The notes: generated from the sequence alone by a model not told the origin. A stretch of DNA of 64,000 nt from an uncultured Clostridia bacterium (GCA_945875335.1 CAMCKD010000003.1:5693-69692); one strand, 5' to 3'; numbered from the stretch's first letter, positions 1 through 64,000 are shown. Made by a program: numbers and translations.

Positions 1-801
1 GTGCTGGCGGATGCTTTGCGTATTCGAGAGGTTCTGGTGAATATTCTGGGCAATTCGGTGAAGTTTACCAAGGACGGCGGCAGAATTACCTTTGATGCCA
101 GCTACCGCCCCGGCAAAGACGCTCAGCACATTGTGGCGCTTTACCGCATTGCGGATACGGGCGTGGGCATGAGCAAGGAATTTATAGAGCACATTTTTGA
201 CGAGTTCTCTCAGGAGGAAAACAGCGCTCGAACGAAATACAAGGGTACTGGTCTGGGCATGGCAATCACCAAGCGGTATGTGGATCTGATGGGCGGCAGA
301 ATCACCGTTGAGAGTGAAAAAGGCAAGGGCTCCACCTTCCTTGTAGAGCTTCCCCTGGAGCTGACAGAGGAAAGCCAAGTTCAGAAGCAGGATTGCAGCC
401 CATGCAGCCACGATCTCACAGATGTGAAGGTTTTGATGGCAGAAGATAACGACCTCAACGCGGAGATCGCAATGATTCAGCTGGAAGAACTGGGCATCCA
501 GATCACCCGAGCTGCTGACGGAAAGGAAGCTGTGCGCCTCTTTGCTCAGAACCCCGCCGGAACCTTCGACATTATCCTGATGGACATTATGATGCCGGAG
601 ATGAACGGCTTTGAAGCCACAGCCGCCATCCGCAGCCTGCCGAACCGCCCCGATGCGATGCTGATTCCCATTATTGCCATGACCGCCAACGCTTTTGCCG
701 AGGATGTACAGGCATCTCTGGATGCTGGGATGAACGGGCATTTGTCAAAACCGATTGTGATTGATGAGGTAATCAAAGCCATTGCACGGAATCTGAGATA
801 A
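1..801 (+). CDS. hybrid sensor histidine kinase, C-terminal part (HATPase_c + receiver domain); 5' end outside window
   Basis: Frame open from window edge; ATP-lid motifs DTGVGM and GTGLGMAI, then REC motifs VLMAEDNDLN, ILMDIMMPEMNG, LSKP. Confidence 0.85.
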   Translation: MLADALRIREVLVNILGNSVKFTKDGGRITFDASYRPGKDAQHIVALYRIADTGVGMSKEFIEHIFDEFSQEENSARTKYKGTGLGMAITKRYVDLMGGRITVESEKGKGSTFLVELPLELTEESQVQKQDCSPCSHDLTDVKVLMAEDNDLNAEIAMIQLEELGIQITRAADGKEAVRLFAQNPAGTFDIILMDIMMPEMNGFEATAAIRSLPNRPDAMLIPIIAMTANAFAEDVQASLDAGMNGHLSKPIVIDEVIKAIARNLR

Positions 802-805
802 AAAC

Positions 806-980
806 ATGAATGGCATTGAGGTTACAAGGCAGATCCGCCGATTATCACACTCACTGCCGATGATTGCTCAGGGATAGAGGAAGCGGCATAAAAGCTGGCG
901 TGACCGCATTCTGCTCGAAGCCGATGCGGATTCGAGACCTTCACCCTACAGAACCTACGCTCACCGGGCGCACCCCATAG
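806..980 (+). pseudogene. remnant of the C-terminal half of a receiver domain (frameshift plus internal stop)
   Basis: Three frames read in turn give MNGIEVTRQIRR / PIITLTADD..EEAA* / KAGVTAFCSKPMRIRDL. These match the MDG..IR, PIIxLTA and aG..flsKP blocks of REC domains. Confidence 0.5.
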
Positions 981-981
981 A

Positions 982-1022
982 AAGAGGGCATTTCCATGTT
1001 GCGGAAATGCCCTCTTTTCTTG
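982..1022 (+). terminator. rho-independent terminator
   Basis: Stem GAGGGCATTTCC / GGAAATGCCCTC (984..995 and 1003..1014) followed by TTTTCTT. Confidence 0.7.
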
Positions 1023-1393
1023 GATAAGGCAGCAGTTTGTAATCTGATTGTGATTTGTGATTCCCTTTCATTTTTAGGAGAATCAGCAAATTATATAAAC
1101 CGGCAGAGCGCTAAAGCAGAAAAATTGTTAATATCCAAATAATTGTCCCAAAATGTAGATAAAAACACGGGATTTACCAAAATTTCCGCAAAAAGTCTGC
1201 AAAACTACCATACAATTTCAGGATTTATTTTATATTTTTCTACTTTTATTTTCAAATCTTGACGTAATATTTACCCCTGTCTTTACCGTTTTTTTGAGTT
1301 TGTGTTTTATAGTTTTGGTATAGAAAATGTTGTCATAGACATCATCTATCCGCATAAACTCACAAAAAGGTATGAAAGGAAGAACATAAGAGA

Positions 1394-1723
1394 ATGAAGA
1401 AAATATTTGGAATTATCAGAAGGCTTGGAGTTACTTCCAACTACAAAGGGTACTTTTTTGTTGCAGATGCGATTCAGCTTGCCATGCAGAACCAGGGTCG
1501 TCCCTTACAGATTACGAAGGATATTTATCCTGTTCTTGCAAAAAAGCACAATATCAACCCCCTGAGCATCGAGCACAATATCCGTACCGTTGTCAATGTT
1601 TGCTGGGAAACCAATCGAAAGGAGCTGGCGGAAATTGCCGGATTTCCTCTGTCCTACAAGCCCACAAACAGCGAATTCATTGACATGGTTGCCTTTTATC
1701 TCCAATACGGGCAGGAGGAGTAA
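1394..1723 (+). CDS. stand-alone Spo0A C-terminal (DNA-binding) domain protein, no receiver domain
   Basis: 109 aa; pattern GYFFVADAIQLA..ITKDIYPVLAKKHN..SIEHNIRTVV..CW resembles the Spo0A_C helix-turn-helix effector domain. Confidence 0.75.
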   Translation: MKKIFGIIRRLGVTSNYKGYFFVADAIQLAMQNQGRPLQITKDIYPVLAKKHNINPLSIEHNIRTVVNVCWETNRKELAEIAGFPLSYKPTNSEFIDMVAFYLQYGQEE

Positions 1724-1741
1724 ATGTCGATAAATGTCGAT
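1721..1741 (+). promoter_or_regulatory. tandem 10-bp repeat TAAATGTCGA x2 carrying two TGTCGAT (0A-box-like) heptamers
   Basis: TGTCGAT at 1725..1731 and 1735..1741, one helical turn apart, 30 nt upstream of a -35 box; 6/7 match to the TGTCGAA consensus. Confidence 0.45.
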
Positions 1742-1770
1742 AATTCTCAGGGAATTTCGGCCGATTCACG

Positions 1771-1800
1771 TTGACTTTTCTTCATTTTCTATAGTATAAT
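1771..1800 (+). promoter_or_regulatory. sigma-A-type promoter (TTGACT-18-TATAAT)
   Basis: -35 at 1771..1776, -10 at 1795..1800. Confidence 0.55.
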
Positions 1801-1842
1801 AAAGAAAACAAAGAAAAGACAATGACAGGAGAAAACCATATT

Positions 1843-2106
1843 ATGTACTTATCCACGCTGTTTTTATCCGAACTCCAAAACGGGGCGGCCTGTGCAATTC
1901 AGAAATGCAACGATGAATTTTTGAACCGTTTGGCACCTGCGGATGTTATCCCCTCTTTGCTTTCAGATGCCGCCCAGGGCTTCTGTGACGAGATCATGGC
2001 CCTGTGGGATGTCTATCGGGATTATCACACGGAAATCCTCATCGAGCTCCCGGTCATTCAGGCAATGGGTACAATCCGTGCAGCCAGGAAGCAAAGCAGG
2101 CAGTGA
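1843..2106 (+). CDS. hypothetical small protein
   Basis: ORF with AGGAGA 10 nt upstream of ATG 1843 (track start 1822 is the alternative); no recognisable motifs. Confidence 0.4.
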   Translation: MYLSTLFLSELQNGAACAIQKCNDEFLNRLAPADVIPSLLSDAAQGFCDEIMALWDVYRDYHTEILIELPVIQAMGTIRAARKQSRQ

Positions 2107-2239
2107 TGATTTAGGCTTCCTCTTTATATGTTGATTCGTTCATGCAAATCAACGGAGCCCTCTAAAAACTGGTTTTGGTGTTTTGAGAGCCGTTAAAAGC
2201 GCAGTTCTCAGAGGGTCCCGGATATGATAGAGGTAGAAT

Positions 2240-2932
2240 ATGGATACGATCGCGGTAATTGAAGATAATGTATTGACCGGGGACATGATTACAGACGTGC
2301 TGATGGAAGAGGGCTTCCAGGTCCTCCGGGCCTATTCAGGGACGGAGGCGTTATTTCTGCTGAAGCAAAAGAAGCCGGACCTCGTTTTGCTGGATTTGAT
2401 TCTTCCGGGTCTGGACGGGGAGCAGGTGCTGGAACATATCAAAGGAATTCCGGTCATTGTGTTGAGCTCCAAAACGGAGGTGGAGGACAAGATCACTCTG
2501 CTGAACGAGGGAGCCTGCGACTATATCACCAAACCCTTCCACAAAAAGGAATTGATCGCCCGCATCCTGGTGCAGCTTCGCAAAAGGAAGAATCCCGGCA
2601 GTCCGGCGGAAGAGCCCTACCTGTCCGTCGGAGACCTGATACTGGATCCCCTGTCATTGAAGGTGATGGTGCAGTCCCAGACCGTGAAGCTGACGAGAAC
2701 CGAATGCACCATCCTCAAGCAGCTCATGACCCATTCCCGATATACCATCTCCCGAGACCTGCTCCTGGATTGCATCAGCTATGAAACGCCGGACTGCACA
2801 GAAAAGTCGCTGAAGCAGCACATTTACAATTTGCGGAAAAAGCTGAACAGCATCCACAGCCCCATTCAAATTGAAACCGTTCGAGGCGTTGGCTTTAAGC
2901 TGGTCAAAGTCTCCGAACAGCCGCTGTCATGA
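2240..2932 (+). CDS. OmpR-family response regulator (REC + winged-helix)
   Basis: DLVLLDLILPGLDG and KPF receiver motifs; C-terminal LTRTECTILKQL..VRGVGFKL trans_reg_C pattern. Confidence 0.9.
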   Translation: MDTIAVIEDNVLTGDMITDVLMEEGFQVLRAYSGTEALFLLKQKKPDLVLLDLILPGLDGEQVLEHIKGIPVIVLSSKTEVEDKITLLNEGACDYITKPFHKKELIARILVQLRKRKNPGSPAEEPYLSVGDLILDPLSLKVMVQSQTVKLTRTECTILKQLMTHSRYTISRDLLLDCISYETPDCTEKSLKQHIYNLRKKLNSIHSPIQIETVRGVGFKLVKVSEQPLS

Positions 2933-2936
2933 AAAT

Positions 2937-2994
2937 TGTCCCTGATGACAATTACCCGGCAAGGGTGTCATCAGGGACAGCTTTTGTTATTTTC
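2937..2994 (+). terminator. rho-independent terminator
   Basis: Perfect 14-bp stem TGTCCCTGATGACA / TGTCATCAGGGACA (2937..2950 and 2967..2980) followed by GCTTTTGTTATTTT. Confidence 0.8.
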
Positions 2995-3042
2995 ACTTGC
3001 AGAGTGAATTTTCACTTTTTCACTCTTGATAAAATAGGATAT

Positions 3043-3379
3043 ATGCATATCGGCTGTCAGAATCCCGGTAAATTGTTGTTTATCGCACACCCTTGGCTCC
3101 CCTACCGGGGGAGCTGCCGAAGGCTGAGGGGGTGTCCCTGTTGCTGTGGTATCGCCCCCAGTTTTTGCAACGCTACTGTAGGGGAGGCTCGTAGCCTCCC
3201 GCCAGGTTTGTCAACTGAGTGTTAGGTTGAATGGTACAAATGTGGGAAACTGGTACGAATTCGCCTATCCTGGTTGGTAACTGAAAGTCTGTACTGCGCG
3301 GGAGACTACGAGCCTCCCCTACAGTGGCTGGTGCATCAAACAACAATTTACCACTCTGCTGAGTCAAACCGATAAGCAC
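3043..3379. mobile_element. composite MITE-like repeat, copy R1 (half of a type-1 element plus a complete type-2 element), flanked by a 12-bp direct repeat
   Basis: Terminal inverted repeats AAATTGTTGTTT/AAACAACAATTT plus outer ..TATCGG/CCGATA..; ~96% identical to the reverse complement of 57414..57693; AAAATAGGATAT at 3031..3042 and 3380..3391. Confidence 0.8.
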
Positions 3380-3395
3380 AAAATAGGATATTTTT

Positions 3396-3435
3396 AGGTG
3401 GTTTCAGGATTGTTTCTGAAACCGCCTCTTTTGTT
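3396..3435. terminator. hairpin terminator between convergent genes
   Basis: Stem AGGTGGTTTCAG / CTGAAACCGCCT followed by CTTTTGTT on the plus strand. Confidence 0.55.
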
Positions 3436-3452
3436 ATTCAAGAGCTTCTGAG

Positions 3453-4676
3453 TCAAACCACCTGGAAGAGGTAGAATTTCAGATAATCCGTCTCCGGCAC
3501 GTTCCACAGGATGGGGTGATCCGGGGACTGCTGGCGGGCTTCGATCTGGCGCAGCTCCACGCCGGCGTCCAGAGCGGCGGATTTCAGCATGCGGACGAAC
3601 TGCTCCGAGGGCATGAAATGGCTGCAGGAGGCCGTGGCGAAATAGCCGCCCCGGGGCAGCAGCTTGAGGGCCCGGAGGTTGATCTCCTTGTAGCCCCGCT
3701 GGGCGCTGTCCACGGTCTTCCGGGACTTGGTAAAGGCGGGCGGGTCCAGGATGATGAAATCATATTCCTTTTTCCCCTGCTCTGCCAGCTTGGGAAGCAG
3801 GTCAAACACATCCGCCACCACGAAATCCATTCGCTCAGCCAGGCCGTTGCGCACCGCGTTTTCCTTGGCCATTTCAATGGCGGAGGCGGATACGTCCACC
3901 GCCGTCACATGCTCTGCGCCTCCCAGGGCTGCATTCAGAGCGAAGGAGCCGGTGTGGGTGAAGCAGTCTAAAACGCGCCTGCCCTTTGCCAGCTTGGCAA
4001 CCGCCAGGCGGTTGTACTTCTGATCCAGGAAGAAGCCGGTTTTCTGGCCGTTCTCCACATCCACCCGGTAGCGGACGCCGTTTTCCCGGATTTCCGTCAC
4101 GGTATCCGGGACGGGCTCACCCAGGGGGAACCAGCCCTTGTTCTGCTCCAGCCCCTCCAGCGCCCGGATGGCCACATCGTTGCGTTCATAAATGCCCCGG
4201 ATTTCCTGGCCGTCCTGCCGCAGCAGCCGTACCAGCAGGGGAAACAGCATGGGCTTGAGCCGCTCCATGCCGACGGACAGGGTCTGGGTCACCAGAATGT
4301 CCGCAAACCGATCCACAGTGAGCCCCGGGAAGCCGTCTGCCTCGCCGAAAATCACCCGGCAGCAGGAGATGTCCTCCCCCATGACGGTTTTGCGGTAATC
4401 CCAGGCGTATTGTATCCGGCGCTGCCAGAAGGCCTGGTCGAATTGATCGTTGGCGTTGCGGGACACCAGCCGGACCCGAATCTTGCTGTGGGTGCTCAGA
4501 AACCCGGTGCCCAGGTATTTGCCCTTTTCGCTGACGGCATCCACCAGGCCGCCGTTTTCCCATTCCCCTTCCAGCCGGAGCACCTCGGCCTCATAAATCC
4601 AGGGGTGCCCCTGCTCCACCCAGCGGGTGCCCTTGGGGGTGACGATGCATTTGGGGTATTGACGCTGTGCTTTCAT
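3453..4676 (-). CDS. rlmI: class I SAM-dependent 23S rRNA m5C methyltransferase, RlmI-like (PUA + MTase)
   Basis: 407 aa; N-terminal GHPWIYEAEV PUA-like start, VLDCFTHTGSFAL SAM motif, ILDPPAF motif IV. Confidence 0.8.
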   Translation of the reverse strand: MKAQRQYPKCIVTPKGTRWVEQGHPWIYEAEVLRLEGEWENGGLVDAVSEKGKYLGTGFLSTHSKIRVRLVSRNANDQFDQAFWQRRIQYAWDYRKTVMGEDISCCRVIFGEADGFPGLTVDRFADILVTQTLSVGMERLKPMLFPLLVRLLRQDGQEIRGIYERNDVAIRALEGLEQNKGWFPLGEPVPDTVTEIRENGVRYRVDVENGQKTGFFLDQKYNRLAVAKLAKGRRVLDCFTHTGSFALNAALGGAEHVTAVDVSASAIEMAKENAVRNGLAERMDFVVADVFDLLPKLAEQGKKEYDFIILDPPAFTKSRKTVDSAQRGYKEINLRALKLLPRGGYFATASCSHFMPSEQFVRMLKSAALDAGVELRQIEARQQSPDHPILWNVPETDYLKFYLFQVV

Positions 4677-4678
4677 GG

Positions 4679-6019
4679 TTACCGTCCTTTTGTATTGTCA
4701 ATCATTTGGTAGTAAATTCGCTCCACCAGCTCTGTGTCGGAGAGGAAGGCATCTACCACATCGGGGTCAAAGTCCTCTCCCCTGCCCTTTCGGATGATGT
4801 CATAGCAGGTTTCCAATGGCATGGCCTCCCGGTAGCAGCGGTTGCTGGAAACGGCATCGAACACATCCGCCACCGCCATGATCCGGGCGCAGAGGGGGAT
4901 TTGTTCTCCCTTGAGGCCTTCGGGGTAGCCCTTGCCGTTCCATTTTTCGTGATGATATTGAGCCACCTGATGGGCCATGTTCTCATACTCCTGGTCAAAC
5001 AGGTGCCCAAAGGTCTCATGGATGATCTTCCCGCCCAGGGGGGCATGCTGCTTCATGGCTTCGTATTCCTCCGCCGTCAGCTTGCCGGGCTTTTGGAGAA
5101 TGGCATCGGAAATGCCGATTTTTCCAATATCGTGCATGGGGGCGGACTGCTCCAGATGGTTCAGATAGTCCCGGGTGAGGATGGGGCGGAATTTCTTGTT
5201 CTTTTTCAGCCGTCTGGCAATCAGCTTCACATAGGCAGAGGAACGCCGGATGTGGCCGCCGGTGTTGCCGTCCTTGTTCTCCACCAGGGTGGCAAAGCCC
5301 ATAATCATCTCATTCTGATAATGCTCCAGACTGTGAATGGCGGGATTCTCCATATTCAGGTAGATGCTCAGCACCAACAGCACCACGGCAAAGCTGGAAA
5401 CGAGGGCCTGGGGGAAGATGATCTGAAAACCCAGGATAATGAGAATGAACACCACCGTGGTAAACAGCCCCATCCGTTTTTTCCCGGGGATCTCCCGATG
5501 CTTCAGCACAATCAGCAGCACCGTTGCGGCGCAGTGGATGATGACGCTGAAAAAGCACAGATACACCGGCACGCCCATGGAATAATTGGATACCTCCCCG
5601 GGCAGGAAGGCGATATCCTTCATAAAGCAGCCGGTGAGCACCACCACTGCACCATTAACCGCCGCCGTCAGCACCCGCAGGTACTTCTTCCTGGGCAGCC
5701 CCACAGTGACGGAGACCCAGTACCAGAAGAGCAAGGCCACATAGACTTCATAACAGGCGTACATCCCAAAATGCAGCGCCAGGTTCCAGCCCCGGCTCAC
5801 CGAATCCAGCAGATTCACCGTGCAGGCTGTGATGGCATCAAACACCACCGCAAGATTGGCGGCGGTGAGACTGTAATCAAACAGCGTGTTGCAATAGCTG
5901 CGCTTGCTCAGGCGGATGAGGCTGTAGCCCTCACGGGTATAGGTGATCTCCAAATACGCCAGAATCAGGATTGCCATTATCTGGGTTTTGCACCACTGAA
6001 AAATCATCATTTCTCTCAT
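4679..6019 (-). CDS. membrane-anchored HD-GYP domain protein (putative c-di-GMP phosphodiesterase)
   Basis: Multi-TM N-terminus; HDIGKIGI and HHEKWNGKGYP motifs. Confidence 0.85.
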   Translation of the reverse strand: MREMMIFQWCKTQIMAILILAYLEITYTREGYSLIRLSKRSYCNTLFDYSLTAANLAVVFDAITACTVNLLDSVSRGWNLALHFGMYACYEVYVALLFWYWVSVTVGLPRKKYLRVLTAAVNGAVVVLTGCFMKDIAFLPGEVSNYSMGVPVYLCFFSVIIHCAATVLLIVLKHREIPGKKRMGLFTTVVFILIILGFQIIFPQALVSSFAVVLLVLSIYLNMENPAIHSLEHYQNEMIMGFATLVENKDGNTGGHIRRSSAYVKLIARRLKKNKKFRPILTRDYLNHLEQSAPMHDIGKIGISDAILQKPGKLTAEEYEAMKQHAPLGGKIIHETFGHLFDQEYENMAHQVAQYHHEKWNGKGYPEGLKGEQIPLCARIMAVADVFDAVSSNRCYREAMPLETCYDIIRKGRGEDFDPDVVDAFLSDTELVERIYYQMIDNTKGR

Positions 6020-6216
6020 CTCCCCCGTTATCTATCAATCACAGAAGCCCTCCCCTGCTCCGTCGGGCGCAAAGGAGAACGAACAAGTTCTGACAATATT
6101 ATACATGATTTTCTTTCTTTTGCAAGGGAAAACCGCTTCATCCAACCTGCCCAAAAATGTCTCCCCCGGAGGCAGCATCTTTTTCATCCGGGGAGCGGCA
6201 AAAATGCAAAAATTTC

Positions 6217-6245
6217 TTGACTATGGGGCAGAATCCACCTATAAT
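6217..6245 (+). promoter_or_regulatory. sigma-A-type promoter (TTGACT-17-TATAAT) upstream of greA
   Basis: -35 at 6217..6222, -10 at 6240..6245. Confidence 0.6.
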
Positions 6246-6289
6246 GATGGGAGCTATGGGTATTTCCATCTAAGAAAGGATTTTGAAAT

Positions 6290-6766
6290 ATGGCTAAGGA
6301 ATACAAGATTACAAGTCTGCGGCTTGCCGACCTGGAAAAGGAACTGAACTACCTGAAAACCACCCGTGAACGGGAAATCGCTGCCATGATCGCCGAGGCC
6401 CGCTCCTACGGCGACTTGTCCGAAAACTCCGAGTACGATGCCGCCAAGAACGAGCAGGCCAAGCTCTATGGCCGCATTGCGGAAATTGAGGACGTCCTGT
6501 CCCACGCCACCATCATCGAGGACGAGAACGAAGCCACCGGCCGGGTGGGCCTGGGCTGCTCCGTGGTGGTGGAGGACGAGAAGGGCAAGCGCACCACCTA
6601 CCGCATCACCGGCTCCCAGGAGGCCAACCCCATGGAGTTCAAGCTCTCCGATGACTCCCCCTTCGGCCGGGCCGTGGTGGGCAAGGCCGCAGGCGAAAGC
6701 TTCATCGTCAACGCCCCCGCCGGCTCCTTCACCATGAAGGTGATCGAAGTCTCCCGGGAGGGTTAA
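6290..6766 (+). CDS. greA: transcription elongation factor GreA
   Basis: 158 aa; LEKELNYLK..R.EIA..I..ARSYGDLSENSEYDAAK coiled-coil and the C-terminal globular domain pattern. Confidence 0.9.
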   Translation: MAKEYKITSLRLADLEKELNYLKTTREREIAAMIAEARSYGDLSENSEYDAAKNEQAKLYGRIAEIEDVLSHATIIEDENEATGRVGLGCSVVVEDEKGKRTTYRITGSQEANPMEFKLSDDSPFGRAVVGKAAGESFIVNAPAGSFTMKVIEVSREG

Positions 6767-6769
6767 GCC

Positions 6770-8704
6770 ATGGCCAAGTTTGTACCCCAGGCAGAAATGC
6801 CCCTGTCCGACCAGGTGCGGGTTCGTCGGGAAAAGCTGGAAAATCTCCGGGCCGAGGGCTTCGACCCCTTCGTTCAGACCCGTTTTGAGATGACCGCCGA
6901 CTCCGCCGCCATCAAGGCTAGCTTTGATGCCATGGAGGGCCAGTCCGTCCGCCTGGCGGGCCGCCTCATGAGCAAGCGGGGCATGGGCAAGGTGAGCTTC
7001 TGCGATTTGCAGGACGCCACCGGCCGCATCCAGCTCTATGTCAAGTTTGACGAGATGGAGGAAGCCGCCTTTAACCGCTTCAAGAAAAATGACATCGGCG
7101 ACATCGTGGGCGTGGTGGGCGACGTGTTCAAAACCGAGCGGGGCGAAATCTCCGTCCGGGTTCACGAGGCCACCCTGCTGAGTAAATCCCTGCTGCCCCT
7201 GCCGGAGAAATTCCACGGACTGACCGATAAGGAAACACGGTTCCGCCAGCGTTATGTTGACCTGATGGTGAACCCGGAGGTCAAGCGGAATTTCGTCATC
7301 CGCTCCAAGTTCATCAAGTTCATGCGCTCCTACCTGGACAGCCGGAATTACATTGAAGTGGAGACCCCGGTGCTGAACACCATCGCCGGCGGCGCGGCAG
7401 CCCGTCCCTTCATCACCCATCACAACACCCTGGACATTGATATGTACATGCGCATCGCCACCGAGCTGCCCCTGAAGCGGCTGATCGTAGGCGGCATGGA
7501 CAGGGTGTATGAAATTGGCCGCATTTTCCGCAACGAGGGCATGGACCCCAAGCACAACCCCGAGTTCACCACCGTAGAGCTGTACCAGGCCTACGCCGAC
7601 TTCCACGACATGATGGACATTGCCGAGGGCATCATCTCCGGCGCCGCCCAGGAGATTCTGGGCACCTATGAGGTGGACTGGATGGGCGAGCACATCAACC
7701 TGGCTCCCGGCTGGCGTCGGCTGACCATGGTGGAGGCCGTCAAGGAATATGTGGGCATTGACTTTGGTGCCATCACCGACGATGCCCAGGCTGTCGCCGC
7801 CGCCAAGGAAAAGGGCGTGGAGCTGGCAGATGCCGCCGAAAAGACCTGGGGCAACGCGCTGTACGCCTGCTTCGACCAGAAGGTGGAAGAGCACCTGATT
7901 CAGCCCACCTTCATCACCATGTACCCTGTGGAGGTCTCCCCCCTGACCAAGCGCTCCCCCATCGACCCCCGGCTCACCGAGCGGTTCGAGCTGTTCATCT
8001 GCCACAGCGAGCTGGCCAACGCCTACTCCGAGCTCAACGATCCCATCGACCAGCGCCAGCGGTTCATGAAGCAGGTGGAGCAGCGGGAACGGGGCGACGA
8101 GGAAACCGAAATGCTGGATGAGGACTTCCTCAATGCCCTGGAATACGGCATGCCCCCCACGGGCGGCATGGGCATGGGCATCGACCGCTGCGTCATGCTC
8201 CTCACCGGCGCCGACACCATCCGGGAGGTCATCCTCTTCCCCACCATGAAGCCTATGGACATGCCCAAGCAGGATAAGAGCAATGAAGCACCTGCTGCAC
8301 AGGCTGCTCCTGCTGTGGAAGAAAAGATTGATTTCAGCAAGGTGGAAATCGAGCCGCTGTTCCAGGATTTTGTGGACTTTGAGACCTTCAGTAAGTCCGA
8401 TTTCCGTGCTGTCAAGGTTCTGGCCTGCGAGGCTGTCAAGAAGTCCAAGAAGCTCCTCAAGTTCACTCTGGATGACGGAACTGGCACAGAAAGAACCATT
8501 TTGAGCGGCATTCACGCATATTATGAGCCGGAAGAGCTGGTTGGCAAGACCCTGCTGGCAATCACCAATCTGCCTCCCAGACCCATGATGGGCATCGAGT
8601 CCTGCGGCATGCTGATCTCCGCCGTGCACCGCGAAGAAGGAATTGAAAAGCTGCACCTACTGATGCTGGACAACCACATCCCCGCCGGTGCAAAGATGTA
8701 TTGA
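6770..8704 (+). CDS. lysS: lysine--tRNA ligase (class II) with an extra C-terminal tRNA-binding (Trbp111/CsaA-like) domain
   Basis: Class II motifs (FRNEG, ELNDP, GMGIDR); about 140 additional residues ending ..[36 protein letters not shown]. Confidence 0.9.
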
Positions 8705-8728
8705 TCATCCCATAGAATCATGTTTCAA

Positions 8729-8768
8729 AAAGAACTGCCTGCGCATTTGCAAGCAGTTCTTTTTTCAG
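8729..8768 (+). terminator. rho-independent terminator
   Basis: Stem AGAACTGC / GCAGTTCT (8731..8738 and 8753..8760) followed by TTTTTTCAG. Confidence 0.6.
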
Positions 8769-8883
8769 CTACTTGAAAAGGCTGCTATGAAATTGGGATT
8801 CTATTGGTTGAATTGCAGAGCCATTTGTGATATAATACAGATTAAATTTGAGGTTTGCCTGACGAAATATCGGAGGGATCGCC

Positions 8884-11022
8884 ATGGTTATTTCGGATTT
8901 GGAGATTACCCAGGCCTCCATGGAGCTGGTGGGCGGTTTTGTGACCGCTATGCTGGCAGTCATTATTATCATCAACAGGCACGAAGAAACCAGCATGAAG
9001 CTGATTGTCAAGATGTTCTTCCTCTCCGCTGCCCTGTTTGTGTTTGATGCCCTTGCCTACCTTTTCCGGGGGAACACCAATTCTCTGAGCCTGATCATGA
9101 CCAGGGTCAGCAATCTGGCCGTGTTCTTCCTGAACTTCCTGCTGGCCTATGTGGCAAATGAATATATCTACAGTATTTTGCGGGAAAAGCAAGTCACCCC
9201 CGTGAAAATCTACCGGCAGATTGTCCGCTTCGGCTTTTGGACGGCGCTGGTGATGCTGGCTGTGAACCTGTTCACCGGCTGGATGTACTTCTTTGACGCA
9301 TCCAACTACTACCACCGGGATTGGGGCTGGTATGTCTACACCGGGCTGTCGCTGGTGTGCCTGTCCGCCTCCTGCACCTTGGTCATCCGATACCGCAAAG
9401 CCCTGGATCGGCTGACATTGTTCTCACTGCTGTCTTTCGAGCTCTTCCCCATTGCCGCCGTCGTCATCCAGTCTATCTTCTATGGCATTTCCATCACCAA
9501 CATCGGCATTGCGGTGACCATCATCCTGATGCTGGTGGCCTATCTTGTGAACTGGAACCGCTCCGGCATCAGTGAACGGTTCAACACGGAGCAGCTCCGG
9601 CGCTCCTACGACACCACGGTTCTGTTTGCGATCATGGTTGTCAGCATCAGCGCCTCCATCATGTCCTGCATCTTTTCCATCCGCCAGATTTCCGCGGAGA
9701 TTTCGGTGAGCAGCAGCCAGGTGATTGCCCACATCGTCAATGACCGTATCGAGAATCTATTTCTGCGGCCCATCACCGTCACCGAAACCATGTCCAAGGA
9801 CTACAGCCTGCAGCAATACATGAGCAAGAGCAACCAGCAGGAGGACACCGAAGAGGAAATGGCCGCCTATCTGGAATCCATTCGCTCCGGCTTCGACTAT
9901 CAAATGGTGTATGCCGTGTGCGACCAGTCCGGTGCTTACTACACCTATGACGGCTTTGTGAAAACCGTTGACCCGGAGCACGACCCAACCGATGCCTGGT
10001 ACCGGGATTTTCTCGCCACGGGACAGAACTATGCCCTGCAGGCGGACACTGACGCGGCAAACAACTGGGACCTATCCATGTTTGTCAACACCGCCGTCCG
10101 GGACGAGGATGGGCAGCTGCTGGGAGTCTGCGGTGTGGGTCTTGAAATGACGGAATTGCAGCGCCAGCTGGCAGAATTTGAAGAGAAATATCACATCCGC
10201 ATCACCCTTTCCAGCCGGACGGGTCAGGCGGTCATCACCTCGGAAAGTGTCAGGCTGGGGGTGGATGCCGTCAGCGTCCAGGTGCCCCAGGGTGTGAACG
10301 GGGAATCCTTCACCCTCTGGAAGCACGATGACATCACCGCCATGACCAAGCTGGCAGAGGGGCTGGACTGGTACCTCACCGTTGAAGATTTGTCCCCCGG
10401 GCGGGTGGACATTACCAAGTTGATTGTGCCCAATGTAGTCATTTTCATGATGGGCCTGTTCATGCTGGCGGTGGCCTTCTGCGTCATCACCATCCGGGAG
10501 CGAAAGATTGCCGCCGAGCTGTTGGAAAAGCGGAAAACCTCTCTAAGCGACGAGCTCACGGGCCTTAAAAACCGCCGGGCCCTGCAGCAGGACAGCAAGG
10601 AGCTGGAGCAGTCCGGCAAGATTTACCAGCACATCGTGATTCTGATGGATTTGAACGGTCTGAAAGCCACCAACGATACCCTGGGCCACCAGGCGGGCGA
10701 CGAGCTGATCATCGGCACCGCCCAATGCCTGCGCCAGTGTCTGGGAGAGCACGGGCAGCTGTACCGCACCGGCGGCGACGAATTCGTTGCGGTGCTCCAC
10801 TGCAGCGGCCAGGAGCTGGAGCGAGCCCTGAAAGAATTCGACCAGCTGACCTCCATCTGGCGCGGCGCCCAAACCGGGCCCATTTCCACCGCCCGGGGCG
10901 TGGTGAACTGCGCAGACTACCCCTACCTGAATCTGGCCGCCCTGATTGACATGGCAGACCGTCGGATGTACGAGGACAAAAAGCAATACTACCTGAACAC
11001 CGGCAAGAAACAACGGCATTAA
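8884..11022 (+). CDS. membrane diguanylate cyclase (multi-TM + extracytoplasmic sensor + GGDEF)
   Basis: LTGLKNRRAL, LMDLNGLKATND, YRTGGDEFVAV; GGAGGG 6 nt upstream of the ATG. Confidence 0.85.
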   Translation: MVISDLEITQASMELVGGFVTAMLAVIIIINRHEETSMKLIVKMFFLSAALFVFDALAYLFRGNTNSLSLIMTRVSNLAVFFLNFLLAYVANEYIYSILREKQVTPVKIYRQIVRFGFWTALVMLAVNLFTGWMYFFDASNYYHRDWGWYVYTGLSLVCLSASCTLVIRYRKALDRLTLFSLLSFELFPIAAVVIQSIFYGISITNIGIAVTIILMLVAYLVNWNRSGISERFNTEQLRRSYDTTVLFAIMVVSISASIMSCIFSIRQISAEISVSSSQVIAHIVNDRIENLFLRPITVTETMSKDYSLQQYMSKSNQQEDTEEEMAAYLESIRSGFDYQMVYAVCDQSGAYYTYDGFVKTVDPEHDPTDAWYRDFLATGQNYALQADTDAANNWDLSMFVNTAVRDEDGQLLGVCGVGLEMTELQRQLAEFEEKYHIRITLSSRTGQAVITSESVRLGVDAVSVQVPQGVNGESFTLWKHDDITAMTKLAEGLDWYLTVEDLSPGRVDITKLIVPNVVIFMMGLFMLAVAFCVITIRERKIAAELLEKRKTSLSDELTGLKNRRALQQDSKELEQSGKIYQHIVILMDLNGLKATNDTLGHQAGDELIIGTAQCLRQCLGEHGQLYRTGGDEFVAVLHCSGQELERALKEFDQLTSIWRGAQTGPISTARGVVNCADYPYLNLAALIDMADRRMYEDKKQYYLNTGKKQRH

Positions 11023-11030
11023 CACACAAG

Positions 11031-11062
11031 CGGCGCTGCCTGATGCAGCGCCGTATTATTAT
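11031..11062 (+). terminator. hairpin terminator
   Basis: GGCGCTGC / GCAGCGCC stem followed by GTATTATTAT. Confidence 0.5.
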
Positions 11063-11064
11063 AT

Positions 11065-11250
11065 AAATTGTCGTTTGTTGCACCCTTGCCCTCCCCTCTG
11101 GGGAGGGTGGCCGAGCGCCAGCGAGGTCGGGAGAGGTGTCGCCCGTTAAAGCGCATCAGCAACGAATGTTCGACACCCCCTCAGTCAGCCCGTTTAGGCT
11201 GACAGCTCCCCCAGAGGGGGAGCCAAGGGCATCCCTACAAACAACAATTT
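11065..11250. repeat. type-1 MITE-like repeat, copy R2
   Basis: AAATTG..GTTTG / CAAACAACAATTT ends; internal hairpins CCCTCCCC-TCT-GGGGAGGG and GCTCCCCC-AGA-GGGGGAGC; similar to 48939..49131. Confidence 0.75.
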
Positions 11251-11260
11251 TCCAAACATT

Positions 11261-13120
11261 CTATTTGGATTTTTTCTTTTTCTGCTGCTTCCGCTGGTAC
11301 ATCCTTTGGTCGGCCTGGCGGATGTAATATTCCAGGCTCTCCGGGGAATCCTCCGGGATGATGGCGCAGCCGGTGCTGGCGGACAGAGGGAAGGGCAGAT
11401 TCCGCTCTTCTCCCAGATTGGAAATGGTCTGCTCCACCTGGGCCATGATGCGGTCCGTTTCCGTCAGGCCCGGGTCGGTGCCCAGCAGGAGGAACTCGTC
11501 GCCGCCGTAGCGCACGGCAAAGTCCAGCCACAGGGTGCAGACTGTGGTCACAGCATCGGCAATGGTTTTCAGCGCCAGATCGCCCACATCGTGGCCATAA
11601 ACGTCGTTAGCCTTTTTCAGGCAGTCCATATCCACAAAAATCACCAGGGTTCCCTTCCCCTGCTCCCGGTTTCGGCGCAGCAGCTGCTCCCCCAGTTCCT
11701 TCAAGGCGAAGCGGTTATACAGCCCCGTGAGGGAATCCCGCCGGTAGAGCTCGTTGAGCTTCCGATTCATGATCTGCAGATTGAGGTTCTGCCGCAGGTT
11801 CTCCATGGCATTATCCACCGCCAGCATCCACTCGCTGAGCAGATTCTGCCGGATGACCTCAATATTGTCGATGGTGACCCAGTAGCCGAACTTCTTTCCG
11901 TTGCAGTGACAGGGAGAAAAGAGGTAGGTGTGGCACTGGCCCTCCTCCCGCAGCCATGGGGTAGGAATCAAATCGGAATCCTCTCCCCCGGTGACCCGGA
12001 TGCGGGTGCCGTTGTAAATACCGAAGAACAGCCTGTCCTCCCGGGCGTATTCCTCAATCTGCCGGGAATTCAGCGCCATCATGAACCGCTCCATCCCCAG
12101 CAGCGGAGCAAAGCGGGACAGGATTTCCACAAATTCCTCCGGGCTGCGCCTTCCCAACAGGGCGGTGCGCATATGCTTCAAATGCAGACGTATCTGATTG
12201 TTGGCAGCATTGATGTCATAGAGCTCCTGCCGGAAGCTGCCGTCGCCCTCGTTTTCAGACCGATCACCGGTGCTCTGGCTCAGAGCAAGCTGAAAGGGCA
12301 CATACCACTGCTTGGGGCTGTCCTTCCCCATTACCAAATCGTCCAAAAAGCAGACGCTGCTACGGCCCAGCTCCTCCTGGGTTCGATCCACCGAGGTGAC
12401 TCCGGGAAAATACTGCTGAGCATGCTTGGTGTTGTCGAAGCCAGTGATCAGAAAATCCTCCGGCGCACTGAGTCCGTCCTGGGCCGCAGCCTTGAGATAA
12501 CCAATGGCCATATAGTCATTGGCACAGACCACCGCCTCCGGGTGTTCCAGCCCCAACTCCTTGAAATCCCGGTAAGCCTGGACACCACCCAAGGTCATAA
12601 AGTTATAATCCCGTACCCGGCGGGGGTCGCAGGGCAGGCCGCACCGCTCCAAGGTATCCAGAAACGCCGCCTTGCGAAGCATATTTTCTTGATTGTCCCT
12701 GGGGCCGCCCACATAATTCAGCACCCGGCAGCCCTTCACCCGCACCAGATGCTCCACCACCGCGCACATAGCCCGGTAATTGTCCACGCCGATGATGTGC
12801 TCCATGCCGGAGGGCTGCTCCACTCCCACGCAGGGGATGCCCAACTGGCGGATTTTCCGTCCCAGCTGCTCCACCCAAGGCTCCGATCCCACATTGTTGG
12901 CTGCAATCAGAGCCCCGTCAAACTCCGTCAAATCCGGCAGGAAAAACACATTGTATTCCCCGCTGGTAAAGGATTCGTATTCCCGGTCGGAATCCCCATA
13001 GCTGTTAAAGATGTATAGATCCGCCTCTCGCTCCCGCGCACCCTGTTTCATGCCCTGCAAAAATGGATAGAGGTAGTCCGCGTTCCACGTAGCAGAAAAA
13101 ACGGCAAATTTTTTCCGCAC
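11261..13120 (-). CDS. cytoplasmic diguanylate cyclase with N-terminal LacI/PBP1-type sugar-binding-like domain + GGDEF
   Basis: GTG start behind AAGGAGAGGGGGAAGG; LTGLYNRFAL, VDMDCLKKANDVYGHDVGD, RYGGDEFLLL; N-terminal half resembles periplasmic-binding-fold type 1. Confidence 0.8.
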   Translation of the reverse strand: MRKKFAVFSATWNADYLYPFLQGMKQGAREREADLYIFNSYGDSDREYESFTSGEYNVFFLPDLTEFDGALIAANNVGSEPWVEQLGRKIRQLGIPCVGVEQPSGMEHIIGVDNYRAMCAVVEHLVRVKGCRVLNYVGGPRDNQENMLRKAAFLDTLERCGLPCDPRRVRDYNFMTLGGVQAYRDFKELGLEHPEAVVCANDYMAIGYLKAAAQDGLSAPEDFLITGFDNTKHAQQYFPGVTSVDRTQEELGRSSVCFLDDLVMGKDSPKQWYVPFQLALSQSTGDRSENEGDGSFRQELYDINAANNQIRLHLKHMRTALLGRRSPEEFVEILSRFAPLLGMERFMMALNSRQIEEYAREDRLFFGIYNGTRIRVTGGEDSDLIPTPWLREEGQCHTYLFSPCHCNGKKFGYWVTIDNIEVIRQNLLSEWMLAVDNAMENLRQNLNLQIMNRKLNELYRRDSLTGLYNRFALKELGEQLLRRNREQGKGTLVIFVDMDCLKKANDVYGHDVGDLALKTIADAVTTVCTLWLDFAVRYGGDEFLLLGTDPGLTETDRIMAQVEQTISNLGEERNLPFPLSASTGCAIIPEDSPESLEYYIRQADQRMYQRKQQKKKKSK

Positions 13121-13320
13121 TGTCCTTCCCCCTCTCCTTTTCCAAGAATACCGCAGTTCAACTCATTTTTATCTTTATCATTATAGCAGGAAATGCTCCA
13201 AATGCAAACCGTTGTAACTGCCAAAAATTCAGGGTCACATCTATGAAATACCACAATAGAAAAGCGTCGAATCCTGCCATAGAACAGCGCCGACGGGATT
13301 GCCGTCGGCGCTGAGTGGGA

Positions 13321-14268
13321 TTATTCTTCGGGGTCCTTTGCTGCTTCCCGGAAGATGGCGGCCAGCAGCTCGGAGTCCACGTCCATATCCGTATCCACGG
13401 CGGTAAAGTCCTCCTGCTCCGGCCGGACATAGGCAGTGCGGAAGCCCTCTCCGGCATCGGTCTGCTGGGGTTCGGGCTGCTGCACAGGAGGCTGGTACTG
13501 CTGGGGAGCCTGGAACCTTCCAGCCGGGGCCTGGAATTTTCCTACCCGGTATTGCTGGCTGGGCTGGGGGGCGGGCTCCCGGTTGATATGGCTGGAGGCC
13601 TCCTGGGCAAAGGCGGCAGCTCTGGCCTGGTCGGCAGCGGTGGGACGCGGTGCTGGATTCTGCTGACTCACACTCTGCTGCGGCACTGCTCCAGGACGCT
13701 GGGCGGGCCGGGGTGCCACAGGCCGGTTGGCACCGCAGACGGCGCAATAGGGCCCTGTGTTCCGGCTCTTGTCCCGGGGACAGACCCACACTCCGTTAGC
13801 CGTGGGCCGAGGCGGGGTTTGATTGGTTTGACGGGGTGCGGCATAGCTTTCCGTGGTATTTCTTCGGGGACGGGGCGCCTCAAAGTCCTCCACCGGGGCC
13901 CGGCGGGGACGGGGCGGCTCTTCCTCCTGCACACGGCGGCTCCTTCCGGCAGGCCGCTCCGGGGGCAGTACCTTTTGCAGCACCAGATAGACCACGCCGG
14001 AGGTGGCGGCAAACACCGCAATGAACACCATCACAATGACCGCGATCCAGACTCCCGCATTGGAGCCGCTGCGAACCGCCGTTCCAGCGCCGACGCCGGA
14101 GAGGGAGCTGTAGCAATCCTCGCAGACATAACCCGCCCCGGTGCTGTAGCCGGAGCCCCGAATGGTCTTGCCGCACCAGACGCACTGCTTGCTGCTGCAG
14201 CCTGCCAGCAATGCAGCCAGCATCAACACCGCCAGAAACAGGGCGGTGATTTTTCTGATTCTTTTCAT
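13321..14268 (-). CDS. proline-rich lipoprotein/membrane protein with two zinc-ribbon-like CxxC pairs
   Basis: MKRIRKITALFLAVLMLAALLAGCS lipobox; CVWCG..CEDCY and CPRD..CAVCG; TM segment; long P/Q-rich tail. Confidence 0.6.
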   Translation of the reverse strand: MKRIRKITALFLAVLMLAALLAGCSSKQCVWCGKTIRGSGYSTGAGYVCEDCYSSLSGVGAGTAVRSGSNAGVWIAVIVMVFIAVFAATSGVVYLVLQKVLPPERPAGRSRRVQEEEPPRPRRAPVEDFEAPRPRRNTTESYAAPRQTNQTPPRPTANGVWVCPRDKSRNTGPYCAVCGANRPVAPRPAQRPGAVPQQSVSQQNPAPRPTAADQARAAAFAQEASSHINREPAPQPSQQYRVGKFQAPAGRFQAPQQYQPPVQQPEPQQTDAGEGFRTAYVRPEQEDFTAVDTDMDVDSELLAAIFREAAKDPEE

Positions 14269-14387
14269 TTTCTGTTCATCCTTTCTCCCACTGGGAACCA
14301 TCCTTTCCAAGGCTGCTTTGTATCCTATATTCTATCACATTCCCCTTCCCAGCGCAAGTACCACTTCCGCGCCCTCAGATTTATCCG

Positions 14388-14416
14388 TTGACTTTCCCCC
14401 GGCAGCGGAATATAAT
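14388..14416 (+). promoter_or_regulatory. sigma-A-type promoter (TTGACT-17-TATAAT)
   Basis: -35 at 14388..14393, -10 at 14411..14416. Confidence 0.6.
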
Positions 14417-14460
14417 ATTACAAAATTAAAAGAATAACTGAACCGAAAGGAGGGTTCCCT

Positions 14461-15186
14461 ATGACACCTGCTGTTCCTGCTCCCCTGGGGATTTGGGAAG
14501 TTTTTCTGAGAATGCTCTGCTCCATGGCGGTGGGCACCGTCATCGGCACGGAGCGGGAATTTTCCGGTCGTCCCGCAGGAATGAGAACCCACATTCTGGT
14601 GGCTCTGGGTGCCTGCGCCGTGATGCTCACCGGCCAGATGATCTATACCCAGTACAGCGCCTATGGTGCTGCCCCCGACCCCGCCCGGCTGGCGGCTCAG
14701 GTCATCACCGGCGTGGGCTTTCTGGGTGCGGGCACCATCATGCGGGAGGGACTCACCGTCCGGGGCCTGACCACCGCTGCCAGCCTTTGGGCCGTGGCCT
14801 GTCTGGGTGTCGCGGCGGGAGGCGGGTACTATTCCATCACTCTGGTTGGAATGGTGTTCATTTTCATCACCCTCACCGTATTTGAGATGCTGCAAAACCG
14901 ACTGATGGGCCAGCGCTGCGGCGTGATTTACTACTGTCTGGAAACCGGCGACATCGTCACAGGCCTCGAGGTGCTGAACCTCCACGCCCGGCGGCAGAAC
15001 GCGGGCATCCAGGACATGCGCACCCTGCGCCAACCTAACGGCAGCTATCAGCTTTTGTTCCAGGCGGACATCGGCGGCCTCCACAGCAAAAAGAGACGGC
15101 AGCGCTTCCTGGATGGTCTGGCCACGGAGCCCATCATCACCTCCATCCACATCACCTCCCATCGGGAAAAGGAACCCATCGAATAG
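14461..15186 (+). CDS. MgtC/SapB family membrane protein
   Basis: AVGTVIGTEREFSGRPAGMRTHILVALG signature and a C-terminal ACT-like region. Confidence 0.85.
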   Translation: MTPAVPAPLGIWEVFLRMLCSMAVGTVIGTEREFSGRPAGMRTHILVALGACAVMLTGQMIYTQYSAYGAAPDPARLAAQVITGVGFLGAGTIMREGLTVRGLTTAASLWAVACLGVAAGGGYYSITLVGMVFIFITLTVFEMLQNRLMGQRCGVIYYCLETGDIVTGLEVLNLHARRQNAGIQDMRTLRQPNGSYQLLFQADIGGLHSKKRRQRFLDGLATEPIITSIHITSHREKEPIE

Positions 15187-15196
15187 AAGAGATACA

Positions 15197-15889
15197 ATGA
15201 AAAGACACACCCTAAAAACCGCATTTCTGGACACCCTTCCCGTCATGACCGGGTACCTGTTCCTGGGTTTTGGCTTCGGAATCATTTTGCAGCAGAATGG
15301 CTACGGCGTCCTTTGGGCCCTGGCCATGAGCCTGTTTATCTACGCCGGCTCCATGCAGTATGTGGGCGTAGGGCTCCTCACCGGCGGAGCCAGCCTGGCC
15401 GCCGCAGCCCTGACCACTCTGATGGTCAACGCCCGCCACCTGTTCTACGGCATCTCCATGATCGACACCTATAAGGGAACGGGAAAGCGGAAGCCCTATC
15501 TGATCTTCGCCCTGACGGACGAGACCTATTCCCTGGTCTCCCGGAAGCTGCCGGAGGGGGTGGAGAAAACCGCCTACTGCTTTCTGGTGTCCCTGTTTGA
15601 CCAGTGCTATTGGGTGGCAGGCTCCGCCGTGGGAGCACTGGCGGGGAAGCTTCCCCTGGACTTCACGGGCATTGACTTTGCCCTCACCGCCCTGTTTGTC
15701 ACCATTTTCGTGGAGCAGTGGCTCAGCACCAAAAATCACCTGCCCGCCCTGGTGGGGGTGGGTTCCGCCGTCCTTTGTCTTGTGATTTTCGGGGCAGTGA
15801 ATTTCCTGATTCCCACCATGATTTTGATTGCAGCCATTTTGATCATGCTGCAAAAGACGGGAAAGGAGGAAACCCATGCAGCGCACTGA
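15197..15889 (+). CDS. azlC: AzlC family branched-chain amino acid exporter subunit
   Basis: Start chosen at MKRHTLKTAFLDTLPVMTGYL (in frame with track ORF 15113); typical AzlC TM pattern; followed by azlD. Confidence 0.8.
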   Translation: MKRHTLKTAFLDTLPVMTGYLFLGFGFGIILQQNGYGVLWALAMSLFIYAGSMQYVGVGLLTGGASLAAAALTTLMVNARHLFYGISMIDTYKGTGKRKPYLIFALTDETYSLVSRKLPEGVEKTAYCFLVSLFDQCYWVAGSAVGALAGKLPLDFTGIDFALTALFVTIFVEQWLSTKNHLPALVGVGSAVLCLVIFGAVNFLIPTMILIAAILIMLQKTGKEETHAAH

Positions 15890-16211
15890 GCTCCACGCCG
15901 CTGCCCTGATCGCCGTCATGGCCCTGGTCACCGCCGTGCTGCGGTTTCTCCCCTTCCTCATTTTCGGAGAAAATCGGGAAACCCCGGCCCTCATCACCCA
16001 CCTGGGCAAGGTGCTCCCCTACGCCATCATGGGGATGCTGGTGGTCTACTGTCTGAAAAATGTGAGCCTGCTCCAAAGCCCTCACGCCCTGCCGGAGCTG
16101 CTTGGCTGCGCCACAGTGGTTCTTCTCCACCTGTGGAAGCGGAATACCCTGCTCTCCATCTCCGGCGGCACCGCACTGTATATGCTGCTGGTGCAGGTCA
16201 TTTTCCCATAA
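15876..16211 (+). CDS. azlD: AzlD family branched-chain amino acid transport protein
   Basis: 111 aa, 4 TM, overlaps the azlC stop; GAAAGGAGGA upstream. Confidence 0.8.
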   Translation: MQRTELHAAALIAVMALVTAVLRFLPFLIFGENRETPALITHLGKVLPYAIMGMLVVYCLKNVSLLQSPHALPELLGCATVVLLHLWKRNTLLSISGGTALYMLLVQVIFP

Positions 16212-16251
16212 CCCAAGCCAATCGGCTGCCCCAATCGAGGCAGCCGGTCTT

Positions 16252-16740
16252 TTATTCCAGCGCCGCCCGCAGCTTTTTCAGCGCCCGCTTTTCAATGCGG
16301 GATACATAGCTTCTGCTGATACCGGTGCGCTCAGCCACCTCCCGTTGGCGCAGGGGTGTTTCTGTGTCCAGGCCGTAGCGCAGGCGAATCACCAGACGCT
16401 CCTGGTCCGTCAGGCAGCGATCCACCGCCCGGCGAAGCTGCTCCACAGACTCCCGGCCAGCCACCTGTTCCAGCAAATCCACGTCCTCGCTGACCACATC
16501 CATCAGCGCCAGCGGGGCTCCATCCGTTCCCGTGTCAATGTAATCCGACAAGGACACATCCTGGGCACTCTTCCGCCCCGCCCGAAAATGCATCAGGATT
16601 TCATTTTCCACACACCGGGCCGCATAGGTGGCAAGCCTCGCCCCCTTGGTGGGGTCGAAGGTAGTGATGCCCTTGATGAGGCCGATGGTTCCAATGGAAA
16701 TCAAATCCTCCTGGTCGGAGGTTTGGGAGTAGTATTTTTT
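16252..16740 (-). CDS. sigK: sigK 3' segment (sigma regions 2.2 to 4.2; spoIIIC-like half of a split gene)
   Basis: Frame open from 16764 reads KKYYSQTSDQEDLISIGTIGLIKGI..ATYAARCVENEILMHFR..ISRSYVSRIEKRALKKL; no native start codon. Confidence 0.85.
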   Translation of the reverse strand, partial: KKYYSQTSDQEDLISIGTIGLIKGITTFDPTKGARLATYAARCVENEILMHFRAGRKSAQDVSLSDYIDTGTDGAPLALMDVVSEDVDLLEQVAGRESVEQLRRAVDRCLTDQERLVIRLRYGLDTETPLRQREVAERTGISRSYVSRIEKRALKKLRAALE

Positions 16741-18368
16741 AGACGGTTGATGCTCGTGGGTAGGTTATGAGGCGAGTAAATCGCCTCATATTGCTGCCCC
16801 AACTTGAGATACACATCTAGATGGATTTCCTCCTTCGTACTCTCCTTTTTCACAACAATTTTCTCTAAAATCGTCGTAAGAAGTGCCGAGTTTGGCTCAC
16901 CCTCGAAACTCAATTCCCGGTCGAGAACCCGCCGGATTTCGGCTTCATTCAGCTTGCCGTCACCGGCGCGCTCTTCTTCCTTCCGAATGGCATCCAGTTG
17001 GCTTTCACACTCCCGGAGCCGGACATTCAGGGCGTCGTTTCGCTTTTTGAACTCGGGTGCATCCAGCGCCCCGGCAATGCTCAAATCCAGCAGACGATCC
17101 TTCTTTTTCTCAATCTCGTCCATTTCCTCCAGCACCCGGCTGCGGAGCCTGTCATAGTCCACCTCCTTTGGGACGCTGGTAATCACCTTCACCAGAGAAT
17201 CGATGATGGCCTTCTTATCCTTTATCAGTTCCTTGAAGATTTCCGTGAGAATTGCATCCACTTCACTGCTGCGAATCTGGGGGGCAGAGCACCCGGATCG
17301 GCCGTGGCTGCGGTACACCTTGCACTGCCAGACCTCCTGCTTGCCCTTTTTGTTTTCCAGCACCTGCCGGTGGAAGGTAGTGCCGTGTTCTTCGCAGATG
17401 ATTTTTGCACTGTAGGGATACCGGTTTTGAAAGCTGACGCCGCTGCTGTGACTCATGGTTTCTTCTCTCCTTTTCTTATACAGGGCATTTGCACGATCCC
17501 ATAATTCTTCCGGGACAATGGCGGGAATGGACGGGTCGGAGTACATGACCCATTCACTTTCATCCAGAAATGCTTTTTTCTTGGTGCGGTAGTCGAGGCT
17601 GGAGGTCTTGTTGCCGCAGTACCAGCCCTTGTATTTTGGATTCTCCAAAATATGGCGAATGGTCAGGGTATTGAAGGCATTCCCCTCCCGGCTGGTGTAG
17701 CCCATCTCCGTCAGCTTCTTGGAGATACTCCGTGTACCCAACTTCTGGTTGGCGTAGAGGTCGAAAATAATGCGGATAATCTCCGCTTCCTCCGCATTTG
17801 TGGTCAGAACGCAGTCCTTTTTGTCGTAGCCGTAGAGCTTATCATTGCCCAGCACATGACCGTTTTTGATGGCCTGCCGGAAACCGAATTTCAGTCGCTC
17901 TGAAAGTTTCCGAATCTCATCCTGGGCAACACCTGCCATGATGACCAGCCGGAATTCGCTGTCCGTGTCCAGGGTGTTGATATTGTCGTTCTGGAACAGT
18001 ACCCCCACATTGTTTTCCAGCAACTCCTGGGTGTATTTGATGCTGTCCAGGGTGGAGCGGGAAAACCGGGAGATTTCTTTGGTGATGATGAAGTCAAACA
18101 TCCCGGCTTTTGCGTCCCGAATCATGCGGTTGAAATCATCCCGCTTCTTTGTGGTGCCGCCGGAAATGCCTTCGTCGATGTACCCCGGCACAAAGCGCCA
18201 GTTGGGCTTACTTTGAATCAGCTCTGTATAATACTGCACCTGATTTTCCAGACTGTTAATCTGTTCGTCCTGATCTGTGGAAACCCGGGCGTAGAATGTG
18301 ACCCGGAGGGGCAGGTCGTAGATTGACCTCCCCGCCCGCAGCTCAGCACGGATTTTTCTCACATCCAT
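16701..18368 (-). CDS. large serine recombinase (SpoIVCA-like)
   Basis: YARVSTDQDEQ catalytic Ser motif, resolvase + recombinase + zinc-ribbon + coiled-coil architecture; AGGAGG 6 nt before the ATG at 18368. Confidence 0.9.
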   Translation of the reverse strand: MDVRKIRAELRAGRSIYDLPLRVTFYARVSTDQDEQINSLENQVQYYTELIQSKPNWRFVPGYIDEGISGGTTKKRDDFNRMIRDAKAGMFDFIITKEISRFSRSTLDSIKYTQELLENNVGVLFQNDNINTLDTDSEFRLVIMAGVAQDEIRKLSERLKFGFRQAIKNGHVLGNDKLYGYDKKDCVLTTNAEEAEIIRIIFDLYANQKLGTRSISKKLTEMGYTSREGNAFNTLTIRHILENPKYKGWYCGNKTSSLDYRTKKKAFLDESEWVMYSDPSIPAIVPEELWDRANALYKKRREETMSHSSGVSFQNRYPYSAKIICEEHGTTFHRQVLENKKGKQEVWQCKVYRSHGRSGCSAPQIRSSEVDAILTEIFKELIKDKKAIIDSLVKVITSVPKEVDYDRLRSRVLEEMDEIEKKKDRLLDLSIAGALDAPEFKKRNDALNVRLRECESQLDAIRKEEERAGDGKLNEAEIRRVLDRELSFEGEPNSALLTTILEKIVVKKESTKEEIHLDVYLKLGQQYEAIYSPHNLPTSINRLKNTTPKPPTRRI

Positions 18369-18531
18369 GTGCATCCTCCTTTCTTGCCTCAGTATCGCAG
18401 AAAAAGTCCGGCAAGTCCAATGTGCCCAGGATTTTGTTCCGGGATTTGTCGTGAATATCCCGGGAAATCAGTTCCTTATCCAAAAGTGTCTGCAATAGGA
18501 CGCATAGAATATCCTGCTGTACCTCATTCAT
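18343..18531 (-). CDS. small hypothetical protein upstream of and overlapping the recombinase gene
   Basis: 62-aa ORF (MNEVQQDILCVLLQTLLDKELISRDIHDK..); overlaps the recombinase start. Confidence 0.4.
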   Translation of the reverse strand: MNEVQQDILCVLLQTLLDKELISRDIHDKSRNKILGTLDLPDFFCDTEARKEDAHGCEKNPC

Positions 18532-18583
18532 GCCCACTCACCTCGTAACACCCTATGCGTGTTCCTTTTCATCATGCCGCACC

Positions 18584-19444
18584 TCACCGTTCCTGTGCTC
18601 GCTGCCGCTTACGGCAGTCCGCTTCCAGCAGCTTCAAAATCCGCTCCTGAATCCGGGCAACGCTGTAGGTTTTTGGGAAGAATTTACGCAAGTCCTCCAC
18701 CCGAAAGCTGATTTTTTCCTGCTGGTTGGCCTTGGGTTCCCGGAGAATTTCAAAAATCTTATCCATATTCAGTTCCCCGGACTGGCTCAGTTTTTTCATC
18801 TGGATGGCCTGAGACAGAGAGGGAGTGCAGTCCTCGCTCTCCATGGTTTCCAGCAAATCCTGCTGCTCCTGCCCGGTCAGATAGGATAGCTCCACCGCCG
18901 GAGTGAGGGCAATTTTTCCGGCATCCACCATGCTGAGAATTTGGGGAATCAATTCAGTCAGGCGGATGTATCGCTGTACCTGTCTGCCGCTTTCGTTTTC
19001 AGCAATCAAATCCGCCGTCTCCAACTTCCCGACAACTTGTCGGGAAGTTAAGTCCGTCCGCTGTCCCTGTCTGCTCAGGGCATCCATTTTCAGCTTATAG
19101 GCAAAGGCTTTTTCACTAGGAAGTATCTTCTCCCGGTGGAGATTGCTGTCCACCAGTGCAATGGCAGCAGCATCCCGGTCAAGGGCATAAATTAAGGCAG
19201 GAACCGTTTCGATTCCTGCCTTTTGGCATGCGTGCAGTCTCCGATGCCCGGAGATTACTTCATATTCACCGTTTTCCAGAGGACGGACAACCAGCGGGGT
19301 CAATACGCCCTGGGTAAGAACGCTCCACACCAGCTGATTCATTTCGTCATCGTCCTTCACCTGGAAGGGGTGGTTTTCAAAGGGGCGCAGCTTTTGAATC
19401 GGCAGCTGCATGGCCTGTACTTCTTTGATATTACTCAAGGGCAA
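18584..19444 (-). CDS. ParB/Spo0J-like N-terminal nuclease-domain protein
   Basis: LTPLVVRPLENGEYEVISGHRRLHACQKAG ParB box; TTG start behind GAGAGG (ATG alternative at 19411). Confidence 0.85.
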   Translation of the reverse strand: MPLSNIKEVQAMQLPIQKLRPFENHPFQVKDDDEMNQLVWSVLTQGVLTPLVVRPLENGEYEVISGHRRLHACQKAGIETVPALIYALDRDAAAIALVDSNLHREKILPSEKAFAYKLKMDALSRQGQRTDLTSRQVVGKLETADLIAENESGRQVQRYIRLTELIPQILSMVDAGKIALTPAVELSYLTGQEQQDLLETMESEDCTPSLSQAIQMKKLSQSGELNMDKIFEILREPKANQQEKISFRVEDLRKFFPKTYSVARIQERILKLLEADCRKRQRAQER

Positions 19445-19492
19445 TGGTTTCCTCTCTCTTAGATTCTGTATTGCAATATCGTGTGTTCTCCA

Positions 19493-19708
19493 TTATCGGT
19501 CCCTCCGTTTCTGCCAGATGATGTCATACCCCATCACATCCGCAAGCTGAATCGCTTCCCGGTAGCGAAGGGAACCCCGGCTCAGTTTGTTGGAGAAGTT
19601 GGAAATGCTGTCGCTCCAGCCGTATTCCTCGGACAGCAGATCGACCACCTGCTGCATGGTCATGCCGGAGCGGACGATGATACTTTTGATTTCATTTTTC
19701 ACATTCAT
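19493..19708 (-). CDS. small putative DNA-binding (HTH-like) protein
   Basis: 71 aa; AGAGGT 7 nt upstream of ATG 19708; pattern ..SGMTMQQVVDLLSEEYGW..SNFSNKLSRGSLRY. Confidence 0.5.
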   Translation of the reverse strand: MNVKNEIKSIIVRSGMTMQQVVDLLSEEYGWSDSISNFSNKLSRGSLRYREAIQLADVMGYDIIWQKRRDR

Positions 19709-19913
19709 AGTCATACCTCTGATTTCTGTATTGTGATATCAGCATCGAAACTGCCGATATCGGTTATACGGTTTTGATATCGAGTCTTCGGAACAATGCA
19801 AAATTGCACGAAACCGCAGAATGAATACACGCTTCGCGCCAGCGCGATGCGGTGTAATTCTCCTGCGGTTTGGCATAGCATTTTTCTGTTTAGATAAGTC
19901 TTTGGAAATATCC

Positions 19914-20090
19914 TCACATTTCGGACTGTTCCTGATGCCTTTTCCGGCATTCGTACCGCCTGCAGCTGACGATCTCCGCCCGGAAGGTCTGCTTGCAGCG
20001 GCGTTCACAGCTCCGGCAGATGGAGTTGAACTGGATGCGCCCTGCCTGATTGCGGAACAGTTCCCACTCCTGTCCTGTGTATTTCTTCAT
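19914..20090 (-). CDS. 58-aa cysteine-rich protein (not in ORF track, below its size cutoff)
   Basis: Own translation MKKYTGQEWELFRNQAGRIQFNSICRSCERRCKQTFRAEIVSCRRYECRKRHQEQSEM*; AAGGAG 9 nt upstream of the ATG. Confidence 0.5.
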   Translation of the reverse strand: MKKYTGQEWELFRNQAGRIQFNSICRSCERRCKQTFRAEIVSCRRYECRKRHQEQSEM

Positions 20091-20157
20091 TCTGGTTTCT
20101 CCTTCTGTTTCTGTTGATGGTCTCTTGTCTGCAACAAATGCAATAAATGCAGCAAAG

Positions 20158-22563
20158 TTAAGCAGTGGGATTCACAAGAATATGCACATCCGGCGGTCTG
20201 CCGGTTCCATTGTATTCCGGCCGGGTGATTTTGAGATAGCCGTACTCTTCCAGCAGCTCCAGAATGGGAAACAGTTCCTCCGTCTTGGAGAAATACTTGC
20301 CCCGGCAGTTCTGAAACAGCTGGGAGCGCTTGATATCCATAACCTGCATTTTCCGAATCTTCGCCCAGACGAATTTCGCCTTCGCGATGTTCACATCCGC
20401 ACCCATGGTGGAGTAGGCGTGCATGGAATGGGCAAGGAAGTACTTACCGATCTCCATAGCCCGTCCGACGGTTTCCGCAGAGATTTCGTTTTCTCCTTCC
20501 ACCATATCCGCAGCATGGAGCAGCCCCGCAATCCGTAAGATTGCGCCGATGTACTTTGCCGCCCAGTCCGGAAAAATCTGCCCTTCCTCAACCATGAACC
20601 GTTCGTGTTCTTCAAAATAATCCGCGATCATTTCCTCTGCCCGCTGGGACAGCACCAGCGTCTGGGGCTCCTCACCCATGGGCAGTGCCATCAGCCGAAA
20701 GATCAGTTCCCGATACTTATCCCGAACCTCTTTGGGAATTCCCGGTGTGCGGAAGGTTCGAGTGCCAATCCGGGAGGTGGGAAAGGAATACAGAAACCTT
20801 GCCAGCAGCCCCCGCCCAACCATGGTCGTGTTTGCCATGATGCAGTCCAGCACATTGGGCTGCACAGTGAGGATCGCTGTCAGGCAGGGATTGGGAATGT
20901 ACTCTGCTTCCCGGCTCATACGATCCACGGAAATCGGATCACCGCAGTGGGCTTTCAGCCAGGTATCCAGATTAGCTGTGCTGCTGTAGCGACCAGCCAG
21001 AATATCAAAAATGCCGCCCTCTGAGGAAATAACCGACAGCGTGCCGCCATTGTTCGCAAGCAGATTCGTCAGTGCCTCACTGGAGCAATCATCCGCAAAG
21101 AATCTGCGCGGTTTCTCCACCGGTATCGCTTCCAATTCATCCTCCAGCTGCTGAAGCTCCAGTTCCATTTCCCGGTTTTCTTTGGATTCCAGCTTCTTTT
21201 TAATGCCTGTAATCTGCCTCTGTAGTGCCTCCCTCTTTCGTTCACTGGTGCGAATTTCCTCTGCGTGGTCAGCATTGAACTGCATTTCATAATCATACAG
21301 CACTCGGGTCATATCCCGGATGACGCCAGATTTCCGTTCGCCTGGGGCTGCAATCACCAGCGTGTAGAGGTTCAGCGGCTCGTAGTACCCCGGCATGCCC
21401 TGTACCCGGAACTTCCCCTGCAAGGCGGTTGCCAGCACACCCAGACCGATTACCGCCGCCATTCCGGGAGAAGTCTGACTGTTTTCAGAAACAGCGTTTA
21501 CATAATCTCTGACCACTGGTGGAAGTGCAGCCACAGGAAAACCCGGCAGTTCCCCGATGGCAGGTGTCAGGGGAATCACCGGCAAAAACTCCGGCTCTGC
21601 GTCACACTTGGGCTGGTAGGTTTCCGAACATTTCTGGATCGCATTGCGAATGGTGATGGCACCGTAGGTACTGCCGGACTGGGGCCTGTCCCACTTCTCT
21701 CTCATGAGACCGGAGACGCGGAACAGTCGATCCATCCGCATGGCATTTCCGCCTGTCCAGAATGCCAGATGGCTGCACAGCGCCATGTCGGCTTCGGAAT
21801 GTGACTGGAAATTCCCGGTATCCCCACAGTACAGCTTCCAGAAGCGGTTTCCATTTTTGCTTTTCCTCGCCTTATCCAGAAGGTCGCTGTCTTCCGGTGC
21901 AGGGGCGGCAGGGCCGCCAGCCAATGCGTTACCAACTCCTATAGCGGCTGTTACACCATTGGACCCGCTCGATTCGATACTGCGACAAGAATTTACTGCA
22001 TTTATTGCATTTCTTGCAGGGTTCTCGGGTCGCAGCATAAATCGTTCCAGAACCTCTTTCAGCTCCTCCGTGCGGTCACCAAACTCATACCACTGGCAGA
22101 TATCTCCTGTGAGGGTCACATATTTGCTGGTGGCTCCGGCAACATACACCTCCACCCCGGCTTTGTGATTCATTGTGTAGTAGCGCTGGCTGTCATACTG
22201 GAAATCCTTTGCGAAGAAATACAGGTGCAGCCCCTTTTTGCTGGGGCTGAACTCTGTGTAGGTGTGCATGATCTCCACAATGGTTGCCGCCGGTTCCGTG
22301 AAATAGCCGCTGTCGGTGACGCAGTTGTCCAGATCAATGGCGCACAGCCCGCCAAAGATTCCAAGACCGATGCCGTCATACCCCTGTGCCAGGAGGGCGG
22401 TTTCAAAAGGGGCAAAAGTTCCCGGGTCGTTGCTTTTCGCCATCTGCCCGGTGTTGGGATTGTAGGGGACTTTCGTTTTTCTCCCACCACGCTCTTCCAT
22501 ACGCCAGCAGCAGAATCTGCCTTGCGCCAGAATCTCGGGTGGAACTTCGTGATAGTTGTTCAT
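20158..22563 (-). CDS. bifunctional prim-pol type primase with C-terminal DUF3987/YfjI-like helicase domain
   Basis: N-terminus RFCCWRMEERGGRKTKVPYNP..GIGLGI..AIDLDNC prim-pol pattern; central Walker A APGERKSG; AAGGAG upstream of ATG 22563. Confidence 0.8.
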   Translation of the reverse strand: MNNYHEVPPEILAQGRFCCWRMEERGGRKTKVPYNPNTGQMAKSNDPGTFAPFETALLAQGYDGIGLGIFGGLCAIDLDNCVTDSGYFTEPAATIVEIMHTYTEFSPSKKGLHLYFFAKDFQYDSQRYYTMNHKAGVEVYVAGATSKYVTLTGDICQWYEFGDRTEELKEVLERFMLRPENPARNAINAVNSCRSIESSGSNGVTAAIGVGNALAGGPAAPAPEDSDLLDKARKSKNGNRFWKLYCGDTGNFQSHSEADMALCSHLAFWTGGNAMRMDRLFRVSGLMREKWDRPQSGSTYGAITIRNAIQKCSETYQPKCDAEPEFLPVIPLTPAIGELPGFPVAALPPVVRDYVNAVSENSQTSPGMAAVIGLGVLATALQGKFRVQGMPGYYEPLNLYTLVIAAPGERKSGVIRDMTRVLYDYEMQFNADHAEEIRTSERKREALQRQITGIKKKLESKENREMELELQQLEDELEAIPVEKPRRFFADDCSSEALTNLLANNGGTLSVISSEGGIFDILAGRYSSTANLDTWLKAHCGDPISVDRMSREAEYIPNPCLTAILTVQPNVLDCIMANTTMVGRGLLARFLYSFPTSRIGTRTFRTPGIPKEVRDKYRELIFRLMALPMGEEPQTLVLSQRAEEMIADYFEEHERFMVEEGQIFPDWAAKYIGAILRIAGLLHAADMVEGENEISAETVGRAMEIGKYFLAHSMHAYSTMGADVNIAKAKFVWAKIRKMQVMDIKRSQLFQNCRGKYFSKTEELFPILELLEEYGYLKITRPEYNGTGRPPDVHILVNPTA

Positions 22564-22851
22564 GCTTGATCTCCTTTTCAAAATCGTATGTATGCCGCTC
22601 TGCCCGAACCAGTTCCTGCCCGGCATTTCCCCCGGCGTTTTCTCCTCCTAGGCACGCTCATTTCTCACCGCGATGCTTCCCCGGAGGACATATCCCTTTC
22701 GGACGGTCATTCAGTTTTCAAGCTTCACCCGTAGTCCCAAATGCGGTTTTCGTTGCATTCGGGCAAGCAACTCTGTCCGTATTTTACAACATAAAAAGGG
22801 CCTTTCCCGGATATCCAAAAGGATGGAAAAGACCCACAAAATTTGATATTT

Positions 22852-22879
22852 CCACGGTTATAGACAGCCGTGGTATAAT
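22852..22879 (+). promoter_or_regulatory. TG-extended -10 (TGGTATAAT) overlapped by inverted repeat CCACGG-N10-CCGTGG (candidate operator)
   Basis: -10 at 22874..22879; palindrome arms at 22852..22857 and 22868..22873; 30 nt upstream of the XRE start. Confidence 0.45.
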
Positions 22880-22908
22880 GGAAGAAAACTGTTTTGGAGA
22901 CTGCTTTT

Positions 22909-23760
22909 ATGAATACAAAACTGACCATACAGGAGAGACTGAAGGACCTGCGGGTGGAACGGCACCTGACTTTGGAGCAGCTTGCGGAGGAAACCGGCGT
23001 TTCCAAATCCGCACTGGGCAAGTATGAATCCGATGACTTCAAGGACATCAGCCCATTCAGTATCGTCACCCTGGCGAAATTCTACGGCGTGTCCACGGAC
23101 TATCTGCTGGGACTGACGGAAACAAAAAATCACCCAAACACAGACCTGCACGATCTGCATCTGGGTGATGATATGATTGAATTGCTGAAAAGCGGAAAGC
23201 TCAACAACCGGTTGCTGTCTGAGCTGGCTCTGCACAAGGACTTCCAGCGGTTCTTGGTGGACATTGAGATATTTGTGGATCGCATTGCCGATATGCGGAT
23301 CAACGACATGAACGCCATTCTGGAAGCCAACCGAAAGCAAATCATGGAAAAGCACAATCCGGGCGAGAATGATCTGTATGTGCGCACCCTGGAGCTGGCG
23401 CAGGTCAGCGAGGAAAACTACTTTACACATGTGGTTCACAGGGACATTGACGGTATCATGACGGATCTTCGGGAAGCCCACAGAAAGGATACCACCACTG
23501 CCGATACCGCTTCTCCTGTTGCCGAAATTCAAAAGCAGATGGAGACCGCCATGCACTACGAGGGAACTGAGGAAGAAAAGAAAGCCCGGCTGTTCCTGGC
23601 TACTCTCGGCATTGATTATGACAAGCTGACCCCGGAGGAATTTGTCACACAGATCAACATTCTCAAGAAGTCCGAACACCTGAAAAGCCCCAATAACCAG
23701 CGCGGGAAAGCTTTGCCCTATCAGGTGCATGGGAAAGGGAATCGGAAAAGGCATAAGTGA
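22909..23760 (+). CDS. XRE-family HTH regulator with long C-terminal extension
   Basis: LKDLRVERHLTLEQLAEETGVSKSALGKYES HTH_3 pattern; about 200 aa of additional helical sequence. Confidence 0.85.
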   Translation: MNTKLTIQERLKDLRVERHLTLEQLAEETGVSKSALGKYESDDFKDISPFSIVTLAKFYGVSTDYLLGLTETKNHPNTDLHDLHLGDDMIELLKSGKLNNRLLSELALHKDFQRFLVDIEIFVDRIADMRINDMNAILEANRKQIMEKHNPGENDLYVRTLELAQVSEENYFTHVVHRDIDGIMTDLREAHRKDTTTADTASPVAEIQKQMETAMHYEGTEEEKKARLFLATLGIDYDKLTPEEFVTQINILKKSEHLKSPNNQRGKALPYQVHGKGNRKRHK

Positions 23761-24141
23761 CGAAAATAGAAAAGGCATCTGTTTTTCAGGTATCGCAAAC
23801 TGAGTAACCGTTTTGGCAAGCAGTGTCTGGGTGCTACCCAGCCTTATTTTGCTTGTTGGGGCGAATCCCCCAATCCCCCAGATCAGCACTGCATGCTGGC
23901 TGCGCATTTTCAAATGCTGATTTGGCAAGCCTGATCGATGCACAATTTCGTCTATTGGAAAGTGGCGGATACCTCACAAAGCCATCAAGGGCGGCGTGTT
24001 TCACGCCGCCCTTACAGAGATGCATAGGCAAAATATACGGATAGAAATGTCAAATCTCTCTTTCCCATTTCGCAATTCTGGTGTATAATAACTTCATCGA
24101 AAGCAATTTTATCATGGGCTACCAGCCGGAAAGGAATCAGT

Positions 24142-25275
24142 ATGAACTACATCCTAAAGCATTTTGATACGCCGCTGATTTCCTTTTCTGCCCGGAGCGG
24201 TGCGGAACCGGATATTCAGATTCTGTCCGTAAACGAATCCTGCCGGGAGCTGTTCCCACTGGATTTGGCGGAAGTCAGTCCTGCCGGTCTGGAATCCTGG
24301 ATTCGTCACAGAACCATCCCGCGCAACCGGGCGTATGTGGACAATCTTCTCAGCACCATGGGATTGAGTCTGAATCGCCCGATGGATGTGCTGAAGGTCT
24401 CCAAAGGACTGAGCCTGAACGATTGCTACTGGGTAACCGAAGCGGAGTTCTCCGGCAGTTTTGAGAAATTCAATCTCTATGACAATCGGTTCAGCCGCGT
24501 GCTGGGGCAGATCGCCTTCACCGGCTTTGGCAGTTCCGGCTCCATCCTGTCCTCCAGCCCGGAGTTTACCACGGGCGGTATGCTGCCCAAATGCTGGCGC
24601 AGAGAGGGCGGCATCATCCGCCTCTACAAAGGCGGTACCCAAGGTGCCTCCAACACCGGGTTCGAGCCTTACTCCGAGTTCTACGCCTCCCAGATTGCCA
24701 AAATTCTGGAAGTCAACGCCATCGACTATTCCATTTCCCGCTGGAAGGAGACCCTGTGCTCCACCTGTGAGCTGTTCACCAGCAAAGACATCTCCTTTGT
24801 ACCTGTGGGGAGAATTGTCCGCAGCGGCGGTATGAAAGCCGTCCGGGCGTTCTGCGAATCACTGGGCGAGGAGTATGTGCAGGCATTGAACGACATGATC
24901 GTTTTTGATGCCGTCATTTTCAATACCGACCGGCATTACGGGAATTTCGGTTTCCTCGTAGACAGCCACACCAACCAGATCATTGCCCCGGCTCCGCTGT
25001 TTGACCACGGCAATGCGCTGCTGAATCTGGCAGGCGCCGAAGCCCTGAAGAGCAAGGAAAACATTCTGAAGTATTCCAAAACCCAGATGCCCTGTGTATA
25101 CGATGATTTCGTAGGGGAAGCCAAAAAGGTCATGACCCATGAGCACAGAAATCATCTGCGCAAGCTCCTGGACTTCCGCTTCAAGCGGCACAGCCGATAC
25201 AACCTGAGCCCCAATCGGATGGCTCTCGTGGAGTTTGCCGTGCAGAGCAGAGTAAAGGAACTGTTGGAAGAATAA
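24142..25275 (+). CDS. HipA-like serine/threonine kinase (putative toxin)
   Basis: HipA_C catalytic pattern FNTDRHYGNFGF..PLFDHGNAL; AAAGGA RBS. Confidence 0.75.
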   Translation: MNYILKHFDTPLISFSARSGAEPDIQILSVNESCRELFPLDLAEVSPAGLESWIRHRTIPRNRAYVDNLLSTMGLSLNRPMDVLKVSKGLSLNDCYWVTEAEFSGSFEKFNLYDNRFSRVLGQIAFTGFGSSGSILSSSPEFTTGGMLPKCWRREGGIIRLYKGGTQGASNTGFEPYSEFYASQIAKILEVNAIDYSISRWKETLCSTCELFTSKDISFVPVGRIVRSGGMKAVRAFCESLGEEYVQALNDMIVFDAVIFNTDRHYGNFGFLVDSHTNQIIAPAPLFDHGNALLNLAGAEALKSKENILKYSKTQMPCVYDDFVGEAKKVMTHEHRNHLRKLLDFRFKRHSRYNLSPNRMALVEFAVQSRVKELLEE

Positions 25276-25418
25276 CGCAATGCCCACCGATCAATTCTGA
25301 CCGGTGGGTGTTTTTCGTCATGTGTAATACTCTTTCCATTCCTATTGTATTTCTCGCAAAATCACAGATCTCCTTTAAAAATATAGAGACTTGTGGGATT
25401 TTGTTTTACTGCAATGAA

Positions 25419-28400
25419 TCAATTGTTTTCCTCAAAGTTCTCGACCTGCTCCATAACTTTTCGGAACACCTCAGGGCTGTACTGCGGTGGATAGCCATTC
25501 TTGATGAGGCATACTTTGATATCAAATTTGAGTTGATCGCGGACAATCTGATTATTGAGCCAGTCTGCAAACGAGGATTTCGTGTCAATAATCTCCTTAA
25601 TCTTTTTTGCCAGAGCCTTGCACTTGTCATTTACAGAGATGCCATTGACATTGCGATCCTCGCCGTATTCAAAATTATACTCGTCCCGCAGCGCCATCAG
25701 AATATCGTAAAACGCTTTTTCCTCAAATGTCAGCCCGATTTTCCGGAAGCTTTCCCGGTCTGCATGCATTTCTCTCAGGATTCGGAGTGCCTGCTCGGTC
25801 GCATTGCGGATGATTTCTTCCGAAGTTACCTCCTGCGCCTCGCCCGCTTCTTCCTCCGTGAGATGTTTGCGGCGCTCATGGTACTCCCGGATTGTGGCTT
25901 CCAACATTTCCTGATACTTTTTTGCGGCAACCTGGTTTGTTCTGCTATAGTCCGTTATCTGTTTACGAAGCAATTTAACCAAAACTTCCAGCTTGGATGC
26001 AGGCAGCCTTACATCAGAGAGCTTTTCCGTAAACTCAGGACTGAACAGATCCTCTTCCTCGCCTTCGTCAAGAATACCTTCCACCTTGCTGTAGCTCAGC
26101 GCCTCTTCGACCATCCTTGCCACATGACGGTTCATGCTATCAGTATCCACATCACTGGTGCCGCTCATCTTGCGAACAAATCCAGCTATTGCCATAAAGC
26201 ATTGGGCGAGAGAAGATTCTTCTTCACCCAGTTCGCCGGAAGGCTGGCAGATATCATAAGCTGCACGCATACGCTTTACATTGGTTAGGAAATACTTCTG
26301 AAAAGAAACCCTTTTGACGGCTTTGCCCCCGTTTTTCTCCACATTCAGCTCCTGAGTTGAAATAAATACATATTCTGCCGCTCTGGCCAGCAATGTATAT
26401 CTTTCTACCGGATTGCCGTTTGGATTGAGGAAAGGCTTCAGATCAAAGCCTGCAAACAAATCTTTCAGGATTGCCAGTTGTTCCCGGAAAACTTGCGTTG
26501 CCTGCTCCACATCGTCCTGCGTTGGAGCAACCGAACTGTCACCTCCGTACAGCTTCATGGCCTGACGCATATTCCTGCGGATACCAATATAGTCAATCAC
26601 CATGCCGTATTCTTTTCCTGGGTATTTGCGATTCACACGACTGATGGTCTGGATCAACAGATGCTTTTGCAGAGGTTTATCATTGTACAAGTAGGTAAGC
26701 GTCGGAACATCAAAGCCTGTAATCCACATATCCACAACGATGACAATGTGGAAATTTGATTTTTCCTGTTTGAATGCGATGTCCAATGCGTCCGAGCGCT
26801 TCCCATTTTTCACGCCGCCCAGATAATTGTACATATCCGGCTTATCATTGCTGCCTACGCTGGCAACCATCGCCATAAACGGCATCGGCTTCAGTTCTCG
26901 CAGTTCTTCTTCCGTAGCAGCAACTCCATCGGGAGTTTTCTTTTCCTCAAACCATTCCGGGTATTTTTCCTGGAACTTTTTCAGAAGTTCGTAGGCAATC
27001 GGTCGGCTGGAGCAAACAATCATCGCCTTTTGTATCCGGTCGGGGTCGTTTGCGCAGGCGGATACATAGTGATCGTGAATATCCACAGCAAGCCGCTCCA
27101 GGCGGGAAGGCTCTCCCAGTATGACTTCCATGGAACTCATGGCTTTTTTGCTGGCTTCAATATCTTCCTTGGTTGCCCCATCCTCAGCGCACTTTCCGTA
27201 GTACTCCTCAATCTCCTTCACTTTCTTCTCATCGAGAAGAACTTTGGCGATTCTGGGATGGTACTTGATAGAAACCGTCAGTCCGTCGGCAACTGCCTGA
27301 TCCATAGTATAGCGATCGATTTCGTCGCCAAAGGTTTGATAGGTTTCGGCAATAGGCGTGCCCGTAAAGCCCACAAAAGTAGCTTGAGGGAATGCCTCCC
27401 GCAGTACCTTCGCATAGGGTTTGGAAATCATGGCTCGCATATTCTCGTCAGCATCCTTGCTGAACTGAATTTTTTTGGAATGCTCCAGCTGGGTTCTGTG
27501 GGCTTCATCCGAAAAACAGATAATATTGACCCGTTTGTTGATCAGACCCACTTTATCATCTTCGCGGTCGCAGAATTTTTGAATGGTGCAGATATAGAAG
27601 CCGCCGCTTTCCCGGGCACCCAGTTCCTGACGCAGCTCTTTTCGATTTTTTACAACCTTGACCTCGCCGAGATTCAGGAATTCGGTACTCTTGGTGAATA
27701 GCTTCGCTCCCTGCTTTTGCAACTCATCCCGATCCACAATCATAACGATGGTTGGGGAGCCAATCTCCGGCACATCGGTGCAGCGCAGAGCCAGTTGTCG
27801 GGCCAGGAAAGCCATGGTGTAGGTTTTGCCGCAGCCGGTTGCGCCGAAATAGGTGCCGCCCTTTCCGGTTTTCTCCCTTACAGATCTCGCAATGCTCTGC
27901 TTCAGCTTGCGGGCAGCAAAGAACTGGGGATACCGACACACGATTTCCACTTCATCGCTGTCATAGATACTGTCCTGGAAGTAGATGTAGTCACGGAAGA
28001 TTTCCAGGAATCTGGCAGGACTGTATACGCCCTGAATCATGGTCTGCATTTCATCAAAAGGCATGGTAGACAGCTTGTCTTCCTCATTGACACGCCGCCA
28101 GGCATAGAAATGCTCATATGGGGTACGAACCGTACCCAGTCTGGTTTTCACGCCATCCGAAATACAGGCCAGCGGACAGTAGTGCAGCAGATGGGGGATA
28201 TCACGCCAATAGCGGATATTGATCTGCTCCCACGCATCGAAAATGGTCGCGTTGCCGTCTGCCGGATTCTTCAGTTCCATAATGCACAGCGGCAGGCCAT
28301 TGACATACAGCAGAATATCCGGGCGGCGGGTCTGTACCTGACCATTGTTGGTATACTCTACCGCGAACTGGTTGACCGCACGGAAGATATTTTTCTCCGG

Positions 28401-28748
28401 CTCATCAAAGTTGATCAGCTGCACCATGCGGGGAATGCCGCTCTGGGGTGTAAACTGAATGCCATTAACCATCCAGCCATAGACCTTATGTAAGGTTGCA
28501 AAATCACTCTCCGCGCCAACCAGCCGAACGGTATCCATGATCTGCCGGATTTCCTCAGTGGTCAGATCGGGGTTGCCGGAGCGCAGAAACTGCTCCTGAT
28601 CGTCATAGTACAGCACATCCCGTTTGGAATTTCGGGACATACTCTTTCCGGACAGGTACTGCCAACCTTCCGCCTCCAGCATGGACAAAAAGGTGGCTTC
28701 AAACTCCCATTCGCAGTAGTGACCATTGTAGTTCTGTAGTTTGGCCAT
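25419..28748 (-). CDS. hsdR: Type I restriction enzyme R subunit
   Basis: 1109 aa; N-terminal nuclease region, GATGCGKT Walker A, FSDEAHR DEAH box, TGFD helicase motif. Confidence 0.9.
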   Translation of the reverse strand: MAKLQNYNGHYCEWEFEATFLSMLEAEGWQYLSGKSMSRNSKRDVLYYDDQEQFLRSGNPDLTTEEIRQIMDTVRLVGAESDFATLHKVYGWMVNGIQFTPQSGIPRMVQLINFDEPEKNIFRAVNQFAVEYTNNGQVQTRRPDILLYVNGLPLCIMELKNPADGNATIFDAWEQINIRYWRDIPHLLHYCPLACISDGVKTRLGTVRTPYEHFYAWRRVNEEDKLSTMPFDEMQTMIQGVYSPARFLEIFRDYIYFQDSIYDSDEVEIVCRYPQFFAARKLKQSIARSVREKTGKGGTYFGATGCGKTYTMAFLARQLALRCTDVPEIGSPTIVMIVDRDELQKQGAKLFTKSTEFLNLGEVKVVKNRKELRQELGARESGGFYICTIQKFCDREDDKVGLINKRVNIICFSDEAHRTQLEHSKKIQFSKDADENMRAMISKPYAKVLREAFPQATFVGFTGTPIAETYQTFGDEIDRYTMDQAVADGLTVSIKYHPRIAKVLLDEKKVKEIEEYYGKCAEDGATKEDIEASKKAMSSMEVILGEPSRLERLAVDIHDHYVSACANDPDRIQKAMIVCSSRPIAYELLKKFQEKYPEWFEEKKTPDGVAATEEELRELKPMPFMAMVASVGSNDKPDMYNYLGGVKNGKRSDALDIAFKQEKSNFHIVIVVDMWITGFDVPTLTYLYNDKPLQKHLLIQTISRVNRKYPGKEYGMVIDYIGIRRNMRQAMKLYGGDSSVAPTQDDVEQATQVFREQLAILKDLFAGFDLKPFLNPNGNPVERYTLLARAAEYVFISTQELNVEKNGGKAVKRVSFQKYFLTNVKRMRAAYDICQPSGELGEEESSLAQCFMAIAGFVRKMSGTSDVDTDSMNRHVARMVEEALSYSKVEGILDEGEEEDLFSPEFTEKLSDVRLPASKLEVLVKLLRKQITDYSRTNQVAAKKYQEMLEATIREYHERRKHLTEEEAGEAQEVTSEEIIRNATEQALRILREMHADRESFRKIGLTFEEKAFYDILMALRDEYNFEYGEDRNVNGISVNDKCKALAKKIKEIIDTKSSFADWLNNQIVRDQLKFDIKVCLIKNGYPPQYSPEVFRKVMEQVENFEENN

Positions 28749-28794
28749 AACGATTCCCCCGATACCTAAGGAAAGGTATTGATTATTTTACAGG

Positions 28795-29544
28795 CTAGAA
28801 CAGCTTGTTGAAATCAACGGTGTAGCCCATCGCTTTCAGCTCTTTCAGTAAGTCAACCTGCCAGTTTGCTGTGTTCGTGTATACAACGCCAGACAGGTCA
28901 GAAGGCATTTCGATCCCCGAATCTGCCAAGATTACCACATGCCTTCGTCCAAGCTTACCCATGAAATAGCCTGCTTCAAAGACCACATTCTGTCGTGCTC
29001 GTGGCTGCATAGTGTCGCCGGATTGCGCTTTCGCCAGATCATCCGCAGTAAACAGACAGATCGCACCGCTTACATCACTGTACTGTTCAAACTTTTCGAT
29101 GATGGTGTTCCCCTGGTTTGCCTGCTCAGAAAGGATAATTGCTTCGATATCCTGCTTTTCCACAATTCGTGCAACAGAATGCTTTAATTCGCCATCATGT
29201 CCGTGGACGATGAATATCTTGTTGAAAAAACTGGGTAAATCTGTCGCAGGCTCCAAGTCCGGTGCCTCCATTTCACTCAGATAATCGGCAAAGGTAAGTT
29301 TTGTCGCTTCCAGATCACGCTTGCAAAATGAAATCAAATCAGAATCATCTACATAAACACTTGGCGAAAACCTTGTTTTTTGAAACTTTGATAACTCTAT
29401 ACTATCAGCACCGTACTTTCTAGAAAGAAATCGTTCCGTTTTTGTATGCCATGCCGTAAATATAGGTGCTCGTTTTGTGGCACGGCTGGCAATGAGATCA
29501 TCAATCTCATCGCATATCTCCTTCAGCTTTTCATAGTCACTCAT
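28795..29544 (-). CDS. TIR-like (Cap12/Pycsar-TIR, PF10137-type) effector domain protein with ~105-aa N-terminal domain of unknown function
   Basis: KIFIVHGHDGELKHSVARIVEK..AIILSEQANQGNTIIEKFE..PRARQNVVFEAGYFMGKLGR pattern; ATGA overlap with the hsdS stop; GAGGAGGGG RBS. Confidence 0.75.
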   Translation of the reverse strand: MSDYEKLKEICDEIDDLIASRATKRAPIFTAWHTKTERFLSRKYGADSIELSKFQKTRFSPSVYVDDSDLISFCKRDLEATKLTFADYLSEMEAPDLEPATDLPSFFNKIFIVHGHDGELKHSVARIVEKQDIEAIILSEQANQGNTIIEKFEQYSDVSGAICLFTADDLAKAQSGDTMQPRARQNVVFEAGYFMGKLGRRHVVILADSGIEMPSDLSGVVYTNTANWQVDLLKELKAMGYTVDFNKLF

Positions 29545-30680
29545 GTTCTTTTCCCCTCCTCGAGAGAACCTTTAATCAGGATTGGACAAATATCTTGGAT
29601 TTGAATTTTCAGTCGATCGGAAATTTTCCTGCGAGCTATATAGACAGCATATAGTTCCACTATTGATTGCTGCACTTTTTCTTCCGGGATGGGAATCTCA
29701 ATCTCAAAAAATCGATCCAGATCAAGGTTGGTTCTGATACTTGAATCGCTCATAAACCATCCTCGTCTATCAGTCTCTTTACGCAAAAACCAAATCATTA
29801 TATATTCGGGAATTACTGATTTTTCATTCACCTCAAAAACTGTGTATGCCGGGGAAATGATAACCGGTACTTCCATGTCACAGAGTGCAATTCTAATGCA
29901 CTCATCCCGACCAGTCTGCATCCCCGAAAACGCAAACTGTCCTTTTTTAACTAGTTTATACTTTTTGAGATCAACACCATTAACATCAGCGACAGAAGGC
30001 ATAAATTGCTTTGAAATGTTTATTCCCTGAACACTTTTGATTTCTCCATCACCGTTTCTATTGTCTACTTCACGCAACAATTTGCTTAGGTGCTTTTGGG
30101 GAGCCATATGCTTCACATTATCAATTTGCGCATCCAACACAATCTTCAAGTCTTCCAATCCACGCTCATAGCTCTGCTGGTTGGCTACCATGGATTTGTA
30201 GACATTAACATACTGTTGCTGGGTTTCAAAATCAGGTAGTTTGAGTTCAATAGAACACAGATCCTCCCAGTTATAGAATTCAGTTGAACTCCCCCACGAA
30301 TTCGTTATGACATATCTGTCAAATTCCGGGCGATTAAAGTACATATATAGCCAATACGCATTCAGAACTTTTGTGGACTCTGGTTTTACCCGGAAAACAA
30401 CATAGTCCTCTGTGCAGATCACTGTTTTTCCAAGATCGTTATAGGCAATGCTGAATTTTTCCCCATTTCGGGAAGTGCGGTGATTGAATACAAATTCCCC
30501 GGGATTGGCAATCTGGAACTTACTCAAATCTCTGCCATTCAAATCTGCTTTGGTAGTCATAAGCTGCTTGAGATTATTGACACCACGAACATCCTCGACA
30601 GAATACAGTAGATCCTGATTGGTATGTTCCAGCAGTTCCAGCAAATCACCCAGCTTATATTTATTCAATCCCATAGCCAA
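29541..30680 (-). CDS. hsdS: Type I R-M specificity subunit
   Basis: 379 aa, two target-recognition halves separated by conserved helices; overlaps hsdM by 20 nt. Confidence 0.85.
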   Translation of the reverse strand: MAMGLNKYKLGDLLELLEHTNQDLLYSVEDVRGVNNLKQLMTTKADLNGRDLSKFQIANPGEFVFNHRTSRNGEKFSIAYNDLGKTVICTEDYVVFRVKPESTKVLNAYWLYMYFNRPEFDRYVITNSWGSSTEFYNWEDLCSIELKLPDFETQQQYVNVYKSMVANQQSYERGLEDLKIVLDAQIDNVKHMAPQKHLSKLLREVDNRNGDGEIKSVQGINISKQFMPSVADVNGVDLKKYKLVKKGQFAFSGMQTGRDECIRIALCDMEVPVIISPAYTVFEVNEKSVIPEYIMIWFLRKETDRRGWFMSDSSIRTNLDLDRFFEIEIPIPEEKVQQSIVELYAVYIARRKISDRLKIQIQDICPILIKGSLEEGKRT

Positions 30681-32265
30681 TCCCCCTGAATGCCTCTTTC
30701 AGCATTTTCTGAGACTGCTTCTCGGCAGCAAGAATCTCCCGCATTTCCTGCTGGATGCGAGCCATTTCCTTGGGATAATCAATCTCCAGATCGTGGTCGA
30801 TAAATTCAATGTACTTACTGGGAATCAGTGTCCAGCCGTTTCCTTCTATCTCGCTCTTTTTCACACTGCGGTACAGCTCCGGCACCTCATAATGCTCCCC
30901 GTCTGTGCCAACAGACTGCCATGTGTGATAGATGTCAGCCGCTTTCTGAATCTGCTCCGTGGAGAGGAATACTTTCTTTTTGTTTTCTCCCTTTACCGGA
31001 TTTTCCGTCCATGTGCGCAAATCCATGAAGAGAATCTCGTCCTCCCGGTTGCGCAGGTTCCGTCCGTGGTAGCTGCCGCCCTTTTTGTTCTGATTCAGAA
31101 TCCACAGGGTAACGCTGATATCCGTGGTAATAAACAGTTCCCGGGGCAGAATGATGATGGCTTCCACCTTGTCATTGGCAATGAGCTTCTGACGAATGTC
31201 CTTGGTATCGCTGTCACCCAGAGCACCGTTGGCCAGCAGGAAGCCTGCAACACCATCCAACGGCTTCAGGTGGGACAGTATATGCAGAATCCAGGCATAG
31301 TTGGCGTTGCTCTCCGGGGGCGTGCCATAGTCTACCCATCGGGAGTCCCCCTTCATATTGTCATCATACCAGCCCTTCAGATTAAACGGCGGATTGGCCA
31401 TGATATAATTGAAGTAGAGGCCCTTATGCAGATCGTTGGTGAAGGAAGAATCGTTGGTTTCACCCAGATGGTGGCTCAAACCGCGCAGCGCCAGGTTCAT
31501 TTTGGCAAGGCGGTAGGTGGCAGCATCCTTCTCCTGACCGTAAATATTGATACGGCTGATATCGCCCTGCTTGGCCTTCACCAGCTCCGCGCTCTGGATG
31601 AACATACCGCCGCTGCCGCAGCAGGGATCGTACAGAGTGCCGTCGAAAGGCTCAATCATGGTGGCAATCAGCTGCACCACATCATGGGGCGTATAAAATT
31701 CGCCCTCTTCCTTCGTTGCGTTGACCGCAAACTCTTTGAGGAAATATTCGTATACCCGGCCAATCAGATCTTTTTCCTCGCCAAATGCTTTGTGGCTGAT
31801 CTTATTGACTTCATCCACAATTTTCTTGATATCGTTGGGAGCCAGATTCCGGGTTGTGAACGTACCCTCGATGAAGCAGCCCTTCAGTCGGGCATCGCTG
31901 GCCGCAATGCTGTGCAGGGCGTTGTCCAGCGCCACATTCAGCTGGGGCGCCGGTGTATTGATAATAGTAGACCAGCGGGCATCCATGGGAAGATTGTAAG
32001 TGCCGTCCGTAAAGGTGGCATCTTCAAAAAATGCCGCCCAGATTTCAGGATCATCCGGATCCAGTCCCTGTGCCATCACATCCTGCCGCAGTTTTTCCAC
32101 GCCGTCCTCAAACTTCTCGCCGATAAAACGCAGAAATACCAGCGTCAACATCATGTCCCGCTTCTCAAAAAACGAACCGGAATTCCGAGCCTGCCGCAGG
32201 ATATCTCTGCACTTGAACAGGATTGCATCTAAATTGAGTTTCTCTTCAACCTTTTTCTTAGCCAT
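30661..32265 (-). CDS. hsdM: Type I R-M N6-adenine DNA methyltransferase subunit
   Basis: 534 aa; HsdM_N region, DPCCGSGGM SAM motif, IMANPPFN catalytic motif. Confidence 0.9.
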   Translation of the reverse strand: MAKKKVEEKLNLDAILFKCRDILRQARNSGSFFEKRDMMLTLVFLRFIGEKFEDGVEKLRQDVMAQGLDPDDPEIWAAFFEDATFTDGTYNLPMDARWSTIINTPAPQLNVALDNALHSIAASDARLKGCFIEGTFTTRNLAPNDIKKIVDEVNKISHKAFGEEKDLIGRVYEYFLKEFAVNATKEEGEFYTPHDVVQLIATMIEPFDGTLYDPCCGSGGMFIQSAELVKAKQGDISRINIYGQEKDAATYRLAKMNLALRGLSHHLGETNDSSFTNDLHKGLYFNYIMANPPFNLKGWYDDNMKGDSRWVDYGTPPESNANYAWILHILSHLKPLDGVAGFLLANGALGDSDTKDIRQKLIANDKVEAIIILPRELFITTDISVTLWILNQNKKGGSYHGRNLRNREDEILFMDLRTWTENPVKGENKKKVFLSTEQIQKAADIYHTWQSVGTDGEHYEVPELYRSVKKSEIEGNGWTLIPSKYIEFIDHDLEIDYPKEMARIQQEMREILAAEKQSQKMLKEAFRGIGYGIE

Positions 32266-32322
32266 GGGATTTTACCTTTCTTTATGTACAGTGGGAACGC
32301 AAAATGCAACATCTCACGATAA

Positions 32323-32351
32323 AATATACCACATTGCGTCATTTTTTTCAA
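32323..32351 (-). promoter_or_regulatory. sigma-A-type promoter (TTGAAA-17-TATATT, TG-extended) for the hsdM operon
   Basis: Minus strand: -35 at 32351..32346, -10 at 32328..32323. Confidence 0.6.
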
Positions 32352-32496
32352 TATGGCTGCCACATAATAAAACAGCGCTCACCAGACGAGCTGGTGGACG
32401 CTGCCTCTATAGAGATACCTATCAGATTTTTTCCTTTCAATGTCAGGAGTAATCATGTTCTGCTCACAATTGCAATATTCATACCTGTTGGAAGTA

Positions 32497-32763
32497 TCAG
32501 TTCTCGACCATCACCTCCAGCATCATCCGAGCTCCCAGGCGGAAGCTGTTCTGGAACAGCAGACATTCTGCCATATCCTGAAATTCCCGCACACTGTCTG
32601 CATACCGGGAGAACAACTCCTTCTGGGTATCCGTCATGGTAGCCTGGAGCTTTTCTTCGTTCCGGCTGATTAGTTGAAGGGCTTCCTTGTATTCCACACA
32701 GGGGCATGTGTCATATTCTGTTGGTTCGATATTGCCGTACCAAAATTCTTCAAGAATTCTCAT
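32497..32763 (-). CDS. small conserved transposon-associated protein (DUF6809-like)
   Basis: MRILEEFWYGNIEPTEY..; ATGA overlap with the upstream TnpV-like gene. Confidence 0.5.
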   Translation of the reverse strand: MRILEEFWYGNIEPTEYDTCPCVEYKEALQLISRNEEKLQATMTDTQKELFSRYADSVREFQDMAECLLFQNSFRLGARMMLEVMVEN

Positions 32764-33119
32764 GTCGCATCCTCCCCGTAAATTAGCTCCTGGAGTATGA
32801 TTTCCTCTGCCCGGTTCCGGATATTGTTCATAGCACCAACCCAAGCCATCGGGTCAGCAGCTTTCAAGCCCTCTGTCACGCCCTCGGCGGTTTTCATCTG
32901 CTCGATTATCCGATCCAGCCTGTCCTGCGCCTGCTCATTCAGGTCAGCCAGATAAGTCCACAGCTTGCCGGACAGAATCAGGCAGTTGTACTGAATCGGC
33001 TTGTGCTCTTTCAGATACTCCCGGCGCATCCGCCCCCACTTGCCGATGGGGCGTGTTTCTTCCGGCAGTTCCAGGTCAGGAATGAAGTAATCGCCCACTC
33101 GAATGTATTGCATTTCCAT
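32760..33119 (-). CDS. TnpV-like transposon-encoded protein
   Basis: ..YIRVGDYFIPDLELPEE..IGKWGRMRREYLKEHKP..LILSGKLWTYLADLNEQA pattern; AAGGAGG 7 nt before ATG 33119. Confidence 0.65.
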   Translation of the reverse strand: MEMQYIRVGDYFIPDLELPEETRPIGKWGRMRREYLKEHKPIQYNCLILSGKLWTYLADLNEQAQDRLDRIIEQMKTAEGVTEGLKAADPMAWVGAMNNIRNRAEEIILQELIYGEDAT

Positions 33120-33407
33120 AGTCATGCCTCCTTTACCTCGGTACTGTTATGATACCGAAGGATCGGGATGCAGTCGAATGTGCCGCCTTGCAAAGTTTAT
33201 TACATTGATGTAACAAACTTGAAAATTTTACGACTTTATTACATGTCAGCAACCATCCATGCAGCGTTCAAGCCCGGCAAGTGTCAACTACCTGCCGGGC
33301 TTGTCCCTATTCACATCAACACCGCATTCCAGTGGATTTTCGCGGTTCTGCCATAGTACGCGGACAAAATTGCACCATTTGTCCTCCATAGAAAACTTCC
33401 GCGGGCA

Positions 33408-33605
33408 TTATCCCTTATTCATAATATGGGCCACCAGGCGCAGGTTTCGTTCCACCAGGATGTTGCGGGCTTCGATGTCGCCTTGGGCGCAGAGGGCCAG
33501 ATAGTGTCGTTCTTCTTCCTCAGTGAGGGGCTTGGGGAAGCTGCCGGTGGAAAGCTGCAGGGAATAGAGCAGACTGCTGAGCATCAGCCATGAGGAAAGC
33601 AGCAT
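33408..33605 (-). CDS. sigK: sigK 5' segment (pro-sequence + region 2.1; spoIVCB-like half); last 4 codons and stop are element-derived
   Basis: MLLSSWLMLSSLLYSLQLSTGSFPKPLTEEEERHYL..GDIEARNILVERNLRLVAHI then MNKG*; GAGGTGA RBS. Confidence 0.85.
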   Translation of the reverse strand: MLLSSWLMLSSLLYSLQLSTGSFPKPLTEEEERHYLALCAQGDIEARNILVERNLRLVAHIMNKG

Positions 33606-33718
33606 AGAATATCACCTCAGCATACTCTATTCACCGCTGGTTGTCCCTTTTCCGGCAGTGCTCGTAAGTTTTTCCAAGTGAACTTTCAGCAGCCCTCTCG
33701 GCCGCAGACATTTTTTTA

Positions 33719-33751
33719 CCCGGCAGGAGGTTGACTCCTGCCGGGCTTTTT
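33719..33751. terminator. GC-rich hairpin just downstream of the PAS-CPBP gene (T-run only on the plus side)
   Basis: CCCGGCAGGAG / CTCCTGCCGGG stem flanked by T7 on the left and T5 on the right. Confidence 0.4.
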
Positions 33752-33756
33752 CCTAT

Positions 33757-34800
33757 TCAAATCAGATAACGCAAAAATGTGGCAACTTCTCCCAGCACAT
33801 AATGGATGATGGCCAGGCCCCAGATGTTGCCCTGCTTGTGGTAGAGAATTCCCAGTGTGCCCAGCAGCAAGGTGGACGCCAGCATGTAGGGCAGCCCATA
33901 GGCAATATGGAGCACGCCGAAGATCAGCGCCGAAACCACGATGGACAGCACACCGGCATACTTCCCCGTAAAAATCCGCCTCAAGCTTTCCTGCATGACG
34001 CCGCGCGCCAGGAACTCCTGCAAAATCGCAGTCAGAGGATAGAATACATCCGCAATTGTTCCCACGCTCCAATCCCAGAAGGGAGCGCCCTCCGGGAAAA
34101 AGCCGGGAGCAACCCGCAGCAGAACCACCTTGCCCAAAATCAGCGCCGCGCTGCCAATCACGGTAATCAGAATATCGGGAAGGAAGGTTGCCTTTGCATT
34201 TGTGATCCGCAGGCCAATATCCCGAATGGTAAAGCTGGTCGTCTTCATAATCACGACGAACATCAGCAGCGAAATGACCTCAATCAGCACACTCATGACC
34301 CATCCGGGCGGCTCAATGTTGAGATAGCGCAGCAGACTCCAGAAGAAGAGGTAGGCGCATACGCAAATCATCATGATCGCAAAGATCGTGGAGGATTCCC
34401 TGCGCTGCTGGTGCAGCCTGGTGATCTCCGTCATATCCGAAAACACCACCACCACGCCAATCCGATTGGTGCCATCCTCACTGCGCAGGAAGGAGGTCGT
34501 CAGGCAGAATTGCCGCTCTGCCTGATCTGGAAGCTGAAAGGATGCCTCACCGCTGTGAGCATTTTCCTTGTCGTATACAGCATCCAGCACAAACTGGTGA
34601 AAGGCGTCATTTTTGCCCTGGTCATCCTGAGCCATCAGTGCGGCGGCATACTTCATGCCAATCAAATTCTGGCTCTGCCCCAAAAGCTTTTGCCCCCGCT
34701 CATTTAAGTACAGAATGGTTCCCCGCATATCCAAAATCAGGACACCATCGTTCAAATCCCGCAGGATGCGGGGTACAAATCCCTTCTCTTCATTTTCCAT
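33757..34800 (-). CDS. PAS domain fused to a CPBP (CAAX/Abi) family intramembrane protease
   Basis: N-terminal PAS-like ILDMRGTILYLNERGQKLLG..VVVFSDMTEI; C-terminal TM region with QEFLARG (EExxxR-like) and FGVLH motifs. Confidence 0.75.
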   Translation of the reverse strand: MENEEKGFVPRILRDLNDGVLILDMRGTILYLNERGQKLLGQSQNLIGMKYAAALMAQDDQGKNDAFHQFVLDAVYDKENAHSGEASFQLPDQAERQFCLTTSFLRSEDGTNRIGVVVVFSDMTEITRLHQQRRESSTIFAIMMICVCAYLFFWSLLRYLNIEPPGWVMSVLIEVISLLMFVVIMKTTSFTIRDIGLRITNAKATFLPDILITVIGSAALILGKVVLLRVAPGFFPEGAPFWDWSVGTIADVFYPLTAILQEFLARGVMQESLRRIFTGKYAGVLSIVVSALIFGVLHIAYGLPYMLASTLLLGTLGILYHKQGNIWGLAIIHYVLGEVATFLRYLI

Positions 34801-35250
34801 CCAATCACTTCTCCCTCATATTTTGGCGGAAATCGTGATTTTCAGTATATCATAATGCTGTGAAGTTTTCAACAAAAAATGCGCTTATCGGCCAATTGCA
34901 CCACAGGAACAAGGATGGAATTCCGGCTTATCACTGCGGATTTTATGTCCTTGTTTAGGATACATCTGTTCTTTTTGCAAGATGACGCCTTGCAAGCGCC
35001 CTTTTTGTTGCTTTTCACGACAGCGCTTTTCTCCTGCCTGGGTTTTCCAGGTTTTTTCAGGGTGATATGGTGTATAAATTCCGATTATTTCCAGCTATTT
35101 CCTTGTGCAGATTGCACATTTAATTTTCATATTTGCAAGATATCTTTCATTGTTTGTTCTATTCTTTCATTTTTGATGGTTAATTTGGTGGATTTTGAAA
35201 TTCTGCAAGTACAGGAATCACGGTCAAAATTTCATTCTGCATTTTTCACC

Positions 35251-35279
35251 TTGCAAAAATTCATGCTTTGCGATATAAT
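35251..35279 (+). promoter_or_regulatory. sigma-A-type promoter (TTGCAA-17-TATAAT)
   Basis: -35 at 35251..35256, -10 at 35274..35279, 40 nt upstream of the TAXI gene. Confidence 0.6.
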
Positions 35280-35319
35280 GTGTCCTGTAATTACTTTTAC
35301 ATACCGAGGAGGAAACACA

Positions 35320-36285
35320 ATGAAACTGAAGAAAATGATCGCTCTCGTTCTCTGCGCTGTCATGATGCTGTCCCTGGCTGCTACAGTCCAGGCGGCTCCC
35401 GCGAAGATGACCATGGGCACCGGCGGCTCCGCTGGCACCTATTATGCTTACGGCACCATCCTGGGCCGCTACATGAAGGAGAAGGCAAACGTCAACGTGA
35501 CCGTTGTCTCCACCGACGGCTCCAAGGCCAACATCCAGGGCATCCAAGCCGGTGACTATCAGCTGGGCACTGTCCAGTCCGACGTCATGTCCTACGGCTG
35601 GGAGGGCAGCCGCTCCTTCGAGTCCACCGGCAAGGTTGATTCCTTCCGGGTCATCGCCGGTCTGTACGCAGAGGCGGTGCAGCTCATCACCATGGACCCC
35701 GCCATCAAGTCCGTTGCTGACCTGAAGGGCAAGACCGTTTCCATCGGCGCTCCCAGCTCCGGCGTGTACTTCAACGCTGTGGACGTGCTGGCCGCCGCCG
35801 GTCTGACCGAGCAGGACATCAACGCCCAGTACCAGAGCTTCGCCGACAGCACCGACGCTCTGAAGGACGGCAAGATCGACGCCGCTTTCATCGTGGCCGG
35901 CGCTCCCACCCCCGCCATCACCGAGCTGTGCACCACCAACTCCGCTTTCCTGGTGCCCATTGACGGCGACGTTGCCGCGGCGATGATGGAGGCCTCCCCC
36001 TTCTACACCGTCTACACCATTCCCGCCGGTACCTACAACGGCCAGACCGAAGATGTGAACACCGTCACCGTGAAGGCCACTCTGATCGTGGACGCCAGCG
36101 CCAGCGAGGACGATGTTTACAACATCACCAAGGCCATCTTTGACAACGCCGAAGACATTGCCAAGGAGCACGGCAAGGGCGCTGAGCTGAGCATCGAAAA
36201 CGCCACCAGCGGCATGACCGCTCCCTTCCACAAGGGCGCTGCCAAATACTTCGCCGAGCAGGGCGTGACCGTCGAAGCACAGTAA
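35320..36285 (+). CDS. TAXI-family TRAP transporter solute-binding protein
   Basis: Signal peptide MKLKKMIALVLCAVMMLSLAATVQA; GTGGSAGTYYAYG motif; GAGGAGG RBS; start is in frame within track ORF 34879. Confidence 0.85.
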   Translation: MKLKKMIALVLCAVMMLSLAATVQAAPAKMTMGTGGSAGTYYAYGTILGRYMKEKANVNVTVVSTDGSKANIQGIQAGDYQLGTVQSDVMSYGWEGSRSFESTGKVDSFRVIAGLYAEAVQLITMDPAIKSVADLKGKTVSIGAPSSGVYFNAVDVLAAAGLTEQDINAQYQSFADSTDALKDGKIDAAFIVAGAPTPAITELCTTNSAFLVPIDGDVAAAMMEASPFYTVYTIPAGTYNGQTEDVNTVTVKATLIVDASASEDDVYNITKAIFDNAEDIAKEHGKGAELSIENATSGMTAPFHKGAAKYFAEQGVTVEAQ

Positions 36286-36362
36286 TCTTTCGCTATTCCA
36301 AACGGCTTCGGTGGAATCACCGAAGCCGTTTTTGGATTTCCGTGATAACGAAGGAGGAAAGC

Positions 36363-38312
36363 ATGAGTTTATTCAAGAAAAAGAGCCCGGATTCCGCGCC
36401 CGTCCAGGCCGATTTGGAATCCGTGATGAAGAAATACGACAAAGAGTCCAACACCCGGGTCTGGGAGGGAACGCCCAAAATCGTGGTCACCTGCATTCTG
36501 GCAGCCTTTTCCCTGTTCTGCCTGTATGTTACCCTCTTTGCCAGCTGGCTGGAGGAGATCCGCCTGACTTCCTTTGTGGCCTGTATCGTATTCCTTGGCT
36601 ATCTGATTTTCCCCGCCAAGAAGGGCCAGCAGCGGGTCAATTACATCCCCTGGTATGACATCATTCTGATGCTGGTGGGCACCGGGTCATTCCTGTATTT
36701 CACCTTCAACGCCATTAGCATCATCCACCAGGGCGCCCTGTTCCAGACCTATCAGATCGTGATTGGCGTGATTGGCATTCTTTCCCTGGCAGAGGTGTGC
36801 CGCAGAAGCGTGGGTCTGCCCATTCTTTTGGTTGCAGCGGCATTTCTGATCTACGCCCTGACGGTGGGACTGTCCAACCCCAATTTCTTCCGCCGGGTCA
36901 GCTACGCCGTGCGGCAGCTGTTCTACAGCAAGGAGGGTATTTTCTCCACCCCCGTCAACGTCTGCTCCAAATTCATTGTGGTGTTCATCATCTTCGGTGC
37001 CTTTTTGGAGCGCACCGGCATCGCGGAATACTTCATTCAGATTGCCAACACCGTGGTGGGCGGCTTTTCCGGCGGCCCGGCCAAGGTGGCGGTGGTGGCA
37101 AGCGCTTTGATGGGCATTGTGTCCGGCTCCTCCGTGGCCAACACCGTGGGCTCCGGCTCCGTGACCATTCCCCTGATGAAGAAAACCGGCTACAAGTCCG
37201 AATTTGCCGCCGCGACGGAAGCCGCCGCCTCCACGGGCGGACAGATCATGCCCCCCATCATGGGTGCCGCCGCCTTCCTGATGGCAGAATATGTCCAGGA
37301 GCCCTATAGCCGCATCGTGCTGCGGGCCATCCTTCCTGCGGTGCTGTACTTCACCGGCATTTTCATCTCCGTCCATCTGGAAGCCAAAAAGCTGGGACTG
37401 AAGGGTCTGAAAAAGGAAGACCTGCCCAAGGTCCTGCCCCTGCTGAAAAAGAGCTACCTGCTCTTCCCCCTGTTCCTGCTGATTTATCTGGTGGTCACCA
37501 GCTCCCGCTCCATCCAGTATGCCGCCGCCATTTCCATCGTGGCCTGCCTGGTGGTGTCCCTGTTCAATAAGGACAGCCGCATCACCCCCAAGCGTCTGCT
37601 GGAGGCGCTGGCTGCCGGCGGTCAGGGCACCATCACTGTGGCTGCCGCCTGCGGCATTGCGGGCATCATCGCGGGCACCATCACCATGACGGGTCTTGCC
37701 AGCAACATCATCAGCGGCGTTGTGGCCCTGGCCGGCGGCTCCGTGTTCCTGGCTCTGCTGCTGACCATGGTGTGCTGCATCGTGCTGGGCATGGGCGTTC
37801 CCACCACCGCTACCTACTGCATCATGGCCGCCACCTGTGCCCCCATTCTGGTGCAGATGGGCGTTCCCACCGTGGCTGCCCACTTCTTTGTGTTCTACTT
37901 CGGCATTGTGGCAGACCTGACCCCGCCGGTGGCCCTGGCAGCCTATGCCGGCGCGGCCATCGCCAAGGCAAGCCCCATGAAAACCGCCATCACCGCCACC
38001 AAGCTGGCCATCGGCGCTTTCATCGTCCCCTATGCCTTTGCCATGAGCCCCGCCATGCTGCTGATTGACACCAATGTGATGGAGGTCATTCTCATCTGCG
38101 TCACTTCCTTCATCGGCATCTGCTGCATCTCCGCCGCTCTGGAAGGCTATTTGATGACGGATATGCCCTGGTATCAGCGCGGACTCAGTCTGGTGGGCGG
38201 CCTGATGCTGATTTTCCCCGGTGTCGTCACCGACATCGGCGGCATCACCCTGGCAGTGCTGGTCATTGCCCTCCAGTTCTACACCCGCCGTCAATCCCCC
38301 GCCATTGCCTAA
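36363..38312 (+). CDS. TRAP transporter fused (4TM/12TM) permease
   Basis: About 650 aa polytopic protein directly downstream of the TAXI binding protein; AAGGAGGA RBS. Confidence 0.85.
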   Translation: MSLFKKKSPDSAPVQADLESVMKKYDKESNTRVWEGTPKIVVTCILAAFSLFCLYVTLFASWLEEIRLTSFVACIVFLGYLIFPAKKGQQRVNYIPWYDIILMLVGTGSFLYFTFNAISIIHQGALFQTYQIVIGVIGILSLAEVCRRSVGLPILLVAAAFLIYALTVGLSNPNFFRRVSYAVRQLFYSKEGIFSTPVNVCSKFIVVFIIFGAFLERTGIAEYFIQIANTVVGGFSGGPAKVAVVASALMGIVSGSSVANTVGSGSVTIPLMKKTGYKSEFAAATEAAASTGGQIMPPIMGAAAFLMAEYVQEPYSRIVLRAILPAVLYFTGIFISVHLEAKKLGLKGLKKEDLPKVLPLLKKSYLLFPLFLLIYLVVTSSRSIQYAAAISIVACLVVSLFNKDSRITPKRLLEALAAGGQGTITVAAACGIAGIIAGTITMTGLASNIISGVVALAGGSVFLALLLTMVCCIVLGMGVPTTATYCIMAATCAPILVQMGVPTVAAHFFVFYFGIVADLTPPVALAAYAGAAIAKASPMKTAITATKLAIGAFIVPYAFAMSPAMLLIDTNVMEVILICVTSFIGICCISAALEGYLMTDMPWYQRGLSLVGGLMLIFPGVVTDIGGITLAVLVIALQFYTRRQSPAIA

Positions 38313-38318
38313 AAAACT

Positions 38319-38367
38319 CCCCCCCCATTTGCTCACTGGTTGAACAAATGGGGGGATTCGTTTTTTG
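38319..38367 (+). terminator. rho-independent terminator
   Basis: CCCCCATTTG / CAAATGGGGG stem followed by ATTCGTTTTTT. Confidence 0.7.
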
Positions 38368-38497
38368 AAGATATAAGATATTAGATATGAGATATAAGAT
38401 AAACGATAAACACTAAAAAGTTACAGATTTTTCAGCAGAACGGTTCGTTTATGGAATATCTCATATCTTATATCTTGTATCTTATATCTTATATGAC
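38367..38497. repeat. inverted arrays of AT-rich heptamers (ATATNAG x4-6 facing CTNATAT x5) around a ~40-nt spacer
   Basis: Left arm AGATATAAGATATTAGATATGAGATATAAGATAAACGA; right arm TCGTTTATGGAATATCTCATATCTTATATCTTGTATCTTATATCTTATAT. Confidence 0.7.
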
Positions 38498-38742
38498 CGT
38501 CAAGGTTACCGCATCGGTGATCACGGTTTTTCCGTTGCCATCGGTGATGACGCAGCGGAACTGACAGCCGTTATCCGCCTGGGTGATGCCCGGCAGGGTC
38601 AGTGTGGGAGAATTGAGCCCCCAGGCCGCCCAGTCGCTCTGGGGGCTTTTCGCTGCCACTGGTAGGACAGTCCCATGCCCAGAGCGCTGACTGTGAAGGA
38701 GACCGTCTCCCCTGCCCGAGCCGCAGCGGGCTGGGGTTGGGT
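38489..38742 (-). pseudogene. Ig-like domain remnant downstream of, and in frame with, the LRR protein stop; also frameshifted at a C5 tract
   Basis: Own translation after the TAG: TQPQPAAARAGETVSFTVSALGMGLSYQWQRKAP, then in the -1 frame QSDWAAWGLNSPTLTLPGITQADNGCQFRCVITDGNGKTVITDAVTLTVI*. Confidence 0.55.
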
Positions 38743-41727
38743 CTAAGTGGTGACCAGCCGAACCTCAAAGCTGATGTGGCCGTACTCGGTAACCTTCCAG
38801 GTGTACCGGCCGGTGGTCTCAGTTTCCGTGTAATCATAAGAGGTACGATCCAGCTTGGGCACCTGAACGGTATCAACACTGCCGCAGGAGCTGCAGGTGC
38901 CAACCATCTCGCCGCCCTGGGAGAAACTCGGAGCCTTGGTCAGCTTCCAGGAATAGCTATGGTTTTCTGCCCAAACCGGGGTGCCGCCATAGGCGTTCCC
39001 GGCTACGTTATTCCAGCTCCCATCGGTATCGTGATAGCGCAGGGTCGCGGTGACGCCCCGCAGGGCAAAGTCCTCGAAGGAGGGCGCACTGCTGAGGAAA
39101 TAAATATCCTTCAACTGATCCAGGCCATAGAACACATTGTGGCCCACTGCGGTGATGCCTCTTTCCACAACCGCCGTGGCAGCCGATGTACCGTTCCAGG
39201 GGGTAGTAGCGGGATTGTAGGCTGGAATCCCTCCATTTCCGAAGAACACCAGACTTCCTCTGGTATCCAGATACCAGAACACCTGGCCTGTGCAGGCACC
39301 CGCTGCCTGATAGCTGCGCCACACGGAATTGCCAACGGTCTTATCCATGCTGCCATATTGACTGCTGCTGACCAGAACCAAAGCAGAGGTGTTGCCGAAA
39401 GCACTGTCCGCAATGGTCACTGCGTTGCTCAGCGCCAGGAATTTGGACAGGTTGACACAGTAGCGGAACGCATTGCCCCCCAGGCTGGATGCAGCGCCGC
39501 TGAGAATGGCATGCCGCAATCCATAACAGTAGGCAAAGGCGTAGTCCCCGATCTGGCAGCCGGGCAATTTCAGGTTGGTGATGCCGGAGCAGTTATAGAA
39601 GGCTCCCTCCCCCAGGCTCAGGCCGCCGGTACAGCCGGACAGATCCAAATCCCCCAGGCTGCCGCACAGCGCGAAGGCATAGCTTCCGATGCTGGTCACG
39701 CCGGAGGGAATGTTCACACTGCGCAGCGCGTGGCAGCCCCGGAAGGCATGGGCACCGATGGATTGTACACCGGCGGGAAGCTCCACCGTTTCCAGTGCCG
39801 ATGCCTCGTAAAACACTGCGTTTCCAACGGCGGTCAGACCGTTGGGAAGAACAATTCCCGTCAGGCTGGAGCATTTGCTGAAGGCCCAGTCGCCGATGGA
39901 CACCAAGCTGCCGGGAAGCTCCAGCGCTTGCAAAGCGGTACAATGCCGGAAGGCGGCATAGCCGATGGTCTTGACACCGGGCATCGCAATATCCGTCAGG
40001 GAGGAACAGCCCCGGAAAGCCCAGTTGCCGATGGAGCTGACCGTGGCAGGCAGCACCACGCTGGTCATATTGGCAAGGCCGCCGAAATTACTGCTGCCCA
40101 CCGAGGTAATGCCATCGGATAGGATCACCTTCTGAATCCGATCCCGGATTTGCAGCCAGGGCTCCTGAACCTCATTGGAGTAATCCGGCATGGGGCCGGT
40201 GCCGATCACCAGCAGGTAGCCGTCCTCATAAGCATACCAGTGGATGGTATCGGTGCACTCTCCCTCTCCGATGCGGAGGGATTCCCTGTCCATCGTGCAG
40301 GAAACGGGTTCGGACAGATAGCCATTGCCTCCCTGGCTGTCATAGGAACGTACACAATAATAATAGGTTTCCAGCATCTCGGCGCTGGTATCCGTCCAGG
40401 AGACGGTACCCACGGGAGCAGTGTAGATGGGAGTCGTCCAGGGGCCCTCGGGGGATGCAGAGCGATAGACCCAGTAACCGGCAGCGTCTGTATTGTTCCA
40501 GCTCAGATTGACGCCATCATCCCCGGGACGAGCGGTGACGGTGATCTCCCGCTGGGACAGGGGCGGTCTGGAGGTTGCCAAGCTCAGCTTGGGAGAGGTG
40601 ACCACCCAGTAGGAGGTGAAGGACGCTATGGTAGCCTCCTGGCTACCGCTAAAGAGAATGGACTCACTCAGCGGCATTCTCCAATTGGCAAAGCCCGGGT
40701 CAGCGCAGTAGAAAATGCCGGTGGTCTCGTCGTAATCGGTAATCAGCACGGCGTGGGGCCGGTTGGCATTGTAGGCCACAAAGCCCTCGGGGTGCTGCAG
40801 CAGGAGGGCGCGGAAGGTCTCCACCGTGCAGGACTGGAAGGCCCCCCGGCCCACGGTGATTCCCGCATAGGAATAGCTCCAGCACATGCCGGTTCCCTCG
40901 ATCCAGGCAGTTCCCCGCAAGGTGCTTTCCGTGATGCTGCTCCAATCGGCGTAGCCGTTGAGCCGGGCTGCCCGGCGCACCAGCATGGCATTGGCGGCCA
41001 GGGTACAGGTGCCGCGAACCTCCTGCTTAAAGAACATATCGGAGCCGTTGAGCTCGTCCAGGGTGACGGGCCCGGTGCTGAGAGCCATGGTCGCGGGAAT
41101 CAAATCGGCCTCCATGTCCTCCGGGAACAGCCAGTTTATCAAAATGGTGCACAGCTCCTCCCGCAGCAGCTCGTCCTCCACCTGCTCCGCCCGTTCCAAC
41201 AGACTGGTCTCCGCGTCCATATCTCCCTCATAGGGCAGATACTGCTCTGTGCGGACAAAGGCGGCAAAGGTTTCGTCGTCCATGCTGTCCCAAGGATAGG
41301 TGGATACAGGCTCCGTTTCCTCGTCGGTGGGTTCTGTTGCTTCGGTGGGATCCGTGGTTTCGGTGGATTCCGCCGTTTCGGTGGAATCCGTGGTGTCGGT
41401 GGGTTCCGTCGTTTCGACATCATCCGCCGCATCGCTGGCTGCTGTTGTGTCGGTGGGGGTTGTGTCGTCGGTGTTTTCCTCAGTCGCCTGGGTTTCGGCT
41501 GTGGTCTCAGAGGGCAGCGTCTGCTGGAGCTGATCAGTCTGAGCCGTTTCCTGGGCAGCCGTTGTCTCAGTATTGTCCTGCCCGAAATCCGCCGAAGCCT
41601 CTTCCGATAGGAGAAGGCCCTCCGCCGACTCCATTCCCTCCGCGAATCCCGGAACGCAGGAAAAACTCCCCGCAATGATATTGATACTAAGGAAAAGGGC
41701 AAGCAGCCTCTTTTTTCTGAAATTCAT
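38743..41727 (-). CDS. secreted surface protein: signal peptide, T/E-rich linker, papain-like cysteine peptidase-like domain, Fn3-like region, BspA-type leucine-rich repeats
   Basis: MNFRKKRLLALFLSINIIAGS.. signal; GTCTLAANAM / PHAVLITDYD Cys/His pattern; repeated ..IGxxAFxxCxxLxxIxLP.. LRR_5 units; start could be 41736. Confidence 0.8.
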   Translation of the reverse strand: MNFRKKRLLALFLSINIIAGSFSCVPGFAEGMESAEGLLLSEEASADFGQDNTETTAAQETAQTDQLQQTLPSETTAETQATEENTDDTTPTDTTAASDAADDVETTEPTDTTDSTETAESTETTDPTEATEPTDEETEPVSTYPWDSMDDETFAAFVRTEQYLPYEGDMDAETSLLERAEQVEDELLREELCTILINWLFPEDMEADLIPATMALSTGPVTLDELNGSDMFFKQEVRGTCTLAANAMLVRRAARLNGYADWSSITESTLRGTAWIEGTGMCWSYSYAGITVGRGAFQSCTVETFRALLLQHPEGFVAYNANRPHAVLITDYDETTGIFYCADPGFANWRMPLSESILFSGSQEATIASFTSYWVVTSPKLSLATSRPPLSQREITVTARPGDDGVNLSWNNTDAAGYWVYRSASPEGPWTTPIYTAPVGTVSWTDTSAEMLETYYYCVRSYDSQGGNGYLSEPVSCTMDRESLRIGEGECTDTIHWYAYEDGYLLVIGTGPMPDYSNEVQEPWLQIRDRIQKVILSDGITSVGSSNFGGLANMTSVVLPATVSSIGNWAFRGCSSLTDIAMPGVKTIGYAAFRHCTALQALELPGSLVSIGDWAFSKCSSLTGIVLPNGLTAVGNAVFYEASALETVELPAGVQSIGAHAFRGCHALRSVNIPSGVTSIGSYAFALCGSLGDLDLSGCTGGLSLGEGAFYNCSGITNLKLPGCQIGDYAFAYCYGLRHAILSGAASSLGGNAFRYCVNLSKFLALSNAVTIADSAFGNTSALVLVSSSQYGSMDKTVGNSVWRSYQAAGACTGQVFWYLDTRGSLVFFGNGGIPAYNPATTPWNGTSAATAVVERGITAVGHNVFYGLDQLKDIYFLSSAPSFEDFALRGVTATLRYHDTDGSWNNVAGNAYGGTPVWAENHSYSWKLTKAPSFSQGGEMVGTCSSCGSVDTVQVPKLDRTSYDYTETETTGRYTWKVTEYGHISFEVRLVTT

Positions 41728-41903
41728 AAAAACCATCCTTTCCTGCTTTCGCCGCAATCCACCGGCAGTCGATGATTATTTATACATTATAGAAAATTCA
41801 GACGAATATTGTCAACCCTCTTTTTCAATAATTTGTGATATTTCCACGATTTTCCAAAAAAATAACGACCGAAGGAGCGGAATCCCTCAGTCGTTATTGG
41901 GTA

Positions 41904-43076
41904 TTATCGGCGGTAATCCCGGTATGGCTGGATGTACCGTTCGTGACTCATGGATTGTGGTCGTGCATAGGCGCCGGATACCAGGCCCAGCATGGCGAAA
42001 ATGGTAACCACAGAGGAACCGCCGTAGCTGATCAGCGGCAGGGTCAGACCGATAACGGGCATAACACCGATGCACATGCCGGTGTTGATCAGCACCTGGA
42101 ACATCATGGCAGAGGCAGCGCCGAAGCAGATGAGCCGACGCATATAGTCCGGGCACCGGGCGCCCACCTGGATGCACCGGGCAATAATGGCAATTTCCAG
42201 CAGCATCACCGCCACACAGCCAAAGAAGCCCAGCTCTTCACCAATGGAGGAGAAGATGTAGTCCGTGTGCTGGGCGAAGAGGTTGCCGCCCTGGGTACGG
42301 GTGCCGTTGAAGAGCCCCTGCCCCGTCAGGCCGCCGCCGGTGAGGGATTGAAGGTTGATTTTGCTGTGGTAGCGGGCGCCGATGCCGATCTTATCGAATT
42401 CCGGGTCAATCAGAACCATGATACGCTGCCGCTGGTATTCGCCCAAATAGGGCCACACCAGAGGAACCGCCGCCGCAATGCCTCCAATGGCCAGGGCAAA
42501 CCACCATAGGCTCACGCCTCCGGCAAAAGCCATGCCGATGAAGATAAACACGAAGATCAGTGACACGCCTGCGTCACCGGACAGCACCATGTTCAGTCCC
42601 ACCAGAATGGCCAGATGGAACACCATGTGCATGACGGAGGTGAAACTGGATATGTTATTTTGGTGGGACGACATGACCGACGCCATGATGATGATGTACG
42701 CGATTTTACAGATTTCCGCAGGCTGGATGCTGACGGGCACCAGCGGAATGGTCAGCCAACTCTTGTTGCCGGTGCTGTGGTCATCGCCAAAGGGAATCAG
42801 CAACAGCAGCATGATGATATTAAAGGCCACCAGAACCCCACGATGCTCCGACATAAAGTCCACATCGATGGAGGACACGATGGCGAACATCATGATTCCA
42901 AGCATGATGGCAACCATCTGAATGAGAATGTATTTTGTGTTGCTGCCAAATTTTGCAGCATTTGTTGCGCTGGCCACACAGATGCAGCCAAAACCTGCGG
43001 TGACCAGGCAGAGAATCAGCAGAACCCAGTCGCCCTTCTTGGTAAAATCCTTTAATTCTTCAATAAATCGACGCAA
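41904..43076 (-). CDS. FtsW/RodA/SpoVE (SEDS) family peptidoglycan glycosyltransferase
   Basis: 390 aa, about 10 TM, ..QPAEICKIAYII.. and LPLISYGGSS motifs; TTG start behind GGGAGG. Confidence 0.85.
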   Translation of the reverse strand: MRRFIEELKDFTKKGDWVLLILCLVTAGFGCICVASATNAAKFGSNTKYILIQMVAIMLGIMMFAIVSSIDVDFMSEHRGVLVAFNIIMLLLLIPFGDDHSTGNKSWLTIPLVPVSIQPAEICKIAYIIIMASVMSSHQNNISSFTSVMHMVFHLAILVGLNMVLSGDAGVSLIFVFIFIGMAFAGGVSLWWFALAIGGIAAAVPLVWPYLGEYQRQRIMVLIDPEFDKIGIGARYHSKINLQSLTGGGLTGQGLFNGTRTQGGNLFAQHTDYIFSSIGEELGFFGCVAVMLLEIAIIARCIQVGARCPDYMRRLICFGAASAMMFQVLINTGMCIGVMPVIGLTLPLISYGGSSVVTIFAMLGLVSGAYARPQSMSHERYIQPYRDYRR

Positions 43077-43211
43077 GCGGTTTCCTCCCTTCCGTGTTTG
43101 AAGGTAACGCTCTTTTCCGGGAAAGAGATGGAAAAAGGGGCGCTTTCATGCACGAACGAAGCAATTATATCATTTCTTCTCGCAGAAGTAAATAGACGAA
43201 ATATGAACGTT

Positions 43212-43244
43212 TCAGGCCGCCTCACTCTAAGGAAGGCGGCCTGA
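43212..43244 (-). terminator. hairpin downstream of the sortase gene
   Basis: TCAGGCCGCC / GGCGGCCTGA stem. Confidence 0.45.
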
Positions 43245-43254
43245 ATGAAACCAA

Positions 43255-44157
43255 TCAGGTAATGCGGACAGCGGCAACCACAAAACGGCCGTTGTCGATG
43301 GTGTATTCGCAGGTGGAAAGGCAGAGCAGCTTGTCGCCGTAGACCGGTGTGATGCCGGTGTCATAGAACGCCAACTGCTTGCAGGTGGCAACAAACTGGT
43401 TGAACGCCTCTTCATTTTCCGCATCCACCATCTGATGGTAAGCAAAGCCCACGTTGTCGGTGCCGGAGGTTTTGAACACGGCGAAAATCTTGTAGACATG
43501 GGACTCGGTGAGGGTATCAAAGAAGATCAGCGGATTCTCTTCCCAGGTGGCTTTGTCGTAATAGTTGCCCAGGTAGGCAAACATGGTGCCGTCCTTCATG
43601 TTGTGACCGAAAAGAGTAATGTTGTCGCTGGGCTCAAAGACATCGCACTTTTCCCAGGCGTAAATACTGCCGCGGACGGAATCCTTCTTGTCAAAATCCC
43701 GATAGAGATAATAGTTCGCATTATCTACAGAGGTCTGCAGCACGGGATAATTGATTTTGGTGTTCTCAATCTGAATCCAGCCCACCATATCCGGGTTCTC
43801 GTTGTGCAGCTCCAGATACCAGGGCAGAAAATCGCTGCCGCTCTCCAGCACAGGACGCTCGGGCACATTTTCCGGCTCCTCCACCACATCGGGAGTATAA
43901 TACTCGTCCGCGTGGCCGTTGACACCGGGGGTACCGTAGGGGTTGAACGATGTCTCCGTCGGGTCAGAGGCTTGGGTCGTTTCGGTACTCTGTGAGGTAC
44001 TCAGCTCCTGCCGCAGCTCATTGACCTTATTGGCCCGATCGTTATCCTCCAACTGATGCTTGGCGCTGTCCGTAAAATAAGCAGCCAGATAAATCCCGCT
44101 GGCCACAAAGGCAGCAACCAGGATCAGGACCAAAGCAACAAATAAACCTTTTTTCAT
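43255..44157 (-). CDS. srtB: class B sortase
   Basis: TM anchor; NPDMVGWIQIENTKINYPVLQ, TLFGHNM and LSTCEY catalytic Cys motif; GGAGG RBS before ATG 44157. Confidence 0.85.
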   Translation of the reverse strand: MKKGLFVALVLILVAAFVASGIYLAAYFTDSAKHQLEDNDRANKVNELRQELSTSQSTETTQASDPTETSFNPYGTPGVNGHADEYYTPDVVEEPENVPERPVLESGSDFLPWYLELHNENPDMVGWIQIENTKINYPVLQTSVDNANYYLYRDFDKKDSVRGSIYAWEKCDVFEPSDNITLFGHNMKDGTMFAYLGNYYDKATWEENPLIFFDTLTESHVYKIFAVFKTSGTDNVGFAYHQMVDAENEEAFNQFVATCKQLAFYDTGITPVYGDKLLCLSTCEYTIDNGRFVVAAVRIT

Positions 44158-44296
44158 GGCATTACCTCCATTTTTCTGTTTTACCTCCCATTGGGAAATC
44201 ATTATCCCCCATTATAGACCACCCCCAACAATCTGTCAAGCAATACATGCCAGGCAATTCTTTTGTTTTTCTTAAGGCAGCGTTCAAACTTTGCTC

Positions 44297-44325
44297 TTGC
44301 TTTTTTGATGGCGATGTGGTATAGT
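44297..44325 (+). promoter_or_regulatory. sigma-A-type promoter (TTGCTT-17-TATAGT)
   Basis: -35 at 44297..44302, -10 at 44320..44325; 12 nt upstream of the tRNA-like fragment. Confidence 0.55.
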
Positions 44326-44337
44326 GTCTGGGTAGAT

Positions 44338-44400
44338 GCCGGTGTGATGGAATGGTAGACGTAGTGGACTCAAAAACCTCTTCGCCATCTGTCGCCGGCG
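44338..44400 (+). pseudogene. internally deleted tRNA-Leu-like copy (acceptor strands, D arm and anticodon loop kept; variable and T arms missing)
   Basis: GCCGGTGTGATGGAATGGTAGACGTAGTGGACTCAAAAACC matches the first ~45 nt of the tRNA at 44524; 3' CGCCGGC can still pair with 5' GCCGGTG. Confidence 0.5.
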
Positions 44401-44523
44401 TTGGAAAAAGTCTTAGATAATCAAGCATTTTTCAGATTCTGTTTTTCATTTTTCTTTCACATCCCTCCTGCATATCCCTCCAAATTCCGGGGGATGCTTG
44501 TCTGGGTGTAAAGAAATATATCT

Positions 44524-44611
44524 GCCGGTGTGTTGGAATTGGTAGACGAGGCGGACTCAAAATCCGTTGGGCTAATAACTCGTGCGGGTTCGACCCCCGC
44601 CACCGGCACCA
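44524..44611 (+). tRNA. tRNA-Leu (anticodon CAA), type II with long variable arm, CCA encoded
   Basis: Acceptor GCCGGTG/CACCGGC, D loop AATTGGTAG, anticodon loop CTCAAAA, T arm GCGGGTTCGACCCCCGC, then ACCA. Confidence 0.75.
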
Positions 44612-44646
44612 TAATTGCTCCGAAGTGTCATGCTTCGGAGCATTTT

Positions 44647-44931
44647 TTACTGCGCAGAAGCAAAGACTTGAACATTTTTCGGAAACGCCGGAAGAATTGC
44701 ATTTGCGGATGAAACCTTGCTGGAGAAATCCAAATACGTGTAGATATTGGATGTGGTGCTGATGTCGCTGTGCCCCATCCATTCCTGAATCTCCTTCAGG
44801 CTCACACCATTGGCGTACAACAAGCTGGCACAGCTGTGTCGAAGATCATGAAAACGTATCTTTTTTAGCTTGTTCTTTGCCAGGAGAATCTCGAAATGCT
44901 GGGTGATGAAATTGGGCTTGCCTAAGGGGCG
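44647..44931 (-). pseudogene. tyrosine integrase C-terminal fragment, fused in frame to an unrelated gene
   Basis: ..NFITQHFEILLAKNKLKKIRFHDLRHSCASLLYANGVSLKEIQEWMGHSDISTTSNIYTYLD (HxLRH..GH..Y catalytic box); ends 36 nt from the tRNA-Leu 3' end. Confidence 0.7.
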
Positions 44932-45387
44932 ATACCCCACGAAAATCACATCATAAGCATCCAGGTTCTCAATGCGGGTGGTCAGCTCCGGCCGGGCTTT
45001 GGCGTTCTGCTCCTCCGCCGCGAAATCCTCGAGCTTGCTTCCATCGCCGGGATAGACCGTGGAGGTTCGGACGGAAAACAGGTCGCCGCCGGTATCGCGC
45101 TGGATTATCTCTGCCAAGGCTTGAACACGGCCCTTCGGAGCGCCGTTCACGGTAACAACGCTGGAAGAGGGCACCGCGTCCACGTCGCTGTTTTCTGCGG
45201 CGGTGAAGTAGGCAATCAAAAAGCGATGACTGGATTCCGAAGCAGCATTTCCCTGGGTTACTTCCGGTTCTGTTGTGCTTGCATCCTGGTTCTGTGGCAC
45301 GGTGGGCGCTTCGATTGCCTGTTTTGGAGAATTTCCGCAGGCCGCAAGGAATAACAGGAGCGCCGCAGTCAGCGCCAGGCAGAGCAT
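44932..45387 (-). pseudogene. flavodoxin-like lipoprotein, truncated at both ends (forms the N-terminal part of chimeric ORF 44647..45387)
   Basis: LLFLAACGNS lipobox without an n-region; FLIAYFTAAENS..YDVIFVGY flavodoxin-like pattern breaks off into integrase sequence. Confidence 0.5.
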
Positions 45388-45656
45388 TAGAAGTACACGG
45401 GGCTTGCCATAACGATCACGTCAGCAGCCTGCATCTTGTCCAGGATTTCCGTCATATCGTCGGAAATGGCACACTTGCCTCCGTTGTCCCGGCAGAAATA
45501 GCAGGCATTGCAGGGAGCGACCTTTTTATCCCGCAGGAAAATCTTTTCCGCCTGATTTCCGCTTTCTGCCGCGCCCCGCAGAAATTCGTCGCACAGCAAA
45601 TCCGAGTTTCCGCCTCTGCGGGGACTGCCGGAAAGAATCAATACCTTTTTGCTCAC
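45387..45656 (-). pseudogene. NAD(P)H-dependent FMN reductase / iron-sulfur flavoprotein, N-terminal 89-aa fragment
   Basis: MSKKVLILSGSPRRGGNSDLL..CNACYFC..ADVIVMASPVYF then stop (TAATG overlap with the next fragment); I recall family members as being roughly 180-200 aa. Confidence 0.6.
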
Positions 45657-46068
45657 GATTGTTCACACTCCATTCGTTATTTTGAAAATACACCGCTCAA
45701 AAAGCGGTCGTAGTTGGGTTTCTTCCTGACTACATTATAAAAAGAACGAGACCTCAACAGAAGTCTCGTTTGGTTTATCAGTTTATACTTAAAGGTTATA
45801 ACTCTTTTGCCTTGATATGCAAGGATTATCCCAGCACCTTTTTCAGCGCCGTCAGGAAACGGTTCACCGTATCCGACGGTGTTCTGGAATGGAGCAGCCC
45901 ATAGGGAATGGAATGATTCCAATCCACAGGAATGACCTTGAGCAGCGGATGAACGTTGTCCCAGACCTGAACCGCCAGCAAAACATTTGATATACTAAAA
46001 TCTTTCGGAAAATCAAGAAATTATCACCGAAATTTTAATTCAAAACATCTGCAGCCTCAAGTGTCACA

Positions 46069-46108
46069 AACGCCCCCTTTGATGTGCGGCGGTGCATCAG
46101 AAGGGGGG
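46069..46108 (-). terminator. hairpin terminator downstream of the patatin-like gene
   Basis: CCCCCTTTGATG / CATCAGAAGGGGG imperfect stem; on the minus strand followed by CGTTTGTG. Confidence 0.5.
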
Positions 46109-46115
46109 CATTTTC

Positions 46116-47156
46116 TTATTCCTTGATTCCGAAGTATTCCCGAATTGTGGGGAGCATCAGCTTGGCATCGGCTCGGCCCAGCAGATACAGGGCGCCGAGA
46201 CGCTCCATATCCCCTTCCAGGGTGGATACGCTGATGGAGCCGGAGGGGCAGAGCATCAGCACCTTCCCCTGCCGCTGCAATTCCTCCAACTCTGAGATGG
46301 CAGTGTTGTACTGCTCGCTCTGGCTGTTCAGCCGCTCCACCAGATTGGGGTAATTCCGATAAATTCGCTCGGTCAGCTCCATAAACTGTTTGCTCTCCGG
46401 GGGACGACGGTAATCGGCAGGGCGGGTGCGAATCACCAGGATTTTCTCAAAGCCATTGTCCAGGGCCCACTGGTAGGGAATCTTCACCACACAGCCCCCA
46501 TCCAGGCAGGGAACACCGTCCACCTCCACCATATCGGACACAAAGGGCATGGATGCGCTGGCCTGCACCGCTTTTTGGAAATCCGGGGTGACGCCCTTTT
46601 CGCAGTAGATGACCTGGCCCGTCTCGCAGTTGGTCACCGTCACCAGAAGGCGGCGGCTGGGGTCTTCAAACCGCTCCCGATTAAAGGGGATTTCCTCCTC
46701 TACCTCATTGAGCAGGAAGTCAAAGCCCACCACGCCGCGGTTCTTTGCCAGGGTGCGGGGGCCAAAATACCGCCGGTCATGCCGGTAGGCCAGGTTGATT
46801 TTTCCTGCCCGGCCGATTTCGCCCGCCACATAGTTATAACCGTTCAAGGCACCGGCAGAGGTGCCGATGGTGGTTTGAAGATTGATGCCGTTTTCCATCA
46901 GCACATCCAGCACCCCGGAGGTATAGCAGCCACGGAAGGAGCCCCCCTCCAGCACGATGCACCCGGGCACGATCCGTTCAGGGGCGGAGGATTGTTGGAT
47001 GGAATCGATGCCCGACCAGGTTTTCTTTCTGTCCCGGTCATCCATCAAATTGATGGCCTCGTCCAAAAGCCTGTCCGTCTCCGATTTGATGCCGCTGATC
47101 ACCGCCTGACCGTTGCGCATCACCTGTTCGGTCAGCTTTTCCAGTTCTTCCCTCAT
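46116..47156 (-). CDS. patatin-like phospholipase family protein
   Basis: GGSFRGCYTSGVLDVL oxyanion motif and GTSAGA nucleophile elbow; AGGAGG RBS. Confidence 0.85.
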   Translation of the reverse strand: MREELEKLTEQVMRNGQAVISGIKSETDRLLDEAINLMDDRDRKKTWSGIDSIQQSSAPERIVPGCIVLEGGSFRGCYTSGVLDVLMENGINLQTTIGTSAGALNGYNYVAGEIGRAGKINLAYRHDRRYFGPRTLAKNRGVVGFDFLLNEVEEEIPFNRERFEDPSRRLLVTVTNCETGQVIYCEKGVTPDFQKAVQASASMPFVSDMVEVDGVPCLDGGCVVKIPYQWALDNGFEKILVIRTRPADYRRPPESKQFMELTERIYRNYPNLVERLNSQSEQYNTAISELEELQRQGKVLMLCPSGSISVSTLEGDMERLGALYLLGRADAKLMLPTIREYFGIKE

Positions 47157-47272
47157 GGTTCAATCCTCCTACTGTCCTCTTACTGACGCAATCTTTTCAT
47201 ATGGAATATTACGATATTGAAGAATATTTGTCAAGGGCATAAAATATGCGGACTGAACCCTTGGAAGAAGAA

Positions 47273-47303
47273 ACCCCCTCAGCCCGCTGGGAGCTGAGAG
47301 GGT
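47273..47303 (-). terminator. hairpin downstream of the permease gene
   Basis: CCCCCTCAGC / GCTGAGAGGG stem. Confidence 0.45.
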
Positions 47304-47346
47304 TTGAAAAATGGCGGAAGATATGATAAACTAAGAACGTGATGAA

Positions 47347-48723
47347 TTATTTTGCCCGGGAGCCGAAGTTGACCACGGCGGTATCGCCCTGCTCGTTGGC
47401 GCCGAACTCATAGTCCTTGCCGGGCAGCACGGCGTTCATGATGACGCCCACAAGAGCAGCCATCGCCAGGCCGGACAGGGTGACGGTGACGGAACCGATT
47501 GCGAAGCTGATGCCGCCCTTGTAGCTCATGCCGATGCCGATGCCCAGCATCATGGCGGCAATCAGGACGTTGCGGCTCTTGGTGAAATCCACCTGGTTCT
47601 CCACAATATTGCGGACACCCACAGCAGAGATCATGCCGTACAGCACCAGGCTGACACCGCCCAGGGTCGCAAAGGGCATTGCCACGATCAGGGCAGAGAA
47701 CTTGGGGCAGAAGCTGAGAACCACAGCAAAATAGGCAGCCAGGCGAACCACCTTGGGATCGTAAACTCTGCTCAAAGCCAGCACGCCGGTGTTCTCGCCG
47801 TAGGTAGTGTTGGCGGGAGCGCCGAAGAGGGAGGCCGCCACGGTTGCCAGGCCGTCACCCAGCAGGGTGCGGTGCAGGCCGGGGTTTTCCACAAAGTTGC
47901 GGCCCACGGTGGAGGAAATGGCGCAAACATCGCCCACATGCTCCATCATAGTAGCCAGGGAGATGGGCACGATGGTGATGATGGCGGTAGCCAGCAGGCC
48001 GCCGTCGAAGTTTTCGCCAAAGATGGAGAAAACGGTATTCTTATAGTGGACAGGCAGGCCAATCCAGGCAGCCTCGCTGACCAGCTGCACCAGCTTCTCC
48101 CGGCTGGAAGCATCCACGATCATGGAGAACACATAGGAGCCCACAACACCCAGCAGGATGGGGATGATCTTCACCATACCCTTGCCCCAGATGTTGGCCA
48201 CCACAACGATTACAATGGCCACCAGGGCAACCCACCAGTTGCTGGCGCAGTTATCAATTGCAGAGCCGGCCAGGGACATACCAATGCAGATGATCATGGG
48301 GCCGGTGACAATGGGCGGGAAGTAGCGCATGACCTTCTTAGCGCCGAAGGTCTTGAAGAGAGCCGCAACAATCAGGTACATCATACCCGCGCAGGCCACA
48401 CCGGCGCAGGCATAGGGCAGCAGGTCGGTGCCGGTGACGCCATATGCAGAGGTTGCGCCAACGATGGCGAAGTAGCCGCCCAGGAATGCAAAGGAGGAGC
48501 CCAGGAACGCGGGAACCTTCATGCCCGTGATGAAATGGAACAGGAGGGTACCCAGTCCTGCGAACAGCAGGGTGGTCGCTACATCCAAACCGGTGAGCGC
48601 AGGAACCAGAACCGTTGCGCCGAACATGGCGAACAGGTGCTGCACGCCCAGGACAAGCTGCTTGGGAGTGCCCAGCGTGCTGGCATCATAGACAGCATCG
48701 GTGGTCTTTTCAGGTTTTGCCAT
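47347..48723 (-). CDS. NCS2-family uracil/xanthine permease (UraA/PyrP-like)
   Basis: LVLGVQHLFAMFGATVLVP signature; start chosen at MAKPEKT (48723) behind AAGGAAG. Confidence 0.85.
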   Translation of the reverse strand: MAKPEKTTDAVYDASTLGTPKQLVLGVQHLFAMFGATVLVPALTGLDVATTLLFAGLGTLLFHFITGMKVPAFLGSSFAFLGGYFAIVGATSAYGVTGTDLLPYACAGVACAGMMYLIVAALFKTFGAKKVMRYFPPIVTGPMIICIGMSLAGSAIDNCASNWWVALVAIVIVVVANIWGKGMVKIIPILLGVVGSYVFSMIVDASSREKLVQLVSEAAWIGLPVHYKNTVFSIFGENFDGGLLATAIITIVPISLATMMEHVGDVCAISSTVGRNFVENPGLHRTLLGDGLATVAASLFGAPANTTYGENTGVLALSRVYDPKVVRLAAYFAVVLSFCPKFSALIVAMPFATLGGVSLVLYGMISAVGVRNIVENQVDFTKSRNVLIAAMMLGIGIGMSYKGGISFAIGSVTVTLSGLAMAALVGVIMNAVLPGKDYEFGANEQGDTAVVNFGSRAK

Positions 48724-48740
48724 AGAAAAATCTTCCTTTC

Positions 48741-48788
48741 TTTTTTTGAAAAAGGAGGAATCGATGCGTAAAATGCGCCGATTCCTCC
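48741..48788 (-). terminator. leader terminator/attenuator between promoter and permease start
   Basis: Minus strand GGAGGAATCG-N15-CGATTCCTCC followed by TTTTTC; lies 18..65 nt upstream of the ATG. Confidence 0.6.
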
Positions 48789-48810
48789 TTCCCCGGTTTT
48801 GTTCTCTGAC

Positions 48811-48839
48811 AGTATACTCCCATTTCCGCCGAAAAGCAA
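48811..48839 (-). promoter_or_regulatory. sigma-A-type promoter (TTGCTT-17-TATACT)
   Basis: Minus strand: -35 at 48839..48834, -10 at 48816..48811. Confidence 0.5.
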
Positions 48840-48938
48840 GGAAAAACCGCCCCATATGTTGCCAAATTATGAACTGCTCATGACGGGAGTTTTGGTGAAT
48901 ATATCAGAAATGCCGCTCGGTTTCACGCAGCAATTCGA

Positions 48939-49158
48939 GAAATTGTTGTTTATCGCACCCTTGCCCTCCCCTCTGGGGAGGGTGGCCGAGCGCTAGCGAG
49001 GTCGGGAGAGGTGTCGTCGGTTAAATCGTACCAGTAACCAACGTTTGACACCCCCTCAGCCCCAGTGTGCGCTACTTCAGCAGCTCCCCCAGAGGGGGGA
49101 GCCAAGGGTACTCTGCAAACAACAATTTACTTCTTTGCTGAGTCCAGCCGATAGGAAC
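48939..49158. repeat. type-1 MITE-like repeat, copy R3
   Basis: AAATTGTTGTTTATCGCACCCTTGCCCTCCCCTCTGGGGAGGG...GCTCCCCCAGAGGGGGGAGCCAAGGG..CAAACAACAATTTAC plus flank ..GCTGAGTCCAGCCGATAGGAAC shared with R1. Confidence 0.75.
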
Positions 49159-49240
49159 GGAAATTATTTCAAAACAGCGTGACCGGCGGGCGGTTTTTTT
49201 CGTTTATAGAAGTAAGTGAGAAAGAGAGGAGATGTCCGAA

Positions 49241-49801
49241 ATGGAAGATCTGGATATCGTCGAGCTGTATTGGCAGCGGTCGGAAGAGGCCATTGTACAG
49301 ACCGACCGGAAATACGGGCGATACTGCCGCACCATTGCCTATAACATCCTGCAAGACGACTGCGACAGCGACGAATGCGTCAATGATACTTATTTGAAGG
49401 CCTGGGGAATCATCCCGCCCCGGCGGCCCTCCCTGCTGTCGGCGCTGCTGGGGAAGATCACACGGAATCTGGCCCTGGATCGGTGCCGCTACAGTCAGGC
49501 GGAAAAGCGGGGCGGTGGGCAAAGACTGCTGGCATTAGAGGAGCTGTCCCAGTGCATCCCCAGTGGCGGCGGCGAGGATGAAGTCATCGAAAACCGGTTG
49601 CTGACGGAGCTATTAAATCGATTCCTTGCCTCCCTGCCCCAGCAGAATCGGCAGGTGTTTCTGCTGCGGTACTGGTATCTATGCAGCGTCAAACAGATTG
49701 GGCAGCAGCTCGGAATGTCGGAAAGCGGCGTGAAAATGTCCCTGCTGCGGTCACGGCGGCAGCTGAAAGCGCTTTTGGAAAAGGAAGGTGTTTGTCTGTG
49801 A
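49241..49801 (+). CDS. ECF-type RNA polymerase sigma-70 family factor
   Basis: Region 2 (DECVNDTYLKAW) and region 4 (LPQQNRQVFLLRYWYLCSVKQIGQQLGMSESGVKMSLLRSRRQL); ATG 49232 is too close to the RBS, so 49241 is preferred. Confidence 0.8.
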   Translation: MEDLDIVELYWQRSEEAIVQTDRKYGRYCRTIAYNILQDDCDSDECVNDTYLKAWGIIPPRRPSLLSALLGKITRNLALDRCRYSQAEKRGGGQRLLALEELSQCIPSGGGEDEVIENRLLTELLNRFLASLPQQNRQVFLLRYWYLCSVKQIGQQLGMSESGVKMSLLRSRRQLKALLEKEGVCL

Positions 49802-51300
49802 AAAAGGAAGAGCGGCTGCTGCGGGCTTTGGGCAATGTGCGCGACAGCTATGTGGCGGAGGTAGCCCGTTATGTGGGCGGCCCCCAAGGGGAGCAGCTGG
49901 TGAAGCCCAAAAGGAAGAAATGGCCCCGGCTTGTGGGCCTGACGGCGGCAGCGGCGGCGGTGGTGGTTACCGGGGCGCTGAGCCTGAATCTGCTGGCGAA
50001 CCGTCCCACCCAGTCCGACTTCACGCCCCTGTCCAACACGCTTCAAATATCCAACATGACCGTCCGTCGTGTGACATTCGTCACCTCCCAGACCCAGAAT
50101 CCACGGCCCATTGAGCAGGTTCAGGTGTCCCTGGGCGATGAAGTGGTGCAGACCATTGACAAAAGCGACCTGCCCGAAATCGTTCAAGGCAGCAACGAGG
50201 GACTGTTCCTCAGCCTGGTTCCGATTGATGATCTGCCCAGCGACATTCCCGGCTGCAACCAGGGGCTTTTCTATCAGGATGAGGATGGTCGGCTTGTCCG
50301 CAGCGATGTGGATTACCGGGATGTGAATTTTGACGGCTATAATGATTTGGGCCTGGCGGCGGTGGACGGCTACCCGGAGAACCTGTCCTACAACTACTTC
50401 CTCTGGAACCCGGAAACCGAGGAATTTGAATACGGCTTCACCCTCTACGGCGGTGCAGCCCTGGAGGTAGACGAAAGCCGGAAGCTGCTGATTGAGCACA
50501 CGATGGGCAATGGTGAAGAATTCCTGTGCTACTACTATTTTGCCAGCGGCCATCTCTGCTCCGTTATCCCGGAAATGCTGGAGCAGTTCGATTCCTGGCC
50601 CGCGTTCACGTTTCAGTGCGATACCCAGAGACTGAGCATCGGTCTGGGACTTGGAGGACTGAATATCAGCCCAAAGGCTGGGGAACAGAGAGATATCGTC
50701 AATGACGTTACCATTGAGTTTTTGCCCGGGATTCTCCCCGATGCCGCCATGGAGCAGAGCCGAAAACTGTTAGCCGACGACCAGACCGCCATCCACCAGG
50801 ATCAGGAAACCGGCGTCTACTCCTTCCATTATGAACGTAACTCCCAGGTGATAGAGGTATACATCCACAGCGCCGGCAGCTTGGGCTCCTACCGGATTAC
50901 ATCCATGTATGGACTTGAGGATGGCTGGGGCGGCGTTTTCCAGGAGATTTGTGACAGCTTCACCTGTCCCCTGTCCGAATCGGCCTATCCCGAGGCGGAG
51001 AAGGTGATTATGGACTTTGCCGAGGGCTATTTCAGCGGCAACCGCATCACCATGCTTGCCAATTACTATGGCGACAGCCAGGATTTACAGGATGTCTACA
51101 CCCAGGATGCCAGCCGGGTGCGGATCGTATCCTTGCAGGGGCTGGACGGGCTGGAGGATTGGATTGAAAAGGACGGCTTCGCCCATGTGTCCCTGGCCTT
51201 CCTGGAAACGGAGCAGGACGATTCCTATTCCTACCTCTCTATGGAGGTCATGAAAACCCAGGCAGGCTACCGGGTCACCTTCTACGGACTGGAAAAATAG
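49798..51300 (+). CDS. putative anti-sigma / membrane-anchored protein with large extracytoplasmic domain
   Basis: GTG start overlapping the sigma stop (GTGA); single TM WPRLVGLTAAAAAVVVTGALSLNLLA; no recognisable catalytic motifs. Confidence 0.55.
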   Translation: MKKEERLLRALGNVRDSYVAEVARYVGGPQGEQLVKPKRKKWPRLVGLTAAAAAVVVTGALSLNLLANRPTQSDFTPLSNTLQISNMTVRRVTFVTSQTQNPRPIEQVQVSLGDEVVQTIDKSDLPEIVQGSNEGLFLSLVPIDDLPSDIPGCNQGLFYQDEDGRLVRSDVDYRDVNFDGYNDLGLAAVDGYPENLSYNYFLWNPETEEFEYGFTLYGGAALEVDESRKLLIEHTMGNGEEFLCYYYFASGHLCSVIPEMLEQFDSWPAFTFQCDTQRLSIGLGLGGLNISPKAGEQRDIVNDVTIEFLPGILPDAAMEQSRKLLADDQTAIHQDQETGVYSFHYERNSQVIEVYIHSAGSLGSYRITSMYGLEDGWGGVFQEICDSFTCPLSESAYPEAEKVIMDFAEGYFSGNRITMLANYYGDSQDLQDVYTQDASRVRIVSLQGLDGLEDWIEKDGFAHVSLAFLETEQDDSYSYLSMEVMKTQAGYRVTFYGLEK

Positions 51301-51346
51301 GACAAACTCCGCCAGACGCAATAGGCTGGCTTAACATACACGCCAT

Positions 51347-51493
51347 CGTAGGGGCGGCTACCAGCCGCCCGCGCAGTACAAACTGACAATTACAACAAAT
51401 GTCGGGCGAATTCGTACCAGTTTCCCGCATTTATACCATTCAACCAAACACTCAATTTACCAACCTGGCGGGCGGCTGGTAGCCGCCCCTACA
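51347..51493. repeat. type-2 MITE-like repeat, copy R4 (solo)
   Basis: GTAGGGGCGGCTACCAGCCGCCCGCGCAG...GCGAATTCGTACCAGTTT...CTGGCGGGCGGCTGGTAGCCGCCCCTAC; homologous to the core of R1/R5. Confidence 0.7.
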
Positions 51494-51597
51494 ATGGCTT
51501 GTTCAATCATCAACAATCGATAAGTGTGCTGACCCTCCTAAAAAATCAGCGGCTGACCGGGTATGGTCAGCCGCGATTTGTTTTATGGGTTATTTTA

Positions 51598-52818
51598 TTA
51601 GCTCTGCTTGCGCTTGGAAACCACGTCGAAGATGACGGCGGCCAGCAGAACCAGGCCCTTGACCACCTTCTGGTAGTTGGCATCCACGCCCATGATGGAC
51701 ATACCGATGTTGATAACGCCCATCAGAATGGCGCCGATGATAACGCCGGGAACAGTGCCGATGCCGCCGTAGGCAGAAGCGCCGCCGATGAAGCAGGAGC
51801 CGATGGCGTCCATCTCATAGTTCTGGCCGTAGGTGGGCTGGGCAGAGGTCAGCCGGGCGATGGTAAGCATACCGGCAAAGGCTGCCAGCAGGCCCATGTT
51901 GGCATAGGCGATGAAATAAATCTTGTTGGTATTGATGCCGGAGAGCTTGGTTGCCAGCTCATTGCCGCCAACCGCATAGAAGTGACGGCCAATGGTGGTC
52001 TTGGAGGTGATGTAGGAATAGATGGCAATGATCAGCGCCACCCAGATCAGCGCGGTGGGCAGACCCTTGTGCTTTGCCAGCTTATAGGAGAAGAAGGCAA
52101 TCAGCGCCACGATGATCACGGACTTGATGACGGTGGACAGAAGAGAAGCGACCTCGTAGCCCTTCTTCAAACGGTTGGCACGGCCGATGAAGGTGACCGC
52201 CACAAAGATGACAGCAGCCACAGCGGCAACCACCAGGCAGAGGATATTGATGCCCTCGCCATGGAAAATATCGGGGACATAGCAGTCAGCGCCGCCGCCG
52301 AAGAGGCGGACAAAGGCAGCATCCTTCACGGCCAAGGTCTTGCCCTGGAGCACCACGTTGGACAGGCCGCGGAAGACAAGCATACCGGCCAGGGTGGTGA
52401 TGAAGGGAGGCACCTTCACATAGGCAATCCAGAAAGCCTGCCAGGAGCCGATGGCCAGACCGATTGCAAGCATGGCAATCACGGCAATCCACATATTCAT
52501 GCCCTTGCTCATCATGACGGCACCGATGGCGCCTACGAAGCAGACCACGGAGCCAACGGACAGGTCGATGTTGCCGCCGGTGAGGATGCACAGCAGCATG
52601 CCGGTGGCCAGCACGAACACATAGGCGTTCTGAGCGAAGAGGTTATTGATGTTCTGAGGCAGCAGGATTTTACCCTTGGTCTGCCAGGTGAAGAAAGCAG
52701 CCACCAGCACCAGAACCAGCACCATAGTATACTTCTGCACAAAGTCCAGCACGGACTTCCTGCTCAGGGGGGAAGCCTGCGCTTCCTTAGAAACATCCAA
52801 TGTTACATCCTTTTTCAT
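51598..52818 (-). CDS. sugar ABC transporter permease (GguB/XylH-like)
   Basis: 406 aa polytopic protein downstream of a two-domain ATPase; AAGGAG RBS. Confidence 0.85.
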   Translation of the reverse strand: MKKDVTLDVSKEAQASPLSRKSVLDFVQKYTMVLVLVLVAAFFTWQTKGKILLPQNINNLFAQNAYVFVLATGMLLCILTGGNIDLSVGSVVCFVGAIGAVMMSKGMNMWIAVIAMLAIGLAIGSWQAFWIAYVKVPPFITTLAGMLVFRGLSNVVLQGKTLAVKDAAFVRLFGGGADCYVPDIFHGEGINILCLVVAAVAAVIFVAVTFIGRANRLKKGYEVASLLSTVIKSVIIVALIAFFSYKLAKHKGLPTALIWVALIIAIYSYITSKTTIGRHFYAVGGNELATKLSGINTNKIYFIAYANMGLLAAFAGMLTIARLTSAQPTYGQNYEMDAIGSCFIGGASAYGGIGTVPGVIIGAILMGVINIGMSIMGVDANYQKVVKGLVLLAAVIFDVVSKRKQS

Positions 52819-52835
52819 CTGCTGATTCTCCTTTG

Positions 52836-54371
52836 TTATTTGTTGGTGGATTTCAGGATGGCACCCATGATCTTCTCCTGAGTGGCGTCCTGTCTGTCGA
52901 ATTCGCCCACGATACGGCCCTCATTGAGCACATAGATCCGGTCGCTCATGCCCAGAATTTCCGGCAGCTCGGAGGAAATGATGATCACGGATTTGCCCTC
53001 CGCCGCCAGCTGGTTGATGATGCAGTAGATTTCGTACTTGGCGCCCACATCGATGCCCCGGGTGGGCTCGTCCAGAATCAGAATATCGGGCTCGGTGAAC
53101 ATCCATTTTGCCAGCAGCACCTTCTGCTGGTTGCCGCCGGACAGGTTGCCCACCTTCTGCTCCACGGTGGGGCACTTGGTGCTGAGCTTCTTTTTGTAGT
53201 CCACGGCCACGGCATATTCCTTGTCCTGGTCGATGATGCCCCGGTTGGAAACGCCGTCCAGGTTTGCCAGCGTGGTATTGACCCGGATGGGATTGGAAAG
53301 AATCAAACCGCTTCCCTTCCGATCCTCCGTCACATAGGCCAGCCCATGCTTGATGGCATCCTTGACCTTGTGCATATGGACTTCCTGGCCATGGATGAAC
53401 ACCTGGCCGGAGATATTGGAGCCATAGCTGTGGCCGAACACGGACATGGCAAGCTCCGTTCTGCCCGCGCCCATCAGGCCGGAGATGCCCACGACCTCGC
53501 CCTTGCGGACGCAGAGGGAAACATCATCCACCACCTTTTTATCGGTGTAGATGGGGTGGTACACATTCCAGTTTTTGATTTCCATGGACACATCGCCGAT
53601 TTTCACGCCCTGGCGCTTGGGGAATCGGTCGGCGATCTCACGGCCGACCATGCCCTTGATGATGCGGTCCTCGCTGATGTCGTCCACGCCCTTGTGCAGC
53701 GTCTCGATGGTGTGGCCGTCCCGGATGACGGTGATGTCGTCCGCAACATAGGACACCTCGTTGAGCTTGTGGGAGATGATGATGGAGGTCAGGCCCTCTT
53801 CCTTAAATTTCAGCAGCAGATCCAGCAGCGCCTTGGAGTCCGTCTCATTCAGAGAGGAGGTGGGCTCGTCCAGAATCAGCAGCTTGGCGTTCTTCGCCAA
53901 TGCCTTGGCAATTTCCACCAGCTGCTGCTTGCCAACGCCGATGTCCTTGATAAGGGTGTGGGAGGATTCGGTGAGGCCAACGGCCCGCAGGTATTTGGTG
54001 GCCTCCGCATGGGTCTGGTTCCAGTCCACGGCATAGGGCTTGCCCTTTTCATTGCCCAGGAACATGTTCTCCGCAATGGTCATCTGAGGCACCAGGGCAA
54101 GCTCCTGATGGATGATGACGATGCCCAGAGATTCGCTGTCCTTGATTTTGGAGAATTTACAGACCTCTCCATTATAGATGATATCGCCGGAATAGGTGCC
54201 GTGGGGGTAAATACCGCTGAGAACCTTCATCAGGGTGGATTTACCGGCGCCGTTCTCACCGACCAGCGCGTGGATGGTGCCACGCTCCACCACCAGATTC
54301 ACGTCGTCAAGGGCCTTGACGCCGGGGAATTCCTTGGTGATGTTTTTCATTTCAAGAATAATGTCCGACAA
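52836..54371 (-). CDS. sugar ABC transporter ATP-binding protein (duplicated ATPase, GguA/MglA-like)
   Basis: GENGAGKST Walker A, LSGGNQQK signature, second cassette GLMGAGRTE; TTG start behind GGAGGCGG preferred over track ATG 54434. Confidence 0.85.
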
Positions 54372-54563
54372 GTTACCGCCTCCGTAGCATGGATTTTTTC
54401 TGCCTTGAAAAGCACATTTTTGCGGCAAAAACATGAGGCATTTTTACCACAAAATCATGCTCTTCCCTATCATTCATAATTTATCCGCTCTTTTGGATAT
54501 TGGGCAAGACGCTTTCGCGCCTTGCCCAATGGATTCAATTCGTCAAAGGAAGTCTGTATGAAA

Positions 54564-55628
54564 TTACAGGCCCAGCTCAGCGGCGGTGTAGTAGCCGGAG
54601 TCAACCAGCAGCTCCTGGATCATGTCGGGAGTGCAGGCCACGGGCTCGCACAGGAAGGAGGGGATGATACCGGTGCCGTTGTCGTAGGTCTCGGTGTCGT
54701 TGATCTCGGGCTCAGTGCCTTCCAGAATGGCGGTTACCATGGTGACAACCTGAGCAGCCAGGGTACGGGTGTCCTTGAACACGGACATGGACTGAGTGCC
54801 TTCCAGCATGGAGATGGTGGAGAGGATGTCGCAGTCCTGGCCAGTCAGAACGGGCCATTCGCCAGTGTAGTTGGCCTTCAGAGCGTTCTGGACGCCCAGA
54901 GAGGTGGAGTCGTTGGAGCACAGAACGGCATCCAGCTTGGTGCCATCGGCGTAGTAGGAGCTCAGGATGTTCTCGAAGCGGGCCTGAGCAGCGTCGGTAG
55001 CCCAGTTAGCGGTAGCAACAACGGCCTTCTCGGTCTGGCCGGAGGGGCAGACCAGCTTGCCGGACTCCAGGTAAGGAGTCAGGATGCTCATAGCGCCGTC
55101 GAAGAAGAAGTTGATGTTGTTGTCGCCGGGGTCGCCGGTGATGAACTCGATGTTGAAGGGGCCTTCGGCCTCGTCCAGCTTCAGAGCGTCACGGATGAAC
55201 TCGCCCTGCTTCACGCCAACCAGCCAGTTGTCGAAGGTAGCGTAGTAAGTAACGGCGTCGGAGTTCATGATCAGACGGTCATAAGCGATGACGGGGATGC
55301 CGGCTTCCTTGGCCTGAGCCAGAACGGTGCCCAGAGAGTCGCCGTCGATGGAAGCGATGACCAGAACCTGGCAGCCGTCAGCGATCATGGTCTCAACCTG
55401 AGAAACCTGAGTGGGGATGTCGTTGGCAGCGTACAGCAGCTCGACTTCGTAGCCGGCTTCCTTCAGCTGCTTCTCCATGTTGGCGCCGTCCTGGTTCCAA
55501 CGCTGCAGGTCCTGGGTGGGCATGGAAACGCCGACCAGCTTGCCTTCTGCCTTGGCAGTGCCGCTGACGCAGACGCAGCAGGCAACGACCAGAGCCAGAA
55601 CGATCACGAGGGAAAGAATCTTCTTCAT
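54564..55628 (-). CDS. sugar ABC transporter substrate-binding lipoprotein/secreted protein (ChvE-like)
   Basis: Signal peptide; KLVGVSMPTQDLQRWNQDG..VLVIASIDGDSL..IPVIAYDRL pattern; AAGGAGG RBS. Confidence 0.85.
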   Translation of the reverse strand: MKKILSLVIVLALVVACCVCVSGTAKAEGKLVGVSMPTQDLQRWNQDGANMEKQLKEAGYEVELLYAANDIPTQVSQVETMIADGCQVLVIASIDGDSLGTVLAQAKEAGIPVIAYDRLIMNSDAVTYYATFDNWLVGVKQGEFIRDALKLDEAEGPFNIEFITGDPGDNNINFFFDGAMSILTPYLESGKLVCPSGQTEKAVVATANWATDAAQARFENILSSYYADGTKLDAVLCSNDSTSLGVQNALKANYTGEWPVLTGQDCDILSTISMLEGTQSMSVFKDTRTLAAQVVTMVTAILEGTEPEINDTETYDNGTGIIPSFLCEPVACTPDMIQELLVDSGYYTAAELGL

Positions 55629-56048
55629 TTGTGTGTGCCTCCTTAAAATTTATGTTACAGCTCCTTTGGAGCAATAACTACATTCCATACAAGACGATCG
55701 CCATTCCATTTCATCACAGGTGAAATGGTAAACGGGACGCCCCATTTTCGGAAGATTTTGTGGGAAACCACAAGAACCGAGATAATAATACCATTCCTTG
55801 CCCTGCTTTGCAAGGCGGGGTTTTGTACAAGATTCACAAATGCTTTTTATGTAATTTGCCAATCGAAATCGATTTCACAGCCAACGCTCCAATGCATAAT
55901 ATACAAATTAGCTTTTTCAATTGTATTCTTTTGTGCTGATAACGGCAATCCCTGGCCGCCTTCCACGCCAGCTCCGGGACGCAAAAAGGTTGCCTTTTGG
56001 CAAAAAGCGTGGTATGATGTTGTGGTTTTCAGGAAAGGAGGCAATTCC

Positions 56049-56579
56049 ATGGCAGCCACCCAGGAATGGAATGATATATACGACGAAAACCGCAGCCTCA
56101 CCGGCCGGGTGCATCTGCGGGGAACCCCCTGGGCACCGGGTGATTATGGTCTGGTGGTATGCGTGTGGGTCTACGACGGCTCCGGGCACATTCTGCTGAC
56201 CCGCCGGGCCAAGGGGAAGAGCTTCCACGGCACCTGGGAGAATTCCGGCGGTGCTGCCAAGGCGGGAGAAACCAGCCGCCAGGCCATCGCCCGGGAGCTT
56301 TTCGAGGAAACCGGCATCCGGGCAGCAGAGGAGGAATTCGAGTACCTCTGCTCTGACCGGGACAAAAACACCTTTTATGATTTTTACTGCCTGAAACGGC
56401 GGATTTCCCTGAAAAAGATCGTACTGCTCCCCGGGGAGACCGACGGAGTCATGTGGGCGGGCTTTGGGAAAATTCACTGGATGATCCGCACCAAGAAAAT
56501 CTGCCGCGTCATCGCCGCCCAATACCGCCGCCAGGAAAACGAACTGAAAAAGCGCAATTTCAACAAGCATCGTTGTTGA
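56049..56579 (+). CDS. NUDIX hydrolase
   Basis: Nudix box GGAAKAGETSRQAIARELFEETGI; AGGAAAGGAGG RBS; start is in frame within track ORF 55725. Confidence 0.8.
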   Translation: MAATQEWNDIYDENRSLTGRVHLRGTPWAPGDYGLVVCVWVYDGSGHILLTRRAKGKSFHGTWENSGGAAKAGETSRQAIARELFEETGIRAAEEEFEYLCSDRDKNTFYDFYCLKRRISLKKIVLLPGETDGVMWAGFGKIHWMIRTKKICRVIAAQYRRQENELKKRNFNKHRC

Positions 56580-56711
56580 ATTTTGGCAAATTCGTCAGCA
56601 CCTTTCTCTTGCATTTTTTGTTTATTGTATGTTATTATAAAAGAAAGCGTTTTTCGCGGCGAATCCGCAGAATGCTTTCTTTTTTATTTATAAGTTTGGA
56701 GGCAACCAACC

Positions 56712-57347
56712 ATGATTACATTGATGCATCTGCCCGTCCGCCGGGGCAACGCTCCTCTGCGCATCGCCCACGGTCACTTTGCAACCAACCATTCCCACAT
56801 CAACTACTTTGTGGATATTACTTACCAGAAGACCCGCCTCAGCGAGGCAAAGGACAGCGCCCACCAGCTGGTGCAGAATTTTGTCAACGACACACCGGTG
56901 GATACCATCCTCTGCCTGGACGGCACCTCGGTTCTTGGCACCTGCGTGGCTGAGGAGCTGACCAAGAGTGGCTTCCGCACCATTAACGCCCACCAGACCA
57001 TCTACATTCTGGAGCCCGAGTACAACTCCAACTCCCAGATCATCTTCCGGGACAACAATGTGAACATGATCCGGGGCAAGAATGTTTTGGTGCTGATGGC
57101 CTCCGTGACCACCGGCTTCACCGCCAAGCAGGCGCTGCAGGCCATCAACTACTATGGCGGCAACGTGGCCGGTGTGGCTGCCATCTACTCCGCCGTGGAA
57201 GCCGTAGAGGGCTACCCCATCCGCTCCGTCTACACCATCAACGATCTGCCCGGCTACGCAAGCTACGACTACCGGGACTGCCCCTACTGCAAGGAGGGCA
57301 AGAAGATCGACGCCCTGGTCAACAGCTACGGCTATTCCCAGCTCTAA
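56712..57347 (+). CDS. phosphoribosyltransferase-fold (PyrE-like) protein with degenerate PRPP motif
   Basis: VLVLMASVTTGFT sits where PRTases have hhhhDD-hh-TGxT; C-terminal DCPYC; GGAGG RBS. Confidence 0.65.
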   Translation: MITLMHLPVRRGNAPLRIAHGHFATNHSHINYFVDITYQKTRLSEAKDSAHQLVQNFVNDTPVDTILCLDGTSVLGTCVAEELTKSGFRTINAHQTIYILEPEYNSNSQIIFRDNNVNMIRGKNVLVLMASVTTGFTAKQALQAINYYGGNVAGVAAIYSAVEAVEGYPIRSVYTINDLPGYASYDYRDCPYCKEGKKIDALVNSYGYSQL

Positions 57348-57367
57348 AAACGATTATCATCATTTCC

Positions 57368-57404
57368 ACCAGGCGGGGGTATCCTCCGCCTGGTGCGTTT
57401 ATTT
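57368..57404 (+). terminator. rho-independent terminator
   Basis: ACCAGGCGG / CCGCCTGGT stem followed by GCGTTTATTT. Confidence 0.6.
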
Positions 57405-57413
57405 GAAACGGTC

Positions 57414-57721
57414 AAATTGTTGTTTGATGCACCAGCCACTGTAGGGGAGGCTCGTAGCCTCCCGCGCAGTACAGACTTTCAGTTACCAACCAGAATGGGC
57501 GAATTCGTACCAGTTTACCACATTTGTACCATTCAACCTAACACTCAGTTGACAAACCTGGCGGGAGGCTACGAGCCTCCCCTACAGTAGCGTTGCAAAA
57601 ACTGGGGGCGATACCACAGCAACAAGGACACCCCCTCAGCCTTCGGCAACTCCCCCAGTGGGGGAGCCAAGGGTGTGCGATAAACAACAATTTGACGGCT
57701 TGTGGGAACAGCGATAAGCAC
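57414..57721. repeat. composite MITE-like repeat, copy R5 (inverted relative to R1)
   Basis: The reverse complement aligns to 3069..3351 with roughly 10 mismatches by eye; same TIRs and the outer ..CGATAAGCAC end. Confidence 0.8.
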
Positions 57722-57808
57722 ATTGCAGTAAGTATCCCATCCTGCTTCAAAGGTTTTTGGCGCATTTTCCGATTTTGCCTTTTTCCCTTTCGGTCATCCC
57801 AAATCGCC

Positions 57809-57837
57809 TTGACTTCGGTTTTCTGCCATGCTATAAT
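57809..57837 (+). promoter_or_regulatory. sigma-A-type promoter (TTGACT-17-TATAAT) of the pyr operon
   Basis: -35 at 57809..57814, -10 at 57832..57837. Confidence 0.6.
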
Positions 57838-57869
57838 CTACGGAAATGCGGCGCTTTTGCCAGCTGCGT

Positions 57870-57896
57870 CCTGCCGCCTTCCGGCAGGTTTTTTTC
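57870..57896 (+). terminator. leader terminator/attenuator upstream of pyrC
   Basis: CCTGCCG-CCTTC-CGGCAGG followed by T7; sits between the promoter and the pyrC RBS. Confidence 0.6.
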
Positions 57897-57928
57897 TGAA
57901 CATCCCAAGATATTGAAAGGAGACCGTT

Positions 57929-59143
57929 ATGACTGATCGTATCAAGGCAAAGGTGATTTCCCCTTCCCTGGATGCTTCTTTCACTCAGGGCCTTGTTTCC
58001 TTTTTTTGCGGCGGCGAGCTTGGTGTTTTCAATTCCCCTGGGTTCGTTGTTTTTCCCGGTTTCTGTGATGTGCATGTGCATTTCAGAGAGCCGGGATTTT
58101 CTTATAAGGAGACCATTGCCACCGGCAGCCGGGCAGCGGCCAGGGGCGGCTACACCGATGTTTGCACCATGCCCAATCTGAATCCCGTGCCGGACTGCCC
58201 GGAGCGTCTGCGCCGCCAGCAGGAGCTCATCGACCGGGACGCCTGCATCCACGTCCACCCCTATGGGGCCATTACTGTGGGCCAAAAGGGAGAAGCGCTT
58301 TCAGACCTTGCCGGGATGGCAGAACACTGCATCGCCTTTTCCGACGACGGCCGGGGGGTGCAGAGCGATGACCTGATGCGCCAGGCCATGCTGGAAGCCA
58401 AGCGGCTGAACAAAATGATCGTGGCCCACTGCGAGGTCAACGAGCTGCTGCGGGGTGGCTACATCCACGACGGGGAATACGCAAAGCTTCACGGCCACAA
58501 GGGCATCTGCTCTGAAAGCGAATGGGTGCAGATTGCCCGGGATTTGGAGCTGGTGAAGGAAATCGGCTGCGCCTACCACGTTTGCCACATCTCCACCAAG
58601 GAGAGCGTGGACATCATCCGCAAGGCCAAGGCAGAGGGCGTCAACGTCACCTGCGAAACCGGCCCCCACTACCTGATTCTGGACGACAGCTGCCTGCGGG
58701 AGGATGGGCGGTTCAAGATGAATCCCCCACTGCGGAGCAAGGAAGACCGGGAAGCACTGGTGCAGGGTCTGCTGGACGGCACCATCGACATGATCGCCAC
58801 CGACCATGCCCCCCACAGCGCCGAGGAAAAGAGCAAAGGTCTTCAAAAGAGCGCCTTCGGCATCGTGGGCATTGAGACCGCCTTTCCCCTGCTCTACACC
58901 TATCTGGTGAAGCCCGGCATCCTCAGCCTGGAGCGGCTGGTGGAGCTGCTGACGGTGAATCCCAGAAAGCGCTTCGGCATGGAAAGCCACGGGGACTTCA
59001 CCGTGTGGGATTTGGATGTGTCTTCCAAAATCGACCCCACGGAATTCCTCTCCATGGGCAAATCCACTCCCTTCACCGGCTGGCAGGTCAGCGGCAAATG
59101 CATGGCCACCGTGTGTGACGGAAAAATCGTTTACAGAGCTTAA
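57929..59143 (+). CDS. pyrC: dihydroorotase
   Basis: FPGFCDVHVHFREPG metal-binding motif, DHAPH motif; AAAGGAG RBS. Confidence 0.9.
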   Translation: MTDRIKAKVISPSLDASFTQGLVSFFCGGELGVFNSPGFVVFPGFCDVHVHFREPGFSYKETIATGSRAAARGGYTDVCTMPNLNPVPDCPERLRRQQELIDRDACIHVHPYGAITVGQKGEALSDLAGMAEHCIAFSDDGRGVQSDDLMRQAMLEAKRLNKMIVAHCEVNELLRGGYIHDGEYAKLHGHKGICSESEWVQIARDLELVKEIGCAYHVCHISTKESVDIIRKAKAEGVNVTCETGPHYLILDDSCLREDGRFKMNPPLRSKEDREALVQGLLDGTIDMIATDHAPHSAEEKSKGLQKSAFGIVGIETAFPLLYTYLVKPGILSLERLVELLTVNPRKRFGMESHGDFTVWDLDVSSKIDPTEFLSMGKSTPFTGWQVSGKCMATVCDGKIVYRA

Positions 59144-59190
59144 CATCTTTCTACCATTTTCACGCAGATTTACAAGGAGGTAAATTTCAA

Positions 59191-62100
59191 ATGGCAAAGA
59201 GAACAGACATCAAGAAGGTTTTAATCATCGGTTCCGGCCCCATCGTCATCGGCCAGGCTGCGGAGTTTGACTACGCCGGCACCCAGGCGTGCCTCGCGCT
59301 GAAGGAGGAGGGCTACGAGGTCATCCTGGCCAACTCCAACCCCGCCACCATCATGACCGACACCACCATCGCCGACAAGGTGTACATGGAGCCCCTGACC
59401 CTGGAATACATCGCCAAGATCATCCGCTATGAGCGGCCCGACGCCATTGTCCCCGGCATCGGCGGACAGACGGGTCTGAACCTGGCCATGCAGCTGGAAA
59501 AGAAGGGCATTCTGAAGGAGTGCCGGGTGGAGCTGCTGGGCACCAGCTTCTCCTCCATCGAGCGGGCAGAGGACCGAGAGCTGTTCAAGGAGATGTGCAT
59601 GTCCATCGGCGAGCCTGTGATTCCCTCCGAAATCACCTATTCTCTGGAAGAAGCCAAGGAAGCAGCGAGTCGCATCGGCTATCCCGTGGTGCTGCGGCCT
59701 GCCTTCACCCTGGGCGGCACCGGCGGCGGCTTTGCCTACAATGAGGAAGAGCTGATCGAGGTGGGCCTGAACGCCTTCAACCTCTCCCCCGTTCACCAGG
59801 TGCTGGTGGAAAAGAGCGTGAAGGGCTACAAGGAAATCGAGTTTGAGGTCATGCGGGACTCCAACGACCATGCCATCACCATCTGCGGCATGGAGAACAT
59901 CGACCCCGTGGGCGTCCACACCGGCGACAGCCTGGTGGTTGCCCCCATCATGACCCTCAGCGACCACGACCTGAAGATGCTGAACGACTCCGCCATCAAG
60001 ATCATCCGGGAGCTGAAAATTGAGGGCGGCTGCAACGTCCAGTTTGCTCTGAATCCCAATTCCTCCGAATACTTCCTCATTGAGGTCAATCCCCGGGTGT
60101 CCCGTTCCTCCGCCCTGGCTTCCAAGGCCTCCGGCTACCCCATCGCCCGGGTCACCGCCAAAATCGCCATGGGCATGGCTCTGGAGGACATCAAGATCGC
60201 CAACACCACCGCCGCCTTTGAGCCTCAGCTGGACTATGTGGTTGCCAAGCTGCCCCGGTTCCCCTTCGATAAGTTCACCACTGCCCCCAACACCCTGGGC
60301 ACCCAGATGAAGGCCACCGGCGAGGTCATGGGCATCGGCTCCAACCTGGAGGAGTGCCTGCTGAAATCCGTCCGCTCCCTGGAAAACGGCGCTTACCACT
60401 TCTATCTGGCGAAGTTCGATGATATGCCCACCGAGGAGATGCTGGAGTACATCAGCGTGTTCCGGGACGACAATTTCTTCGCCATCGCCGAGCTGATTCA
60501 CCGGGGTGTCACCGTGGCTGAAATTGCCAAAATCACCCAGATTGCTCCCTTCTTCCTGGAAGCGGTGGAGCACATCATTGACATGGAGCACAAGCTCTCC
60601 GCCAATGTAGGCAGCCTGGAAGTCCTGAAGGAGTCCAAGCGCATCGGCTTCAGCGACCGCTACATCGCCCGTCTGTGGAAGCAGAAGGAGATGGAGGTCT
60701 GGAATCTGCGCAAGAAGGAGAACATCTTCCCCGTGTTCCGCATGGTGGACACCTGCCACACCGGGGCCTATATCCCCTATTTCTATTCCAGCTACTCAGG
60801 CTCCAACGACTCCATCCTCACCGATAAGAAGAAGATCATGGTGCTGGGCGCCGGCCCCATCCGCATCGGCCAGGGCGTGGAATTCGACTACTCCACCGTC
60901 CATGCGGTGAATACCATTCGTCAGATGGGCTATGAAGCCATCATCGTCAATAATAACCCCGAGACCGTCTCCACCGACTACACCACCGCCGACAAGCTGT
61001 ACTTCGAGCCCCTGACCCCCGAGGATGTGATGAACATCATCGAGTTTGAAAAGCCCGAGGGCGTGATTGCCACCCTGGGCGGCCAGACCGCCATCAACCT
61101 GGCCCAGCCGCTGATGGAGCGGGGTGTGAAGATCATCGGCACCGACTGCGCCGCTATCGACAAGGCGGAGAACCGGGACCTGTTTGAAAAGCTGCTGGTG
61201 GAGCTGGATATTCCCCAGCCCGAGGGCAAGGCCGTAACCAAAATTGAGGACGGCATTGCGGCAGCCGCAAAAATCGGCTATCCCGTGCTGGTGCGTCCCA
61301 GCTTCGTGCTGGGCGGCCGGGCCATGCAGATCGTCTCCAACGAGAGCCAGCTGGTGCAGTACCTGAAAACCGCCGTGGAAATTGATGCGGACAAGCCCGT
61401 GCTGGTGGATAAGTACATCCAGGGCCGGGAGGTAGAGATCGACGCCATCTGCGACGGCCACGATGTGTTCGTCCCCGGCATCATGGAGCTGGTGGAGCGC
61501 ACCGGCGTCCACTCCGGCGACTCCATCTCTGTCTACCCCACCTTCTCCATCTCCGACAAGGTCAAGGGCATCATCCTGCAGTATGCCAAGAAGCTGGGCT
61601 TAGGCATCGGCATTGTGGGCCTGTTTAACGTCCAGTTCATCGTGGACAAAAACGACAAGGTCTACATCATCGAGGTCAACCCCCGCTCCTCCCGCACCGT
61701 TCCCTTCCTGAGCAAGGCCACCGGCTACTCCCTGGCGGACATCGCCACCCAGGTGATTCTGGGCAAGACCTTGAAGGAGCAGGGCATCTTCCACATCTAT
61801 CCCGAAGAGAAGCAGCGCTGGTATGCCAAGGCTCCCGTGTTCTCCTTCAATAAGATTCGGGGTCTGGATGCCTACCTGTCCCCGGAGATGAAATCCACCG
61901 GCGAGGCCATCGGCTATGACCGCACCCTGACCCGCGCCCTGTATAAGGCCCTGCAGGCCTCCGGCATGAAGCTGCAGAATTACGGCACCGTCTTCGCCAC
62001 CATTGCCCAGGGGGACAAGGAAGAGGCACTTCCTCTGATTCGCCGGTTCTACCAGCTGGGCTTCAACATCGAGGCCACCCCCGGCACCGCCGAGTTCCTG

Positions 62101-62358
62101 AAAAAGCACGGCATCCGCACCCATACGCTGAAGAAAATCAGCGAGGACCCCAACGAGATTCCCGAGGCCCTGCGCCAGGGTCACATCGCCTATGTGATCA
62201 ACACCCGCACCCCCGGTGCCGACGAGAAGGACGGCATTACCATCCGCCAGATTTCCACGGAGTACAACGTGAACATCTTCACCTCCCTGGATACCGTGAA
62301 GGTGCTGCTGGACGTGCTGGAGGAGATCACCCTGACCATTTCCACCATCGACGCCTAA
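59191..62358 (+). CDS. carB: carbamoyl-phosphate synthase large subunit
   Basis: 1055 aa, duplicated ATP-grasp halves (GSGPIVIGQAAEFDYAG / GAGPIRIGQGVEFDY), MGS-like C-terminus. Confidence 0.95.
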   Translation: MAKRTDIKKVLIIGSGPIVIGQAAEFDYAGTQACLALKEEGYEVILANSNPATIMTDTTIADKVYMEPLTLEYIAKIIRYERPDAIVPGIGGQTGLNLAMQLEKKGILKECRVELLGTSFSSIERAEDRELFKEMCMSIGEPVIPSEITYSLEEAKEAASRIGYPVVLRPAFTLGGTGGGFAYNEEELIEVGLNAFNLSPVHQVLVEKSVKGYKEIEFEVMRDSNDHAITICGMENIDPVGVHTGDSLVVAPIMTLSDHDLKMLNDSAIKIIRELKIEGGCNVQFALNPNSSEYFLIEVNPRVSRSSALASKASGYPIARVTAKIAMGMALEDIKIANTTAAFEPQLDYVVAKLPRFPFDKFTTAPNTLGTQMKATGEVMGIGSNLEECLLKSVRSLENGAYHFYLAKFDDMPTEEMLEYISVFRDDNFFAIAELIHRGVTVAEIAKITQIAPFFLEAVEHIIDMEHKLSANVGSLEVLKESKRIGFSDRYIARLWKQKEMEVWNLRKKENIFPVFRMVDTCHTGAYIPYFYSSYSGSNDSILTDKKKIMVLGAGPIRIGQGVEFDYSTVHAVNTIRQMGYEAIIVNNNPETVSTDYTTADKLYFEPLTPEDVMNIIEFEKPEGVIATLGGQTAINLAQPLMERGVKIIGTDCAAIDKAENRDLFEKLLVELDIPQPEGKAVTKIEDGIAAAAKIGYPVLVRPSFVLGGRAMQIVSNESQLVQYLKTAVEIDADKPVLVDKYIQGREVEIDAICDGHDVFVPGIMELVERTGVHSGDSISVYPTFSISDKVKGIILQYAKKLGLGIGIVGLFNVQFIVDKNDKVYIIEVNPRSSRTVPFLSKATGYSLADIATQVILGKTLKEQGIFHIYPEEKQRWYAKAPVFSFNKIRGLDAYLSPEMKSTGEAIGYDRTLTRALYKALQASGMKLQNYGTVFATIAQGDKEEALPLIRRFYQLGFNIEATPGTAEFLKKHGIRTHTLKKISEDPNEIPEALRQGHIAYVINTRTPGADEKDGITIRQISTEYNVNIFTSLDTVKVLLDVLEEITLTISTIDA

Positions 62359-62368
62359 GATTTGAAAA

Positions 62369-63100
62369 ATGAAACAGGTTATTTTTGAAATTGAATCCAA
62401 CGAGGCCCTGACCCGGGAGGTCTACCGCATGGTGCTCTCCGGGGACACCTCCGCCATCACCGCGCCGGGACAGTTTGTGGAAATCGCTCTGCCCGGAAAG
62501 TTCCTGCGGCGGCCGATTTCTGTCAACGACCGGTCGGAAAACAGCCTGACCCTTATCTATAAGGTGGTTGGCAGCGGCACCGAGCAGATGGCAAACCTTC
62601 CCGCCGGAACCAAGCTGGATCTGCTCACCGGATTGGGCAACGGCTACGACACTTCCCGCAGTGGAGAAACCCCCGTGCTGGTGGGCGGCGGCGTCGGCGT
62701 TCCCCCGCTCTACGGCCTTTGCAAAGCCCTTCTGGCAGAGGGAAAGAAGCCCAGCGTGGTTCTGGGCTTTAACAAGGAAAGCGAGATTTTCCTGAAAGAG
62801 GCGTTTGAAGCACTGGGCGTCCCCACCTACATTGCAACGGCTGACGGAAGCTGCGGCACAAAGGGCTTCGTCACCGATGTGCTGAAAAACATGGATTACT
62901 CCTATTTCTATTCCTGCGGCCCCATGCCCATGTTCCGGGCCATGGAAGCGGTGGTCACCACCTCCGGCCAGTATAGCTTTGAGGAACGGATGGGCTGCGG
63001 CTTCGGTGCCTGCATGGGCTGCTCCATCCAGACAAAGAGCGGGGCAAAACGGGTCTGCAAGGACGGCCCCGTCTTCCGGCGAGAGGAGGTATTCTATTGA
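62369..63100 (+). CDS. pyrK: dihydroorotate dehydrogenase (NAD+) electron-transfer subunit
   Basis: FAD/NAD-binding fold (RRPISV), C-terminal 2Fe-2S ligands CGFGACMGCS..C. Confidence 0.9.
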   Translation: MKQVIFEIESNEALTREVYRMVLSGDTSAITAPGQFVEIALPGKFLRRPISVNDRSENSLTLIYKVVGSGTEQMANLPAGTKLDLLTGLGNGYDTSRSGETPVLVGGGVGVPPLYGLCKALLAEGKKPSVVLGFNKESEIFLKEAFEALGVPTYIATADGSCGTKGFVTDVLKNMDYSYFYSCGPMPMFRAMEAVVTTSGQYSFEERMGCGFGACMGCSIQTKSGAKRVCKDGPVFRREEVFY

Positions 63101-64000
63101 ACACCAAAGTGACACTCTGTGGAATCGAGCTGGACAACCCGGTGATTCCCGCCTCCGGCACCTTCGGCTACGGCTATGAATTCGCGGAACTCTACGACAT
63201 CAACGAGCTGGGCACCTTCTCCTTCAAGGGCACCACCAAGGAACCCCGGTTCGGCAACCCCACCCCCAGAATCGCCGAATGCCCCGGCGGCATGATCAAC
63301 GCCGTGGGGCTGCAAAACCCCGGTGTGGAGGCCGTCATCAACCAGGAGCTGCCAAAGCTGAAAAAGTGCTTCCACAAGCCGGTGATGGCCAACGTCTCCG
63401 GCTTCAGCCTGGAGGACTACGCCTATACCTGCCTGAAGCTGGACGCGGAGGAACAGGTGGGTTGGCTGGAAGTGAACATCAGCTGTCCCAATGTCCACGG
63501 CGGCGGCATGAGCTTCGGCACGACGCCGAAGGCAGCGGCGGAGGTGACCGGGGTCGTGAAGAACGTAACCAAAAAACCCGTCATCATCAAGCTCTCCCCC
63601 AATGTGACGGACATTGTGTCCATCGCCAAAGCCTGCGAGGATGCAGGAGCCGACGGCATCAGCCTGATCAATACCATGCTCGGCATGCGCATCGACCTGC
63701 GGCGGAGGAAGCCCGTCATTGCCAATACCATGGGCGGCTTCTCCGGCCCTGCCATTTTCCCGGTGGCCCTGCGGATGGTCTACCAGGTGAGCAAGGCGGT
63801 GAAGGTGCCCGTCATCGGCATGGGCGGTGTCAGCAGCGCCGAGGATGTAATTGAAATGATGCTGGCAGGCGCCACCGCCGTGGAAATCGGCGCGGCCAAT
63901 CTGGTGAACCCCTACGCCAGCCGGGACATCGTCCGCTCCCTGCCGGCTGCCATGGAAAAATACGGAATTGAAAATTTAACAGATATCATAGGAGGCGCAC
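63097..64000 (+). CDS. pyrD: dihydroorotate dehydrogenase B catalytic subunit; 3' end outside window
   Basis: Not in track (TTG start, TTGA overlap with the pyrK stop, GAGAGGAGG RBS); own translation [41 protein letters not shown]. Confidence 0.9.
   Translation, partial: [301 protein letters not shown]

Follow-up and report, generated by a model that had tools for sequence, protein, structure and literature searches.

A TIR-like gene of a catalogued phage-defence candidate family, carrying a portable N-terminal domain, sits as cargo in a Type I restriction-modification operon of a Clostridia bacterium

The stretch of DNA analysed here (the window) comprises 64,000 nucleotides from an uncultured Clostridia bacterium (GCA_945875335.1, CAMCKD010000003.1:5693-69692). 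It holds a Type I restriction-modification (R-M) operon of four genes only, in the order hsdM-hsdS-X-hsdR. Gene X, the subject of this work, corresponds to the 249-aa reading frame that the initial annotation had placed between hsdS and hsdR, and its translation contains all the motifs quoted there. The operon and the parts of gene X are laid out as follows:

32323..32351 (-), best sigma-70-like promoter match upstream of hsdM, TTGAAA-17-TATATT with extended TG, 10/12, a consensus match only
30661..32265 (-), hsdM, Type I methyltransferase (N6_Mtase E=2e-86, HsdM_N)
29541..30680 (-), hsdS, Type I specificity subunit (PADLOC Specificity_I E=2e-114; Methylase_S)
29553..29561 (-), ribosome-binding site of gene X, GAGGAGGGG, 8 nt upstream of the ATG and inside the hsdS 3' end, read from the sequence
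28795..29544 (-), gene X, 249 aa with an ATG start, a two-domain protein and member of the PADLOC candidate family PDC-S35
29260..29544 (-), N-terminal domain (N-domain) of gene X, residues 1-95, a four-helix bundle in the AF2 model, proposed sensor or regulatory module
28798..29220 (-), C-terminal TIR-like domain of gene X (PF10137), residues 109-249, Cap12/PycTIR type, predicted NADase
28975..28977 (-), codon of E190, predicted catalytic glutamate of the FEAGYF motif, aligned with SfSTING E84
25419..28748 (-), hsdR, Type I restriction/translocase subunit (HSDR_N, SWI2_SNF2, T1RH-like_C; PADLOC REase_I E=6e-243)

Gene X is embedded in the R-M operon and apparently co-translated with it. As described earlier, its start codon shares the tetranucleotide ATGA with the hsdS stop (29541-29544) and has a ribosome-binding site of its own, and both points are borne out by the sequence. 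This tight junction recurs in related loci, mostly as ATGA together with a GGAGG encoded in the hsdS 3' end. On the other side, 46 nt separate the gene X stop from the hsdR start, and no convincing minus-strand terminator was found within the hsdM-hsdS-X-hsdR block. The promoter proposed upstream of hsdM is still the best match on the minus strand, but promoter-like matches number 14 against a shuffle expectation of 10.4 +/- 3.3, which they do not exceed. The promoter call is thus weak evidence, and the reading of the block as a single operon leans mainly on gene spacing.

The spacer between gene X and hsdR also contains a hairpin with an 8-bp stem (28760..28781), with no T-run after it on the coding strand. 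This hairpin prompted the idea of an integron-like recombination site at the cargo boundaries, which was rejected when the junctions of 38 loci were compared: only the hsdS 3' end and the hsdR ribosome-binding site are common to all of them, and the hairpin is not conserved.

The whole operon is itself the cargo of a mobile element. A sigK-type sigma factor gene (window 16252..33605) is split at approximately codon 68, with residues 27-69 of B. subtilis SigK mapping to 33542..33414(-) and residues 68-224 to 16740..16270(-). The element, its neighbours and the signalling genes of the window are:

16741..33413 (no strand), skin-like element of ~16.7 kb, placed by SigK mapping, interrupting the sigK-type gene and carrying the whole operon
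16701..18374 (-), large serine recombinase adjoining the 3' sigK fragment (Sigma70_r2/r4)
22894..23760 (+), HTH_3 protein of 288 aa, on the element and convergent with hsdR
24142..25275 (+), HipA-like kinase of 377 aa (HipA_C E=1e-5, below the Pfam cut-off), convergent with hsdR
8884..11022 (+) and 11261..13120 (-), two GGDEF proteins outside the mobile element that carries the operon

In addition to the HTH and HipA-like genes, which may form a HipBA-like toxin-antitoxin or defence pair, the element carries a ParB-like gene, a DUF3987/NrS-1-type primase, a DUF6809 gene and TnpV. The two GGDEF proteins probably serve ordinary signalling. No CD-NTase or Pycsar cyclase model of PADLOC matched any of the 41 other window proteins, in agreement with the earlier remark that gene X has no cyclase partner here. 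Among these 41 proteins (hsdM, hsdS and hsdR excluded), PADLOC did match PDC-M03A, PDC-S07 and capH, as well as one mad2 (E=4e-25) and one MTase_II, the last two pointing to a further methyltransferase somewhere in the window.

Gene X is a member of a catalogued phage-defence candidate family and lies in a position typical of that family. Over its full length, N-domain included, it matches the PADLOC-DB v2 model PDLC05005 (PDC-S35; E=6e-92, 306 bits), with residues 1-248 aligned to profile positions 1-262 of 264, and four further PDC-S35 models match it as well. The PDC ('phage defence candidate') models stem from a published 'guilt-by-embedding' screen, which drew on genes lying inside BREX, DISARM or Type I R-M systems, and the PDCs are predictions (Payne et al. 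2024, bioRxiv 10.1101/2024.01.29.577857). Both the family and the embedded position are therefore already in a public defence catalogue, and the phenomenon of embedding has been published, so the initial annotation's view of the locus as a candidate for an undescribed defence arrangement does not hold. Nothing structural sets gene X apart from the catalogued family. What is added here is the mapping of its catalytic residues onto SfSTING, the description of its N-domain as a portable module common to several effector classes, and a census of the operon slot that it occupies.

The term PDC-S35 was not found in the literature searched, and public records label the homologues of gene X 'nucleotide-binding protein'. 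The family is nevertheless abundant, with thousands of homologues in gut Firmicutes. A protein search returned >7600 homologues, the best 120 of which are all ~250 aa long, with query coverage of 99-100% and identity of 60-97%. In the phage collection searched, full-length gene X was not found; only four records match it, all over the C-terminal domain only.

The C-terminal half had been assigned by eye to the PF10137-type TIR-like effectors, and an HMM search supports this assignment: PF10137 (CAP12-PCTIR_TIR) matches residues 109-225 with E=5.2e-37 and 126.9 bits against a cut-off of 24.7. The PADLOC PycTIR model also matches gene X (E=2e-9). In a Foldseek search with the AlphaFold model of gene X, the top PDB matches were the TIR domain of SfSTING/Cap12, 7un8 (E=6e-6) and 9lmq, while a profile of 45 family members matched Cap12 (9lmq, E=5e-11, and 7un8) and PycTIR (8jsj, E=3.5e-6).

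The active site of SfSTING comprises F6, R78, N80 and E84, together with D110 contributed in trans (PMC9402430). In HMMER alignments (chain numbering +8), these residues correspond to F111, R184, N186, E190 and D216 of gene X, and all five are invariant in a 45-sequence alignment that reaches down to 34% overall identity. The glutamate of FEAGYF, singled out in the initial annotation, is thus the counterpart of the catalytic E84. Since the five NAD-site residues are all preserved, the best-supported reading of the sequence is that the TIR half holds an active NAD-cleaving site that would need TIR-TIR packing. Some TIR domains produce signalling molecules instead. In the full-length AlphaFold model the TIR half is of moderate confidence (pLDDT 53-88, pTM 0.50), and the model consequently gives no reading of inter-domain geometry or autoinhibition.

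The N-terminal ~105 aa had resembled nothing familiar, and this impression stands. No Pfam family covers the N-domain in profile scans, and fold searches returned generic helical bundles only, with no significant relative in the PDB (best E ~1) or among viral models (best E ~0.5). The domain itself is modelled with confidence: for residues 1-100, AF2 gives a mean pLDDT of 93 and a pTM of 0.83, with helices at residues 3-19, 27-44, 49-56 and 67-93. The possibility that the N-domain is a divergent DUF4145, a helical domain found at the HsdR N-terminus in two related loci (L010 and L012), was considered and dropped, as none of 140 N-domain proteins matched DUF4145 at E<=0.1.

When 1.84 billion cluster representatives were searched exhaustively with phmmer, 141 proteins proved to carry the N-domain. 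These carriers were sorted with purpose-built domain HMMs and Pfam; 140 were scanned, many of them short fragments. PF10137 was found in 50, TIR_2 in 19 (five of which also match PF01582), DUF4062 in five, AbiH in two and a DpnII/MboI-type nuclease fold in one. Overall, the N-domain was found joined to six different C-terminal domains, and it is thus a portable module, combined with one or another of several effector domains from protein to protein. Three proteins (P0122, P0125 and P0247) have a tandem N-N-TIR-like form, which suggests that the N-domain may work as a pair.

The two halves of the protein also differ in their evolution. All-pairs identity is 41.5% for the N-domain vs 67.1% for the C-domain, and one mosaic protein (P0004) shares 55% identity with the window protein over the N-domain and 94% over the C-domain. 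A shared module that combines with swappable toxic domains, evolves faster and recombines is what a sensing or regulatory half usually looks like. On the basis of this architecture and evolutionary rate, the N-domain would have that role in a single-protein defence gene, although a function purely in oligomerisation or autoinhibition is equally possible.

The genomic settings of the family were surveyed in two directions. With gene X as bait, 18 full-length homologues were collected from species-representative genomes. Seven lie in hsdS-X-hsdR operons of the same R-M lineage as the window (L001-L004, L008, L011 and L016), and two in a different Type I family, in which HsdR carries DUF4145 and EcoEI_R_C (L010 and L012). 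One is found between PglZ and BrxL of a BREX system (L007), and two are in Type III-like settings adjoining N6_N4 methylases (L005 and L015), one of them with a ResIII helicase. Another two have other settings (L006 and L009), and four have no R-M context (L013, L017, L018 and L021). The linkage to R-M genes that the initial annotation had proposed to survey is thus seen, for Type I operons, at nine of the 18 loci, and it is not near-exclusive. R-M or BREX operons hold about two thirds of these species-level loci, and gene X may therefore have a functional link to restriction systems in general.

The setting varies with distance from the window. In the loci examined, closer relatives (~63-65% identity) were always found in hsdM-hsdS-X-hsdR operons. 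Distant full-length homologues (33-39% identity) include one on a 6.6-kb mobilisable plasmid, one on a 12.4-kb plasmid next to an integrase and an AbiEii toxin, and one between nar and moa genes. HsdM and HsdR remain 77-87% identical across related loci, vs 54-65% for gene X. The closest loci belong to Lachnospiraceae, Oscillospiraceae and other Clostridia, in genomes assembled from samples of rumen and of animal and human gut. Neither a cyclase nor a conserved partner gene, including a ThsA-like one, was found beside gene X across the neighbourhoods examined. In three operons that also carry the TIR-like gene (L035, L038 and L039), a Thoeris-like pair (SIR2_2-STALD and a weak ThsB_TIR match; about 11164..13296 in L035) lies directly downstream of hsdR, making up a three-layer defence cluster.

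In the other direction, the window HsdR was used as bait and recovered 80 metagenomic operons (L048-L127) with 77-84% HsdR identity, of which 77 show the hsdS-hsdR junction. This junction is empty (gap <=27 bp) in 49, L060 among them, and holds gene X in six, three of which have a second cargo gene. Other cargo fills the remaining 22, in at least 11 clusters. Under provisional names based on BLAST to L011 and motif reading, these other cargos include AbiJ_NTD3/HEPN-like proteins, KAP-like P-loop NTPases, a reverse-transcriptase-like protein, Ser/Thr kinases, a canonical TIR protein, a PIN-like protein and a Fic protein, as well as unknowns. Filled slots cluster in the sub-lineage nearest the window (HsdR >=81% identity). 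The R-M lineage thus occurs without gene X, and gene X without the R-M lineage, identifying the hsdS-hsdR junction as a cargo hotspot.

Individual junctions show further combinations. For example, L011 carries a second cargo of 441 aa (3850..5175), with AbiJ_NTD3 and protein kinase domains, between the TIR-like gene and hsdR, and in L058 and L072 a second, canonical TIR-like gene follows gene X. In L065, a 396-aa slot cargo (4205..5395) has a weak N-domain-like start (residues 5-66, E=2e-9 with the purpose-built HMM) joined to an AbiJ-type C-terminal region with an RxxxxH motif. It is a possible additional effector partner for the N-domain, and it occupies this very slot in the R-M lineage of the window.

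Taken with the domain analysis, these settings make it reasonably probable that gene X works on its own as an abortive-infection gene, one protein uniting sensor and effector, and is carried as interchangeable operon cargo. The protein would be inactive in the uninfected cell. A phage-derived cue would act on the fast-evolving N-domain and change the oligomeric state of the protein, allowing the TIR domains to pack. D216 of one protomer would then complete the site formed by F111, R184, N186 and E190 of its partner, as D110 does in the SfSTING filament. NAD+ would be hydrolysed, and the infected cell would no longer support phage growth. Embedding would provide co-expression and co-transfer with R-M as the first line of defence, and need not imply mechanistic dependence on this particular HsdMSR.

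A precedent for this sensor-NADase logic is DUF4062 (Swarozyc), a TIR-like NADase that is activated by the phage portal via a separate sensing region (10.64898/2026.05.01.722283). Like gene X as proposed here, it combines the two functions in a single protein, and five representatives fuse the N-domain of gene X to DUF4062 itself. However, Swarozyc belongs to another TIR-like family, and the sensor of KpSwz is a C-terminal winged-helix region and not an N-terminal bundle.

The initial annotation had also raised the possibility that the trigger of gene X is linked to the R-M complex. Gene X would then resemble PrrC or Ronin: it would be held inactive under the restriction complex, or would monitor it, and would fire when an Ocr-, ArdA- or Stp-type protein disables the complex. 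In a variant of this explanation, it would sense anti-restriction DNA mimics directly, as PARIS does. The position between hsdS and hsdR, with its ATGA overlap, is like that of prrC within ecoprrI, a Type IC locus, where an abortive-infection effector is likewise co-expressed from inside a Type I R-M cluster. The spread of gene X over Type I (9 of 18), BREX (1) and Type III-like (2) loci also speaks for a guarding role, as does the report that Ocr inhibits Type I R-M, Type III R-M and BREX. Ronin and EcoR22I are known cases of R-M-linked cell death set off by anti-restriction proteins. PrrC, however, is an anticodon nuclease kept masked by physical association with EcoprrI. It resides almost exclusively inside Type I R-M loci (Payne et al. 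2024, 10.1101/2024.01.29.577857), whereas gene X is TIR-like and has this association in only 9 of its 18 loci. Gene X is found with two divergent Type I families (HsdR with T1RH-like_C vs DUF4145 and EcoEI_R_C), by PglZ/BrxL and by N6_N4 methylases, a range of settings that makes a specific physical partner unlikely. It also occurs alone, on the 6.6-kb plasmid and between nar and moa genes, and the slot in this R-M lineage is mostly empty or filled with unrelated cargo. A trigger tied to this one R-M complex is therefore unlikely, which weakens the earlier suggestion, and the cargo pattern fits embedding as already published and speaks against masking of the PrrC kind by a single specific complex. 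These counter-points bear on the complex-bound version and not on direct sensing. Both versions considered, a role in guarding restriction is unlikely, but it would be of real interest if shown.

Other explanations start from the TIR domain. Bacterial TIR proteins often signal, and gene X might, like ThsB, sense infection and make an ADPR-derived messenger for an effector encoded elsewhere. The second TIR-like gene after gene X in L058 and L072, and the SIR2-STALD and ThsB pair just after hsdR in L035, L038 and L039, speak for such a role. Yet no partner gene is conserved beside gene X, the pair in L035 has a ThsB of its own, and the window operon has no adjacent ThsA-type effector gene; moreover, the best Pfam match of gene X is PF10137 and not ThsB_TIR. 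Among the families searched, solved structures or named roles are found for only two kinds of PF10137 member, Cap12 and PycTIR, both of them terminal effectors, and the Pfam and NCBIfam names likewise denote effectors, Cap12 being named an NAD+ hydrolase. The same N-domain is also fused to AbiH and to a DpnII-like nuclease fold, both effectors, which suggests that the C-terminus is where the effector sits. A messenger-producing gene X accordingly has a small chance of being correct. Less probable still is that gene X is an orphan CBASS or Pycsar effector that answers a cyclic nucleotide from an unlinked cyclase, such as c-di-GMP from the GGDEF proteins of the window. The resemblance to Cap12 and PycTIR, the activation of SfSTING by c-di-GMP and the two GGDEF proteins favour this idea, but gene X lacks a STING, SAVED or cNMP-binding domain (its N-domain having neither a Pfam match nor a fold relative), and the NCBIfam Cap12 equivalog models score it at only 44 and 39 bits against cut-offs of 450. 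Furthermore, the 41 window proteins include neither a CD-NTase nor a PycC, the GGDEF genes are not part of the mobile element, and the homologues travel without cyclases.

In summary, gene X is not CBASS, Pycsar or Thoeris, and has only the effector domain in common with them. With Cap12/TIR-STING (SfSTING) it shares the PF10137 subfamily, the best structural match and the NAD-site residues, including the in-trans D110, and it is probably activated by oligomerisation too. It differs in lacking the STING/SAVED domain and the CD-NTase, and in the reversed domain order, which places its putative sensor at the N-terminus. With PycTIR it shares the PF10137 TIR domain, but neither the cyclic-nucleotide-binding domain nor the pyrimidine cyclase (PycC) partner.

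For the self-contained sensor-effector reading, the locus offers a testable residue set (E190 and D216), a separable N-terminal module and natural operons in which the slot is empty, holds gene X or holds other cargo. Should the N-domain be a sensor, whatever triggers it would be relevant to several effector classes straight away. A bolder proposal, to which we give only an outside chance, is that the N-domain is a previously unnamed, widely shared infection sensor able to drive five or more kinds of effector (PF10137 TIR-like, canonical TIR, DUF4062, AbiH and DpnII-like nuclease), and that it may respond to a phage anti-restriction protein or to some other inhibitor shared by Type I R-M, Type III R-M and BREX. 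If this were true, the N-domain proteins would make up a family of restriction guardians with direct recognition of the inhibitor. This would account both for their repeated landing in restriction and BREX operons and for their ability to act alone. This proposal, too, would be of real interest if shown.

One further locus illustrates the variety of these operons. L012, which belongs to the second Type I family, carries two tandem copies of gene X (247 aa and 251 aa; 9199..10756) between hsdS and hsdR, whose N-domains share 14% and 28% identity with that of the window, and a signal-peptidase S26 gene lies between its hsdM and hsdS.
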